DNA of 64,000 nt, taken from contig CAVQUB010000027.1 in the NCBI GenBank assembly GCA_963716725.1, positions 80,118 through 144,117 on the forward strand, read 5' to 3'. The position numbers and the translations under genes were made by a program. Origin of the DNA: an uncultured delta proteobacterium. GTDB lineage: Bacteria; Myxococcota_A; Polyangia; Polyangiales; Polyangiaceae. A model generated the notes under the pieces. That model was not told the origin of the DNA, did no database searches, and worked only from the letters and a program-made list of their open reading frames with translations. This document shows, piece after piece, positions 1-64,000 of this stretch (position 1 is the stretch's first letter; each line of letters begins with the position of its first letter).

Positions 1-2117
1 GCCGCGATGGGGGCGCCCGGCGCGGCAGACTGCCAGAGGTCCATGCACGCGAGGTCCGACGGCAAATTCCCTCGCACCCGCTCCGCCACCGCCTGGTCCG
101 CGATGAAGAGATTGGCGCCCGATGCCGCACGCAGATTCTCGACGACCTCGGCCTCGACGCCCGGTTCGAGGGGCACCACCGTCGCGCCGGCGTAGAGGAT
201 CCCGAAGAAGGCGACGGGCCACGCCGGATGATTTGCGCCAGCGAGCATCACCCGGTCGCCGGGCACCACGCCCTCCGCTCGCAAGCGCTCGGCACAGGCT
301 AGCGATCGCTCCCGCCACTCGCGGAAGCTGACGCGCGACAGTCCCGCGGCCTCGGTGCGCTGAAGCGCGACCGACAGATCGAAACGATCGGCCATCTCGT
401 CGAGCAGTAGCGTGAGGGTCGTGTGGGGCGCGGGGGCCCGGCGAGGGCGCTTCAGGCGCTCGTCGATCTGGGGAAATACCCACTTCTCCAGAGCCGGCAC
501 GTGGATCTCGAGGAACCAGTGCCGCCAATCGATCTGCTCGGGCTCCCAGTAGATCTTGGCCCGGTCCGCGTCCGACAGGCGCGACAAGGCTGCGCGCGTA
601 TTGTCGCAACGGAAGACGTAGTCGTAGACCGCGATGAAGGGCACAAACGCGCCGAGCACGTCGCCGACCCTGCGCTGGCCTTCGGCAAAGCTCTCCAGCG
701 CTTTGGCGGCGGGGTGAAAGAGCGGCGCCGCCGGGCCAACGGCCGCCTTCTTCAAGAGTCGCGCCGCGAAGCTCGCGCCCGCGGCGACCTTCTTGGGACC
801 GTAGGCCTCGAACTGCTTGTCGTCGAGCATCGCGCCCTCGAAGCGCGACTGCAGCGCGCTCAGGATCGGGCCGCCCCGCCCCGTGCGTTGGTAGTACTTC
901 CGCTTGTAGAGTCCGGTCAGCTCGTAGGCTCGGCGCACGGTGAAGGGATTGCTGTCGCTCGACCCGAGCTGATAAACGGGGCGGTGCGTGCCGTCGATGA
1001 GCTCACCAAGGGCCAACGTCATGCCGCCCGCCACCATGTCGCAGGGGATCACGTCGAGGTAGCTGTCGCTGCCGGGGAACTGGGTCTGGCCCTCGCGGAT
1101 CACGTAGATCAGCGGCGCGCTGGTGTTGATGCCCTCGTTCCAGCCCGGGAAGGGAAACTTCACGGTGCTCTCGACGATGGCCGGACGCACGATGGTGTGG
1201 GCAAGCTCGGATCGAGCCACGATCTGCTCACCGATGGCCTTGGTGTACGTGTACGTGTTCGGGAATCCCCAGAACTGAGCGCGCTCCATGCCCATCTCGG
1301 CCAGGCGCGCTTCGACGAACTTGCGCTTCACGCGCTCGACTTCGCTTTCGAGAGTGGTGCCCCGCGCGGGCTCGCCACGTCCCGCCAGGTTCTTCTTCGC
1401 TTCGTCCAGGAAGCGGCTCTGGCGGAATGCGTCGTTCGAGCGATGGCGAGCCTGCTCGATCACGTCGAGACACTCCTCGATCTCGCGGTCGGGATCCCAG
1501 TGCGCACGCTCGAGCTCGCCGGCTCGGGGGAAGGGGTGCGCGCGCGGGTCGGTCTCTTCGATGAATCCGGTGCGCGAGCCCGCGACGAAGCAGGTGCTCG
1601 TGTGGAGAAAAGGGGCATCGCCGAGATCGCGAGCGAGCGCCACCAAGTTCTGCACGCCAAATGCGTTCACCTCGAGCGCTTCGTCCAGGGGCGGATCGAA
1701 GTCGACGACGCCGCTCGCATTCACCACCGCGTCTACGGAGCCGCGAAGCTCGTCGCGCAGCGTGGCGTCGATCCCGCAGTAGGGCTGCACCACGTCACCC
1801 GCAATGGGCACGACCTTGTCACGGATGAAGGCATCGAACGCGGCTCCATGGCGCTCGCGCAAGGGGCGCATCACTTCGCTGCCGACGACCTCTTTCCAGA
1901 ACCGCTGCTCGGCGGTCTGATTGGCGCGCGGCCGCACCACCAGGTGGATGCGCTGCACCCAGGGGAAGTGGTGGAGCAGGAATGCCCACCAGACCTTGCC
2001 GAGGAAGCCTGTGCCTCCGATCACGACCAGGCGGCGCCCCGAGAGAGTGCGCCCGAGGTCGAGGGGCGGGCGCGCCCCGCTGTCGGGTTTTTGTTCAATC
2101 GGAGGGTGCTTGGGCAT
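1..2117 (-). CDS. Multidomain fatty acyl-CoA reductase (male-sterility/SDR) fused to an AMP-binding acyl-CoA ligase; ElbD-like ether-lipid synthase, runs off the left edge
   Basis: Manual minus-strand translation from ATG at 2117: MPKHPP...LVVIGGTGFLGKV (NAD motif), VVNASGVVDFDPPLDEALEVN, HTSTCFVAG, WGFPNTYTYTKAIGE (YxxxK), RPAIVES...PFPGW, then an AMP-ligase start (VPGDRVMLAGANHPAWPVAFFGIL). It is absent from the ORF track because it has no stop inside the window. Confidence 0.85.
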   Translation of the reverse strand, partial: MPKHPPIEQKPDSGARPPLDLGRTLSGRRLVVIGGTGFLGKVWWAFLLHHFPWVQRIHLVVRPRANQTAEQRFWKEVVGSEVMRPLRERHGAAFDAFIRDKVVPIAGDVVQPYCGIDATLRDELRGSVDAVVNASGVVDFDPPLDEALEVNAFGVQNLVALARDLGDAPFLHTSTCFVAGSRTGFIEETDPRAHPFPRAGELERAHWDPDREIEECLDVIEQARHRSNDAFRQSRFLDEAKKNLAGRGEPARGTTLESEVERVKRKFVEARLAEMGMERAQFWGFPNTYTYTKAIGEQIVARSELAHTIVRPAIVESTVKFPFPGWNEGINTSAPLIYVIREGQTQFPGSDSYLDVIPCDMVAGGMTLALGELIDGTHRPVYQLGSSDSNPFTVRRAYELTGLYKRKYYQRTGRGGPILSALQSRFEGAMLDDKQFEAYGPKKVAAGASFAARLLKKAAVGPAAPLFHPAAKALESFAEGQRRVGDVLGAFVPFIAVYDYVFRCDNTRAALSRLSDADRAKIYWEPEQIDWRHWFLEIHVPALEKWVFPQIDERLKRPRRAPAPHTTLTLLLDEMADRFDLSVALQRTEAAGLSRVSFREWRERSLACAERLRAEGVVPGDRVMLAGANHPAWPVAFFGILYAGATVVPLEPGVEAEVVENLRAASGANLFIADQAVAERVRGNLPSDLACMDLWQSAAPGAPIA

Positions 2118-2223
2118 GCGGAAAGGACCTTCGGTCACCCATGCCGGCCCGGGAGTCAAGGCCTGCCGCGTCGCGTCGCTCTTCGGGCGTAACCGGGGGA
2201 CACTCCCGGACGTAGTTGCCGTG

Positions 2224-3231
2224 ATGAGACAGCTTGCTTGGGCGGTTGCGGCCTTCTTTGTCGCGCAGGCGGGCATCGCCCACGCGTTCGTCGGCACGCC
2301 GGTCGGTGGACACCCTGGAGAGCTCGACGTGAACGCCGTGGTCACGGCCGAGCGTGGCAAGACCGAGCCGAACGAAAACCAAGCGTCGTTCATGAAGACC
2401 CGCGGTTGGTACGAGTACAAGCTGGGCGCGGGCTACACCTTCGGCGATCTCGGACCGCTCCAGTTTTTCTCGGCTCGCCTCGAGGCGACCTACTACCAGA
2501 CGCCGGCGGAGAAGAACGACCCCGACGAATGGCAAGTCGGCGCGCCGGGCTCGTCGCCCCCGGGAAGCATCGGCTCCGAATGCAGCGCGGGCGCCAAGTA
2601 TCTGGGCGGCGGCGTCTGCGAGTTCTACCCCGAAGACACCGGGACCATCGCCACGGCGACCGTCTCGTTCGCGGCGGTGCATGACCCCAAGTTCGCCCTC
2701 GGGTTCTTCTTGAAAGGCAGCGTTCCCTTCGGAATGGACCTCGACAAGTTCGAGAACCCGCGCCTCGACTACTTCGCAGGAGGCACGAACGTGAGCGTCG
2801 AGCTCCAGAACTGGCTGCTCCTCGAGACCACGATTTTCTTGGGCTCGGGGACGCGTCCCTTCGGAAAAGAGCAGAACGGGGCCGCGGCCCTCAGCGCCCT
2901 GTTCGACTTCAAGACCCGGCGTTGGCTCTTGCCGTGGAAGGCCGGCATCAAGATCGGACCCTACGTCGAGGGCGACATCCACGAGCGCTACGACGAACGC
3001 TACGATCGCGCCTTCAGCCCCGCGGTCCTGCCGCAACCCGGCGCCCAGCCCGCGCAGTACCGCGACCGCATTCGAGCAGCACGCTTCGCGATGGCAGCGC
3101 TGCCCTACTTCCTGGTAACCCCGCACCTGTCGGTCGAGGCGGGCTACATTCAGAAGTTCTTCGGCTACGATGCCCGCGCGACGCAGGTCTACTTCGTCGG
3201 GCTCCGCGGCTTGATGAGCGTGGGCAACTGA
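2224..3231 (+). CDS. Secreted or outer-membrane beta-barrel-like hypothetical protein
   Basis: Signal peptide MRQLAWAVAAFFVAQAGIAHA; alternating aromatic beta-strands; C-terminal VYFVGLRGL; GC-rich third codon positions. Confidence 0.65.
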   Translation: MRQLAWAVAAFFVAQAGIAHAFVGTPVGGHPGELDVNAVVTAERGKTEPNENQASFMKTRGWYEYKLGAGYTFGDLGPLQFFSARLEATYYQTPAEKNDPDEWQVGAPGSSPPGSIGSECSAGAKYLGGGVCEFYPEDTGTIATATVSFAAVHDPKFALGFFLKGSVPFGMDLDKFENPRLDYFAGGTNVSVELQNWLLLETTIFLGSGTRPFGKEQNGAAALSALFDFKTRRWLLPWKAGIKIGPYVEGDIHERYDERYDRAFSPAVLPQPGAQPAQYRDRIRAARFAMAALPYFLVTPHLSVEAGYIQKFFGYDARATQVYFVGLRGLMSVGN

Positions 3232-3439
3232 AGAGCTGTCGAAGCTCGCATTCTTGACCTGTTCTTCAGGCACGACGAAGTCGTGCTCGCGGGGACGGGC
3301 GCGGTGCTCGAGATCGAGATCAAGACGGGGTCGAGCAAGCTGCTGGCTGCCACCAGCAATGCGTGGTGGGGCGCCGGCGTAGCGACTCGGCTCTAGAGTC
3401 TCGCCGCGCGGCGAATTTCCGCGCTAGACTCCGCAGGCC

Positions 3440-5062
<1,623 letters not shown>

Positions 5063-5065
5063 ACC

Positions 5066-5881
5066 GTGGCCGCGCTGATCATCGACTCGGCCTATCACCC
5101 GATCCTGCTGTTCGGGTTGGCATCGAACGCTTACAGTTTCGTGCTGGTGACGCTGGCGTTGAAGCGGGGCGACTGGCTGACCGATTCGCAGTTCTCACTC
5201 ACCAAGTTCTACGTACTGATGGGCTGGGTGCCCCTCGCCTTCCTGGCGCTCTCGCTGGTGATCAGCCCACGCTATCTGTTGCTGTTCGTGGCCACCGGGC
5301 TCATGGGCATCGTCGGCGAGCTCATCGTCTCGGTGGTTTGGCGTCGCTTCTTCGCGGAGCCGATTTGGACCTACAGCTACCGTTCCGTGCTCTCGGGCTA
5401 CACCAGCACCCTGAACTTCTTCCCGTGGACGGTTGGCGCGCTCTTGTTCTGCGAGACCCGGCGCGTGCTGCGTGGTCCGGCACCCGAAGCCTGGACCTTG
5501 GATCGGCCCATGTGGATCGCCGCGGCGGCGCTGGCGGTCGGCCTGCTCGTCGCGTGGCCCCTCAGTCGACTCACCAGCGCCCGCGAGCGACGCTTCACGC
5601 GCGGCGCGTTCGCCGTCTTCTGCATCCCCATCGCGTCAGCGGCGCTGGCCCTCGGCTGGTGGGTGAGCCCGCACTACCTGCTATTGATGGCGGCCTTCGC
5701 CGGGATCGGCTTCTTCACCGAGTACACCTACGGCCGCGGCATGAGCCTGTTCTTCGAGCGGGGGTTGTGGACCTACAACCACTGGAAGATCGATCAGGGA
5801 CACTCGAGCTTCGTGACGTTTCCGCTGTGGGCGCTCGGCGGCCTGTATTTCCACTTCGTGGCAGGCTTCGTGGGGCTGTGA
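5066..5881 (+). CDS. Integral membrane protein with an internal duplication
   Basis: Multiple TM segments; repeated motif IWTYSY..SGYTS...FFPW and LWTYNH..QGHSS...FPLW. Confidence 0.7.
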   Translation: MAALIIDSAYHPILLFGLASNAYSFVLVTLALKRGDWLTDSQFSLTKFYVLMGWVPLAFLALSLVISPRYLLLFVATGLMGIVGELIVSVVWRRFFAEPIWTYSYRSVLSGYTSTLNFFPWTVGALLFCETRRVLRGPAPEAWTLDRPMWIAAAALAVGLLVAWPLSRLTSARERRFTRGAFAVFCIPIASAALALGWWVSPHYLLLMAAFAGIGFFTEYTYGRGMSLFFERGLWTYNHWKIDQGHSSFVTFPLWALGGLYFHFVAGFVGL

Positions 5882-5910
5882 CTCAGAGGCGACCCGTGGT
5901 TGCGTGAGCG

Positions 5911-6312
5911 CTATTTGCAGGCCTTCGCGCACTCGTCGAAGGCCGCCTGGCATTGCGTCGGATCCGCAAACTTGGGCAGGCCGCCCTCAGTCGTTCCCGG
6001 CAACAGGCAGGCCTGCAACACCCCCTGACACTTCGAGGCGCAGGCCGCGCTCTTACCGCCGCCGGCGTCGGCGGGCGCGCTTGCGTCCTTGGCTCCGGCA
6101 TCGGTCTTCTTGGTGCTGACCGTCGTGGGCGTCGGCGTCGGTGTCGACGTCGCGCCGCTCGCCGCCGGTTCGACGGTGGGAGTCGGCTCGGCTGTGGTGG
6201 CTGTCGGCGTCGGCTCGGGTGGAGGCAACGCGGGCGTCGGCTCCTCCTTCTTGAACATCTTGCAGGCGAGCAGCGCTGCGACGAGGACCCCCAAGTGAAT
6301 CGTGGAGCGCAT
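5911..6312 (-). CDS. Small lipoprotein with a Pro/Thr linker and Cys-rich C-terminus
   Basis: Lipobox LLAC; C-terminal CASKC...C...C...C...C. Confidence 0.75.
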   Translation of the reverse strand: MRSTIHLGVLVAALLACKMFKKEEPTPALPPPEPTPTATTAEPTPTVEPAASGATSTPTPTPTTVSTKKTDAGAKDASAPADAGGGKSAACASKCQGVLQACLLPGTTEGGLPKFADPTQCQAAFDECAKACK

Positions 6313-6368
6313 GAGCGGGGGACTATACGACGAAGGTCGGTGCTCTGCGCGGGATTCCTGGCCGGTGA

Positions 6369-7574
6369 TTAGCGCAAGATCCCCAGCGCGCGCGGGCTGT
6401 GCCCGGGGATCACCCCCCCTGGGTCGCGGGCCCCGAGGTGTCGCTCGGAGATCTCCGCGAGCACGTCGCGGTAGTCGGTGGTGACGGCGAGGTCACGCCC
6501 CTCGTAGCGTTGCTCCGGCGCCAGGCCAGGCCAGGTGCCATGCACCCTTCCTCCGCGCACCGGCCCGCCGAGCAGCAGCATCGCCGAGCCGTGACCGTGG
6601 TCGGTACCTCCGGTTCCATTCTCGGCGACGGTGCGCCCGAACTCGGTCATCACGAGCACGACCACTCGCTCGAGATCGCGGCCGAGATCCTTGCGGAACG
6701 CCGCCAGGCCTTTGGCGAGCGCGTCGAAGGCGCGCGGCAATCGCCCGCCGTCGGCGCCGCCCTGTCCCTGATGCGTGTCCCAACCGCCGGCGTCGATCCA
6801 CGCCACGCGCAGCCCCACATCAGCGCGCACCAGTCGGGCGATATCCGCCAGGCCTCTCGCGGCCTCGGGGTAGCCGGCTCTAGCGCTGGTCTGCTCCAGG
6901 CTCTTCAGGCGCCTGGCGGCGCCGAGAGCGTCGCGGCCCGCGATCGTGACGGCGTCGTCCCCCTTGGCGTAGAGCGCGTTGAACGCGCGATCGAGCCGCG
7001 CGTTCAGGCGCTTCGGCGCGCGGAGGCGGAACGCGTCGAGACGCGCCGCGGTCACCACATCCACGCCGCCTCGGAGCCCGAGGGGGCGCTTGTCCGACAA
7101 GGCGACGACACCGAGCGGGGTCGAGGGCTTGCCGGCGCTCACCAGCGAGCGCGCGAGCCAGCCGCTCCGGGTCGAAGGCTGGCCCGGTGTGGCCGTCTCG
7201 GCGTAGTCCTGGGCCTCGAAGTGCGAGCGCGTCGCGTGGTGCGAACCGACGGCGTGCACGATCGCCAGCTCACCGGCGCGGTAGGCAGGTTCGAGCGGAG
7301 CGAGGCGCGGGTGCAAGCCGAAGCGGCCATCGAGATCGATGGCGCCGCCGGGCTTGCCCGGCCGGCCGACGGCGATGGCGCGCCGAGCGTTGTAGTAGTC
7401 GGGGTCGGCGTGGGGCACGGCCAGACTCAGCCCGTCGACGCCCCCGCGCAGGAAGATCACGACGAGAACGCGCTTGCCCGCGGCTGGCGCAGCCAGCGCG
7501 AAGTCCGGCACCGCCAGCGTCATGGCCCCGGCACCGGCGGAGCTGAGCAGAGATCGTCGCGACAACTTGATCAT
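6369..7574 (-). CDS. DUF1501 family protein (Tat-exported)
   Basis: SRRSLL Tat motif; LVVIFLRGGVDGLS, RSHFEAQD, GGWDTH, TEFGRT..ENGTGGTDHGHG. Confidence 0.92.
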   Translation of the reverse strand: MIKLSRRSLLSSAGAGAMTLAVPDFALAAPAAGKRVLVVIFLRGGVDGLSLAVPHADPDYYNARRAIAVGRPGKPGGAIDLDGRFGLHPRLAPLEPAYRAGELAIVHAVGSHHATRSHFEAQDYAETATPGQPSTRSGWLARSLVSAGKPSTPLGVVALSDKRPLGLRGGVDVVTAARLDAFRLRAPKRLNARLDRAFNALYAKGDDAVTIAGRDALGAARRLKSLEQTSARAGYPEAARGLADIARLVRADVGLRVAWIDAGGWDTHQGQGGADGGRLPRAFDALAKGLAAFRKDLGRDLERVVVLVMTEFGRTVAENGTGGTDHGHGSAMLLLGGPVRGGRVHGTWPGLAPEQRYEGRDLAVTTDYRDVLAEISERHLGARDPGGVIPGHSPRALGILR

Positions 7575-7581
7575 GCTGACC

Positions 7582-9129
7582 TCACTGGCGTTGGTACTCG
7601 GGGCTCCCGAGCAGGAGCGCGACGGCGACCGTACGCCGTTCGTCGGGCTCGTCGAGTCCATCGAGCGCGCGGGCGATGGTCGAAACCGTTTCCGGTCGCG
7701 CGCGACCGCCCAACAGGAGCGAGCTCGCCCGAGGCACCAGCCCAGCTCCCGTCTCCGGCAATGCCGCGGCGAGATCGAGAGACAGTCCGGGCAGCTTGCC
7801 GGCCGCGAGCATCGAGGCGAAGCTCATCCGTGAAAGCAGCCCGTTGGTGCTGACCCACTCCGACTCGGCTTCGGGATGTCCGGTCGGCACGCTCTCCAGC
7901 AAGATGGGTTCCCCCATGCGCTCGAGCACCCGGGCCAGCGCGAGGCTTCCGTCCGGACGCCCGCCCAACGCGCGGGCCGAGCTGACCACCAACTCGAGCG
8001 GCGACTTGAGCTTGTTGCCGCGGGCGGCGGCGCTCCAGAAGCTATCGTGCTCCGCCACGCCGCGTACGACTCGCGCGATGTCGCCGTTCGTCTCCCGGTA
8101 GGTCCGGGCGGCGGACTCCACGCACGAGGAAGGCGGCTCGTCGGCGACGAAGCGGACGCATAGCTTGCGCGCGAGGTGACGCGCCGTGCTCGGGTGTTTG
8201 GCCAAAATGGCGATCAGCGCGCGGCCTTCGTCCTCGCCGCCGCCGGCCGCGAAGCGCTGACCCAGCACCGTCTTTTCGGAGCCGTCGTGGGCAGCGGTAC
8301 GGAACAGGAAGCCGACGCCACCTTCTCGAGGGCGGCGCACGCTCCAGCCGGTGAGGACTCGCGCAGCGCCTCGAACGTCGGCTTGAGCGAATCCCCCGTC
8401 CACGCCCAAGGTATGAAGCTCGAGCAGCTCGCGCGCGTAGTTCTCGTTCAGCCCGCCGCGCACTTCGCCATCCGGCATCTGCTTTTCGACCCGACTCCTC
8501 GCATTGTCGAGGTACAGCAGCATGGCCGGGTGACGCGCGGTCGCGAGCAAGAGGTCCTCGAATCGCCCCAGGGCGTTGGGTCGAAGCGCACGCTCGATGA
8601 AGTCACCGGCAAAGAGTCGAACCAGGCCCTTGCGAGCGAACACGTTGAAGTGGTTGGTCCAGAAGTCGACCAGCACTTCTTCGAGCTGCCGTTCGCTCAG
8701 GATGTGACGGGTGACTTCGGCCAGGGCGACTTCGGCGATCTGACCCTTGGCGTTTTTGCGCGCGCGCTTCTGAACGTTCCCGGTCTCCTCCTGCCAGTCC
8801 TCTCCGAGCCAACGGTCGAGGAGATCCTGCGGCGTCTCGAGGGCGCGGCGGTAGGGCGCCAGCGCCTGCTCGAGCGATGCATCGGGTTTCCGCGGCGCGA
8901 GCTGCTCGTCGAGCCACACGCCGACGCCGCCTTGGGCCACCCGCGCTGCGTCACCTGGCCGCGGTCCGAATCCAAAACGATTGAGCAGGTGGTGGCCGTC
9001 GGCCACGGTCCGAGTCGCAGCCGCGGGCCCAGCGCTGGCCAACGGGGGCGTTGGTGCCGGCGCGTGCGCACACGCGACCAGCGACAATCCCGCCGCGAAC
9101 GCCGCCAACGAACCCCTGAGCTTTCCCAC
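7582..9129 (-). CDS. DUF1800 family lipoprotein
   Basis: HLLNRFGFGPRPGD, FWTNHFNV, HPAMLLYLDN, NENYARELLELHTLG, KLKSPLE, SPEYQRQ; directly upstream of DUF1501. Confidence 0.92.
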   Translation of the reverse strand: MGKLRGSLAAFAAGLSLVACAHAPAPTPPLASAGPAAATRTVADGHHLLNRFGFGPRPGDAARVAQGGVGVWLDEQLAPRKPDASLEQALAPYRRALETPQDLLDRWLGEDWQEETGNVQKRARKNAKGQIAEVALAEVTRHILSERQLEEVLVDFWTNHFNVFARKGLVRLFAGDFIERALRPNALGRFEDLLLATARHPAMLLYLDNARSRVEKQMPDGEVRGGLNENYARELLELHTLGVDGGFAQADVRGAARVLTGWSVRRPREGGVGFLFRTAAHDGSEKTVLGQRFAAGGGEDEGRALIAILAKHPSTARHLARKLCVRFVADEPPSSCVESAARTYRETNGDIARVVRGVAEHDSFWSAAARGNKLKSPLELVVSSARALGGRPDGSLALARVLERMGEPILLESVPTGHPEAESEWVSTNGLLSRMSFASMLAAGKLPGLSLDLAAALPETGAGLVPRASSLLLGGRARPETVSTIARALDGLDEPDERRTVAVALLLGSPEYQRQ

Positions 9130-9159
9130 ACCCGGCCTATGCCGGGCAGCGGGCGGCCG

Positions 9160-10742
<1,583 letters not shown>

Positions 10743-10746
<4 letters not shown>

Positions 10747-11411
10747 GACGATGCTCTCAGGTCGAAGCTGGGCCAGCTGTAGGCCTTGGCGAGGAGCTCG
10801 AGCCGCCGGTCGGGGTTCACCGCGGCGGGATGACCGACCACGCTCAGCATCGGCAAGTCGGAGTAGCTGTCGCTGTAGGCGTAGCAGTCGTCGAGGTCGT
10901 GCGCGTTGGCCCGCGCGTGGTCGCGGATGAGCCGCGCCTTCTCGGGTCCGGCCACCACGGGTTTCTCGAGCTTGCCGGTGGCGCGCCCGTCCTTCATCTC
11001 CAGGCGGTTGGCGATGACCTCGTGCGCCCCGAGGTGGTCGGCCAGGCGCTTCGCGATGAAGTCGAGCGCTCCCGACATCAGCACGACCACGTTGCCGCGG
11101 TCGACGTTCTTCCGGACCAGATCCCTCGCCGCGGGAAAGATCGACGGCTTCAACACTTTGTCGAAGACCTCGTCCGAGAGCAGCACCAGGCGATCCTCGC
11201 TCATGCCTTCGTAGGAGCTGTAGAGCAGCTCGTTGAAGGTGCGGCGATCGGCCATCTCGGCCACACCCATCGCGGGTGCTCTGAGCAGTGCGCGCCCGAA
11301 CCTGAGCGCGGTCTGAACCGGCGTGGCCTGGTTTAGCAGGTAGAACAAGGTCGGGTGCACGAGGTTCGTGCTGACCAGCGTTCCGTCGACGTCGAAGTAG
11401 CTCGCGGCCAA
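10743..11411 (-). CDS. HAD-IB family hydrolase (phosphatase), ElbB-like
   Basis: Probable TTG start at 11411: MAASYFDVDGTL (motif I), SGALD, K, AYSDSYSDLPMLSVVGHPAAVNPD; ATGA overlap with the LarA-domain gene. Confidence 0.88.
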
Positions 11412-11475
11412 GGGGCGCGCACGGTTGTGCGACCACCCGCCCGCGTCAAGCGCTGGTCGACGCGAACTCGGCTTC

Positions 11476-12231
11476 TCACTTGGGCGGCAGCGCGGATCCC
11501 TGCGGCATCTCCAGCTCGGCGCTGATGCGACGGAGCGCTCGCGCCGCCTCGCTGCGAAGGTCGCGGCCGAGCTCTCGCGTGAGGCGCGCACGGGTATCCG
11601 ACTTCAGCCGCGGGGCCAGCGGGGCGGAGCTGACGTCGTTCTTGACCACGAGCAGGGTCTGGCAGAGCGCGGCGCCCGAGCGCGCCTCATGGATCGCGAA
11701 CCACGCCACGATCGTGCCCGGCAGCCACTCCCAGCGTCCCCGGTCGGTGCGAAAGACGCGGTCGGCCGCGAAGTGTTCGGTGACGTGGAACACGCCGACA
11801 AAACGACTCGCCGCGAGCGCCGAGATTTCGTCGACGACGCCAGCCGGGGGAGGCTGCCCCGGGGGCGACAGCGCCAGCGTGTCCCGCAGCTCGTGCAACT
11901 TTGGCTGGGTCAACGGGCCGGTCAGAGCCAGCGGCAGCAGGTCCTTCTTCTCGAAGCGTGCGTCGCGGAGCACCAGCGCGAGCACGCGCTGCTCTTGCGA
12001 CGACCCTTCCCAGCTCGAGTCGTCGCACCTCTGCTCCCGCGCCGAGCCCAGCGCCGGCCACTCCTTGGAGATCCACCGATTCAGAGTCGTGCCCAGCGTG
12101 GGATCTACGGGGGCCACGGCGGGAGCGCGATCAGGCAGGGCGGCGACTTCGACGGGCGCGGCCGGTTCGCCGCTGCAGCCGCCGAGAACCACGGCGGCGG
12201 CCAGCGCAAGCACTCGAGTCCATTGGCTCAC
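11476..12231 (-). CDS. Hypothetical lipoprotein
   Basis: GTG start; lipobox VLGGC; coding-like composition. Confidence 0.6.
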   Translation of the reverse strand: MSQWTRVLALAAAVVLGGCSGEPAAPVEVAALPDRAPAVAPVDPTLGTTLNRWISKEWPALGSAREQRCDDSSWEGSSQEQRVLALVLRDARFEKKDLLPLALTGPLTQPKLHELRDTLALSPPGQPPPAGVVDEISALAASRFVGVFHVTEHFAADRVFRTDRGRWEWLPGTIVAWFAIHEARSGAALCQTLLVVKNDVSSAPLAPRLKSDTRARLTRELGRDLRSEAARALRRISAELEMPQGSALPPK

Positions 12232-12299
12232 GCCCCGTTGAAACAAAGGCTCGGGCGATGGGCCAAGATCTCGGCGACCAAGCCGTCTAGACTCGCGCG

Positions 12300-13419
12300 G
12301 TGCACCTGATTCAAAGCGAGCAAGAGCTGGCCGATGTCGCCAGGACCCTCTCCGATGCAACGACGCTCTACCTGGACACCGAGTTCGATTCGACGCGCGA
12401 CGGCAAGACGCTGTGCCTCCTCCAGATCTCGAAGGGCGAGCGCGTGCACCTGGTCGACACCCTACGCCTCGGCTCACTGAGCCCGCTGCGCGAGATCTTG
12501 TCAGACCCAGGCCGCCAGTGGGTCCTGCACGCCGGCTCGCAAGACGTCGACCTGCTCGCCACGCGCTTCGAACTCGCTACGCCGCCCCGCGTCTTCGACA
12601 CGCAGGTGGCCTGGGCCCTGACCACGGTGGAGCACAGCGTCTCGCTCGCTTACCTGAAATTTCAATTGCTGGGAGTCCGCAGCGGCAAGTCACACCAGGC
12701 CGACGACTGGATCCGTCGCCCACTGCCCGAGGCCCAGCTCGCCTACGCCGCCGCCGACATCGAGGAGCTGCCCGCGATGCACCGCGCGCTGGGCGAGCGC
12801 CTGGCCGAGCGCGGGCGCTCGACTCTGATTTTCAACGCCAGCCACGAGGTCAATTGGCCTGCTCGCGAGTCCGCAGAGCCGCTCGCCGTCGAGGACTTCC
12901 GCAACGCTTGGCAGCTCGACGCCCACAGTCAGGCCGCGCTCCGACATTTGATCGCCTGGTACAACGCCCTCGACGATCGAGAGCGGTCGCTGGCGCCCGA
13001 CGCCAAGACCCTGCTGGCGATCGCCGGCCGGTTGCCCGAGACCGGCGCCGATCTCTCACGCATCAAGGGCGTGAACCGCCGCTTCGCCGCGGAGCGGGGC
13101 GATCGTCTCGTCGCCGGCCTGCAGCGCGCGGCCGCCGACGCGGACACCGGCGGATTCGTGCCCATCGATTCCTCCCCCCTACGCCACCGCCGACGAGGTG
13201 CGCCTGGACGGTTGGCTCTCCCTCGCCCGCGCAGAGATCAGCGCGAACCTGGAGGTGGCTCCGGAGCTCGCGTTTCCGGGCCGGCTGATGCGAAAGATCA
13301 GATCGCGCATCGTGGAGACGGGCGCTCGCGCCCAGGGCGCGGAGGTCTTCGACGGTTGGCGCCGTGAGCTGATATCACCGGCCTTCGTGGACTTCGCGAG
13401 ACGCAGCGGCGACGCCTGA
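12300..13419 (+). CDS. rnd: Ribonuclease D (3'-5' exonuclease plus HRDC); frameshift near the C-run at about 13175
   Basis: YLDTEF, LCLLQI, VLHAGSQD, FDTQVA, DW..RPL..AQL.YAAAD; continues in ORF 13198-13419 (FDGWRREL). Confidence 0.88.
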
Positions 13420-13460
13420 GGCCGCTGCCCTCCCCGGCCTCCGCCTGGTAGACTGCGCGC

Positions 13461-15059
13461 ATGAGGAAGCTCGTCGCCCTAAGCGCCCTGCCGGTATTGT
13501 TCGCAACCGCCCCCGCGTGGGCGGCCAGCTACGAAATCGCGCCCGGGGCCAATCTGAGCCAGGAGATCGCCAAGCTCAAAGCCGGTGACGAGCTGGTGCT
13601 CAAGGGCGGGACCTACACCTTGAGCGGCAAGCTCACCGTCTCGGTGGCGGGGACCGCCAACGCGCCCATCGTGATCCGCAGCAAAGACGGCGAGACTGCC
13701 CACATCACCCGCGACGCCAGCCAAAACGTGATCAACGTCGAGAACACCAAGTACGTCGTGCTTCGGAAGCTCGAGGTCTCCAAGGGCTCGCACGGCATCC
13801 GCATCACGAGCTCGAGCTTCATCACCGTCGAAGACTGCCACATCCACGACACGGCCGACGTCGCGGTCTCGGCCAACGTCGGCGGCTCCAAGTACGAAGG
13901 CCTGGTCATCCGTCGCAATCACATCCACCACACCAACGGCACCGGCGAGGGCATGTACCTCGGCTGCAACAACGACGGCTGCCAGATGTTCGACAGCCTG
14001 ATCGAGGGCAACTACGTCCATCACACGAATCAGTCGAGCGTCAGCCAGGGCGACGGCATCGAGATCAAGCAGGGCAGCTACAACAACATCGTGCGCGACA
14101 ACGTGATCCACGACACGAACTACCCCTGCATCTTGATCTACGGCACCGCGGGCAAGGCCGTGAACCTGCTCGAGCGCAACGCCATGTGGAATTGCGGCGA
14201 CCACGGCATTCAGGCCGAGGCCGACGCCATCATCCGGAACAACTTGGTGCTCGGCGCCAAGGCCGACGGCATCCGCAACCAGCTCCACCAGCAGCAGAGC
14301 GTCGAAGATCTGACCATTGTGCACAATACGGTGCTCAACGCCGGCGACGCGCTGCGCTCTGACGGCATCAAGAGCAACGTCGTGATCGCCAACAACGCGC
14401 TCTACAGCCAAAACGGCAATGCGCTCCGCGTTGCCGGAACGCTCTCGGCGCTGACCGTCGCCGGCAACGTCGGCATGGGCTCCACCCAGGGCGTGAGCGC
14501 AGGCTTCACCGGCGGCGGCACCCTGGCCGCGGACTTCATGGACGCGGCCTTCGGGGGCGCCAAGCTGAACGTCTTCCCGAAGACTGGCAGCAAGCTGATC
14601 GGCGCGGGAGACGCCAAGTACGTGGTCGGCGACGACTTCAACGGTACGCCGCGCGGCGGCGTGGCCGACGTCGGTGCCCACAAGTTCGGCGCGAGCAATC
14701 CCGGTTGGACCGTCGGCGCCGGCTTCAAAGATCCGACCGCGAGCGGGGGCACGGGTGGCACGGGTGGCAGCGGCGGATCCGGTGGTGCGGGCACCGGGGG
14801 CAGCGGCACCGGCGGCTCTGCGGGTTCACCCGCCGGCGGCAGCGCGGGCTCGAGCACCGGCGGCAGCGCAGGCTCGAGCACCGGCGGCAGCGGCACCGGC
14901 GGCGGCAGCACCGGGGGCAGCGGCACCGGCGGCGCGAAGAGCGGCGACAGCAGCGCCGACGACGGCGGTTGCGGATGCAGAGCCACGCCGAGCGGGTCGA
15001 ACCTGGGTTGGGCGGGGTTCGCCGCGCTCGCGCTGCTGCGCTTCAGGCGCCGGCGTTGA
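13461..15059 (+). CDS. Secreted right-handed parallel beta-helix protein with a Gly/Ser linker and MYXO-CTERM-type sorting tail
   Basis: Signal peptide; repeats such as IRRNHIHHT, GEGMYLGCN, IVRDNVIHDT; tail DDGGCGCR...hydrophobic...RRRR. Confidence 0.88.
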   Translation: MRKLVALSALPVLFATAPAWAASYEIAPGANLSQEIAKLKAGDELVLKGGTYTLSGKLTVSVAGTANAPIVIRSKDGETAHITRDASQNVINVENTKYVVLRKLEVSKGSHGIRITSSSFITVEDCHIHDTADVAVSANVGGSKYEGLVIRRNHIHHTNGTGEGMYLGCNNDGCQMFDSLIEGNYVHHTNQSSVSQGDGIEIKQGSYNNIVRDNVIHDTNYPCILIYGTAGKAVNLLERNAMWNCGDHGIQAEADAIIRNNLVLGAKADGIRNQLHQQQSVEDLTIVHNTVLNAGDALRSDGIKSNVVIANNALYSQNGNALRVAGTLSALTVAGNVGMGSTQGVSAGFTGGGTLAADFMDAAFGGAKLNVFPKTGSKLIGAGDAKYVVGDDFNGTPRGGVADVGAHKFGASNPGWTVGAGFKDPTASGGTGGTGGSGGSGGAGTGGSGTGGSAGSPAGGSAGSSTGGSAGSSTGGSGTGGGSTGGSGTGGAKSGDSSADDGGCGCRATPSGSNLGWAGFAALALLRFRRRR

Positions 15060-15065
15060 TCCCGA

Positions 15066-16034
15066 TCACCAGTCGAGCAGGTAAGCTGCCACCAGCGGGA
15101 ACACGATGGTGGCGTCGCTCTCGATGATGAACCTGGGAGTGTCGAGATCCAGCTTGCCCCAGGTGATCTTCTCGTTCGGCACCGCTCCGCTGTAGCTCCC
15201 GTAGGACGTCGTCGAGTCGCTGATCTGACAGAAGTAGCCCCAGTAGGGGCACTGCTGCTGCAGGTCCTGGTGAATCAGCGGGACCACGCAGATGGGGAAG
15301 TCACCGGCGATGCCGCCGCCGATCTGGAAGAACCCGATGCTCGACCGGGCGCTCTCTTCTCGGTACCAGTCGATCAGCGTGCGCATCTGCTCGAGACCGC
15401 TCTTGATCGTCGTGGCGTTTTTCACCTCGCCGCGGACCACCGAGGCCACGAACATGTTGGCCAGAGTCGAGTCTTCGTAGCCGGGCACCCACATCGGCAG
15501 GTTCTTTTCGCAGGCCGCGAGCAGCCAGCTGTCCTTCGGATCGATCTCGTATTCGGGCTCGAGCTTCTTGCTGCGGAGGAGCTTGTAGAAGATCTCGTGG
15601 GGGAACAGCCGCTCCCCCTTGGAATCAGCGTCTCTCCACAGCTCGAGCATGTGCCGCTCGATCTTGCGCATGGCCTCCCCTTCGGGGATGCAGGTGTCGG
15701 TCACGCGGTTCAGGCCTTGGTGTTCGAGCTCTTTCTCCTGCTCCGCGGTCAACATGCGGTAGGCGGGGATGCGCCGGTAGCTCTTGTGGGCCACCAGGTT
15801 GAAGACGTCTTCTTCGAGGTTGGCACCGGTGCAGCAGATCGCGTGCACTTTCCCCTTCCGGATCAGCTCCGCGATGACCGTACCCATCTCGGCGGTACTC
15901 ATGGCCCCCGCCAGGGTGAGCAGCATCTTCCCGCCTCCCGCCAGGTGGCTCTCCCAAGCCTGAGCGGCATCGACGACGACCGCCGCGTTGAAGTGTCGGA
16001 AGTGGTGCGTGACGAAGTTGCGGACAGCTCCCAT
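15066..16034 (-). CDS. Deoxyhypusine synthase-like protein (polyamine/homospermidine pathway family)
   Basis: FRHFNA, LAGAMSTAE, TGANLEED, NRVTDT, IGGGIAGDFPICVVP, SYSGAVPNEKITWGK, ESDATIV. Confidence 0.93.
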   Translation of the reverse strand: MGAVRNFVTHHFRHFNAAVVVDAAQAWESHLAGGGKMLLTLAGAMSTAEMGTVIAELIRKGKVHAICCTGANLEEDVFNLVAHKSYRRIPAYRMLTAEQEKELEHQGLNRVTDTCIPEGEAMRKIERHMLELWRDADSKGERLFPHEIFYKLLRSKKLEPEYEIDPKDSWLLAACEKNLPMWVPGYEDSTLANMFVASVVRGEVKNATTIKSGLEQMRTLIDWYREESARSSIGFFQIGGGIAGDFPICVVPLIHQDLQQQCPYWGYFCQISDSTTSYGSYSGAVPNEKITWGKLDLDTPRFIIESDATIVFPLVAAYLLDW

Positions 16035-16105
16035 GGCTCGGGAGAGACACCAAAGCTAGCGCGCTCTGTCAAGAGCGGCAGGGCCAGCGCGATGACCGCG
16101 CCGCC

Positions 16106-17449
16106 TCAGAAAGCGAAATCGACGTTCAGATTCACCACCCCGACGGCCTGCTTGTAGTTGCCGCCGGCATCGGGATTCGGCACCGCGCCGCTCGGATTGG
16201 GCTCGGTGAGCGTGTTCTTGCCGTTGGTGTCGCGCGGCAAGTACACGATCTGCGTATAGGAGAGCGATCCGAACAGGTTCTTTACCATCTCGAAGCGTCC
16301 GCCCGCGCTGAACGAAATGCCATCCCAGTCGGGCAGCGCTGGCTCGAGGGTCTCGTCCGGCACGGCGTTCGACGAGAACCCGGCTCCGCCGTAGACCTCG
16401 ATTGGCTCCGTCACCCACTTGCTGAAGCCCGCTCGAACCCCGAAGGTGTCCTTCCAGCTCCGATCTTGATCGAGCAGCGGGAAGTCCTTCTCGGGGTTCT
16501 CGACGAAGTGGCGTTCGAGCACGCTCCACCGCGTGTAGTCGCCGAACAAGCGGATCTCCATGTCGGGCGCTGGCCGGTAGCGAGCCCCGAGCCGAATCAC
16601 GTCGGGCAGCTCGTGCTCCATTTCGGCCTTCACGACGCTCGAAGCGTAGGAGCCGTTGGCGTTCACCAAGAGTGTCGCTTGGTCGCCCTTCAGGCGCTTC
16701 ATGCCCGTCAAGTTGGGCCGCGACTGATACGACGCGCCGATCCAGAGCTGCTTCGGCATCGCCTCGTAAAGCGCTCCGATGCCCATGCTCCAGTCGGTCC
16801 CAGTGACGTTCAGGTAGGCTCGCCCCTCGGTCGCGACCTGGTTGTTGCCGGACGGCGTCTTGGCGCGCACGGTGTCCACGGTCGTGAGGATCAAGTTGCC
16901 GGAGACACCGATCGACAGCCGAGCCGGCTCGATGTGGTACGCGCCTGCGAGTGTGATGAAGCTCGAGCGGATGATGCCTTCCATCACGTACCAGCGCGCA
17001 ACGCCGTCGTAGGGGCCAGCGTGAGTCGGGTCGTCCTTGAAGTCGTCGTTCTTGTCCCAGACGCTCTGGCCGCCATAGGGAACGTAGAAGCCGGCACCCA
17101 GCGCGACATCGCCGATCTTGGTGGTCACTCCGAACATGGGCGACGCGAGCACGTTGAAGAGTTTGCTCGTGCCGTCGTTGGCGCCCGGCACGGTGCCGTC
17201 ATCCGTGCCGGTGAGCTGGTGGTTGTACGAGACCTTGCGCCAGGCAAGAGACACGTCCGCGAAGAGGTGCGTGTCGCTGCTCATGCCGATGCCGGCTGGG
17301 TTGTAGAAGATGGCGGTGGCGTTGGTCGTCGTCGGGTGACCGTGCTCGCCCCCGAAGCGCGCCACCGAAATGCCCGAAGCCACCGCTGCGCGCGGCGCCA
17401 CCACGCTGCACAAGGCGACCACCCCAAATCCCACGCCGAGCCGTTTCAT
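16106..17449 (-). CDS. OmpP1/FadL family outer-membrane transporter
   Basis: Signal peptide; NATAIFYNPAGI hatch motif; YTRWS; C-terminal Phe (VDFAF). Confidence 0.88.
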   Translation of the reverse strand: MKRLGVGFGVVALCSVVAPRAAVASGISVARFGGEHGHPTTTNATAIFYNPAGIGMSSDTHLFADVSLAWRKVSYNHQLTGTDDGTVPGANDGTSKLFNVLASPMFGVTTKIGDVALGAGFYVPYGGQSVWDKNDDFKDDPTHAGPYDGVARWYVMEGIIRSSFITLAGAYHIEPARLSIGVSGNLILTTVDTVRAKTPSGNNQVATEGRAYLNVTGTDWSMGIGALYEAMPKQLWIGASYQSRPNLTGMKRLKGDQATLLVNANGSYASSVVKAEMEHELPDVIRLGARYRPAPDMEIRLFGDYTRWSVLERHFVENPEKDFPLLDQDRSWKDTFGVRAGFSKWVTEPIEVYGGAGFSSNAVPDETLEPALPDWDGISFSAGGRFEMVKNLFGSLSYTQIVYLPRDTNGKNTLTEPNPSGAVPNPDAGGNYKQAVGVVNLNVDFAF

Positions 17450-17598
17450 AGGCCGGTTCTACACCAGCTTCTTGGCTCGAAGCGAACGGGAAACGGCAGG
17501 CTTGACCCCCACAGCGGCGGCCCGTATGACAGACATCGGGTGTTCCGCTGACGGCGGACGCCCTTCTGCTATCATTCCTCGACCGGATCGAGCCCACG

Positions 17599-18297
17599 AT
17601 GCTTTCGAAACGCACCCTCCTTGCTCTGTCCCTCCCGCTCTTGCTCGTGACGGGCTGCCCGGATGCCGAGGGCGAGTACGACGCCTTCCGGGATCGCCAC
17701 GAGAAGATCCACCCCAGTGGCGTGGGAGGCGAAGCCGGCGCGGGCGGCTCTGCCGGCGCCGATGGCGGCGACGCTGCGGTCTGCGAGGCGCCGAAACCGG
17801 GTGAAATCGACGGCGACTACCTGTTCTCGCTGGCGGCGGTGCTGGACCACGTGAAGCCGATGCTCTTCCGCGCCAAGGTCACGACCGAGGCCGGCGGTGG
17901 CGCGACGACCATGCGCTGGAACCTGCAAGGGCTGAAGTGGGACGATAGGAAGACCCTGGTCGGCACTGCCTTCGACATTCCCGCGGCGGCGGATGCGCCG
18001 TTTCAACTCGGCGCTGACGGCACGTTCTCGACCAAGCTGCCGCTGTTGACGGTGGTCGGCGAAGCAAATCCATTCTCTCACACTCAGGTCTCGGCTCAGG
18101 TCTCCCTCACCGGGAAGTTCTGTGGAGCGGGGGATTTCTTCTGCGGCACGGCCGAAGGCACCTTGCCCGATCTCGGCGATCTGTCCCTGAACGGCTCCAC
18201 CTGGACGCTCGAGAAGGTGACCGGCACGGACTACCCAGAGCCGCCGCACATCAACTGCAAGCAGGCGCTCGCGCTTCCCGTCGGCACCTGGCAGTAG
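17599..18297 (+). CDS. Hypothetical lipoprotein
   Basis: Lipobox VTGC, Gly linker, Cys-containing beta domain. Confidence 0.7.
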   Translation: MLSKRTLLALSLPLLLVTGCPDAEGEYDAFRDRHEKIHPSGVGGEAGAGGSAGADGGDAAVCEAPKPGEIDGDYLFSLAAVLDHVKPMLFRAKVTTEAGGGATTMRWNLQGLKWDDRKTLVGTAFDIPAAADAPFQLGADGTFSTKLPLLTVVGEANPFSHTQVSAQVSLTGKFCGAGDFFCGTAEGTLPDLGDLSLNGSTWTLEKVTGTDYPEPPHINCKQALALPVGTWQ

Positions 18298-18479
18298 CGC
18301 ACGTGCAGCCTCAGCGCGCTGCACTCTGGTAGGAATTTTCCGCTCAGAGTCCGCGAAATTCGGCACATCGCCGTACAGATTTCGAGTGTGCGCCTGGGCT
18401 TCCTGAGTCATTGTTTCCCACCCCTCGGGGCCGCAGGGCGAGAGAGGCACTCGCCCCGCGCACAGGCAGGACGGTCAGG

Positions 18480-20694
18480 ATGCGGACATCAATCTGTACG
18501 CTCGCGGTCATGCTGACTGCGGTGGGTTGCAGCTCGGCAGGCAGCGGCAACGCAGGTTTTGGCGGGGAAGCTGGCGCGACCAGCGGCGGCGCGGGCGGCG
18601 GCGGGTCAACCAGCGGCGGCGCAGGCGGCGGCGGGTCAACCAGCGGCGGCGCGGGCGGCGGCGGCAACAGCGGCGGCCTCGGCGGCGCGGCGGGTGGCGG
18701 CGGAATGGCGGGGTCAGGCGCGACCGGCGGCAGCGGCGCGACCGGCGGCAGCGGCGCGACCGGCGGCAGCGGCGCGACCGGCGGCAGCGGCGCGACCGGC
18801 GGCAGCGGCGCAACCGGCGGCACCGGTGGAGGCGGTCCGAGCTGCGTCGGACATTGCGGAAGCACTACCGCGGTCCCGGGGTCCAACCCCGCCTGCTACT
18901 GCGACGCCGGCTGCGTGGGTTACAACGACTGCTGCGGTGACTACGGCGCCGTGTGCGGCGGCGGGACCGGCGGGACCGGGGGAACCGGCGGCGGCGGAAC
19001 CGGCGGGGGCGGAACCGGCGGTGGCGGAACCGGCGGCGGCGGCGGCACGAGCACGCAGCTCGATTTGCGAGCCGACGTGAACCGCGACGGCGCTGTGGAC
19101 ACTGCGGGCACCAGCGACGAGACCGGCGAGGACAGCTGGACCGCGTCTCGCGGCGCGGTGTTCCTCCCGAACATCGACGACGACAACGGGGACTGCCCGA
19201 AGAGCGGCACCGACGCCCAGCTCGCGGCCTGCAACGACGCGACGAACTCGGTCATCGACGGCGCCGACGACTTGGCGGAATCTGGCCCGCCTGCGCACCG
19301 TGCCTTGGCCGACCGCGCCCAGCAACGCCGCGGCTAGCATCAGCGTGAGCCAGCCGAGCCGAGTGAGGCTCTTCAAGAACGTCGGTGGCAACTTCACCGC
19401 CATCGCCAGCGGTGCCTCCCTGACCTCCGCGGAGCTCAAAGCCGGCGTCGAGTTCGGCATCGAGGGCCTCGACATCCGTCGTGACGCCTCCTGGGACGGC
19501 TACCTGAACGTCACGCTCAGCATGACCGCCGGCGGCAGCGGCAGCGACGTGGTGCGCATGCGCATGTCGCCCGTGATGCTGAATCACCACGTGCAAGACG
19601 CGTCGAACGTCTACGTGACCGCATTCAGCTCGGCCGGGTCCCAAGCCATGCGCGCCGATCTATCGGCGGCGTGCTCGAGCGCGGGCACGCCCTACACCGA
19701 GTTGACGGGGCTGAGCGATCAGTGGACGCAAGACTACTTCGAGACCGGATACATGAGCATGCCGGCGACCGGTGGCCAGCAGAAGGTCATCCGCGTCTAC
19801 TTCCGCTCGGCGAACTACACGACCAGCGGGCTGCGCGCCGCAGGCAAGGTCGTCTACACCTATTTCCACGGCAAAGACCGCGCGGGCGTGACCCACTACG
19901 ATCCGAACCACTCGAACAGCGCCGACACGCTCAACTCATTCGGCAACACCGAGACGATCCCGCCCCACGGCAGCTATCCCCTCGGTCGCATCCTGCGCGG
20001 CAGCGTCTCGAACTTCTACCCCGATCAGATGTTCGAATCGATGCTCACGGCTCAGGGCATGCAATCGCAGGTCTTCATCGACACCTCTTGGCTCTCGGTG
20101 GGGCACGTCGACGAGACCCTGTCTTTCGTCAAGGCGTCGAGCCCGCGGGGCTGGGTGATGCTGGCCAACGACGCTGCGCTCGCCAAGACCATGTTGCAGA
20201 CCGCTCAGTCTCAGGGCTACGGCAGCACGCAGATGTTCATCGGCAAGACCTGGAACGGCGGCAGCTCGGCTCAGGTCTCGATCAACTCGGTGCTCGCCGA
20301 CTCGAACGTGATGGGTGCTTCCAACGAAGCCGTGGCCGAGGTCAACTCGCAGATCGCGGTCGTCAAGTCCGCGACGGGGCTCACCGACGCCGAAATCATC
20401 AAGGTCCCCTTCCTGCACTGGAAGGCGAGCAGCTACTCCGTCGCGTTCCAGCCCGGGACCGTCAACCTCACCTATGTGGGTCCGAAGACCGTCGCAGCCG
20501 CCAAGCCCCACGGGCCCAAGATCAACGGCGTCGACATCTTCGAAGACCAAATGATCAAGGCGCTGCAGCCCTACGGCATCAGCGTGAAGTTCGTCGAGGA
20601 CTGGGACCTCTATCACCGCCTCTCCGGAGAGGTGCATTGCGGAAGTAACGCGGATCGTGCGGTCACCACGAAGTGGTGGGAGAGTGGCAAATGA
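18480..20694 (+). CDS. Lipoprotein protein-arginine deiminase (PAD) with Gly-rich linkers and a somatomedin-B-like Cys domain; frameshift at about 19280
   Basis: Lipobox AVGC; SMB-like CVGHC...CYCDAGCVGYNDCCGDYGAVC; LRADVNRDG, FLPNIDDD; PAD core DQWTQD, SFGNTETIPP, PLGRIL, DTSWLSVGHVDE, GEVHCGSN. Confidence 0.88.
18717..18824 (+). repeat. 18-bp tandem repeat, about 6 copies, encoding GATGGS in the PAD linker
   Basis: ggcgcgaccggcggcagc x5 plus one degenerate copy. Confidence 0.9.
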
Positions 20695-21623
20695 AGACCT
20701 CGAAGCTCTGGATCGGCCTCGCTGCGGGGCTCGTCATGGTCTCGCTGGCGGGCGGCGCTCGGGCGGACGGCATCGGCGTTCAAGCGCGCCACTTCAAGGG
20801 CAAAGCCCGCACGGCCCTCCAAGCACAGGTGGGCAAGGCGCGGCAGCAGAACCCGGTCGTGTTCGCCAAGGTCGCCGAGGCCCCCAAGCTCGCCATTGAA
20901 GCGGAGCAGCAGCGGCGCGGCCGCGTCGCAAGCATCACGCTGCCACTGCAAGCTCTGGGCAAGGACGCGCTCTTCCCGATGCTCGAGATGCTGGCGCTCG
21001 ACGGGCCGGCTCGCGGCAAAATGAACGACGGCGCCTGGACCACCCTCCGGGTCGGCCTGATCGAGGCCGTGGGCCTGATCCGCGACGCCCGCGCGACGCC
21101 CGCGCTCGGCACCATCCTCGAGCGCGAGAGCGATTTCGAGGTGACACGCGCGGCGGCCGAAGCCCTCGGCCGCATCGGGGACGACGCCTCGGCGAAGAAG
21201 CTCGCTCGCCTGGCCCTCGGCGCCGGCCCCAAGCGTCTGGCTGTGATGTCGGCCCTCGGAGAGTGTCGGCGCACGGTCGCTGCCAACGCGCTCTCCAAGC
21301 TCGCAAAGACCGCCGACGAAGCCCAGCTCCTGATCGTGACCAAGAACCTGGGAACGGTCGGCAACTCGTGGGCCTGGCAGACCGCTGACATTTCGAAGTC
21401 TGGCGAGGGTGCCCAGGTGCGCAGCATCGCCGCGCGAGCGCTGCTGGAGGTCTTCGTAAAGCACCAAGGCCTCGTGCGGAGCAAGGCCGAGCGCGCGCTC
21501 TTGGTCGTCGACGATCCTTCGACGCCAGCGCTGATCGCGGCCGCAAAGCAGGGTGCGAATGCAGACGGCGCCCGTGCGCTCGACTCGCTGTCGGCCCAGA
21601 TCGCGAAGAACCCCGCCCGCTGA
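20691..21623 (+). CDS. Secreted HEAT-repeat protein, translationally coupled to PAD
   Basis: ATGA overlap with the PAD stop; signal peptide ending ARA-D; HEAT-like RAAAEALGRIGD, ALGECR. Confidence 0.75.
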   Translation: MKTSKLWIGLAAGLVMVSLAGGARADGIGVQARHFKGKARTALQAQVGKARQQNPVVFAKVAEAPKLAIEAEQQRRGRVASITLPLQALGKDALFPMLEMLALDGPARGKMNDGAWTTLRVGLIEAVGLIRDARATPALGTILERESDFEVTRAAAEALGRIGDDASAKKLARLALGAGPKRLAVMSALGECRRTVAANALSKLAKTADEAQLLIVTKNLGTVGNSWAWQTADISKSGEGAQVRSIAARALLEVFVKHQGLVRSKAERALLVVDDPSTPALIAAAKQGANADGARALDSLSAQIAKNPAR

Positions 21624-22343
21624 TCAGCTGCGCCGGGCCAGGCGAAAGAGGCGCTTTCCGCTTCGTTCGTCGGGCCCCGCGACTCGCAGCATGTCGAGTC
21701 GGATCTCGCGGATGCGTCCTGGACCGTTGACGTCGCGGATCTTGAGGCGCTCGTCGTCCCCCATCAGCACTTCGCACAAACCGAAGGCAAAATGCTCGAC
21801 CAGATCTCCGGGTTCCGGGACGAGCGGCTCGTGCTCGGCCTCCGCCGCGCGCCGCAGCACGGCGCTTGCGAGCGCCGCTTTGGCCCAGTCCCCGGGCACC
21901 GGAGTCGCCGGCCCGTTGTTGGGCGATGAGGCCGAAGGACTCGCCTTGGGAGTGGATGCGACGGGCGCGGGTGCGGCCTTGGCCTCGGGTGCCGGTACGA
22001 AGGGCTCGACCAAGGCCCGCGAGTGGGAGCAGGGCTGGATGAAGAGCGTGACGCCGTCGGAGGTGGCGCGCACCAGCTCGCCCGCCCACACCTCCGCGCC
22101 CGAGTCCGAGGCGCGCGCGAGGGTCACACCGTAGGGCCCACCGCTGGCGCCTGCCAGATGAACGAGCGAGAAACGACCGCGCGGAGCGCGCACGGGATTG
22201 GCCCCCTCACCCGCGAGTCGTATCTCCACGCCCTCGACAGCGCCCGTGGCCTGCACCCACCCCTCGATGCCGCTCGAAGCTTCGGCGATCTCGCTCATCA
22301 AATCTCGACCGCGACCGACCGACACCAGGCGAGGCAACGTCAT
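21624..22343 (-). CDS. Hypothetical protein, possible PPC/DUF296-like N-terminal domain
   Basis: WVQATGAVEGVEI...FSLVHLAG...WAGELV resembles the PPC fold; C-terminal PGDLVEHFAFGLCEVL domain. Confidence 0.55.
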   Translation of the reverse strand: MTLPRLVSVGRGRDLMSEIAEASSGIEGWVQATGAVEGVEIRLAGEGANPVRAPRGRFSLVHLAGASGGPYGVTLARASDSGAEVWAGELVRATSDGVTLFIQPCSHSRALVEPFVPAPEAKAAPAPVASTPKASPSASSPNNGPATPVPGDWAKAALASAVLRRAAEAEHEPLVPEPGDLVEHFAFGLCEVLMGDDERLKIRDVNGPGRIREIRLDMLRVAGPDERSGKRLFRLARRS

Positions 22344-22387
22344 TCACCGGACTCATCCCGCCGAGGCTCCGCGGCGTCAAGTGAGGT

Positions 22388-23233
22388 TCAGAGATTGCTC
22401 TGTAGCGCCCGCCCGACGGCGCCGACGTAGCTCGCGCCAAACAGGTTCACGTGAACCAGAAGCGGGTACAGCTGGTAGAGGTCGACGCGACGCTCGTGGC
22501 CCGGCGCGAGCGGGCAGGCCTCCTGGTAAGCCGCGAAGACCCGGGGTCCGAACCCGCCAAAGAGCTTCATCATCGCCAGGTCCATCTCGCGATGTCCGCC
22601 GTATACGGCCGGATCCACCAGGCACGGCTCGCCGTCTGCGGTGGCGTGGAGGTTTCCTCCCCACATGTCACCGTGAAGCCGCGCTGCGGGCTCCACCGGA
22701 CCGACGAGCTCGGGCAGACGGAGGTACAGACGCTCGAAGGCCAGAACCAGCGACTTGCCGAGGAGGCCCCGCGCGCGCTCCACCATGGGAGCGAGGCGGC
22801 GGGCCCGATAAAATGTCGGCCAGTCGAGCACGGACTGGTTGTCCTGCGGCAGGTGCCCGATGAAGTTGTCTTGGACGTGGCCGAATCCGGGCGCGCCGCT
22901 CGCGTGCAGCGCGGCGAGCTTCCTGCCGAGGTCTTCGTCGAAGCGCGGAGTTCGCGGGCCCGCGTCGACCCACTCGAGCACCAGGTAACCTTCACCGACG
23001 GCGATGACGCCCGGCACAGCGACGACGCGCGGCTCGGCGAGCCAGGCGAGCCCACCGGCCTCTGCCGCAAACATGCCCGGAGGCGCAGCAGCGTTGTATT
23101 TGACGAAGGCGCGCCGGCGGTCCGCAAGTTCGACCGAGAACGCTTCGTTGATGTCTCCGCCGGAGACGCTCGAGGCACGCTCGACTCGGCTGCCGAGCAC
23201 GCGGCCGATTTCGTCGCGCAGCGAGCTCTTCAT
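22388..23233 (-). CDS. Fructosamine kinase family protein
   Basis: VSGGDINEAF, FAAEAGGL, DNFIG.LPQDN, LHGDMWGGN, DPAVYGGHREMDLAM. Confidence 0.93.
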   Translation of the reverse strand: MKSSLRDEIGRVLGSRVERASSVSGGDINEAFSVELADRRRAFVKYNAAAPPGMFAAEAGGLAWLAEPRVVAVPGVIAVGEGYLVLEWVDAGPRTPRFDEDLGRKLAALHASGAPGFGHVQDNFIGHLPQDNQSVLDWPTFYRARRLAPMVERARGLLGKSLVLAFERLYLRLPELVGPVEPAARLHGDMWGGNLHATADGEPCLVDPAVYGGHREMDLAMMKLFGGFGPRVFAAYQEACPLAPGHERRVDLYQLYPLLVHVNLFGASYVGAVGRALQSNL

Positions 23234-23715
23234 CCCGGCTCGCGCCGCTCGCGAATGTGGGCGAGCAGCCCGCGACAGGCGGCGTCGCACAGATCGAGCA
23301 CCTCGTCGAAGCCCTCGGGCCCGCCGTAGTAGGGATCTGGCACGCTGGCGTGCTCGGGTGACGCCGGATCGAAGTGCCTGAGCAGGTACAGCTTCTCGTG
23401 GTGCCGCGCCGGGGCGCTCCGCTTCAGTTCGTCAAAGTTGTCCCGGTCCATCGCCACCACGTAGTCGAAGCGCTCCCAATCCGGAGCACGGAATTGACGA
23501 GCGGCGCCGCCGACGCGGATCCCGCGGGCGCGTGCCGCCGCCGTCGCACGCCGATCCGGTGGCTCTCCGCTGTGGTAGGCGGCGGTCCCCGCGCTGTCCG
23601 CTTCGATCCGATCCACGAGACCCTCCAGCTCGACCAAGTGCCGGAAGACGCCCTCCGCCGTCGGAGAGCGGCAGATGTTGCCGAGACATACGAAGCAAAC
23701 GCGCACGTTGGGCAT
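23230..23715 (-). CDS. Low-molecular-weight protein-tyrosine phosphatase
   Basis: FVCLGNICRSPTAEG, DSAGT, VPDPYYG. Confidence 0.96.
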   Translation of the reverse strand: MPNVRVCFVCLGNICRSPTAEGVFRHLVELEGLVDRIEADSAGTAAYHSGEPPDRRATAAARARGIRVGGAARQFRAPDWERFDYVVAMDRDNFDELKRSAPARHHEKLYLLRHFDPASPEHASVPDPYYGGPEGFDEVLDLCDAACRGLLAHIRERREPG

Positions 23716-23783
23716 GCTGCGGCGCGCAGTATGGCGAAGGGCCACACGAGACGCTAGGCTCCGCCGCGCCTGACGGAGACCCC

Positions 23784-24299
23784 ATGATGCGAAGCCTGCT
23801 TCCGACTGTCGTCCTCGCCTCGCTCGCCCTCGCGGCGGGCGGCTGCGGCAAGATCCAAGAGAAGATGGCGGAGAAGGCCGCCGAGAAGGCCACCGGAGGC
23901 GAGGTCGACATCGACTCGAAGACCGGCCGGGTCAAGCTGAAGCAGAAGGGCCCCGACGGCAAGGAGTCCGAGGTCCAGCTCGGCGAAGGCAGCACCGTGC
24001 CCGGTGACTTTCCCAAGGCGGTCCCGATCTACCCGGGCGCCAAGGTGATGAGCGCGGTGACCGTCTCGCAGGGCGAGAGCCACGTGGTCACGCTGAGCAC
24101 CAAGGACAGCACACAGCAGGTGCTCGACTACTACAAGAAGAACCTGGCTGGCTTCAAGACGGAAGGCGAGCTCGCTGCCGGCGATACGACCATCCTGACC
24201 ATGTCGACCGCTCAGCTCACCGTGAGCGTGACGGCGACCAAGAGCTCTGACGATGGCAGCACTCTGATCAACCTCACCGCGAGCGCGAAGAAATCGTGA
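23784..24299 (+). CDS. Hypothetical lipoprotein
   Basis: Lipobox AGGC; VPGDFPKAVPIYPGAKV motif. Confidence 0.75.
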   Translation: MMRSLLPTVVLASLALAAGGCGKIQEKMAEKAAEKATGGEVDIDSKTGRVKLKQKGPDGKESEVQLGEGSTVPGDFPKAVPIYPGAKVMSAVTVSQGESHVVTLSTKDSTQQVLDYYKKNLAGFKTEGELAAGDTTILTMSTAQLTVSVTATKSSDDGSTLINLTASAKKS

Positions 24300-24715
24300 A
24301 GGCTCGCCTGGGGGGAGCAGCGCTGGTCGTCGCGGCGCTGCTCGCGTGCAAGTCGCAGTCCTCGGTCACCGGGAGCGTCTCGTTCAATGCGGCGCCCTTC
24401 GAGACGAAGGACTGCCAGGTGTCCGAATCGACCTCGACCTTCAGCGGTTCTTCGGTGACGACGCACACCGTCACGCTCGTCGATGCGTCCAAGCGCCGGC
24501 TCTCATTCAGTGACTCCGGCGGCATGCGCGTGTCCTATTCGAGCGGCAGCGCCTTCGACACCATCGGAGAGGGCTGCGGCAAGCTGAGCTTTGTCGGCAG
24601 CGTCAAAGGCGGCAACGCCAGCGGCCACGTCGAAGCGGACTGCACCGGCAGCGGTCACGTCGTGCGAGCGAACTTCGACTTCGCAAGCTGCGGAAAATAC
24701 GGCTTGGGGCCCTGA
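24296..24715 (+). CDS. Hypothetical lipoprotein
   Basis: GTGA overlap with the previous gene; lipobox LLAC; several Cys. Confidence 0.7.
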   Translation: MKARLGGAALVVAALLACKSQSSVTGSVSFNAAPFETKDCQVSESTSTFSGSSVTTHTVTLVDASKRRLSFSDSGGMRVSYSSGSAFDTIGEGCGKLSFVGSVKGGNASGHVEADCTGSGHVVRANFDFASCGKYGLGP

Positions 24716-24813
24716 CGGGCCCGCCCCCGCTCAATCACAGGACCAGCCGACGTATTCATTGGTTCCTTCGCCGGAAGTCCCCTCGGTGCAACCCGCGGCG
24801 TGGAACTGCTTGA

Positions 24814-27101
<2,288 letters not shown>

Positions 27102-27142
27102 AGGCCCGACCGCGAGCGAACGGTGCTAGCTTCCGGCCCACC

Positions 27143-27167
27143 ATGGCAAATCTGACAGTGGTCGAGC
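27143..27167 (+). pseudogene. First 8 codons (MANLTVVE) of a divergent gene, resembling the uracil phosphoribosyltransferase N-terminus, cut at the junction
   Basis: ATG GCA AAT CTG ACA GTG GTC GAG, divergent from S46; upp proteins often begin like M.NLTVV[DE]HPL (inference from 8 aa). Confidence 0.35.
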
Positions 27168-27301
27168 GGCAGCTCCGGCAGCACCGCGAGCTCGGCGCCG
27201 AAGCTCCTCGCCTCGGCGAGCAGCGCTCCCAGGCGCTCGTCGCCGCCCTCGCCGTGGAACACCTCGGTGATCAGCGCGATCGACAGGATGTCTGCAGGCA
27301 T
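27156..27301 (-). pseudogene. Truncated carbon-nitrogen hydrolase (nitrilase family) N-terminus
   Basis: MPADILSIALITEVF...AEARSFGAELAVLPELPLDH carries the catalytic-Glu motif; homology stops after about 48 aa with no Lys/Cys motifs. Confidence 0.65.
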
Positions 27302-27400
27302 GCCCGCACGCTACCGCGACTGCCGGGCACAGGCAAGGAGGTCGCAGGCTCGGCTGCTTCTTTGATCGTCTCGCACTGGCTTGGAGACTCACCTCCCGTC

Positions 27401-27488
27401 CCCTCCCCCGCGCCGGCCTAAGGCCGGTCGGGGGGAGGGACCCCTCAAAGGAGCGGGCTCGACCGGCGAACGTCGGTCGAGCCCTGTA
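27401..27488. repeat. Two adjacent GC-rich hairpins (REP-like)
   Basis: ccctccccc-gcgccggcctaaggccggt-cgggggaggg and gggctcgacc-ggcgaacgtc-ggtcgagccc. Confidence 0.65.
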
Positions 27489-27590
27489 CCATTGGCTCTG
27501 CGGAGAGGATCAGGTTTGTAGAGGTGTTTCTTGTTCTTCCCTCTTCTTCCTTCCTGCTCGCGCCTCGTGCCTCTTGCCTGTCGCCTGCTC

Positions 27591-28716
27591 CTACAGCTTT
27601 GCCGCCACAGCCTTCGCCATGTCGATCGTCGAGGCGGGGCCGCCCATGTCGTAGGTGCGCGACCCTGCCCGTCGGCGATGACGGCGGCCACGGCCTTCTC
27701 CACGCCGCCGCCCAGTCGCCTTCTCGCCGAGCCAGTCGAGCATCATCTTGGCGGCGAGGATCGTGGCGATCGGGTTGACCTTGTACTGGCCGGCGTACTT
27801 GGGCGCCGAGCCGTGGGTCGGCTCGAACACCGCCAGCTTCTCGCCGATGTTGCCGGAGCAGCCGAAGCCGAGCCCGCCGACCATCTGCGCGCAGAGGTCG
27901 GAGATGATGTCGCCGAACAGGTTGGTGGCGACCAGGACACCGTAGTTCTCGGGTTCTTCAGCAGCCACATGCAGATGGCGTCGACGTTGGCGTCGTCCCA
28001 GGCGATCCGGGGAAGTCCTTCGCGACCTGCTTGCCGGTCTCGAGGAACAGACCCTCGGTGGCGCGCACGACGTTGGCCTTGTGGATGACCGTCACCTTCG
28101 GGTAGCCGTGCTGCTTGCGCGTACTCGAAGGCGGCCCGGATGATCCGCTCGCACCCCTTGCGGGTGTTGACCTTGCAGGTGATGGCGAGTCGTCCAGCGG
28201 GACGCCGGCGAACGGCGCGAACGGCTTCGAGAGCTTGCCGAGCGTGTCGCGCAGCTCGTCGGGCACCGGGTGGAACTCGACGCCCGGAGTAGAGGTCCTC
28301 GGTGTTCTCGCGGAACACCACGAGGTCGATCCCCTCCTTGTAGTTGAGCGGGTTGCCCGGGTACGCCTTGCACGGCCGCAGGCAGATGTAGAGGTCGAAC
28401 ATGCTGGCGCATGCGGACGATCGGCGAGCGGTAGATCGAGTCCGGTCCGGTTGCAGCTCGGGGATGAGCTCGTCCTCGGCCTCCTTCACCGGCTTCGAGG
28501 TGATGGCGCCGAACATGGCGGCGTCGACGTTGCCCAGCAGGTCGACGGTGCGCGCCGGGCAGGGCGTCGCCCTCGCGGCACCAGAACTCCCAGCCGATGT
28601 CCCCGTGGATGTACGTCGCGTCGAAGCGCAACGCGTCGAGCACGAGGCGCGTCGCCTCCATGACAGTCGTTGCCGATACCGTCTCCCGGCATCCAGGCGA
28701 TCCGGTAGTTGGCCAT
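27591..28716 (-). CDS. Isocitrate/isopropylmalate/homoisocitrate dehydrogenase family; multiple frameshifts
   Basis: [65 protein letters not shown], spread across frames. Confidence 0.9.
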
Positions 28717-28796
28717 TGCGTCGATCCTCCTCCGCGGTACCGCCCGGCAGTCCGGCGTGCGGTCCTTCTGGTCAGACGTCTTTCGAACAAGAGAGC

Positions 28797-29607
28797 TCAC
28801 TGCCTCCGCTTCGCCTCGACCCCGGACAGCGACCGCGGCGCCGCGCCGTCGTACTCGGCGGCAGACTGGTCGATGCGGCGCATCGGCCGCTCGCGCGCCA
28901 GCTCCTCGGCGACGTGGGCCATCCAGCCCGGCGGTGCGGGCCAGGATGAAGAATCCGTTGGCCAGCTCGGGCGAGAAGCCGAGGTCGGCGAGCACCGCGG
29001 CGATGGCGCCGTCCACGTTCAGGGGCAGCTTCTTGCCGCCCTTCGCCAGCGCTGCGACGATCGGCCTCGGCGAGCGTCGACGTGCGGCGCCGGCGACGCC
29101 GGCCTCGCGGGCCGAGCGCGAGCAGCCGCCCGCAGCGCGGGTCGTCGGTGTGGACGCGGTGCCCGAACCCGGGCAGGCGGCGGTCGGCGGCCTTCTCCTC
29201 GGCCGATCAGAGCCGCCGCGACGGCGCCGCGTCGACTCGACCCGACGGCGACCCGCTCGGCACCGCGCGCAAGCAGCTTCATGCAGTTCTCCACCGCGCC
29301 GCCGTGGTGGCGGTTGACCGCCAGCGCGCCCGCGGCCAAGCAGGCGTTGAGCGGCGCACCGGTCGGCGGCGGCGTTGCGCACCGCCAGCGTCGACGGCGG
29401 CGTCACGCCGTGGTCGATCGACGCGACCAGCATCGCCTCCATCACCGCCCCGACCGCCTGCGCCCGGCAGCTCGCCGCGCAGCGATCAAGTACACCGCCT
29501 CGCCGTAGGAGACGCGACCCATCAGCTCGTCGATGCGGTAGCCGCGCACCCGGATCTCGTTGGGGGCGATCGAGGTCACCGCCGTCTTCCAGGCGCGTCT
29601 CGCTCAT
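28797..29607 (-). CDS. Citryl-CoA lyase (short citrate-synthase-family protein); frameshifts
   Basis: WKTAVTSIAPNEIRVRGY, LVASIDHGVTPPST, HHGGAVE, PGFGHRVH..DPR, LPLNVDGAIAA, FILARTAG, RERPMRRID. Confidence 0.85.
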
Positions 29608-30521
29608 GCGCGTGACTCCCGAGCCGCAGCACCGCGCCGCGGCAGCTCGTCGAAGCGCTCGTCCACCACGGTCGCGCCGGCTGCGCGCAGCGCCGCGACC
29701 TTGCCCTCGTGGGTGCCGCGAGCGCCTTCGACGATGGCGCCGGCGTGGGAGAAGCGCACCCCCGAGGTCGCGGCCCGGCCGCCGATGTAGGCCACGACCG
29801 GCTTGCGTGACCTCGCCCGAGCGCGATCAAGTCGGCGACGCGCTCCTCCTGGGAGCCGCCGATCTCGCCGAACATGGCGATGCACGACGGTCTCGGGGTC
29901 GTCCTCGAAGCGGGCGCACCACGTCCGGCAGCGGCAGGCCGACGACCGACGTCGCCGCCGACGTGCACCAGGGTCGACGAGGCCGACGCCGGCGCGCGAC
30001 AGGTAGTAGCCGGTGGACGAGGTCATGCCGCCGGAGCGCGACGCGACACCGACGGTGCCCCGCTTGAACCACGCCCGCGCGGAGGTCGGCGCGACCGCCG
30101 ATCATCCCGAGCACGCCGCTTGCCGACCGACAGCACGCCGAGCGTGTTCGGTCCGAGGAAGTCGACGCCGCGCCAACTCGGCCGCGCGCGCCACCTCCAG
30201 CACGTCCCAGACCGGCACGCGGTCGCCCACCAGCACCACCAGCGGGATGCCGGCGCGATCGCCTCGAGCGCCGCGTCCTTGACCAGCGGCGCCGGCACGA
30301 AGATGACGCGAGGCGTCGAAGCCGCCCTGGGCTTCTCGACCGCCTCCGCACGGTGTCGTAGACGGGGATGCCGTCGACCTCCTCGCCGCCGCGCCCCGGC
30401 GTGCAGCCGGCCACGACCTCGGTGCCGTAGCTCGCGCATCAGCCGCGCTCGCGCCCGGCCTTCGCGACCGGTGATGCCCTGGACCAGGACCCGAGTGCGT
30501 CTCGTCGACCAGGATCGCCAC
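29604..30521 (-). CDS. Succinyl/citryl-CoA synthetase alpha (CoA-binding) subunit; frameshifts
   Basis: VAILVDE..RVLVQGITGREG, IFVPAPLVKDAALEA, GPNTLG, SRSGG, MFGEIGGSQEE, RFSHAGAI (phospho-His). Confidence 0.88.
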
Positions 30522-30525
30522 GGCT

Positions 30526-32102
30526 CTACTCCATTCCCGCTCGAGCGGCGGTACTCGTCGAGCCCGGGATCGGCAGGCTGACGTGCCCGCCGCCGCCGCC
30601 GAGCGCAGCAGCAGTCCACCTCGCACGCCAGGCACTCGATGCAGCGGCCCTTGCGCCGCCTCGGCCGGGTGACGTTGAGCACCGGCAGGCCGTCGTCGTC
30701 GAGCTTGAGGATCTGCGGCACGCACGCGGTGACGCAGATCTTCGACTCGCAGGCGGCGCACACCGCGTGGTCGTAGCGTGATCTCACCCGTGGGCGTGGC
30801 GAAGCGGTACGGCCGCTCGGCGGCCGCCGGTCGCGTGCGAACGCGGCGGCTTCGCAGGAGCGCACTGCCGTGCGACCAGCTCGGCGCAGGCCGGACGGCA
30901 CAGTCGTCGACCGGGGTGTCCTTCCCGTAGCACTCGACCGGCACGCCGAGGTCGATCGGTGAACGCGGTGAGGATCTCGATCGCCTTCTCCTCGCCGTTG
31001 CCGCCCAGCCGCATCACGGCGCGGGACGCGCGAGCGGCTCCTCCCGGAACGCCTTGACCAGGCCGCGCGCCGAGTGGAACTGCTCCTGCGACGCCACCCC
31101 CGAGCCGGAGCCGAAGTAGCCGTCGACGCCCGGCTGCGAGAGCAGCACCCGGGCGGCACGGTAGACCTTGGAGGCGGGCGGGTTGCCGGAGGTGTCGCAG
31201 AAGTTGGCGACGCTGAAAAGCCGCGGCGCTGCAGCGCGTCCATGGCCATCATCGAGCCGCCGCCGCCGGCGCCGTGGAACGCCACGACGCCGCTCGCCGC
31301 GGGCGAAGTCGATCGCGCATCTGGATGAAGTAGAAGGTGCCGCGGTAGTCGTCCCGTTCGACCTCCCAGGCGATGCGCTCGAGCTCGGTCGGGCGGATGG
31401 CCCAGCTCGCGGGCCACCTCGATGCCGAGCTCCGGGTGGCGGAACACCGCGGCGTCGTCCACGGTGATGCGGCAGTCGAGCGCCATCGACGCGCCCGTCG
31501 CTCGTCATGCACCAGCGGGTTGATCTCGGCGGCGCGGGCCTCGACGCTGCGCGCCACACGCCACAGCGTCGCACCGTCGCCTGGGCCAGTTCGCGCATCT
31601 CGCGACCGCCCACGCCGACGCCGTCGCCACCGCTCGCGGGCGTCTGGTCGGCCAGACCCCTCGACCGGGTCGACCGGAAGCTCGGCCACGGCCTCGGGTG
31701 CTCCTTGGCGATCTCTTCGATGCCGGTGCCGCCCCGGGCCGACACCAGGAGCGACGGGACACCGGCGACGATCGTCCAGGACGATGCCCGCGTAGCACTC
31801 ACGGACGACCTCCAGACGTTCCTCGACCAGCACCTCGGTGATCGGAGAAGTTGCGGATCCTGCGGCCGAGGATCTCCCGGCGGCCACCTGCTCGGCGCTC
31901 CGCCGGGGAGGCGACGAAGGCGGATCAGACCCCTGGCCTGCGCGACCGGTGGTCTACGCCTGACCCTTGACGACCACCGGGCCGCCGAGCCGGCGCGCGG
32001 CGGCGCCGCGGCGGCGGCGGTGTAGGCCACCTCGCCGCGCGGCACCGACACACCGGCCTCGGCAAGCATCTGCTTTCCCTGGAATTCGGCGAGTCGCGCC
32101 AC
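30526..32102 (-). CDS. Succinyl/citryl-CoA synthetase beta (ATP-grasp) subunit with a C-terminal ferredoxin-like domain; frameshifts
   Basis: LAEFQGKQML, GGTGIEE, EINPL, ALDCRITVDD.AVFRHP, GAGGGGSMMAMD, NFCDTSGNP, RLGGN; then CAACESKICVTAC...CIECLACEVDC. Confidence 0.85.
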
Positions 32103-32238
32103 TGCGGCCCTCCCTCAGGCGCCCGGACCGGTAACGCTACGCGACCGTCATGGGGGTGTCAAGCGAAACACCAGCCGCGGCGCGCCCCGCCGAGGCTGGT
32201 GTTTCACGGTTATCATGGTGCGTCGGCTGGAGGGAGCC

Positions 32239-32817
32239 ATGCAGCGTCACGCGGTGTCGCCCGGGTCGTGCTACTTCTACTATCCCCGCCTGGTGGTGGT
32301 CGTCGGAGTCCGGGACGACGCCAAGACGACTGTCAACTTCGCGCCGGTGGCCTGGGCATCGCCGCTCTCGTCCGATCCGCCGCTGTTCGGCGTCTGCCTC
32401 TCGCCGCGCACCTACACCCACCAGCTCGTGCTCAAGACCGGCGAGTTCACGGTCAACTTCCTCAGGCACGCGGACGCCGCTCTGGCGGCCGAGTTCGGCC
32501 GCCTGTCCGGCCGCGAAACCGACAAGGTCAAGGCGCTCTCGATCGAGCTCGAGCCGGGCGAGGCGCTGCAGACGCCTTCGCTCGGCGCCGCCTACGCCTC
32601 GGCCGAGTGTCTGCTCCTCGACCGCCACCACGTCGGCGACCAGACGCTGTTCGTGGGTGAGGTTCAGCTCATCCACGCCGACGCCGACGCCTTCGACTCC
32701 GACGGCGTCCTCAGGCTGGAGCGCGCCGCCCCGCTGCTCTACCTCGGCGGCTCCCGCTACGTCACGACCGCGCCGGAGACGGTCGCCCGGCCGCAGGGGA
32801 CGGTGGCGGCGAAGTAG
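32239..32817 (+). CDS. Flavin reductase family protein
   Basis: YPRLVVVVG, NFAPVAW, PPLFGV, GEFTVNF, SGRETDK, GDQTLFVGEV. Confidence 0.9.
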   Translation: MQRHAVSPGSCYFYYPRLVVVVGVRDDAKTTVNFAPVAWASPLSSDPPLFGVCLSPRTYTHQLVLKTGEFTVNFLRHADAALAAEFGRLSGRETDKVKALSIELEPGEALQTPSLGAAYASAECLLLDRHHVGDQTLFVGEVQLIHADADAFDSDGVLRLERAAPLLYLGGSRYVTTAPETVARPQGTVAAK

Positions 32818-32852
32818 CCGTCTCGCGCGCTGCCGTCGCCTCTGCCTCGTGC

Positions 32853-33851
32853 CTATTTTTGCGGTGCGCCGCTCGGCGCGGCGAGCGCGGTCGTGGCCAG
32901 CATGCCGCCGAGGCCCATGGTCTCGACCGCGGACGACGGCACGATCACCATGCTGCCCTTCTCCTTGATCGCCTCGTAGAGCATGTTCATGGCCCGCAGG
33001 TGCAGGGCGATCGGGTTGTCCTTGTAGAGCTCCGAGGCGCTTGGCGAACGTGCTCGGCGATCTCGGTCTCGGCGGTGCCGAGGATGATGCGCGCCTGCCG
33101 CTCGCGCTCGGCCTGGGCCTGGCGCGACATGGCGTCCTCGAGGTCGGCCGGGATCCGCACGTCGCGGATCTCGACCGACTGGACGGTGATCCCCCAGGGG
33201 TTGGTCTTCTCGTCGAGGATCTGCTGGCAGCTCGCTGGCCGAGCTTGTCGCGCTCGGTGATCATCTCGGCCAGATCGTGGCGGCCGATCGCCTCGCGCAG
33301 CGCCGTCTGCGACGCGAGGAAGATGGCGTCGAAGAACGACTGCACCTCGAGGATCGCCTTCTCCGCGTCCCACACCAGCCAGAAGACGATGGCGTCGACG
33401 TTGACCGGCACGGTGTCGCGGGTCAGCGCCGACTCGGCGGTCACGTCGGTGGCGCGCACTCGCTGGTCGACGAGATGGGAGATCATGTCGACGATCGGGA
33501 TGATCCAGAACAACCCCGGCCCCCGCAGGCCGCGGAACTTGCCGAAGCGCAGGACCACGGCCTTCTCCCACTGGTCCACCACCTTGATGGAGAACATCAG
33601 CGCGAGACCGAGGAGGATGCCCGGGAAGATGATCGCCGGCGCCACCGCAGTCCTCGCGGGTGCTCTCGGAGACGATCACCGCGACCGGGATCGTCACCAC
33701 CCACACCACGATCGCCACCGCGAGCGAGAACCCGTTGACGAAACGCCGTGAGTCGACCGCCCTGGTCGGTGCCGATCTGACCGACCTTGACCTTCTCCTC
33801 CTCCTCCTTCTTCTCCTTCGCCTTCTTCACTGCCGCTATCACCGGGATCAT
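32853..33851 (-). CDS. SPFH/band 7 (slipin/stomatin-like) protein; frameshifts
   Basis: QWEKAVVLRFGK, GLFWIIP, LTRDTVPVNVDA, WGITVQSVEIRDV.IP, MSRQAQAERERQAR; RBS GGAGG. Confidence 0.92.
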
Positions 33852-34033
33852 TGCCTCCTCCTTTGCGACGGTCCTATCTGCCGCCGCGCTGTCGCGAGAA
33901 ACCAGAAGTAGACCGCCAGACACGTTCCGAGCACGAGCGCGAGTCCGGCCGCCGGAATCGTTCTCGCCACCTCGGCCGTGATACCGGCGGCCAAGACGAG
34001 CACGCCTGCAACGCGCAGCACCGCGTCCATCAC
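33848..34033 (-). CDS. Small two-TM membrane protein in the GntR-SPFH operon
   Basis: Two hydrophobic stretches; overlaps the flanking genes' stop and start codons. Confidence 0.55.
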   Translation of the reverse strand: MMDAVLRVAGVLVLAAGITAEVARTIPAAGLALVLGTCLAVYFWFLATARRQIGPSQRRRQ

Positions 34034-34421
34034 CGACTCCTCCCCAACCTGTTTTCGATCTCCGTGACAAGCTCGACCGGCGTCAGGCCGAGCCCCGCGG
34101 CGCGCGCCAGGAGCTCGTCGACCACCTGCACGACCTTGCGTCGCCGCTCCACTCGTCGTGCTCCACCACTGCCGTTCCGATGAACGTCCCGGACCCCTGC
34201 TGGGTCGTGACCACGCCTCGAATCTCCAGCTCCTTGTAGGCCTTGGCCACGGTGTTGAGGTTCACCTTGAGATCCACCGCCAGCGCCCGGACCGTCGGGA
34301 GCTGCTCGCCGGGCCGCAGCGCGCGGGTGGCGATGCCGCCGAGGATCTGGTCGATGACCTGGCGGTAGAACGGGACGCCGGTCGCGCTATCGAGGCGGAA
34401 GGTGATTGGCATCGGATTCAC
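34030..34421 (-). CDS. GntR family (YtrA-like) transcriptional regulator; frameshift at about 34150
   Basis: PFYRQVIDQI, LPTVRALAVDLKVNLNTVAKAYKELE, GSGTFI. Confidence 0.92.
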
Positions 34422-34425
34422 CCCT

Positions 34426-34479
34426 TGTCATAGTTCACCATAACACTAGCACATTAAATCCCGGTGGGCGGTCTGTCAA
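34426..34479 (-). promoter_or_regulatory. Sigma70-like promoter and imperfect palindromic operator for the GntR operon
   Basis: Minus strand TTGACA-N17-TAATGT; inverted repeat tgtcatagt-N10-actagcaca. Confidence 0.6.
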
Positions 34480-34618
34480 GGGGGCTCGCAGGAGACCCTC
34501 GCGAAGGGCGCGCGACTCCTGCCAGAGCAGTGGGAGAAACGGCCTGGGACGGACTATCCACTGCTGATGACTGGTTGTACGGTGTACCGTTAGGCTCCGC
34601 GGACCGGCAACGGCACTG

Positions 34619-35470
34619 ATGAGAACCTCACTCTTGACTGCGCTGGCGATGCTGGCGTTCGCGGCCAACTCGGTCCTGTGCCGCCTGGCGCTCGACGACG
34701 GGGCGATCGACCCGACCTCGTTCGCCGGGGTTCGGCTCCTCTCCGGAGCGGTCGCCCTCCTCGTCATCGTCCGCATGCGCGGCTCTCGCGCCGGCGGCGA
34801 CTGGCGGTCGGGCCTCGCGCTGGCGCTGTACGCGGTGCCCTTCTCGCTCGCCTACGTCTCGCTCGCGGCGGGTACCGGAGCTCTCATCCTGTTCGCGGCG
34901 GTCCAGACGACGATGGTCGGCGCCGGTCTCATCGCCGGCGAGCGTCCCGACCGCCTCGAGTGGATCGGGCTCGCTGCCGCGCTCGTGGGCCTGGTCGTTC
35001 TCGTAGCCCCAGGCCTCGCGCGGCCGTCGCTCGCCGGCGCCGCGACGATGGCGATCGCGGGGGTCTCCTGGGGCGTCTACTCGCTCCGCGGCCGTCGGGC
35101 GTCCGCACCGATCGCCGAGACCGCCGGCAACTTCGCGTGGTCGCTGCCGTTCGCCGCCCTCGCAGTCGCCGCCACGGTCGCCCTCGACACCGTGCAGATG
35201 GGCGCGCGCGGCGTGCTCCTGGCTACCATCTCGGGAGCGCTCACCTCCGGGGTCGGTTACGTGCTCTGGTATGCCGCGCTGGCCCACCTGACGGCGACCC
35301 GCGCCGCACTGGTTCAGCTCGTCGTGCCCGTGCTCGCCGCCGGCGGCGGCGCGCTCTTCCTGAGCGAGCCGGTCACCGGCCGCCTGGTCGCCGCCGCGGC
35401 GTTCATCCTGGGCGGCTTGTGGCTTGCCGGGCGCTCGCCCCGACGCTGCGTGCCGGCGGACGGACGGTAG
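34619..35470 (+). CDS. EamA/DMT family transporter
   Basis: AFAANSVLCRLAL, RLLSGA, FSLAYVSL..GTGALILF, SGVGYVLWY; about 10 TM segments. Confidence 0.9.
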   Translation: MRTSLLTALAMLAFAANSVLCRLALDDGAIDPTSFAGVRLLSGAVALLVIVRMRGSRAGGDWRSGLALALYAVPFSLAYVSLAAGTGALILFAAVQTTMVGAGLIAGERPDRLEWIGLAAALVGLVVLVAPGLARPSLAGAATMAIAGVSWGVYSLRGRRASAPIAETAGNFAWSLPFAALAVAATVALDTVQMGARGVLLATISGALTSGVGYVLWYAALAHLTATRAALVQLVVPVLAAGGGALFLSEPVTGRLVAAAAFILGGLWLAGRSPRRCVPADGR

Positions 35471-36290
35471 CGGCGAGGACGCCGAGCACCACCAGCGCAC
35501 CACCCGCGATCAACGATGCGGTGACCTCGTCCGCGCCGGCGAGCACCGAGACCACGGCGGCGACCACCGGCTCGAAGGCGAGCACGAGGGCGGTCTCGGC
35601 GGCGGTCAACGCCCGCTGCGCCTCTGCCATCGCCCAGAACGCCGCGACAGTGGCGAGCACCCCGGTGATCGCGAGCGCGGCGACGGTCCAGGCGGCGAAC
35701 GTCACCTGCCATCCGGTGGCCGCTGCCGCCGGGATCGCCAGAGCGGCGGTGGCCAGCACCTGGGTGGCGTTGACGGTCGCCGGCGACGACCGCCGCACCG
35801 CGCCCTGAATGAAGATGCCGTGAAACGCAAACGCCACCGCGCACCCGAGCGTCAGCCAGTCGCCCGCTGTCGGCGGCGTCGCCTCCGGCCTGAGCAACAC
35901 TGCGAGACCGGCGATGGAGACAAGAGCGCCGGCGAGCGCGCGCCACGAGCGCCGGTTGATGCCGAAGGCCGGCTCCAGCACCGGCACCAGTACGACCGAG
36001 AGCGCGGTGAGGAACGCCGAGCGCGCCGGCGTCGTGGTCGCGAGGCCGATCGTCTGGAACGCGTAGCCGGCAAACAGCGCCACCCCGCACGCGTACGGCC
36101 ACCAGGACCGCGGGAGCCTCACCCCGCGCGAGCGCAGCAGCGGCAGCAGCACCGCGGCAGCGATCAGGAAGCGCAGCGCCAGGAAGGTCATCGGCGAGCA
36201 CCCTGCCAGGCCGCGCTTCACCACGATGAAGGTCGCACCCCATGTGCACGTTGCAGCAACGAGAAGCGCGAACGCCCGCACCCGGCCCAT
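35403..36290 (-). CDS. EamA/DMT family transporter (convergent, 3' ends overlap)
   Basis: [34 protein letters not shown]. Confidence 0.9.
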
Positions 36291-36363
36291 TGTCTTCACT
36301 CTATCCTCAACCGCTTGGCTTCGGCCACCCCGCGCTATCATCTGCCGCAGGGACGGGCAGGCG

Positions 36364-37024
36364 ATGGAAAAGGTGGTGTGCATCGGGGTTGCGGGCGGCA
36401 CCGGTTCAGGAAAGACGACGGTCGCCGAGGCGATCGTCACGCGCATCGGTCGGGAGCGCATCGCGTACCTGCAGCACGACTCGTACTACCGCGACCTCTC
36501 CGGCCACCAGCAGCGGCACCTGCTGCACCACAACTTCGATCACCCCGACGCGCTCGAAAGCGAGCTGCTGGTGGATCTATCGGCGGAGCTCAAGGCCGGC
36601 CAGCCGATCGCGGTGCCGATCTACGACTTCACCCGCCACGTTCGGACCGACGCGAACCCGGACGGTGGATACCCGCGGCGTCATCCTCGTCGAGGGGATC
36701 CTGATCTTCGCCGAGCGATCGCTGCGCGAGCAGTTCGACATCAAGATCTTCGTCGACACCGACGCCGACCTCCGGCTGATCCGGCGGCTGCGCCGCGACA
36801 TCGCCGAGCGCGGCCGCAGCGCCGACACCGTCGTCAATCAGTACCTGGAGACGGTGCGGCCGATGCACCTGGAGTTCGTCGAGCCGTCGAAGCGATGGGC
36901 GGACCTGATCATCCCCGAAGGAGGGTTCAACCCGGTCGCGCTCGACGTCATCTGCGCCCGGGTCGAGGCGCTGCTGGGCCCCAATGAAGGAAGGCAACAG
37001 GCAACAGGCAACAGGCAACGTTAG
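36364..37024 (+). CDS. udk: Uridine kinase; frameshift at about 36660
   Basis: [59 protein letters not shown]. Confidence 0.95.
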
Positions 37025-37081
37025 GAAGGTGCTCTTCTCGTTCTGTTTCTTCTTACTGTTGCCTGTTGCCTGCTGCCTGCT
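36992..37081. repeat. Inverted pair of 7-bp tandem arrays (AGGCAAC)n / (CTGTTGC)n between convergent udk and hfq
   Basis: aggcaac x4 at 36992-37019; ctgttgc-ctgttgc-ctgctgc-ctgct at 37056-37081. Confidence 0.85.
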
Positions 37082-37082
37082 C

Positions 37083-37457
37083 CTAAGGGATTTGCGGCTC
37101 GCGGCCACGCCGGCGGCGCTGGCGGAGCTCCTCCTCTTCCTTGAACATGTAGCGGATGGAGTGCTTGTAGATCATGAGGTTGGGACCATCGTGGCGGTTG
37201 AGCTTGATGCAGTCCTTGTCGTACCACTCGATCCAGCCGTGCAGCTCGGTGCCGTCGTCGAGCACCACGACCATCGCCGTCTTGTTCTGCATCTGCTTGA
37301 TGAAGTAGTAGTTCTCGGCGTTGGTCTGCTCCGGCGGCGCCTGCTTGCGGTGCACGCCGCTCCGCATCGGGACGCGGTCCGAAACGTCCGAGATGGAGGG
37401 CCGGATCAGCCGGCGGCTGGTCAGGGCATCACCCTGGAAACGCTCGCTATCTCTCAT
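37083..37457 (-). CDS. hfq: RNA chaperone Hfq (acidobacterial type)
   Basis: APPEQTNAENYYF.KQM...VVVLDDG.ELHGWIEWYD...NLMIYKHSIRY (Sm1/Sm2 motifs). Confidence 0.85.
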   Translation of the reverse strand: MRDSERFQGDALTSRRLIRPSISDVSDRVPMRSGVHRKQAPPEQTNAENYYFIKQMQNKTAMVVVLDDGTELHGWIEWYDKDCIKLNRHDGPNLMIYKHSIRYMFKEEEELRQRRRRGREPQIP

Positions 37458-37535
37458 ATGACCATCGTTCTTCTACCGGGACTATACCACCTCGCGTAGC
37501 CTCTTTCCAGCATACGACGCTCGCCATCGCCGAGT

Positions 37536-38159
37536 TTAGGAGTCGCGCGACGAGCGCGAACGCCCTGCGCCGGGGGGAGCCTCGTGCGCCAGGCAGCACA
37601 TCAGCCGGCCGCACATGCCGGAGATCCTCGCCGGGTTGAGCGAGAGGTTCTGCGCCTTTGCCATGCGAATCGAGATCGAGGCGAAGCGCGTCATGTGCGA
37701 GCTGCAGCACAGCGTCCGGCCGCACGGTCCCCACCCCGCCGCGTGCTTGGCCTGGTCGCGGACGCCGACCTGCCGCATCTCGACTCGGCGCCGCAACTGG
37801 CGCGAGAGCGTGCGCACGAGCTCCTTCAGGTCGACCCGCTCCTCCGCGGCGAAGGTCATGATCACGACATCACGGTCGAGGGGGACGAACGCCGCGACCG
37901 GGCGGATCGGCAGCTTCATCTCGCGAGACCGCTGGCGACAGAGCAGGAGTGCGTCCCGCTCGGCGTCGGCCAGCCGACGTGCGGCCTCGATCTCCTCCGC
38001 TGACGCGGTGCGCACCACGGTTCCGGCCGGACGGCCGGCGCCCGGCCGCACGACCGGGAGCTCGAACGCAGCGACGCGCCCCAGCCGCTCGCCGTCGCCG
38101 GTGCGGATCACGTACCACTCCCCGCTGCGAGCCGTGACCGCCTCCGTCTGCTGGCACAC
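37536..38159 (-). CDS. PSP1/RicT (YaaT) family protein; start uncertain
   Basis: F.AEERVD.KELVR.L, RVEMRQVGVRD.AK, GPCGRTLCC, ISGMCGRLMCCL. Confidence 0.88.
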   Translation of the reverse strand: MCQQTEAVTARSGEWYVIRTGDGERLGRVAAFELPVVRPGAGRPAGTVVRTASAEEIEAARRLADAERDALLLCRQRSREMKLPIRPVAAFVPLDRDVVIMTFAAEERVDLKELVRTLSRQLRRRVEMRQVGVRDQAKHAAGWGPCGRTLCCSSHMTRFASISIRMAKAQNLSLNPARISGMCGRLMCCLAHEAPPGAGRSRSSRDS

Positions 38160-38236
38160 GCTGCCCGACCGTCCCGGCCGCGAACGTCACGCGGACCAAG
38201 GCGGCGGCGGCGTCGGTGGCTCGAGGACTTCAGCGC

Positions 38237-38739
38237 TCACGCCCACGCCCCGCCTCGCGGCAGCGCCGCATCGGCCTCTTCGACGGCCCGCGTCTGTGCC
38301 GCCCTCGCCTCCGCCACGCGCACCGCCAGGTCACCGTCGCCGAGCGCGAGGATCTGCGCGGCGAGGAACGCCGCGTTGCGGGCGCCCGCCTTGCCGACGG
38401 CAACCGTGGCCACCGGTACGCCAGCCGGCATCTGGACGGTGGCCAGGAGCGCGTCGAGGCCGTCGGCCACTCCCCCCGGCAGCGGCACGCCGACGACCGG
38501 GCGGGTCGTGGCTGCTGCCACCACGCCGGCGAGGTGTGCCGCCATTCCCGCGCCGCAGACGAACACCTGTACGCCGGCGCGCTCGGCGCGGCGCACCAGC
38601 TCCACCGTGCGGTCGAGCGAGCGGTGCGCCGAGGAGACGTGCGCCTCCCAGGCGATGCCGAGCTTGCCCAGCTCGCCGCCCACCTCGCGCATGATCTCCC
38701 AGTCGCTCGCCGAGCCCATCAGGACCATCACCGCGGCAC

Positions 38740-38743
<4 letters not shown>
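38237..38743 (-). CDS. purE: N5-CAIR mutase
   Basis: MGSASD, SAHRS, GAGMAAHLAG, PVVGVP, QMPAGVPVATV. Confidence 0.97.
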
Positions 38744-40014
<1,271 letters not shown>

Positions 40015-40018
<4 letters not shown>

Positions 40019-41027
40019 TGGCGACCCCCCGTGCCAGCGCCGCCTGCAGCAGCGACAGGCACGACGTTTCTACCACGTCTTGCGCCGAGCAGCCGCGCGA
40101 GAGGTCGTTGGCCGGCCGCGCGAGGCCCTGCAGCAGCGGGCCGAGGGCCCTGCGCGCCGCCGAGCCGTTCGGTCAGCTTGTAGCCGATGTTGCCGGCGTC
40201 GAGGTCGGGGAAGACGAGCACGTTGGCGTGCCCGGCGACCGTGGAGCCCGGGCGCCTTGCGCTCCCCGATGGCCGGGGATGAGGGCGGCGTCGAGCCTGG
40301 AGCTCGCAGTCGAAGGCGAAGTCGACCGACGCGCTGCCGCGAGCACCTCGCCTGCGGCGCGCACCTTGTCGACGTGCGGGTGCTCGGCGGAGCCCTTGGT
40401 CGAGAACGACAGCAGCGCGACGCGCGGCTCGCCGCCGACGATCGCCTTGAACGTCGCCGCGGCGCCGATCGCGATGTCGGCGAGCTGCTCGGCGTCGGGG
40501 TCGGGCAGCACGGCGCAGTCGGCGAACCCCATCAGGCCGCCCTCGCCCCAGCGCGCATCGGGGTGCACCATGATGAACGACGACGACACGGTCTTGATGC
40601 CCTGCTGCGGTCCGATGGCGTGCAGCGCCGCGCGCACCGTGTCGGCGGTCGTGCGCACCGCGCCGCCGACCGAGGCGTCGCACTCGCCCGCGGCCACCAG
40701 CAGCGAGGCGAAGTAGAGCGGGTCGGCGAGCGCCGCCTCGCTCTGCTCGCGCGTCCACCCCTTCGGGCCGCGGCGGGAGTGCAGCAGTTCGGCGAGTTGC
40801 GACCGGCGGCTGTCGCTCGCCGGGTCGGCAACCGTCACCCCCAGGTCACGCAGCCGCGCGTGCTCCGCGGTCTCCTGTGCCGCCGGGCAAAGCGCCGTGA
40901 CGCGACAGATGTCCTGCTCCCGCAGCGTCCTCGCCGCCTCGATGATGCGGACGTCGAACCCCTCTACCAGGACCACGTGGCCGCGTACGTCACGGGCGCG
41001 TTGCGCCAAGCTCTCGAGAAACCCCAT
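40015..41027 (-). CDS. pta: Phosphate acetyltransferase; frameshifts
   Basis: [66 protein letters not shown]. Confidence 0.92.
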
Positions 41028-41136
41028 TCGCCCTCCCGATCCCCCGGCCGACATTGTACCGTCCTTTCACGAACACCTCGAAGAACCGTGCGGCCGCTTT
41101 CGGCAGCCCGCACGGAGCTTCCCGTGTGACGCCCCC

Positions 41137-41165
41137 TTGACATTGCAGCGATGCGACCGTATCGT
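41137..41165 (+). promoter_or_regulatory. Sigma70-like promoter for the mtrCAB-like operon
   Basis: TTGACA-N17-TATCGT. Confidence 0.6.
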
Positions 41166-41319
41166 GACGTAAGTGATGGTTACTGGACGCTCTTTACGGC
41201 GCGACGGCATGAACGACCCCAAGGTGGGTGCCCGTATGCGCCGTTGCACCCGGGGTTTCCGGACGTAAGTTAGCGCGGCGCCTGCGTCACACAGGCCCGT
41301 GGGGGAAAGGGGTGGGACA

Positions 41320-43389
41320 ATGTTGCTTCATAGCCTTGGTGTCGCGCTGTTGTCGGTGGCCGCGGTGGGGTCGGTGCCGTCGCATCCCCCCGGCACGTCG
41401 ATTCGCCAGCCGCTGCGCTCGAAGCCGGTGGCTCTCTACTCGGCACACCAGATGGAAGCGTACCTCTCCGCTGAGGACGTCGCCTACATCCGGCCCGGGT
41501 ACAACATCACGCTGGTGAGCTTCCAGATCCCGGCCGACCGCCGTCCGGTGGCCGAGGTCAAGTTCACCGACGACCTGAACCAGCCGCTCGATCGGCTGGG
41601 CCAGGCCACGCCGGGCGCGGTTTCCGCGTCGTTCATCCTCTCCTGGTACGACGCCGCCAACCGCGACTACGTCGCCTACACAAAGCGGACGCAGACCAGC
41701 CCGATCACGGGGCAGGCGGCCGTACAGGCGTCGGCGGACTCGGGCGGCCAGTGGACCGAGGTCACGCTCGGCACCTACCGCTACCGCTTCGGCACCACAC
41801 TGCCGGCCGGGTTCGATCAGACCAAGACCCACACGCTGGGCATCTACGGCTCGCGCAACGTCAGCGACGATCATCGGGAAGAGCTACTACGGAACCTCCT
41901 GTACGACTTCCGTCCCGACGGCGGTGCCGTGACCGCGAAGTGGGACGCCGTCGCCACGGCGACGTGCAACTGCCTGTCACGACCCGCTCGCCCTCCACGG
42001 CGGCTCGCGCCGCGAGGTCAAGCTCTGCGTGCTGTGCCACAACAAGACGCAGTCGACCGACCCGGACACCGGCAACACGGTCGAGATGCGCTCGATGATC
42101 CACAAGATCCACAACGGTCCGAACCTGAGCCAACGGCTACACGATCATCGGCTTCGGCAGACGCCGTCCACGACTACTCCCACGTCACCTACCCGCAGGA
42201 CGTCCGCAACTGCGCGACCTGCCACGAGGCGACAACCTCGCCCGAGGGCACATCTGGTACACCAACCCGTCCCGCGTGGCCTGCGGCTCCTGCCACGACG
42301 ACATCAACTGGGACCACCGGCGAGAACCACGTCGCCGGACCGTTGTTCGACGACCACGCACTGCGCCAGCTGCCACCAGCCCGAGGGCGAGAGCGAGTTC
42401 GACGTCTCGATCAAGGGCGCCCACACCATCCCGACCAAGTCCGACGCAGCTCAAGGGCCTCAACGATCGAGATCATGAGCGTGACCAACACCGCGCCGGG
42501 AGCAGAAGCCGACGGTGACTGTTCAAGCTCACGAACACGCGACGGCATGGTCGTCGCGCCGTCGTCGCTCAACAGCTTCCGAACTTCCTGTCTCGGCGGC
42601 CCGACCATCGACTACACCAGCTATTTCCGCGAGGACTGCCAGGACGCTCTCGACGTGGCCAGTGGCGGCACCTGCGACGCTACACCTTCACCGACGCCAT
42701 TCCCGGCCGGTGCGACCGGCACCTGGACGCTCGTCCGCGGACGTACTACCGCAACGTCACGCTCACACCACGCGGACGCCGAGCGCGGCGATCCGCGAGG
42801 CCGGCGCTACAACCCGATCTTCAACGTCCTCGTCACCGACGCTCCAGGCGATGTCCCGCCGCGCACGGTGGTCGATCCCCGACAAGTGCAACGAGTGCCA
42901 CGACGTCGCTCGCCTTGCACGGCGGCCAGCGCTCCGAGGTCGAGGAGTGCGTCATCTGCCACAACCCGAACGCGACCGACGCGTCCGCCGTCCGCGGCCA
43001 GAGCCGGCCGAGACGGTCCACTTCAAGTGGATGATCCACCGGATCCACACCGGCGAGGAGCTCACCCGCGACTACACGATCTACGGCTTCGGCGGCACGC
43101 CCACAACTACAACGAGGTGCTCTACCCCGGCGACCGCCGCAACTGCGAGACGTGCCACGTGGCCGGCAGCTACGGACCTGCCGTTGCCCGACGGGCCGCT
43201 GCCGACGCAGACGCCGCGCGACTTCGTGCCCGCAGTGGAGCCCGCGTGCGGCCGCCTGCCTCGTCGTGCCACGACAGCCTCGACGCCGCCGCCCACGCCT
43301 ACGTCAACACCGCGCCGTTCGGCGAGGCCTGCGCCTCCTGCCACGGCGACGAACGCGATGGTCGCGTCGACAAGGTTCACGCCCGCTAA
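41320..43389 (+). CDS. mtrC: OmcA/MtrC family decaheme c-type cytochrome; frameshifts
   Basis: Signal peptide; about 10 CxxCH motifs across frames (CVLCH, CATCH, CGSCH, CASCH, CNECH, CVICH, CETCH, etc.); MIHKIH and MIHRIH motifs; LHGG.R. Confidence 0.88.
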
Positions 43390-43462
43390 GTACGAGGACG
43401 ACCGCCGGGCGGGCCGACCCGGGCCTCCCGGCTGGCCCGCCCCGCCCGGGAAAGGTGGATGG

Positions 43463-44385
43463 ATGAAACGATCGCACTGCGCGGTAGCCGCCCTGCGTTC
43501 ATCCTGGTCTCCTCGGCCGGTGGCGTGACTCGCCGACGGCGACGAGCCAGCGAGGACGCTACCCTGCTGCGGAGTGCCACGACACGGTGGCGGCCGTTCC
43601 CGGCGAACCCCCACGCGCGCGCGCTGGCGCGGGACGGCGCCGGCCGACGCGGTGTGCGCGTCGCTGCCACGCCGACGGCAAGGCGCACATCGAGGCGGGC
43701 GGCGACGCCGTCGCTGATCAAGAGGCCGGCACGGCGCCGACGGTGCGGCCGACCTGCCTCTCCTGCCACGACGGCCGCGAGTCACAACGACATCCAGCCG
43801 GACGGGGTCCACGCGCATCGCGAGGCGTGAACTGCGACTCACCTGCCACGCGATCCACGCGCGCCAAGCCGCCGGAGCCGCCTGCTGCGAAGCGCCAGGC
43901 AGCGAGCTGTGCGTCGTCCTGCCACCCGGACGTCCGCGGCCTCGTTCCGGCAAGCCGTACACCCACCGCATGCACTCGAGCGGGACGGCGGCGGCAGGCC
44001 GGGATGCAGTGCTCCTCCTGCCACAACCCGCACGGGCGACGGGCGAGGGCGCGCTCAAGCTAGACCGCGGCCGGGCGAGAGCGCCGTGCCTGACCTGCCA
44101 CACCGACAAGCGCGGACCGTACGTCTTCAGCACGGCGGCCCGAGTCGCCGGCAGCCTGCCAGTCGTGCCACGAGCCGCACGGCTCGAACAACCCCGAAGC
44201 ATGCTGACCCGCTCGCGGGTCGTCGCAGCTCTGCCTCGAGTGCCACTCCACGCATCGCCGGCGGGCACCCTGGGCTCGCAGCCGCCGTCGATCCACGACC
44301 TGCGCTAGCCCGCGCTACGCAGAACTGCACGACGTGCCACGTGGCGGTCCACGGGTCCAACGTGTCGCCGCGGCTGCTGCGATAG
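43463..44385 (+). CDS. mtrA: DmsE/MtrA family periplasmic decaheme cytochrome; frameshifts
   Basis: About 10 CxxCH across frames (CLSCH, CSSCHNPHG, CLTCH.DKRGPYVF, CQSCHEPHGS, CLECH, CTTCHVAVHGSN). Confidence 0.88.
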
Positions 44386-44394
44386 GAGGCCGAG

Positions 44395-46334
44395 ATGAAA
44401 AGACGCGCATCCTCATCGCTCTCCTCCTCGTGGCCGCGGTGGCGTTCGTCCCTGCGGTGCCGGCACAGACGTCGCAGTTCGACCTCGGCATCGGCTACCA
44501 GTCGCTCGACGTCAGCGGCAACGAAGACGTCTTCCGTACCCAGGTCAAGGAGAAGGACGGCTTCCTGCTCGACTTCCTGAGCTCCTACTGGTCGAGCCCG
44601 AGGGCGGCCTCTTCGATCGCCTGCCGCTCGACGCGGCCGGCATCGGCGCCAGCCCCGACACCCGGTTCCGCGTCGAGGCGAGCCGCCGGGCGCGTACAAG
44701 CTGCGCGTCAGCTACTCCCGCGCCGACGTCTTCTCGGCGCTGCCCGCCCATGCCAACCCGTTCCTGGCGAGCGGGCGTCATCCCCGGCCAGCACACCTTC
44801 GACCGCCGCCGCGACTCTTCGACGTCGACCTCGAGCTGCTCCCGGGCGCCACCGTCTCGCCGCTCGTCGGCTTCTCGCGACAGCGCTACTCGGGCCCCGG
44901 CACGACGACCTACCACCTCGGCCAGGACGAGTTCGGCCTCGCACTCGATCTCGACGAGACGGTCGACGAGTACCGCGTCGGCCTCGCGTTCACGCTCGGC
45001 GACTGGCGCGCCACGGTGCTGCAGGGGTGGCGGAGCAGCGACTCGAGCTACGACTACACTCTCGAGCAGGCGCCTCGGGCGGCAACAACTCCCGCCCCGT
45101 CCTCGGCCGCGACATCTCCGCCAGCCTGCTCGCCGGTCACAGCCGCACGATCGCGAGCGCGCCGTTCACCAACGCCTTCGTCACCGGACGCCTCGGCACC
45201 CGGCTGCGCATCGTCGGCTCGTACGCCCGCGCCGACGGCGTCGACTCCGAGACCGACGAGACGTTCACCGCGCGCGGCCAGTTCGCGTCGTTCGCTCTCC
45301 AGCGCTTCTTCCAGGGAGCGATGGACACCGCCTACGGCGATGCCGAGAGCAACGGCTGGCGCGGCAACGCCCGCGTCGAGGTCGAGGTGACGTCGTGGCT
45401 CGATGTCATCGTCGGCTTCTCCTCCGCCACCGTGCGCTCACGGGCAGCGCGCTGGTCTATACCAACTACCTCGGATACCGTGAATTTCTCCAACGCCGAC
45501 CCGGCGACGGTGGCGGCGCTTCTCGCCGCCGACACCGCCTGGGAGCGCGACGAGGACTTCGCCGAGGGCAAGGTGGTGGTGCGGCCCGTGAAGTGGCTGC
45601 GCCTCTGGGCCGGCGGCGGCTCGCTCGACCAGGAGGTCACGATCACCCCGGCAGCCGCCGAGATCGTGGTGCCGGGCGGCCAGGGCGGCTCCTACGGTCG
45701 CAGCATCGAGCGCCTCTCGGCCGGCGCCGATCTCGACCTCGGCCCGGTCACGCTCGGCGTCGACTGGCTCGAGGACGACGCCAACCGGGCGCTGGTCCGC
45801 ACCGATTACCTCGACCGCGAGCGCCTGCGCGCCCGCGCCGGCGTCAAGCTCGGGTCCCTGGTGCGCTTCCTTGGCACCGCCGAGTGGATCGACCTCGCCA
45901 ACCCGACCCCCGGGATCCAGTACGACGCCGAGATCGAGCACCTCGCGGCCAGCGTCGAGGTGACACCGGTGGAGGCGTTCACGCTGCACGCCGGTTACGA
46001 CATCTACTCCTCCGACTCGACCGTGATCTTCCGCACGCCGCAGGATTTCTCCACCGGTCCCTCGATCTACGCCGAGGACGGCGAGAGCATCGACGGCGGC
46101 GTCTCCCTCAAGCTCGGCCGCTTCAAGATCGACGCCGGCGCGAGCCGCTACAGTAACGAGGGCGACATGCCGTTCGACCTCGACCGCACCTACGCCCGCT
46201 TCGACGTCCAGATCACCGACGCCATCGGCGTCTACGGCCAGTACGAGTCGCGCGACTACGACGAGACCTTGCTGCCGATCGCTGATTACTCGGCCGACCG
46301 CTACGGGCTGTTCCTTCGCTGGTCGAGCAAGTAG
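44395..46334 (+). CDS. MtrB/PioB-like outer-membrane beta-barrel; frameshifts in the N-terminal half
   Basis: RBS AGGAGG, signal peptide, long amphipathic beta-strands, C-terminal YGLFLRW; directly follows mtrA. Confidence 0.75.
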
Positions 46335-46355
46335 GCTCGCTCAGTTCATCTCCTT

Positions 46356-46384
46356 GCGGCCCCTCGCGGGGCCGCTTTTGTTTT
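46356..46384 (+). terminator. Rho-independent terminator
   Basis: gcggcccc-tcgc-ggggccgc followed by ttttgtttt. Confidence 0.85.
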
Positions 46385-46450
46385 CATGGAGTTGGCGGTG
46401 TCGCTCGGCTCGCGGCAAGGGCCTCCTCAGGTCGCGGAAACCGGGGCTGG

Positions 46451-46479
46451 AATAATTACTGATATTTGATACTATAAAT
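46451..46479 (+). promoter_or_regulatory. AT-rich putative Rrf2 operator/promoter
   Basis: aataattactgatatttgatactataaat in GC-rich DNA, immediately before the Rrf2 gene. Confidence 0.5.
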
Positions 46480-46482
46480 GTC

Positions 46483-46869
46483 GTGAATACGACCGACGCC
46501 TACCGGATCGAGGCGCTGCTGGAGATCGCGGCGGCCTACCCTGAGCCGCTCACCGCCGCCGAGATCGCCCGCCGCCGCTGCATCCCGGCGCCGTTCCTCG
46601 GCCGGCTGGTGGCGGCCACCGCCCGCACCGGAGTCCTCGCCACGACCAGGGGCCCGCGCGGCGGCGTGCGCCTCGTACGGCCGCCCGAGCTGGTGACGCT
46701 CGCGGAGGGGGCGCCGGTGCCGCCCGCCCACCGAGCCGGCGGCGCCGCGGTGGCCTGGCTCGAGAGCGCGCTCGCCGGCGCTCGGCTGGCCGTGCTCGAG
46801 CGGACGACGCTGGCCGACCTGCTCGCGATCGAGCGCCGCGACAAGAGCAACGACGACTGGACCATCTAG
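46483..46869 (+). CDS. Rrf2 family regulator (CymR-like)
   Basis: [35 protein letters not shown]; precedes cysK. Confidence 0.85.
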
Positions 46870-46877
46870 GAGGCATC

Positions 46878-47819
<942 letters not shown>

Positions 47820-47900
47820 GCGGCGAGGGGCGTGGCGGCTCGCGAGGCGTAGGGCAGGGTGCCCCGCAGGCGCTGGCATCGACCAGCGCTTCGACCCGTT

Positions 47901-50218
47901 TCAGTTCCTGAGGACTCCCGTAAGTGTGAGCGAACCTGCGGGCGCCAGTACGCCGCCAGAACAACTGCTAGCGGCGCTCCCAGCCTGCGGCGCTGCTGCA
48001 ACAGGCTGGGTCAGGTCGATCATGCAGAGGCGATAGTTCCCCATCGCCATCATTGGTACCAGCAACGGCTCCGGGAAACTCGACCTCAGCCCTTGAGCGC
48101 GCAGCCAACCGAAGATCAGTGATTGAGGCACCAGAGCATCGTCCTGAAAGACCACGAAGGTGGTGGACGCAGCGGCCAAGCTATCGAATACAGCGCCGAG
48201 ATCCAGCACGAGTGAGCCGCCAAATGGTTCTACACGAACCTCCATTGGGGTACGCTCCGATACCACGCGCCGGAACGCGCGAAGAGAAAATCCAGGAGCG
48301 AACACGGTCACGTAGACACTGCTAACGCCCATGGGCGTTCTAAGCCTGAAGGCACCGGAAGCATCCGTGACGGTCTGCTCCAGCGGCCTCGCCAACGCCT
48401 CCTGAAAGTCCGTCGAGTAAGCATAGACGACGGCTCGCGGCACTCCCTGGCCCAGGTGCGACAGGACCCGCCCCGTAAGCTCGTTGTCCGGGTGCAGAAG
48501 CAGGATGATCGGAGGGGGCGTCTGGCTTTCGGTGACTTGTACCGGCACACGCTCCGAGGTCCAGGTGCCGTCTTGGTCATGATGCTGAGCGTATACCTCC
48601 AGTCTCCCCTCTGCAGCAGCCCCTATGGAGAAGCGCCCATCACTGTCGGTGGTCGTCTGCGAATTGTCCGACCAGTTTCTCGGCTGCACCACTCTCACGT
48701 CGGCTCCGGCAACGGGCATCTTGCCTGCCTTGACGACGCTTCCCTCGATCATCGTGGCCGGCAGAACAAGCTCCACTGTTGCCGCACCGGACTCGTCCGC
48801 CGCGATGCGGACATTGCGCACGACGCGTTTGACCGTGGGGCTGGACGAGGTCACTCGAACAGACCAAACGCCGTCGCCAGGTAGGTTAGAGAAGAACTCT
48901 CCCGCCTCGTCTGAGTGCACCTCGACCCGCGCGCCGGAGTCGGACTTCATAAAGGTCAGACGAGCCTGGAGTGGGCGCTCGCCGACCTTTACGACGCCAG
49001 TCACTAGTAGACTCGCAACGCTCAATTCCAGTCGCGTCGTCGATTCGTTCAACTCATGCTTCTGCATCAACATCGTCATGCCGGCGCTATCGTAGAGGGC
49101 AGCGCGATACGTTCCAGGAGGCAAGTCGGGACAACTTACTGAGCCAGCGTCGGAAACTGTGGCTCGAAAACGAGACTGCCAGACTCCCGGGGCGATCCCC
49201 GCTTCTTTAAGCTCCAGAGTCCAGGGGTGCCCCGCCGGGTCTTGGGGCGGCGCAACAGCCACATTGAGCGCCAAAGGACGCTGGAGGGAGATCGCATGCC
49301 TCAACTCCGTCAGGGATCGTTCGACAACGGTCACGGAGCTCATGGTCGCCGTTGCGAAGCCCGACGCGGTCACCTTGATTTCGTAACTTCCCGGTTCCAG
49401 ACCATTGACTACGAAGTGGCCATGCTCATCCGTGGTCGCGGTCAGGTTCAGACTTCTGCGGCGCGCCACCTCGTCCTTCCTTGGCGCGATTGCAAGTGAC
49501 GGCGTTACAATCACCTGCGCGCCTAGCGCCGGCAGGCCGGTCTCACCGATGACCACCTTGCCTGCAACCTCCGCCCCGAGGAACAAGCGTCCATGTCCCC
49601 AGGTCTCGAGACACGCCACCGGCAAGAACCTCGTCCCATAGGTACCGCGATACGAAGGTCGGTGCGCGAAGGCGGAGGTCGAGTGAACTCGCAGGCACGG
49701 TGCACGTGAAGCGTAGGGCTTCGACCGGACAAGCAACCTCTCCGCTAGGCTTCCCGACGGGCTGAGCGCCGATGACCCTGGTAGGCGTCGCGGCGCTCAG
49801 TACCGAGGGTTGAAACCGCGCGGTGAGGACCGTGGGGGGCTGCTCCGACTGCGGCACAATGAGCTTCCCGGTAAGCATGGCCACGGGCCAAAGGAGTATC
49901 TGAACCGTCGGCGGGCGAGCATCAACGAATACCGTCGTAGACTCAGCCCAGTAGGACTCGGCTTCAACGCTGAGCTCCCAGACAATTCCCTGGTCCAATG
50001 CGAACTCAACGGAACCTGGAAGCTTCGGGCACGGAATGCCGCGTTGTGAGAGTCCCTGCGGTCAACGGCCCCCGTCCGCCTATGGGGACCGCTGTCACAT
50101 GGCAGGTCTGCTCGACTCCGGCTCGCGTCAGATCAAAGAACCTGAGCTGCACGTCGACCTGGATTGGGCTGGTCGCCGCAGCGGCCACTGCAGCGATCAG
50201 ACCGCTTCCAAAAAGCAC
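47901..50218 (-). CDS. Large secreted protein with multiple carboxypeptidase-regulatory-like (beta-sandwich) domains; at least 2 frameshifts
   Basis: Consecutive ORFs 50006-50218, 49543-49998 and 47901-49736 join up; repeats TTDEHGHF..GLEPGSY, TTDSDGRF, VTDASGAF. Confidence 0.75.
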
Positions 50219-50317
50219 GATTACCCCCAGTCTATTGGTGCATCGCCGGCCGCATCAAGAGACTCAACTCACCAATGAGAATTCGCGCGGTGAATCGGCT
50301 CGCCCCTGGTTGCAGTC

Positions 50318-50572
50318 TTACCGCACGATAATAACCTCGCAGAACTCGGCCATCATCACGCAGTCGCCTTCGTTGTGGAGAATGGGAATCCCCGTCTCGC
50401 GGCAGTCGCAGTTCCCCATCTCCTCCCAGAACACATCTACACAGTCCGCGAAGAGAATTCCCCCTTCGCATTTCTCGCAGTCGCAGTAACTGGCTCCGAG
50501 AGGTTGCGAAGTGACAAGCAAGGTCAACGCGAAAACGACAATACCAACGCGTCCAAGAAAGGTCTTCCTCAT
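50318..50572 (-). CDS. Small secreted Cys-rich peptide (8 Cys)
   Basis: RBS AAGGAGG and upstream TTGACA; signal peptide MRKTFLGRVGIVVFALTLLVTSQPLGA; mature part SYCDCEKC...C...CDC...C...C. Confidence 0.75.
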   Translation of the reverse strand: MRKTFLGRVGIVVFALTLLVTSQPLGASYCDCEKCEGGILFADCVDVFWEEMGNCDCRETGIPILHNEGDCVMMAEFCEVIIVR

Positions 50573-50690
50573 GATGAGCCTCCTTGCTGCGAATACTCCC
50601 CCCCCCTAGCCGCGGTTGTCAAGTGGGTGGGTCCAGAGCGTCAACGAGCGACTGACCTGCGCGCTTGCCGCAACTGTGAGCGAGTACCAG

Positions 50691-51734
50691 TCAAGGAGAT
50701 TCGGGTGGAAGGAGGTTGTCGAGCTTCTCGAAGTTGACGATGCGCTCGCGCGGCACGGCGGCGACGGCCGCGAGCGCCACCGCGGTGGCGTCGAACGCGA
50801 GGTGGCGCGGGTGGTGCGCGTCGGAGGCGAGCACGAACGAGCACCCGGCCTCGCGCGCGAGGGCGAGCAGCGTCGGGTCGAGGTCCTGGCGGCGCGGGAA
50901 GCCGTTGACCTCGAGCAGCACGCCTGCGATCGGCGGCGGCGCGGAACACCACCTCCCAGTTGGCGCGTACCCCGCCCCGCCGGTTGAACAGGCGCCCCTG
51001 CGGGTGGGCGAGCGCCCACACGCCGGGCTCGTCGAGGGCCCGCAGCAGGCGGGAGGTCTGGTCGTGGCGCTCGGCGAGCCCGGTGTGGATCGCCGCGATC
51101 AGCACGACCCCTGAGCGCGCCGGACGCGGGAGATCGAGGGTGCCGTCCTCGAGGATCTCGACCTCCAGACCCTGCATCAGCACCAGGTCCTCGCCGTGCC
51201 GGCGGTTCCACCCGCCACGGCGCGCCGCTGCAACGCGATCCCCTCGCCGTCGAGACCGTTGACGCACGCCAGGCCGCGGGTGTGGTCGGCGACGATCGCC
51301 CACGAGGCGCCGCGCCGCTGGCAGGCGCGCGCCATCGTCTCGAGCGGCGCGGCGCCGTCGGAGGAGCGCGTGTGCCAGTGCACCGCGCCGCGGAGCTGGC
51401 GGACGTCGAGGCCCGGCGCCGCGGCGACGACCTGCGCCGCCAGCGCGGCGGAGAGGAAACCCTCGCGCGTGGGCTGACCGCGCATCTCGCGCGGACCCGC
51501 CAGGCGCTGCACGACGGCGGCAAGAGCATCGACGCCCGCCGCGCCCTTGAGCATCGTCACCGTGGGCAGGACGTCGAGCGGCACCGTGTCCGGCAGCCGC
51601 CGCGACCCCGAGAGCTCGCGCGGGTGATCGAACACCGCGTAGGCGGCGCGCAGCAGCGCGATCCGCTCGTCACCGGGCGGATGGCTCTCGGCGAGCGAGA
51701 ACAGTGCGTCCGCGAGCTCGGCGTTGGTGAGCAC
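50691..51734 (-). CDS. PHP-domain protein with a PolX-like N-terminal helical region and no polymerase core; frameshifts
   Basis: MLTNAELADAL; H.HT..SDG, ADHT, GLEVEIL.DG.LD, LAHP.GRL, EVNG.P.RQDL, SDAH. Confidence 0.82.
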
Positions 51735-51764
51735 GGAGGGAGGGTACTACGCGCATGTTCGATC

Positions 51765-52308
51765 GCGCTGCGGAATTGGAGCATAGCTTCTGCGGCGGCC
51801 AGAGCTTCCGTTTGCGGCGGCCAAAGCTTCCGTTCGGTGCCAGCGCTAACGATCGGCCGCTCCGTGCATAAAGCGCTGGCGGTGCTTGGATTGGCGGTCC
51901 GGGTGGCTGCGGGCGGCCGCTGGCAGATCGTTACCACTGGCACCGCGCGCCGCGCCATTGGGCGCGCGGCGCGGCGTCTTTCGGCGCCAAGGCACGCGCT
52001 GCGCGCGCTACCGGCTGGTCTGCCTACGCTCGCGGCGCTGCAGGGATGGAGCGCTGTTTCTGCGGCGGCCAAAGCCCCGTTCGGCGCCAGCGCTAACGAT
52101 CGGCCGCTCCGTGCATAAAGCGCTGGCGGTGCTTGGATTGGCGGTCCGGGTGGCTGCGGGCGGCCGCTGGCAGATCGTTACCACTGGCACCGCGCGCCGC
52201 GCCATTGGGCGCGCGGCGCGGCGTCTTTCGGCGCCAAGGCACGCGCTGCGCGCGCCACCGGCTGGTCTGCCTTCGCTCACCGCGTTGCAACTCTGGAGCG
52301 GTGCTTCT
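51765..52308. repeat. About 247-bp tandem direct repeat (2 copies plus a partial), each with internal inverted repeats
   Basis: 51839-52008 is identical to 52086-52255; flanks are diverged. Confidence 0.92.
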
Positions 52309-52353
52309 TCGCCTGTCGCCTTTCGCCTTGCCTTCGCGTGCTACCGTTCTGGC

Positions 52354-54917
52354 ATGCCTCGGTTGCTGCTGGTCGACGGTCACTCGAACCTGTACCGCGC
52401 GTTCTACGCGATTCGCACGGCACTCTCGGCGCCGGACGGCACGCCGACCGGCGCCGCCTACGGCTTCCTGCGCATGCACCACAAGCTGCTGCGCGATCTC
52501 GCGCCGACCCACGTCGGCGTCGCCTTCGACGTCGCCCGGCGAGACGTTCCGCACGCGCATCGACGAGCGCTACAAGGCGCAGCGGGCGCCGATGCCCGAC
52601 GACCTCCGGGTGCAGGTGCCTCTGACCCAGGAGGCGGTGCGCCTGCTCGGGGTCGCGCGTGCTCTCGAGGCGGACGTCGAGGCCGACGACGTCATCGGCA
52701 CGCTCGCCGCGCGCGCTGCCGGCGCCGGGATCGAGGTGGTCATCGCCTCCGCCGACAAGGACCTGATGCAGCTCGTCGCGCGACCCCCGCGTCACGCATG
52801 TGGCACACGACGCCGAGCGGCTGCTCGACGAGGCCGGCGTGCCGGAGGTGTTCGGCGTGCCGCCGGGCCAGGTCATCGAGGTCCTCGCCCTGATGGGCGA
52901 CAGCCTCCGACAACGTACCCGGCTGCCCTGGCATCGGCGAGAAGGGGGCGAAGGAGCTGATCGCGCAGCTGGGGCCGGTCGCGGCGATCTACGAGCACCT
53001 CGACGAGGTCGACGCCGCCGCGGGCGCGCAAGGCCCTCGCCGAGCAACCGCCAGGAGGTCGAGCTCTCGCGCAGCGCCTGGTCCGATCCACGACGACGTC
53101 GAGCTGCCGGCCACGGTCGACGAGCTCGTCGCGGCGAGCCGGACCGCGAGGGCTCGCCGAGCTCTATCGCCGGCTCGGTTTCGACTCGCTGCTCGCGGAG
53201 CTGGGCACGGCCACAGGCCACCGCCGCGGCGAGCACCGGGAGGTCGCTACCGACCACCTCGGAACGGTCGAGCCGAGAAGGACGGCGCTGCTCGACGCGC
53301 CGCCGCCGTGGCGTCGCCTGGCGGGCGGCGAGTCGCGGTGGCGAGCGGCGTCTGACGATATCGTGGCCGCCCGAGGCCAGCCGCCGCGGCAGCGCTGCGC
53401 GCACCGTCTCGGCGGCATCTGGTGCCACGACGCCAAGGCGCTGCTCTCGCGCCTCCGCGACGCGGGGCGTCGCGCCCGAAGGATCCGCGCGACACGATGC
53501 TCGCCGGCTATCTTCTCGCCCCCGGCGAGAGCGTCTCGCTGACCGCGCTATGCCGGCGTCTGGGCGTCGCCGATCCAGCCGACGAGCGAGCCGCCGCGAC
53601 AGCCGCGGCGGTCGCGGGCATCGCCCCGGGCCTCGCGGCGGGGCTCGAGGCGAATCCCTGACAGACGTGTTCACGACGATCGAGCTGCCCCTCGTGCCGG
53701 TGCTCGAGGCCATGGAGCGCCACGGCATCCGCGTGGACAGTGCCGTCCTCGCCGACCTCTCGGCCAGACTCGGCGCTCGCTCGCCGGGCTCGAGCGCGAC
53801 ATCCACGACGAGGGCGCGCGGCGAGTTCAACATCAACTCGCCGCAGCAGCTCGCGGAGGTCCTGTTCGAGCGCCGCGGCCTGCCGGTGCTGCGGCAAGAC
53901 CGCCAAGACCAAGCGCGCCCTCGACCGACGCCGACGTCGCTCGCAGAGCTCGCCGCCCGCGGGCCACCGGCTGCCGGCGCTGATCCTCGAGTACCGCGAG
54001 CAGACCAAGCTCAAGTCCACCTACGTCGACGCGCTGCCGCGCCAGGTCGCCGACGACGGCCGCATCCACACCCGCTTCAACCAGGCGGTCGCGGCGACCG
54101 GGCGGCTGTCGTCCTCGGACCCGAACCTGCAGAACATCCCGATCCGCACCGCGCTCGGACGCGAGGTCCGCGGCGCCTTCGTCGCCGCCGCCGGGCTGGA
54201 GCTGGTCTGGCCGCCGACTACTCGCAGATCGAGCTGCGGGTGCTCGCTCACCTCGCCGAGGAGCCGGCGCTGATCGAGGCGTTCGCCCGCGGCGAGGACA
54301 TCCACCGCGCCACCGCGGCGCTGGTGCTTCGGCGTCGCGCCCGAGCTGGTCGGCGACGACCAGCGGCGCGCCGCCAAGACCGTCAACTTCGGCTTGATCT
54401 ACGGTATGAGCGCCTTCGCCCTGGGACGCGAGCTCGGCATCCCGCCGGCCGAGGCTCAGCAGTTCATCGACGCGCTACTTCGCCCGCCTGCCGCGGGTGC
54501 GCGACGTACCTCGACGGGGTCACGGAGGAGGCGCGCAGGACCGGCAAGGTGACGCACCCTGTTCGGTCGCGTGCGCTGGATCTCGGGCCTCGACGCGTCA
54601 GAAACGCGCAACCTGCGCGGCAACGCGGAGCGACAGGCGATCAACGCACCGATCCAGGGCACCGCGGCGGACCTCATGAAGCTGGCCATGATCCGCCGAT
54701 CCACGAGCGGCTCGACGCGCGCGCCAGCCGGCCCGGATGCTGCTCCAGGTCCACGACGAGCTGGTGCTCGAGGAGCCCCGCCGCAGCGGACGGGGCAGCC
54801 GCCGCCGCGCTCCGCACGGCGATGGAATCGGTGGCGGAGCTGCGCGTGCCGCTGCGCGTCGACATCGGCCACGGCCCGTCGTGGGCTGCGGCAAAGGGTA
54901 GCCTCACCCCGTCATGA
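52354..54917 (+). CDS. polA: DNA polymerase I; many frameshifts
   Basis: [106 protein letters not shown]. Confidence 0.95.
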
Positions 54918-55780
54918 AGAGTCCAGGCTGACATCGGCCGATGCAGTCGCACGTGCCTGGTCGTCTGCTGCTTCCTCCTGGCCACCCCCCTGGCGGCACA
55001 GAAGCCCTGGGAAACGCGGGTCGATCTCCCAGTGCCGGTGCCGATCGAGCTGCCGAGGGTGCCGGCCACCAACCCGTTCGCGGTGCCGCTGACCGTGCAG
55101 CCGGTCGCGCTCGAGACACCGCTCGCCGATCGCCTCGACGTCGCCGTCACCGCCGAGGCCGCCGCGTACGTTGACGCGTACGGTACCTGCCGCCGCGTCG
55201 TCTTCACCCGGCTGCCGCTGCCCGGGCTGGCGCCCGACCTGCAGGAGAGCCTTGCCGAGACCGCCTTCACCCGCCGGCCGCCTTCTCGGCGCGACGGTTC
55301 CCACCTGGGCTCGCCGTCTCCGTGGACCTCAGCGGACGCATCGACGGCGGCAAGATCGTGCGTGTCGCACTGCTGCCGCCAGACCAGCTGGCGCCGCCAG
55401 CGCCAGAGCGCTCAGCCGGCGCCGGCGCCCGAGCCGCGCGACCTGCAGATCCCGACGACCCGCGTCGAGCAGCTCGACCAGCTCCCCACAGTCAAGCGCT
55501 TTCGCGTAACAGTCGGAGGTCACGACGTACGCCAGGGGGTCCGCCTGATGCTCGAGATTGGCTCCGACGGGCGCTGTCTCGGGCGGTGTTCTGTCAGCTG
55601 TCCCGACGGACTGCGCCAGTGGCTGCTGCGGTCACTGGCCGAGTGGCGCTTCCGCCCCCAAAGCGCCGACGGACCGACCGTCGTTGGGCTCTCGACGCCG
55701 GATCGAGGTCGAGATCGGCACGCTGCGCAGTGAGGCACTGCGCCTGAGCCGCCGAGCCGTACCCCTACATCACGCCCTGA
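54914..55780 (+). CDS. Hypothetical secreted protein, weakly TonB-C-like; frameshifts
   Basis: ATGA overlap with polA; Pro-rich; AYVD..G and LEIGSDG...WRFRP motifs. Confidence 0.5.
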
Positions 55781-55804
55781 GGCCGGCACCGGGAACCTGC
55801 CGGC

Positions 55805-57703
55805 TCAGCTCCGTGGCGGCAACACCCGCCGGGAGTCGCCCTCGCGACGGGTGACGCGGTTGGAGTCGAGCCACTCCAGCAGCGGGATCGCCAGCTTGCG
55901 GGTGAGGCCGAACCGCTCCTTGAACTGGGCCACGTCGAAGCGTTCCACCCCCCAGCTCCGCACCGAGGCCGCGACCTCGTCCACCACCTCGCGGGAGAGC
56001 ACCCACTTACCGCCGATCCGAACCAACCGACCGCCGTCGATGAGAAAACGGACGATGCCCGCGACCGCCTTGGGCTTGGCGCCGAGTCGAAGCGCCGTCT
56101 CCTCCGGCGAGGGCGCCGCGAAGCGCGCCTCTCGGTAGGCCCGCTCGACGGCGGCGGCGAGCGGGTCCTCCACCGGGCCGAGGTTCGCCGCCACTGCACG
56201 GCCCCCGAGCTCGCGCAGCAGCCCCCGCCGCGGAACCGCTCGAGGATAGAACTCGCGCACCCGCAGCGGGCCAGCCGGCAGCACCCGCGCCAGCAGCTCC
56301 GCCGATCGGCAGGCCGACGCCGCCGGCCGTCTCGAGCGCGGCGCGCGCCTCGTCCTCGATCTCCTTCGCGGCGGCGCGGCGACGAACACGGGCGGCGCTC
56401 CGCGCATCACCAGGTGCCGGCCGGAGGACACCACCGCCCCGAGGGGCGCCTCGAGGGCGGCCGGGGCGAGGCCGAGGCGCCGGCCAGGCGGTGTTGGTCG
56501 ATGCCGGCCGCGCCTCCTCGGCGACCCAGACGAGCGAGCGCCGTCGGCGAGATCGGCACGCGGATCCGGGAGGCTCGGCGAGCCGGGCTGCGTCGCGTCG
56601 TCGCAGCGAAACCGGCGGAAACGGGTCGAGCACCGTCTCCGCCGACAGGGGCGAGCGGGGAGACACCGGCGCAACGACGACCCGGTCGCCGGGGAAGGCG
56701 AGCAGTGGCGGGCTAGCCGGACGATCGCCAGCGGCCGCCGGCTGACCTGCCGCAGACGGCCGGGGGTACAGCCGCTCGATCCGCGCCCGGCACCCGCCCC
56801 GCCAGCAGGTGGAGCCAAACCGTCGTCGCCCTCGGCGAGCGCTGGCGCCGGGCAGCAAGGGTAGCGTCACCGCCAGACCGCGCGCTGGCCTCCCAGGGTC
56901 CGCGCCGAGGAGTTGGTCGCCGCGCGGTAGCTCGTCGACGGCGGCGCCGGCAAGTCGTAGCGCGACCCGCTCGCCGACGCTCGGCCTCGTCCGGGCGAGC
57001 CTCGCCGTGGACCTGCACGCCGCGCACCCGCACCGGCCGTCGCCGCGGGCAGCGCGATCACCTCGTCGCCGGCCTGGACCCGGCCCCAGCGCACGGTCCC
57101 GGTCACCACGGTGCCGGCGCCGGCCAGGGTGAAGACGCGGTCGAAGGCCAGCGGAAGGGGCGCGCCTCCTCGACCTCGCGCCGCACCGCGCGCGCCCGCC
57201 GTCAGCACCGCCTCGCGCAGCTCTCGAATCCCGGTGCCGCTGCGTGCCGAGCACGCCACGACCGGCGCCCCGTCGAACGGTCCGCCCGCGAGCGCCTCGC
57301 GCAGCTCGTCGGTGCGCCGCGCCAGCGGATCGGTGTCCGACCAGGTCCGCCTTGGTGAGCGCCACGACGCCGCCGGCGGACGCCGAGCAGGTCGAGCACG
57401 TCGAGGTGCTCGCGCGTCTGCGGCATCACCCCCTCGTCCGCCGCCACAACCAGGAGCGCGCGGTCGACTGCCGCCGGCGCCGGCGATCATCGTGTGCACC
57501 AGGCGCTCGTGCCCCGGCACGTCGACGAACGAGATCTCCATCTCGCCGCGCGGGTCGGCCATCGGGAGCGAAGCCGAGCACGAGGTGATGCCGCGCCGCT
57601 TCTCCTCTGGCAGCCGATCGCAGTCGACCCCGGTCAGCGCCGCCACCAGCGACGTCTTGCCGTGGTCGATGTGACCGGCGGTTCCGAGAACGATGGCGTG
57701 CAC
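55805..57703 (-). CDS. selB: Selenocysteine-specific elongation factor; frameshifts
   Basis: [47 protein letters not shown]-terminal [20 protein letters not shown] winged helix. Confidence 0.95.
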
Positions 57704-57721
57704 GTGCCTATACTAACGACC

Positions 57722-58291
57722 ATGGCGCTCGAGCACGAGATCAAGGTGCCGGTCTCCTCCCTGGATGCGGTGCGGGCCCGGCTGCGGGAGTCCGGCGCCA
57801 CCCTGCGCCACGACGCGACGCTCGAGGACAACTGGGTGCTCGACGACCGCGAGCGCAGCGTCGCGGCCGGCGGCTGCCTGCTGCGAGTACGGCGCTGGGG
57901 TGATGCGTCGTATCTCACCTACAAGGGACCGGCGCGTTTCTCCGCCGGCGTGAAGACGCGCGAGGAGTTGGAGACCACGATCGGCGACACCGGCGCCGTC
58001 CTGCAGACGCTCGCCGCGCTCGGCTTCACACCCGTCCGCCGCTATCAGAAACGGCGCGAGCTGTGGCTGCTCGGCGGTATCGCGGTGACCCTCGACCTGA
58101 CGCCGATGGGCTGCTTCGTCGAGCTCGAAGGCCCGCCCGGCGCGATCCCGGGTGTTGCGGCCGCTGTCGGCCTCGACCCCGGCGCAGCGGTGCCCGGCAG
58201 CTATCTCGCTCTCTGGGAGGCCTATCGCACGAGCCACCCCGACGCCCCCGCCGACATGGTCTTCGGTCCCGATGCCGGCGAAGACAGGTAA
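57722..58291 (+). CDS. CYTH domain (class IV adenylate cyclase-like) protein
   Basis: EHEIK, LLRVR, LTYKGP, KTREELE, YQKRRE, FVELEG. Confidence 0.9.
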   Translation: MALEHEIKVPVSSLDAVRARLRESGATLRHDATLEDNWVLDDRERSVAAGGCLLRVRRWGDASYLTYKGPARFSAGVKTREELETTIGDTGAVLQTLAALGFTPVRRYQKRRELWLLGGIAVTLDLTPMGCFVELEGPPGAIPGVAAAVGLDPGAAVPGSYLALWEAYRTSHPDAPADMVFGPDAGEDR

Positions 58292-58382
58292 GGACGAATG
58301 GGATCCAGCGGAGACTGCGAGCAGTGCCACGCCCGATCTCGGGCGGTGACTTGGTTGATGGACTCGAAGCTGTCGAAAAGAA

Positions 58383-58704
58383 GTGTCATCCCCCTGCCTG
58401 CGGCAGGACACGTGAGCGCAGCGAAGGATCTCGTCGCGTTGCGAGGGCGGCCGGCCGCGCTCCAGGCGCCACGGGGTCCTTCCGCTGCGGCAGGACACGT
58501 GAGCGCAGCGAAGGATCTCGTCGCGTTGCGAGGCGGCCGGTCACGCGCACGGTCCTTCGTCGGCCTACGGCCTCCTCAGGATGAGAGCACTGCCGGTAGG
58601 TCATTGGGAGGAGGCCGGTCCGCCAAAGGCGGGCCGGATGGCGAAGCGGTCTCCCTCGGCCGGGGGAGACCGCTTCGTCGGCCTCCGGCCTCCTCGCAGT
58701 GATA
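58383..58704. repeat. REP/BIME-like repeat cluster
   Basis: 49-bp direct repeat at 58398 and 58485 (contains gagcgcagcgaaggatct); inverted ends gtcatcc...ggatga and gaagcggtctccc...ggggagaccgcttc. Confidence 0.8.
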
Positions 58705-58786
58705 GTGACTACCTCGGGAAGGGGTGCGCCGAAGGCTCATGGGGAGTGCTTCGGTCCGTGGTGCGAGGTGCAGGCCGAGGCTCGCA

Positions 58787-59719
58787 ATGAACGGGATGCT
58801 GCTCGCCGCCGGGCACGGCTCGCGGATGGAGCCGCTCTCCTCGTGGATCGCCAAGCCGGCGCTCGACGTGCTCGGCCGGCCGCTGCTGGCCAGCTCCCTC
58901 GCGCACCAGCGCGCCTTCGGCTGCGTCCGCATCGCCGCCAACCTCCACCGCCACCCGGAGCAGGTCGAGGCGGCGCTGCGCGGCGCCTCGGGCGGCGGCG
59001 CAAAGGTCCTGCTCTCCCGCGAGGCTGCCTTGCTCGGTGGCGCCGGCGGCGTGGCGGCGGCGCGGGCGCTGCTCGGCGACGGGTCGCTGCTGGTCGCCAA
59101 CGCCGACGTCTGGGCCGAGCTCGATCTCGCGCCCTTGCGCGTCGCTCTCGGCGAGGACTCCATCGTGCTCGCCCTGACCGCGCATCCGGACCCCGCGCGA
59201 TGGTCCTCGGTGCTGCTCGACGATGACGGTCGGGTTGCCGCGTTCCTCCCGGCCGGCGCGCGGCCGGACCGCACGCCGTACCTGTTCACCGGTTTTCAAC
59301 TGCTCGGCGCCGGTGCCGTCGCCGCGCTCCCGGCGCCTCCCGCGGAGTGGCGGCCGGTGTGGCTGGCGGCGCAGGAGCGCTCCCTGCTGCGCGGCGTGAT
59401 CGTCACCGGCTGCTGGCGCGAGGCCGGCACCCCCGCCGCGTACCACGATCTCGTGCTCGACCAGCTTGAGGGCGCGACCTCGTGGATCCACCCGAGCGCC
59501 AGTGTCGCTGCCGACGCGCTCGTGCGGCGCTCCGCGGTCGCCGCGGCGTGTGCGGTCGCGAGCGCGGCGCGGGTGGGCGACTCGGTGCTGATCGCCGGCG
59601 CCAGGGTGGGAACCGGCGCCCGTCTCGAGCGGTGCGTGGTCGTCGGCCCGGTTGCGATCGGCGCCGGCGAGGCGCTCGCCGACACGCTCGTGCTCCCCGA
59701 CCGCCGCGTCCCGCTCTGA
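58787..59719 (+). CDS. NDP-sugar synthase / nucleotidyltransferase with a C-terminal left-handed beta-helix
   Basis: MLLAAG.GSRM.PL...AKP, ANLH, LLGGAGG, NADV, FTG; hexapeptide-like tail. Confidence 0.88.
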   Translation: MNGMLLAAGHGSRMEPLSSWIAKPALDVLGRPLLASSLAHQRAFGCVRIAANLHRHPEQVEAALRGASGGGAKVLLSREAALLGGAGGVAAARALLGDGSLLVANADVWAELDLAPLRVALGEDSIVLALTAHPDPARWSSVLLDDDGRVAAFLPAGARPDRTPYLFTGFQLLGAGAVAALPAPPAEWRPVWLAAQERSLLRGVIVTGCWREAGTPAAYHDLVLDQLEGATSWIHPSASVAADALVRRSAVAAACAVASAARVGDSVLIAGARVGTGARLERCVVVGPVAIGAGEALADTLVLPDRRVPL

Positions 59720-59835
59720 TCCCCTTGCGCCGACAGAAGGTCACAGGGGCGGCTCGCGCCGCCCCCATGCCGTCCACGCCTCCTCCAATTGTATGCTGCT
59801 GGTTCAGAGTTGGTCGAGAAGACTGCGACGCCACC

Positions 59836-60216
59836 CTAGCGTTGCTTGCCCGCCTTGCCTCCGGCCGCGTCGTCGGCCGCCGGGGCGACCGCCTCCGGCA
59901 CCGTGCGGGGCGCCCGCTGCTTCTCGGCCAGCGTCGTCTCACCCTTCACGACCACGTACGGCTCGAGCAGCGTGAAGCTCTTCTCGCCGATGCCCTTGAC
60001 GCGCATCAGCTCCTCCGCTGCCTTGTACGGGCCGTTGGCGGTGCGAAACTCGATGATGCGCGCCGCCAGCGCCGGCCCCACGCGCGGCAGCAACTGGAGC
60101 TGCCCCGCGGTGGCGGTGTTGATGTTGATCCGCGGTGTGGCCGCGGGCTCGGCCGCGAGCGCCTCGCCCGCGAGAGCCGCTGCCAGTGCCAGTGTCAGAA
60201 CCGTCCTTGCGATCAT
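59836..60216 (-). CDS. comEA: ComEA family helix-hairpin-helix DNA-binding protein
   Basis: Signal peptide; ININTAT..QL..LP.VGP.LA.RII.FR..NGP, L.RVKGIGEK. Confidence 0.9.
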   Translation of the reverse strand: MIARTVLTLALAAALAGEALAAEPAATPRININTATAGQLQLLPRVGPALAARIIEFRTANGPYKAAEELMRVKGIGEKSFTLLEPYVVVKGETTLAEKQRAPRTVPEAVAPAADDAAGGKAGKQR

Positions 60217-60310
60217 GCCGTCCTCCCTGGTGATCGAGCCCGGGTTCGTCCGGTCCCGCTACGCGCGCTCGCGGTGGCCTGTGCGACCCGCTCGTCCCGT
60301 CAGGCAGCAG

Positions 60311-60326
60311 TGCGGGCTCCGTGCCA
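60311..60326 (-). promoter_or_regulatory. Possible sigma54 promoter upstream of comEA
   Basis: Minus strand TGGCACGGAGCCCGCA (GG-N10-GC), with an AT-rich tract at 60343-60367 upstream. Confidence 0.45.
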
Positions 60327-60457
60327 GGTTGGTGTTCTTGTCGTAAATATCTGAGATAAATTATCTTGGCGTGCTCTCACGAATCCGGGACGAGGCGCAG
60401 GGGGTAAACTACGCTTGCGATGCGGTGGGGTGACAACGGAGCAGCCGGGCGTCCACG

Positions 60458-60958
60458 GTGCCAAAGACCTTTGACACCCGGCAGGGTCGCTGGCGGGCGC
60501 GCGCCGCGCATCGAGGCAGCGCACCCCGCAGATCTGGCCGCCCTGGTCGAGCTCGACCCGTCTGTTTCGGGCGCCGGCCTGGTCGCCCCGGGCCTGGGTC
60601 GAGGTGGTCTGCGATCCGGCCTGGACGACGCTGGTGGTGCGACGCGACCGCGGCATCGATGCAGCCACTGGTGCTGCTCGCCTGGCCGCCGGAGGCAGCG
60701 CTCGCTTCCATCGCGGTGCATCCCGCCAGCCGCACCCGCGGCCTTGGCACGCTGCTGGTGCGCGAGGCGCTGGTGCGCGCCCGCGTCGTCGGTGCCCGCT
60801 GGCTGTCTCTCGACGTCGACGCCGACAACCTCGGCGCCGTTCACCTCTACCGACGGGAGGGTTTCGGGCTGGTTCGACGTTTCACCGAGCAGGGGCGGTC
60901 GCGGCTGGAAATGGCGCACCGCCGTCGGAGGGACGGATGGGAACTGAGCTGGCGCTGA
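60458..60958 (+). CDS. GNAT family N-acetyltransferase (RimI-like); frameshifts, start uncertain
   Basis: ADLAALVELD, SIAVHP..R.RGLG, LDVDADN..A..LYRREGF. Confidence 0.8.
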   Translation: MPKTFDTRQGRWRARAAHRGSAPRRSGRPGRARPVCFGRRPGRPGPGSRWSAIRPGRRWWCDATAASMQPLVLLAWPPEAALASIAVHPASRTRGLGTLLVREALVRARVVGARWLSLDVDADNLGAVHLYRREGFGLVRRFTEQGRSRLEMAHRRRRDGWELSWR

Positions 60959-61548
60959 TCGTGACCGGGGCGAGCGGTACTCGCCTCGCCGCACGCTTCG
61001 CCGAGATGGCGACCGAGCATGAACGCGTGGATCGCTTGCACGTAGTGCTGTCCGACGGCGCTCGCCTGGTGATCGCCGACGAACTCGGAGGCGATCGCGC
61101 CACCCCGCGCGGGTTCGTGGCCGGGCTGGCGGTCGCCGAAGCGAACCGCGGCAAGCTCGCCACCTGGGCCGAAGGCGACCTCAACGCGCCGATCGCCTCG
61201 GGCTCCCGTAGGTTGGCCGGGGTCGTCGTGCTGCCCTGCTCGGCCGGCACCGCAGGCTCGATTGCGGCCGGGGTCTCGCGCGGGCTCGGCCAGCGGGTTG
61301 CCGACATCGCTCTCAAGCAGCGCTGGCCGCTGCTGCTCGGCTTCCGCGAAACGCCCCTGTCGGCGATCCACCTGGAGGCGCTTCTCAAGCTCACCCACGC
61401 CGGCGCCGTGGTAGTGCCACCGATTCCAGCCTTCTATCTCGGCAGCGACGAGATGGAGCGCTTCGTCGACCACTACTGCCTGCGGCTTTTCGACCTCCTT
61501 TCGCTGCCGGTCGAGCGGCCCGACCTGCGCTGGCGCGCCGACGCGTGA
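60937..61548 (+). CDS. ubiX: UbiX family flavin prenyltransferase
   Basis: VTGASG, APIASGS, VLPCS.GT, ADIALKQR, RETPLS.IHL, PP.PAFY. Confidence 0.92.
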   Translation: MGTELALIVTGASGTRLAARFAEMATEHERVDRLHVVLSDGARLVIADELGGDRATPRGFVAGLAVAEANRGKLATWAEGDLNAPIASGSRRLAGVVVLPCSAGTAGSIAAGVSRGLGQRVADIALKQRWPLLLGFRETPLSAIHLEALLKLTHAGAVVVPPIPAFYLGSDEMERFVDHYCLRLFDLLSLPVERPDLRWRADA

Positions 61549-62414
61549 CCCCGCTCGGCAGCCTCCGCACGGCCGGCGAGCTGGTACGCTTCTCTCACAC
61601 CCTGTTCGCCCTGCCCTTCGCCTTGATCGCCCTGCTGGCGGCGGCCGGAGGGATTCCCCGCTGGACGACGCTGACCTGGATCGTGGTGGCGATGGTGGGC
61701 GGGAGGACCGCAGCGATGGCCTTCAACCGCCTCGCCGACCATCGCATCGACGCGACCAACCCGCGCACCGCGACGCGCCACCTGCCCGCCGGTCGCGTGT
61801 CACGCCGCTTTGCCTGGGGGCTGGTACTGGCCGGCAGCGCCATGCTGCTCGTGGCGGCCGGCGCAGCTCAACCCGCTGTGCCTGGCGCTCTCGCCGCTGG
61901 CCCTGGCGTGGATCCTGGCCTACTCGTCGACCAAGCGCTGGACGTCGCTCTCACACCTGTGGCTGGGCGTCTCTCTCGGCCTCGCGCCGCTCGGCGCCTG
62001 GCTGGCGGTGCGCGGCAGCGTGTCACCGACGCCGATCCTCCTCGCCGCGGCGGTGACCCTCTGGGTGGCGGGGTTCGATGTGCTGTACTCACTCCAGGAC
62101 GAGGAGTTCGACCGCCGCGCGGGCCTCCAGTCGCTCCCGGTGCGGCTGGGCAGCACGCGGGCGATCACCGTCGCGCGGCTGTTCCACGTGGGTGCGGCGG
62201 TCGGCTTTGCGGCCTTCGCCCTGTTGGTCGCCGCCGGCCCGGGCCTGTGGCTCGCCGTCGTCGCGGCCACAGGTCTGCTCATGTGGCAGCACTCGCTGGT
62301 CGCGCCCGGCCGGCTCGACCGGCTCGACACTGCCTTCTTCACCGCCAACGGCGCCCTTTCGGCCTGGTCATGCTGGGACTGCGTTACGTCCTTGATATGA
62401 TGCGTGCTCCATGA
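61545..62414 (+). CDS. UbiA-family polyprenyltransferase (MqnP-like); frameshifts
   Basis: VRFSHTLFALPFAL, RTAAMAFNRLAD..ID..NPRT..R.LPAG, YS.TKR, WVAGFD.LYSLQD.EFDR, AFFTANG. Confidence 0.9.
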   Translation: MTPLGSLRTAGELVRFSHTLFALPFALIALLAAAGGIPRWTTLTWIVVAMVGGRTAAMAFNRLADHRIDATNPRTATRHLPAGRVSRRFAWGLVLAGSAMLLVAAGAAQPAVPGALAAGPGVDPGLLVDQALDVALTPVAGRLSRPRAARRLAGGARQRVTDADPPRRGGDPLGGGVRCAVLTPGRGVRPPRGPPVAPGAAGQHAGDHRRAAVPRGCGGRLCGLRPVGRRRPGPVARRRRGHRSAHVAALAGRARPARPARHCLLHRQRRPFGLVMLGLRYVLDMMRAP

Positions 62415-63062
62415 GCGCATCACAGCTGGCGGCGCGGCACATCGCCGTGGAGGGGCCGATCGGCGTCGGCAAGACGTCGCTGGTCGAGCTGCTCGCTGCC
62501 CGTTTCGAGGGTGTGAAGATCCTCGAGGACGTCGCCAACCCGTTCCTCGACCCTTTCTACAGGGGCAAGGCCGGGGCGGCCTTCCAGGTGCAGATCTTCT
62601 TCCTGCTCTCGCGCCACCAGCAGCACGCCGAGATCGCCCAGCGCGAGCTCTTCACCCGCTCGTGGTGGCCGACTACACATGGCCAAAGGATCGCATCTTC
62701 GCCCGGCTCAACCTCTCGGACGAGGAGTTCCGTCTCTACGATCGTCTCTACAGCCTGCTCACCCAGCGCCTCCCGCGGCCCGACCTCGTGGTGTACCTGG
62801 AGGGAAGCGTCGACACCTGTCTGAGGCGCATCCGCATGCGCGGCCGCGAGTTCGAGCGGCAATCTCGACCCCGACTACCTGCGCGGCTCAAGGACGCCTA
62901 CAACGCCTTCTTCTACCGCTACAGCGGAGACCCCGCTGCTGGTGGTGAACACCGACGACGATCGACTTCGTCAACAACTCCGACGACTTCGATAACCTGG
63001 TGGAGCAGATCTCGCGGGCCCGCAAGGGGACGCAGGTGTACGTACCGCTCGGATCCGGCTGA
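62411..63062 (+). CDS. Deoxynucleoside kinase; frameshifts
   Basis: IAVEGPIGVGKTSL, NPFL..FY, Q.FFLLSR, KDRIFA, PDLVVYL, RI.MRGR.FE. Confidence 0.92.
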
Positions 63063-63168
63063 ACGGACCGAGACGGGCTGACCCTAGGCCCGCCGCCGAA
63101 GATGGGACGCGCCGATCGGCGACGACGACGACGGCCCCCGGCACGGATCCGTCGGCCCGGAGGGACCA

Positions 63169-64000
63169 ATGGAAGAAGCAGGCAACAGGCATCAGGCAAG
63201 AGGCAACGGGAGGCCGGCTCGCCGGCAGGCCTCGGGGCTCGGGGTTCGGGGCTCGGGGCTCGCGGCGCCGCCAGGTCGGCGACGTCCGACCCAACCGGTG
63301 ACGGTACCGGAGGTGCTGGCGAGCAAGGGGCAGCGCCGACTCGTCATGGTGACGGCGACCGACGAGCCGTCGGGACGCCTCGCGGACGAGGCCGGGGTCG
63401 ATCTCGTGCTGGTCGGCGACTCGCTGGCCATGGCGGCGCTCGGGCGCGCCGACACAGTGTCGGTGACAGTGCACGAGATGATCCACCACACCCGAGCGGT
63501 GAGCGCCGGTGTCCGCCGCGCCTTGCTGGTTGCCGACATGCCGTTCGGCTCGTTTCAGGCCGCGATCGCGGAAGCCGTCCGCAACGCCTGCCGGCTGGTC
63601 GCGGAGGGAGGCGCCAGGGCGGTCAAGCTCGAGGGCGCGCGGCCACAGGAGGTCGCGGCGATCGTTCGCGCCGGCGTTCCGGTGGTCGGCCACCTCGGCC
63701 TGACCCCCCAGTCGGTGCACAGCCTTGGCGGCTACCGCGTCCAGGCGCGACAGGTCGGCGAGGCCGTCACGCTGGTCGCCGATGCCGAGGCGCTCGAGCG
63801 GGCTGGAGCGTTCCTGCTCGTCCTCGAGGCGATCCCGGCGGCGGTCGCGGCGCTCGTGACACGGCGGCTCGCGATACCGACCATCGGCATCGGCGCCGGC
63901 GCCGCGTGCGACGGGCAGGTGCTGGTGTGGGCCGACCTGCTCGGTCTTTCGTTCGGGCCGCTGCCGCGCTTCGTACGGCGCTACGCCGATCTCGGTGATT
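63169..64000 (+). CDS. panB: 3-methyl-2-oxobutanoate hydroxymethyltransferase, runs off the right edge
   Basis: Manual translation: LVMVTATD, LVGDSLAM, VADMPFGSF, AVKLEG, GHLGLTPQSV, LEAIP, IPTIGIGAG.ACDGQVLV. Confidence 0.95.
   Translation, partial: MEEAGNRHQARGNGRPARRQASGLGVRGSGLAAPPGRRRPTQPVTVPEVLASKGQRRLVMVTATDEPSGRLADEAGVDLVLVGDSLAMAALGRADTVSVTVHEMIHHTRAVSAGVRRALLVADMPFGSFQAAIAEAVRNACRLVAEGGARAVKLEGARPQEVAAIVRAGVPVVGHLGLTPQSVHSLGGYRVQARQVGEAVTLVADAEALERAGAFLLVLEAIPAAVAALVTRRLAIPTIGIGAGAACDGQVLVWADLLGLSFGPLPRFVRRYADLGD

Follow-up and report, generated by a model that had tools for sequence, protein, structure and literature searches.

A Polyangiaceae contig probably joined to acidobacterial DNA by an assembly or read chimera within an SDR gene

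At one point of a contig assigned to an uncultured member of the Polyangiaceae, two genes lying on opposite strands are interrupted at the same spot. This raises the question of whether the DNA on the two sides belongs to a single genome, which would imply an HGT event, or whether the two parts were put together during sequencing or assembly. The stretch analysed (hereafter, the window) is 64 kb long and represents the final part of the 144-kb contig C27 (C27:80118-144117); it belongs to the assembly G000, which consists of 35 contigs (7.89 Mb, 68% G+C) and has a reported, marker-based quality of 84.5% completeness and 3.9% contamination. Position 27156 of the window corresponds to C27:107273. 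The features that are relevant to the question are the following:

1 to about 27158 (the first 107,273 bases of C27): myxobacterial part of the contig, Polyangiaceae chromosome
24814..27101, minus strand: S46 family peptidase gene on the Polyangiaceae side (Pfam PF10459 on both pieces)
27143..27158, plus strand: remnant of an SDR gene, start codon and about four codons (MANLT), with the first five codons kept
27155..27159: junction; the homology of the left side ends at 27158 and that of the right side at 27156
27161..27301, minus strand: CN hydrolase fragment (N-carbamoylputrescine amidase-like), first 47 codons, ending in PELPLD
27302..27593: acidobacterial intergenic region, conserved upstream of the hydrolase gene in a metagenome contig (L111)
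27594..29210, minus strand: gene of the isocitrate/isopropylmalate dehydrogenase family, in several frames (Pfam PF00180 on two pieces)
27159..64000: acidobacterial tail of 36.8 kb, reaching the contig end (Pfam, synteny, tetranucleotides, indels)

The junction and the two genes interrupted by it

The genes on the left had been considered myxobacterial in the initial annotation, and the relatives of the S46 peptidase are in agreement with this assignment: the best named ones are proteins from Polyangiaceae MAGs (85%), followed by those of Polyangium and Sorangium (57-58%). An intact peptidase of 756 aa (P0041) is 100% identical to that of the left flank, where the gene is split into two ORFs owing to an assembly indel near 26385-26388, with a second extra base at 27057. 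Moreover, a Ser/Thr kinase encoded on the left side has well over 100 paralogous matches on the contigs of the genome, as is typical of myxobacteria.

Probing with the DNA region 24800-27160 retrieved matches in 15 out of 31 genomes (30 relatives and G000 itself). Three relatives of the same genus (G001, G002, and G005) share 81-83% nucleotide identity with it, and all three alignments end exactly at position 27158, an end point that was unchanged when the query was lengthened to 29000. The divergent promoter region upstream of the SDR start (27102-27142) is conserved with the relatives. The ATG at 27143, from which a plus-strand start MANLTVVE had been read, is indeed present; in the three relatives it opens the sequence MADLKGKTLFITGASRGIG..., an SDR protein of 273 aa (adh_short, E 6e-33), and the gene is not upp, as it had been named. 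Past 27158, the relatives read ATGGCGGA(T/C)CTGAAAG followed by GCAAGACG..., translated as MADLKGKTLFITGASRGIGKAIAL..., while in the window the SDR gene stops abruptly with codon 5 and the sequence that follows the remnant is the antisense of the hydrolase gene.

The minus-strand ORF starting from 27301, previously recognised as the N-terminus of a nitrilase, opens with 47 residues that are 98% identical to the N-terminus of CN_hydrolase proteins (98% identity over 100% of the fragment with P0001, 276 aa, E 3.8e-18). A protein search with the fragment retrieved 40 proteins at E <= 0.01, all of them with PF00795; the fragment alone gave no Pfam hit. Full-length hydrolases are about 276 aa long and continue as PLD-PWFPCSR, where the window reads PLD-HCQICH; hence, the hydrolase gene is cut after codon 47 and, as had been observed, neither of the two genes continues beyond the junction. 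The metagenome contig L111, harboring the full hydrolase gene (88% amino acid identity), aligns with positions 27514-27156 on the minus strand with 80% identity (blastn). A G+C-rich inverted repeat, or hairpin, lies at about 27401-27440, upstream of the hydrolase gene, and is found at the same place in L111 (plus/minus match). Scanning metagenomes with the full-length hydrolase retrieved three loci only, the best being 1391 nt long, and an orthologue of the fragment was absent from three Acidobacteriota MAGs (best E 0.24). An intact nitrilase copy elsewhere in the assembly, which the initial annotation had suggested looking for, was not found, nor was any further piece of the hydrolase gene in G000.

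Given the end points of the left-side (27158) and right-side (27156) homologies, the bases common to both sources are CAG or AG at most, that is, 2-3 nt, which does not agree with the microhomology of about 12 nt that had been proposed; both strands are open over 27156-27167 because the two ORFs are antisense to each other there.

As for the signs of a mobile element, none of the 19 genome hits of the integrase profile PF00589 falls on C27, as the initial annotation had also stated for integrases, and the window is devoid of tRNA genes. The Pfam scan of 57 ORFs disclosed no integrase or transposase family, many of the ORFs on the right side being too broken to score. In these searches (PF00589, tRNA, and Pfam), neither recombination machinery nor flanking repeats were found at the border.

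Content, origin, and consensus quality of the right-hand part

The first gene on the right beyond the intergenic region, that of the isocitrate/isopropylmalate dehydrogenase family (Iso_dh), shares 81-82% nucleotide identity with G033 and G031, and one Acidobacteriota MAG has a 522-aa ORF that maps on it in frames -2 and -3. According to Pfam, the tail harbors genes for Iso_dh, a flavin reductase, GntR, EamA (two genes), Hfq, PSP1, purE, purD, and pta, together with multihaem cytochromes, Rrf2, cysK, selB, comEA, UbiA, and panB. Core genes are represented by purE, purD, pta, cysK, selB, panB, Hfq, and the Iso_dh family; for purE, panB, and selB, the genome possesses other copies elsewhere, with amino acid identities of 48%, 51%, and 39%, respectively.

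The right-hand genes had been described as acidobacterial-like, and both PanB and gene order bear this out. With the proteins of three Acidobacteriota MAGs, the PanB fragment found where the contig ends shares 72-74% identity, compared with 53-65% for those of the other 77 loci listed, none of which is titled Myxococcota. The same three MAGs are collinear with the window over 27583-33600 and 37098-41072 (70-87% nucleotide identity), and their panB loci (L009-L011) align within 59.9-64 kb (66-85% nucleotide identity).

The tetranucleotide profile, a check indicated in the initial annotation, also separates the two parts: the distance from the genome mean is 0.0255 for the tail vs. 0.005 for the left part of C27, the 95% quantile of 20-kb chunks being 0.0176. 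The tail was not flagged by a Markov (6-mer) likelihood scan, which mainly tracks GC. The tetranucleotide axis pointing towards the C27 tail is not specific: the region C32:211-231 kb, which is native (81-85% identity to relatives of the same genus), scores high on it.

Some further aspects of the tail deserve a mention. Between pta and rrf2-cysK (41299-46334), there is a cluster of CxxCH-rich (multihaem cytochrome-like) ORFs together with a probable beta-barrel ORF; the 6.9-kb locus L092 of the Acidobacteriota MAG G032 harbors ORFs matching pta-purE and rrf2-cysK, and none of its ORFs matches the window at 41.1-46.4 kb. The region 47901-50600 has a lower GC content (62%) and embeds an intact 611-aa ORF (47901-49736) amid indel-rich DNA, which may reflect a locally higher coverage or another source. 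Two adjacent 252-nt copies with 94% identity (51813-52311) and two 63-nt copies with 95% identity (58398-58546) also occur in the tail. Lastly, the selB frame (55808-57712, minus strand) has no frameshift and a single in-frame TGA at 56867-56869, which is probably a base error.

The two parts of the contig also differ in consensus quality. In alignments of the window with two or three relatives, we counted the indels that are private to one row and not divisible by three in length:

24814-27158 (left): window, 2 in 2345 nt; relatives, 0, 0, and 1
27617-32796 (right): window, 65 in 5180 nt; relatives, 6 and 8
37108-40844 (mid-tail): window, 30 in 3737 nt; relatives, 4 and 6
62440-63987 (far end): window, 5 in 1548 nt; relatives, 1, 5, and 5

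The right side is thus far more frameshifted, as had been claimed, with 12.5 window-private indels of this type per kb vs. 0.85 on the left (about 15-fold) and 0-1.6 in the relatives; this contrast is a proxy of consensus quality and not of depth and, if short reads of another sample had been used for polishing, it would reflect that sample. Among the 65 indels of the right side, 56 are of one base, and insertions (52) prevail over deletions (13). A check of 65 single-base insertions placed 49 of them outside homopolymers. In spite of 8-12 indels per kb, the tail genes keep 75-78% nucleotide identity and synteny with their relatives. Since the indels are of a single base, biased towards insertions, and mostly outside homopolymers, and since identity and synteny are kept, they are sequencing errors rather than the outcome of gene decay. 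This load, in turn, implies that the tail was built from far fewer, or unpolished, reads compared to the left flank, which is unexpected for a single replicon. A second proxy, the tracking of the frame by GC3, gave a density of same-strand frame switches of 3.7 per kb for the right side vs. 1.1 for the left. The density of indels in the tail is uneven, the bins 48-50 kb and 58-64 kb looking clean. The cover by long ORFs was set aside as a quality proxy, its noise being too high.

The rest of the SDR gene, public contigs, and other joins of the assembly

The missing part of the SDR gene is found elsewhere in G000, on contig C12. Residues 134-273 are encoded at C12:337375-336956 (91% identity), and the DNA that in the relatives is located downstream of the SDR start matches C12:337366-336250 (76-83%), in a collinear arrangement. 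In G005, both flanks are on one contig, 392 nt apart. A single SDR gene thus contains the two breaks, one following codon 5 on C27 and the other at about codon 128 on C12, with a distance of about 370-390 nt between them.

Beyond its own break, C12 carries a foreign, frameshift-rich tail of 6.1 kb (C12:337376-343468, L103) extending up to the contig end. It embeds a beta-helix ORF, whose N-terminus is cut exactly at the join, a frameshifted second gnd (69% DNA identity to the copy on C33), an amidohydrolase gene, and a LarA-like gene (read from the translation). Frame switches amount to 4.1 per kb in this tail and to 1.1 per kb in the body of C12. The two tails do not resemble each other: the GC content is 65.6% on C12 vs. 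70.6% on C27, the projection on the C27-tail tetranucleotide axis is 0.002 vs. 0.010-0.037 for the chunks of the C27 tail, and the comparison of the C12 tail with the three Acidobacteriota MAGs (small, 2.5-3.7 Mb, and possibly incomplete) gave only matches of 30-118 nt. The protein atlas yielded no usable taxonomy for the C12 tail.

The contigs of four public runs from four studies (X1, X4, X6, and X10) were also compared with the window. The most informative, and the only public record that bears on the junction, is record 27 of X6 (2839 nt): after its letters 1-2795, which fit 24361-27155, the remaining 44 no longer fit the window, which means that one genome of the same species departs from it at the junction. 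X6 and X10 contain a variant that is about 98.5% identical to the left side, while in the pieces listed for X1 and X4 every base is the same as in the left side, save for single-base gaps common to the four runs; the X1 contigs show no difference over 19064-27021. To the right of 27010, the bins of X1 have a depth of 0-1.8, and the right-side pieces listed in all four runs are short and 5-14% different. This gap in right-side cover was not counted, since absent cover has no evidential value. When words were sampled from 9.9 kb of sequence with the junction at its centre, none of the 24 runs listed contained half of them or more, and the highest share was 0.45. The many other joints in the contigs of the public runs were discarded as noise, as one of their sides comprised no more than 20-32 letters.

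The same contigs revealed that single-base assembly errors also occur on the good left side, at 26385-26388, 27057, and 19279. The left indels are assembly errors: an extra T behind 26388 is found in the contigs of all four public runs, and the base at 27057 is missing from those of two. At 19279, a one-base difference is shared by the contigs of all four runs, in the overlap between a PAD-domain ORF (19081-20691) and the upstream ORF (18333-19334).

The position of the two breaks allows one to consider a real insertion fixed in the genome, in which about 370 bp of the SDR gene would have given way to at least 43 kb of foreign DNA and the assembly would have broken within this insert, leaving one of its ends on C27 and the other on C12. 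Such an event would account for the location of both breakpoints in one and the same host gene, as expected of an island inserted at a single locus, and for the extension of both foreign tails up to the contig ends; moreover, 2-3 nt of microhomology are compatible with illegitimate recombination. Nevertheless, the two tails differ in GC content and tetranucleotide profile, and the three Acidobacteriota MAGs match that of C27 only. A single donor for both ends was not found, the C12 tail being only 6.1 kb long, and the difference between the two tails implies that a single-donor insertion does not account for the data. Furthermore, the roughly 15-fold excess of single-base indels in the tails over the flanks is unlike what equal copy number would give, the cargo consists of core housekeeping genes duplicating native ones, no integrase or tRNA was found in the searches reported above, and a public contig of the same species departs at 27155. 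On the whole, we consider a fixed insertion extremely unlikely.

Other contigs of G000 show comparable oddities. At C7:74739, synteny with the relatives of the same genus breaks, and the relatives go on into DNA that is held at C22:23260-27113; this second synteny break indicates that such joins recur in G000. The regions C7:78-89 kb and C22:13.7-20 kb duplicate one another with 95-99% identity. Hardly any match in the relatives was obtained with the first 13.7 kb of C22 or with the initial 20 kb of C7. Additional misjoins, or else strain duplicates, are the probable explanation for C7:1-74738 and C22:1-27113. Since neither the relatives of the same genus nor the three Acidobacteriota MAGs are matched by the initial 20 kb of C7, this segment could not be tied to the donor of the C27 tail. 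Not every odd contig end is chimeric: the end of C21, inspected as another candidate, is instead a repeat-studded array absent from the relatives, and C32:211-231 kb is native, as mentioned above.

Myxobacteria lyse other soil bacteria. Accordingly, a further scenario is that of a rare but real hybrid, in which a predatory Polyangiaceae cell would have captured at least 37 kb of the chromosome of an acidobacterial prey, integrated into the SDR gene by illegitimate recombination at the level of microhomology, the hybrid being a rare subpopulation from which one or a few long reads would have been built into the main contig. The low consensus quality of the tail fits with very few reads, and sequence alone cannot tell a single read spanning a true rare variant from a library chimera. 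On the other hand, chimeric reads and misjoins are common, and the border showed neither recombination machinery nor repeats in the searches reported above; in addition, the foreign tail on C12, which is unrelated to the first and sits at the same locus, points to a systematic artefact, together with the break at C7:74739. We therefore regard a hybrid of this kind as very unlikely.

Origin of the join and its meaning

Taken together, these data support the interpretation of C27 given in the initial annotation, that is, an inter-phylum assembly or read chimera, here between Polyangiaceae and Acidobacteriota, rather than real HGT; we assign to it a probability of about 0.88. Taxonomy and synteny switch abruptly between two phyla, the genes at the junction are cut, quality changes (as judged by the indel load, a proxy), the true neighbour of the left flank is located elsewhere, on C12, and one independent record (X6 record 27) lacks the join. 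Two points run counter to it. Firstly, two independent joins in one gene need a special explanation, and an insertion accompanied by a small deletion looks alike; secondly, indels are unevenly spread over the tail, with the 611-aa ORF being intact and those at the far end (5 in 1548 nt) being near those of the relatives (1, 5, and 5).

According to the chimera interpretation, the real genome order would be the S46 peptidase gene, the divergent SDR gene, and then the DNA that is now on C12. The join may have arisen in library preparation or during assembly: part of an Acidobacteriota chromosome, poorly covered by reads, would have been attached at 27155-27159 by the assembler or through a chimeric long read on which it relied. 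The two joins could be explained if the myxobacterial assembly had a gap in coverage within the SDR gene and if a false overlap or a chimeric read then lengthened each of the free ends. The chimeric extension probably survived since it was at a free contig end, without competing reads to outvote it.

Chimeric long reads, originating from library ligation or left unsplit, can extend contig ends. The C27 join resembles such extensions in being blunt (0-3 nt shared), in cutting both genes, and in having the low-quality foreign part at the contig end; unlike the product of one chimeric long read, the tail extends over 36.8 kb, with errors that are unevenly distributed. It probably corresponds to several low-coverage acidobacterial reads rather than to a single one. 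With genomic islands, C27 shares the abrupt change in composition and taxonomy, the disrupted target gene, and the presence of both breaks in one host gene. Unlike them, it has no integrase, tRNA, or flanking repeats among the features searched for, its cargo is made up of core genes, the two ends (on C27 and C12) come from different sources, and its consensus is far poorer than that of the flanks.

Interspecies chimeric contigs are described as a documented and frequent defect of MAGs in a preprint (bioRxiv 10.64898/2026.10.15.759294), whose scope is represented by the short-read assemblers MEGAHIT and metaSPAdes on CAMI benchmark data. C27 has in common with those chimeras the presence of foreign DNA within one contig of a MAG, the acceptable marker quality, and the extra genes. 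Compared to the short-read chimeras reported there, the indel-rich consensus of C27 suggests long reads, and its join would differ from those outlined in the preprint in linking two phyla, in lying at a contig end, and in having almost no shared sequence. The C27 join is an instance of a known MAG artefact, with no biological novelty.

The value of this finding is one of quality control only. About 37 kb of C27 and 6 kb at the end of C12 are not to be read as myxobacterial, and the same probably holds true for the initial 75 kb or so of C7; the problem escaped the marker-based contamination estimate of 3.9%. The genes affected are those of the C27 tail, namely Hfq, the multihaem cytochrome cluster, selB, and the second purE and panB, and, on the C12 tail, the second gnd. 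Any claim concerning an operon, a system, or a gene transfer across position 27156 of the window is unsafe. The true locus of this organism is an ordinary one, with an S46 peptidase gene beside a divergently transcribed SDR gene.
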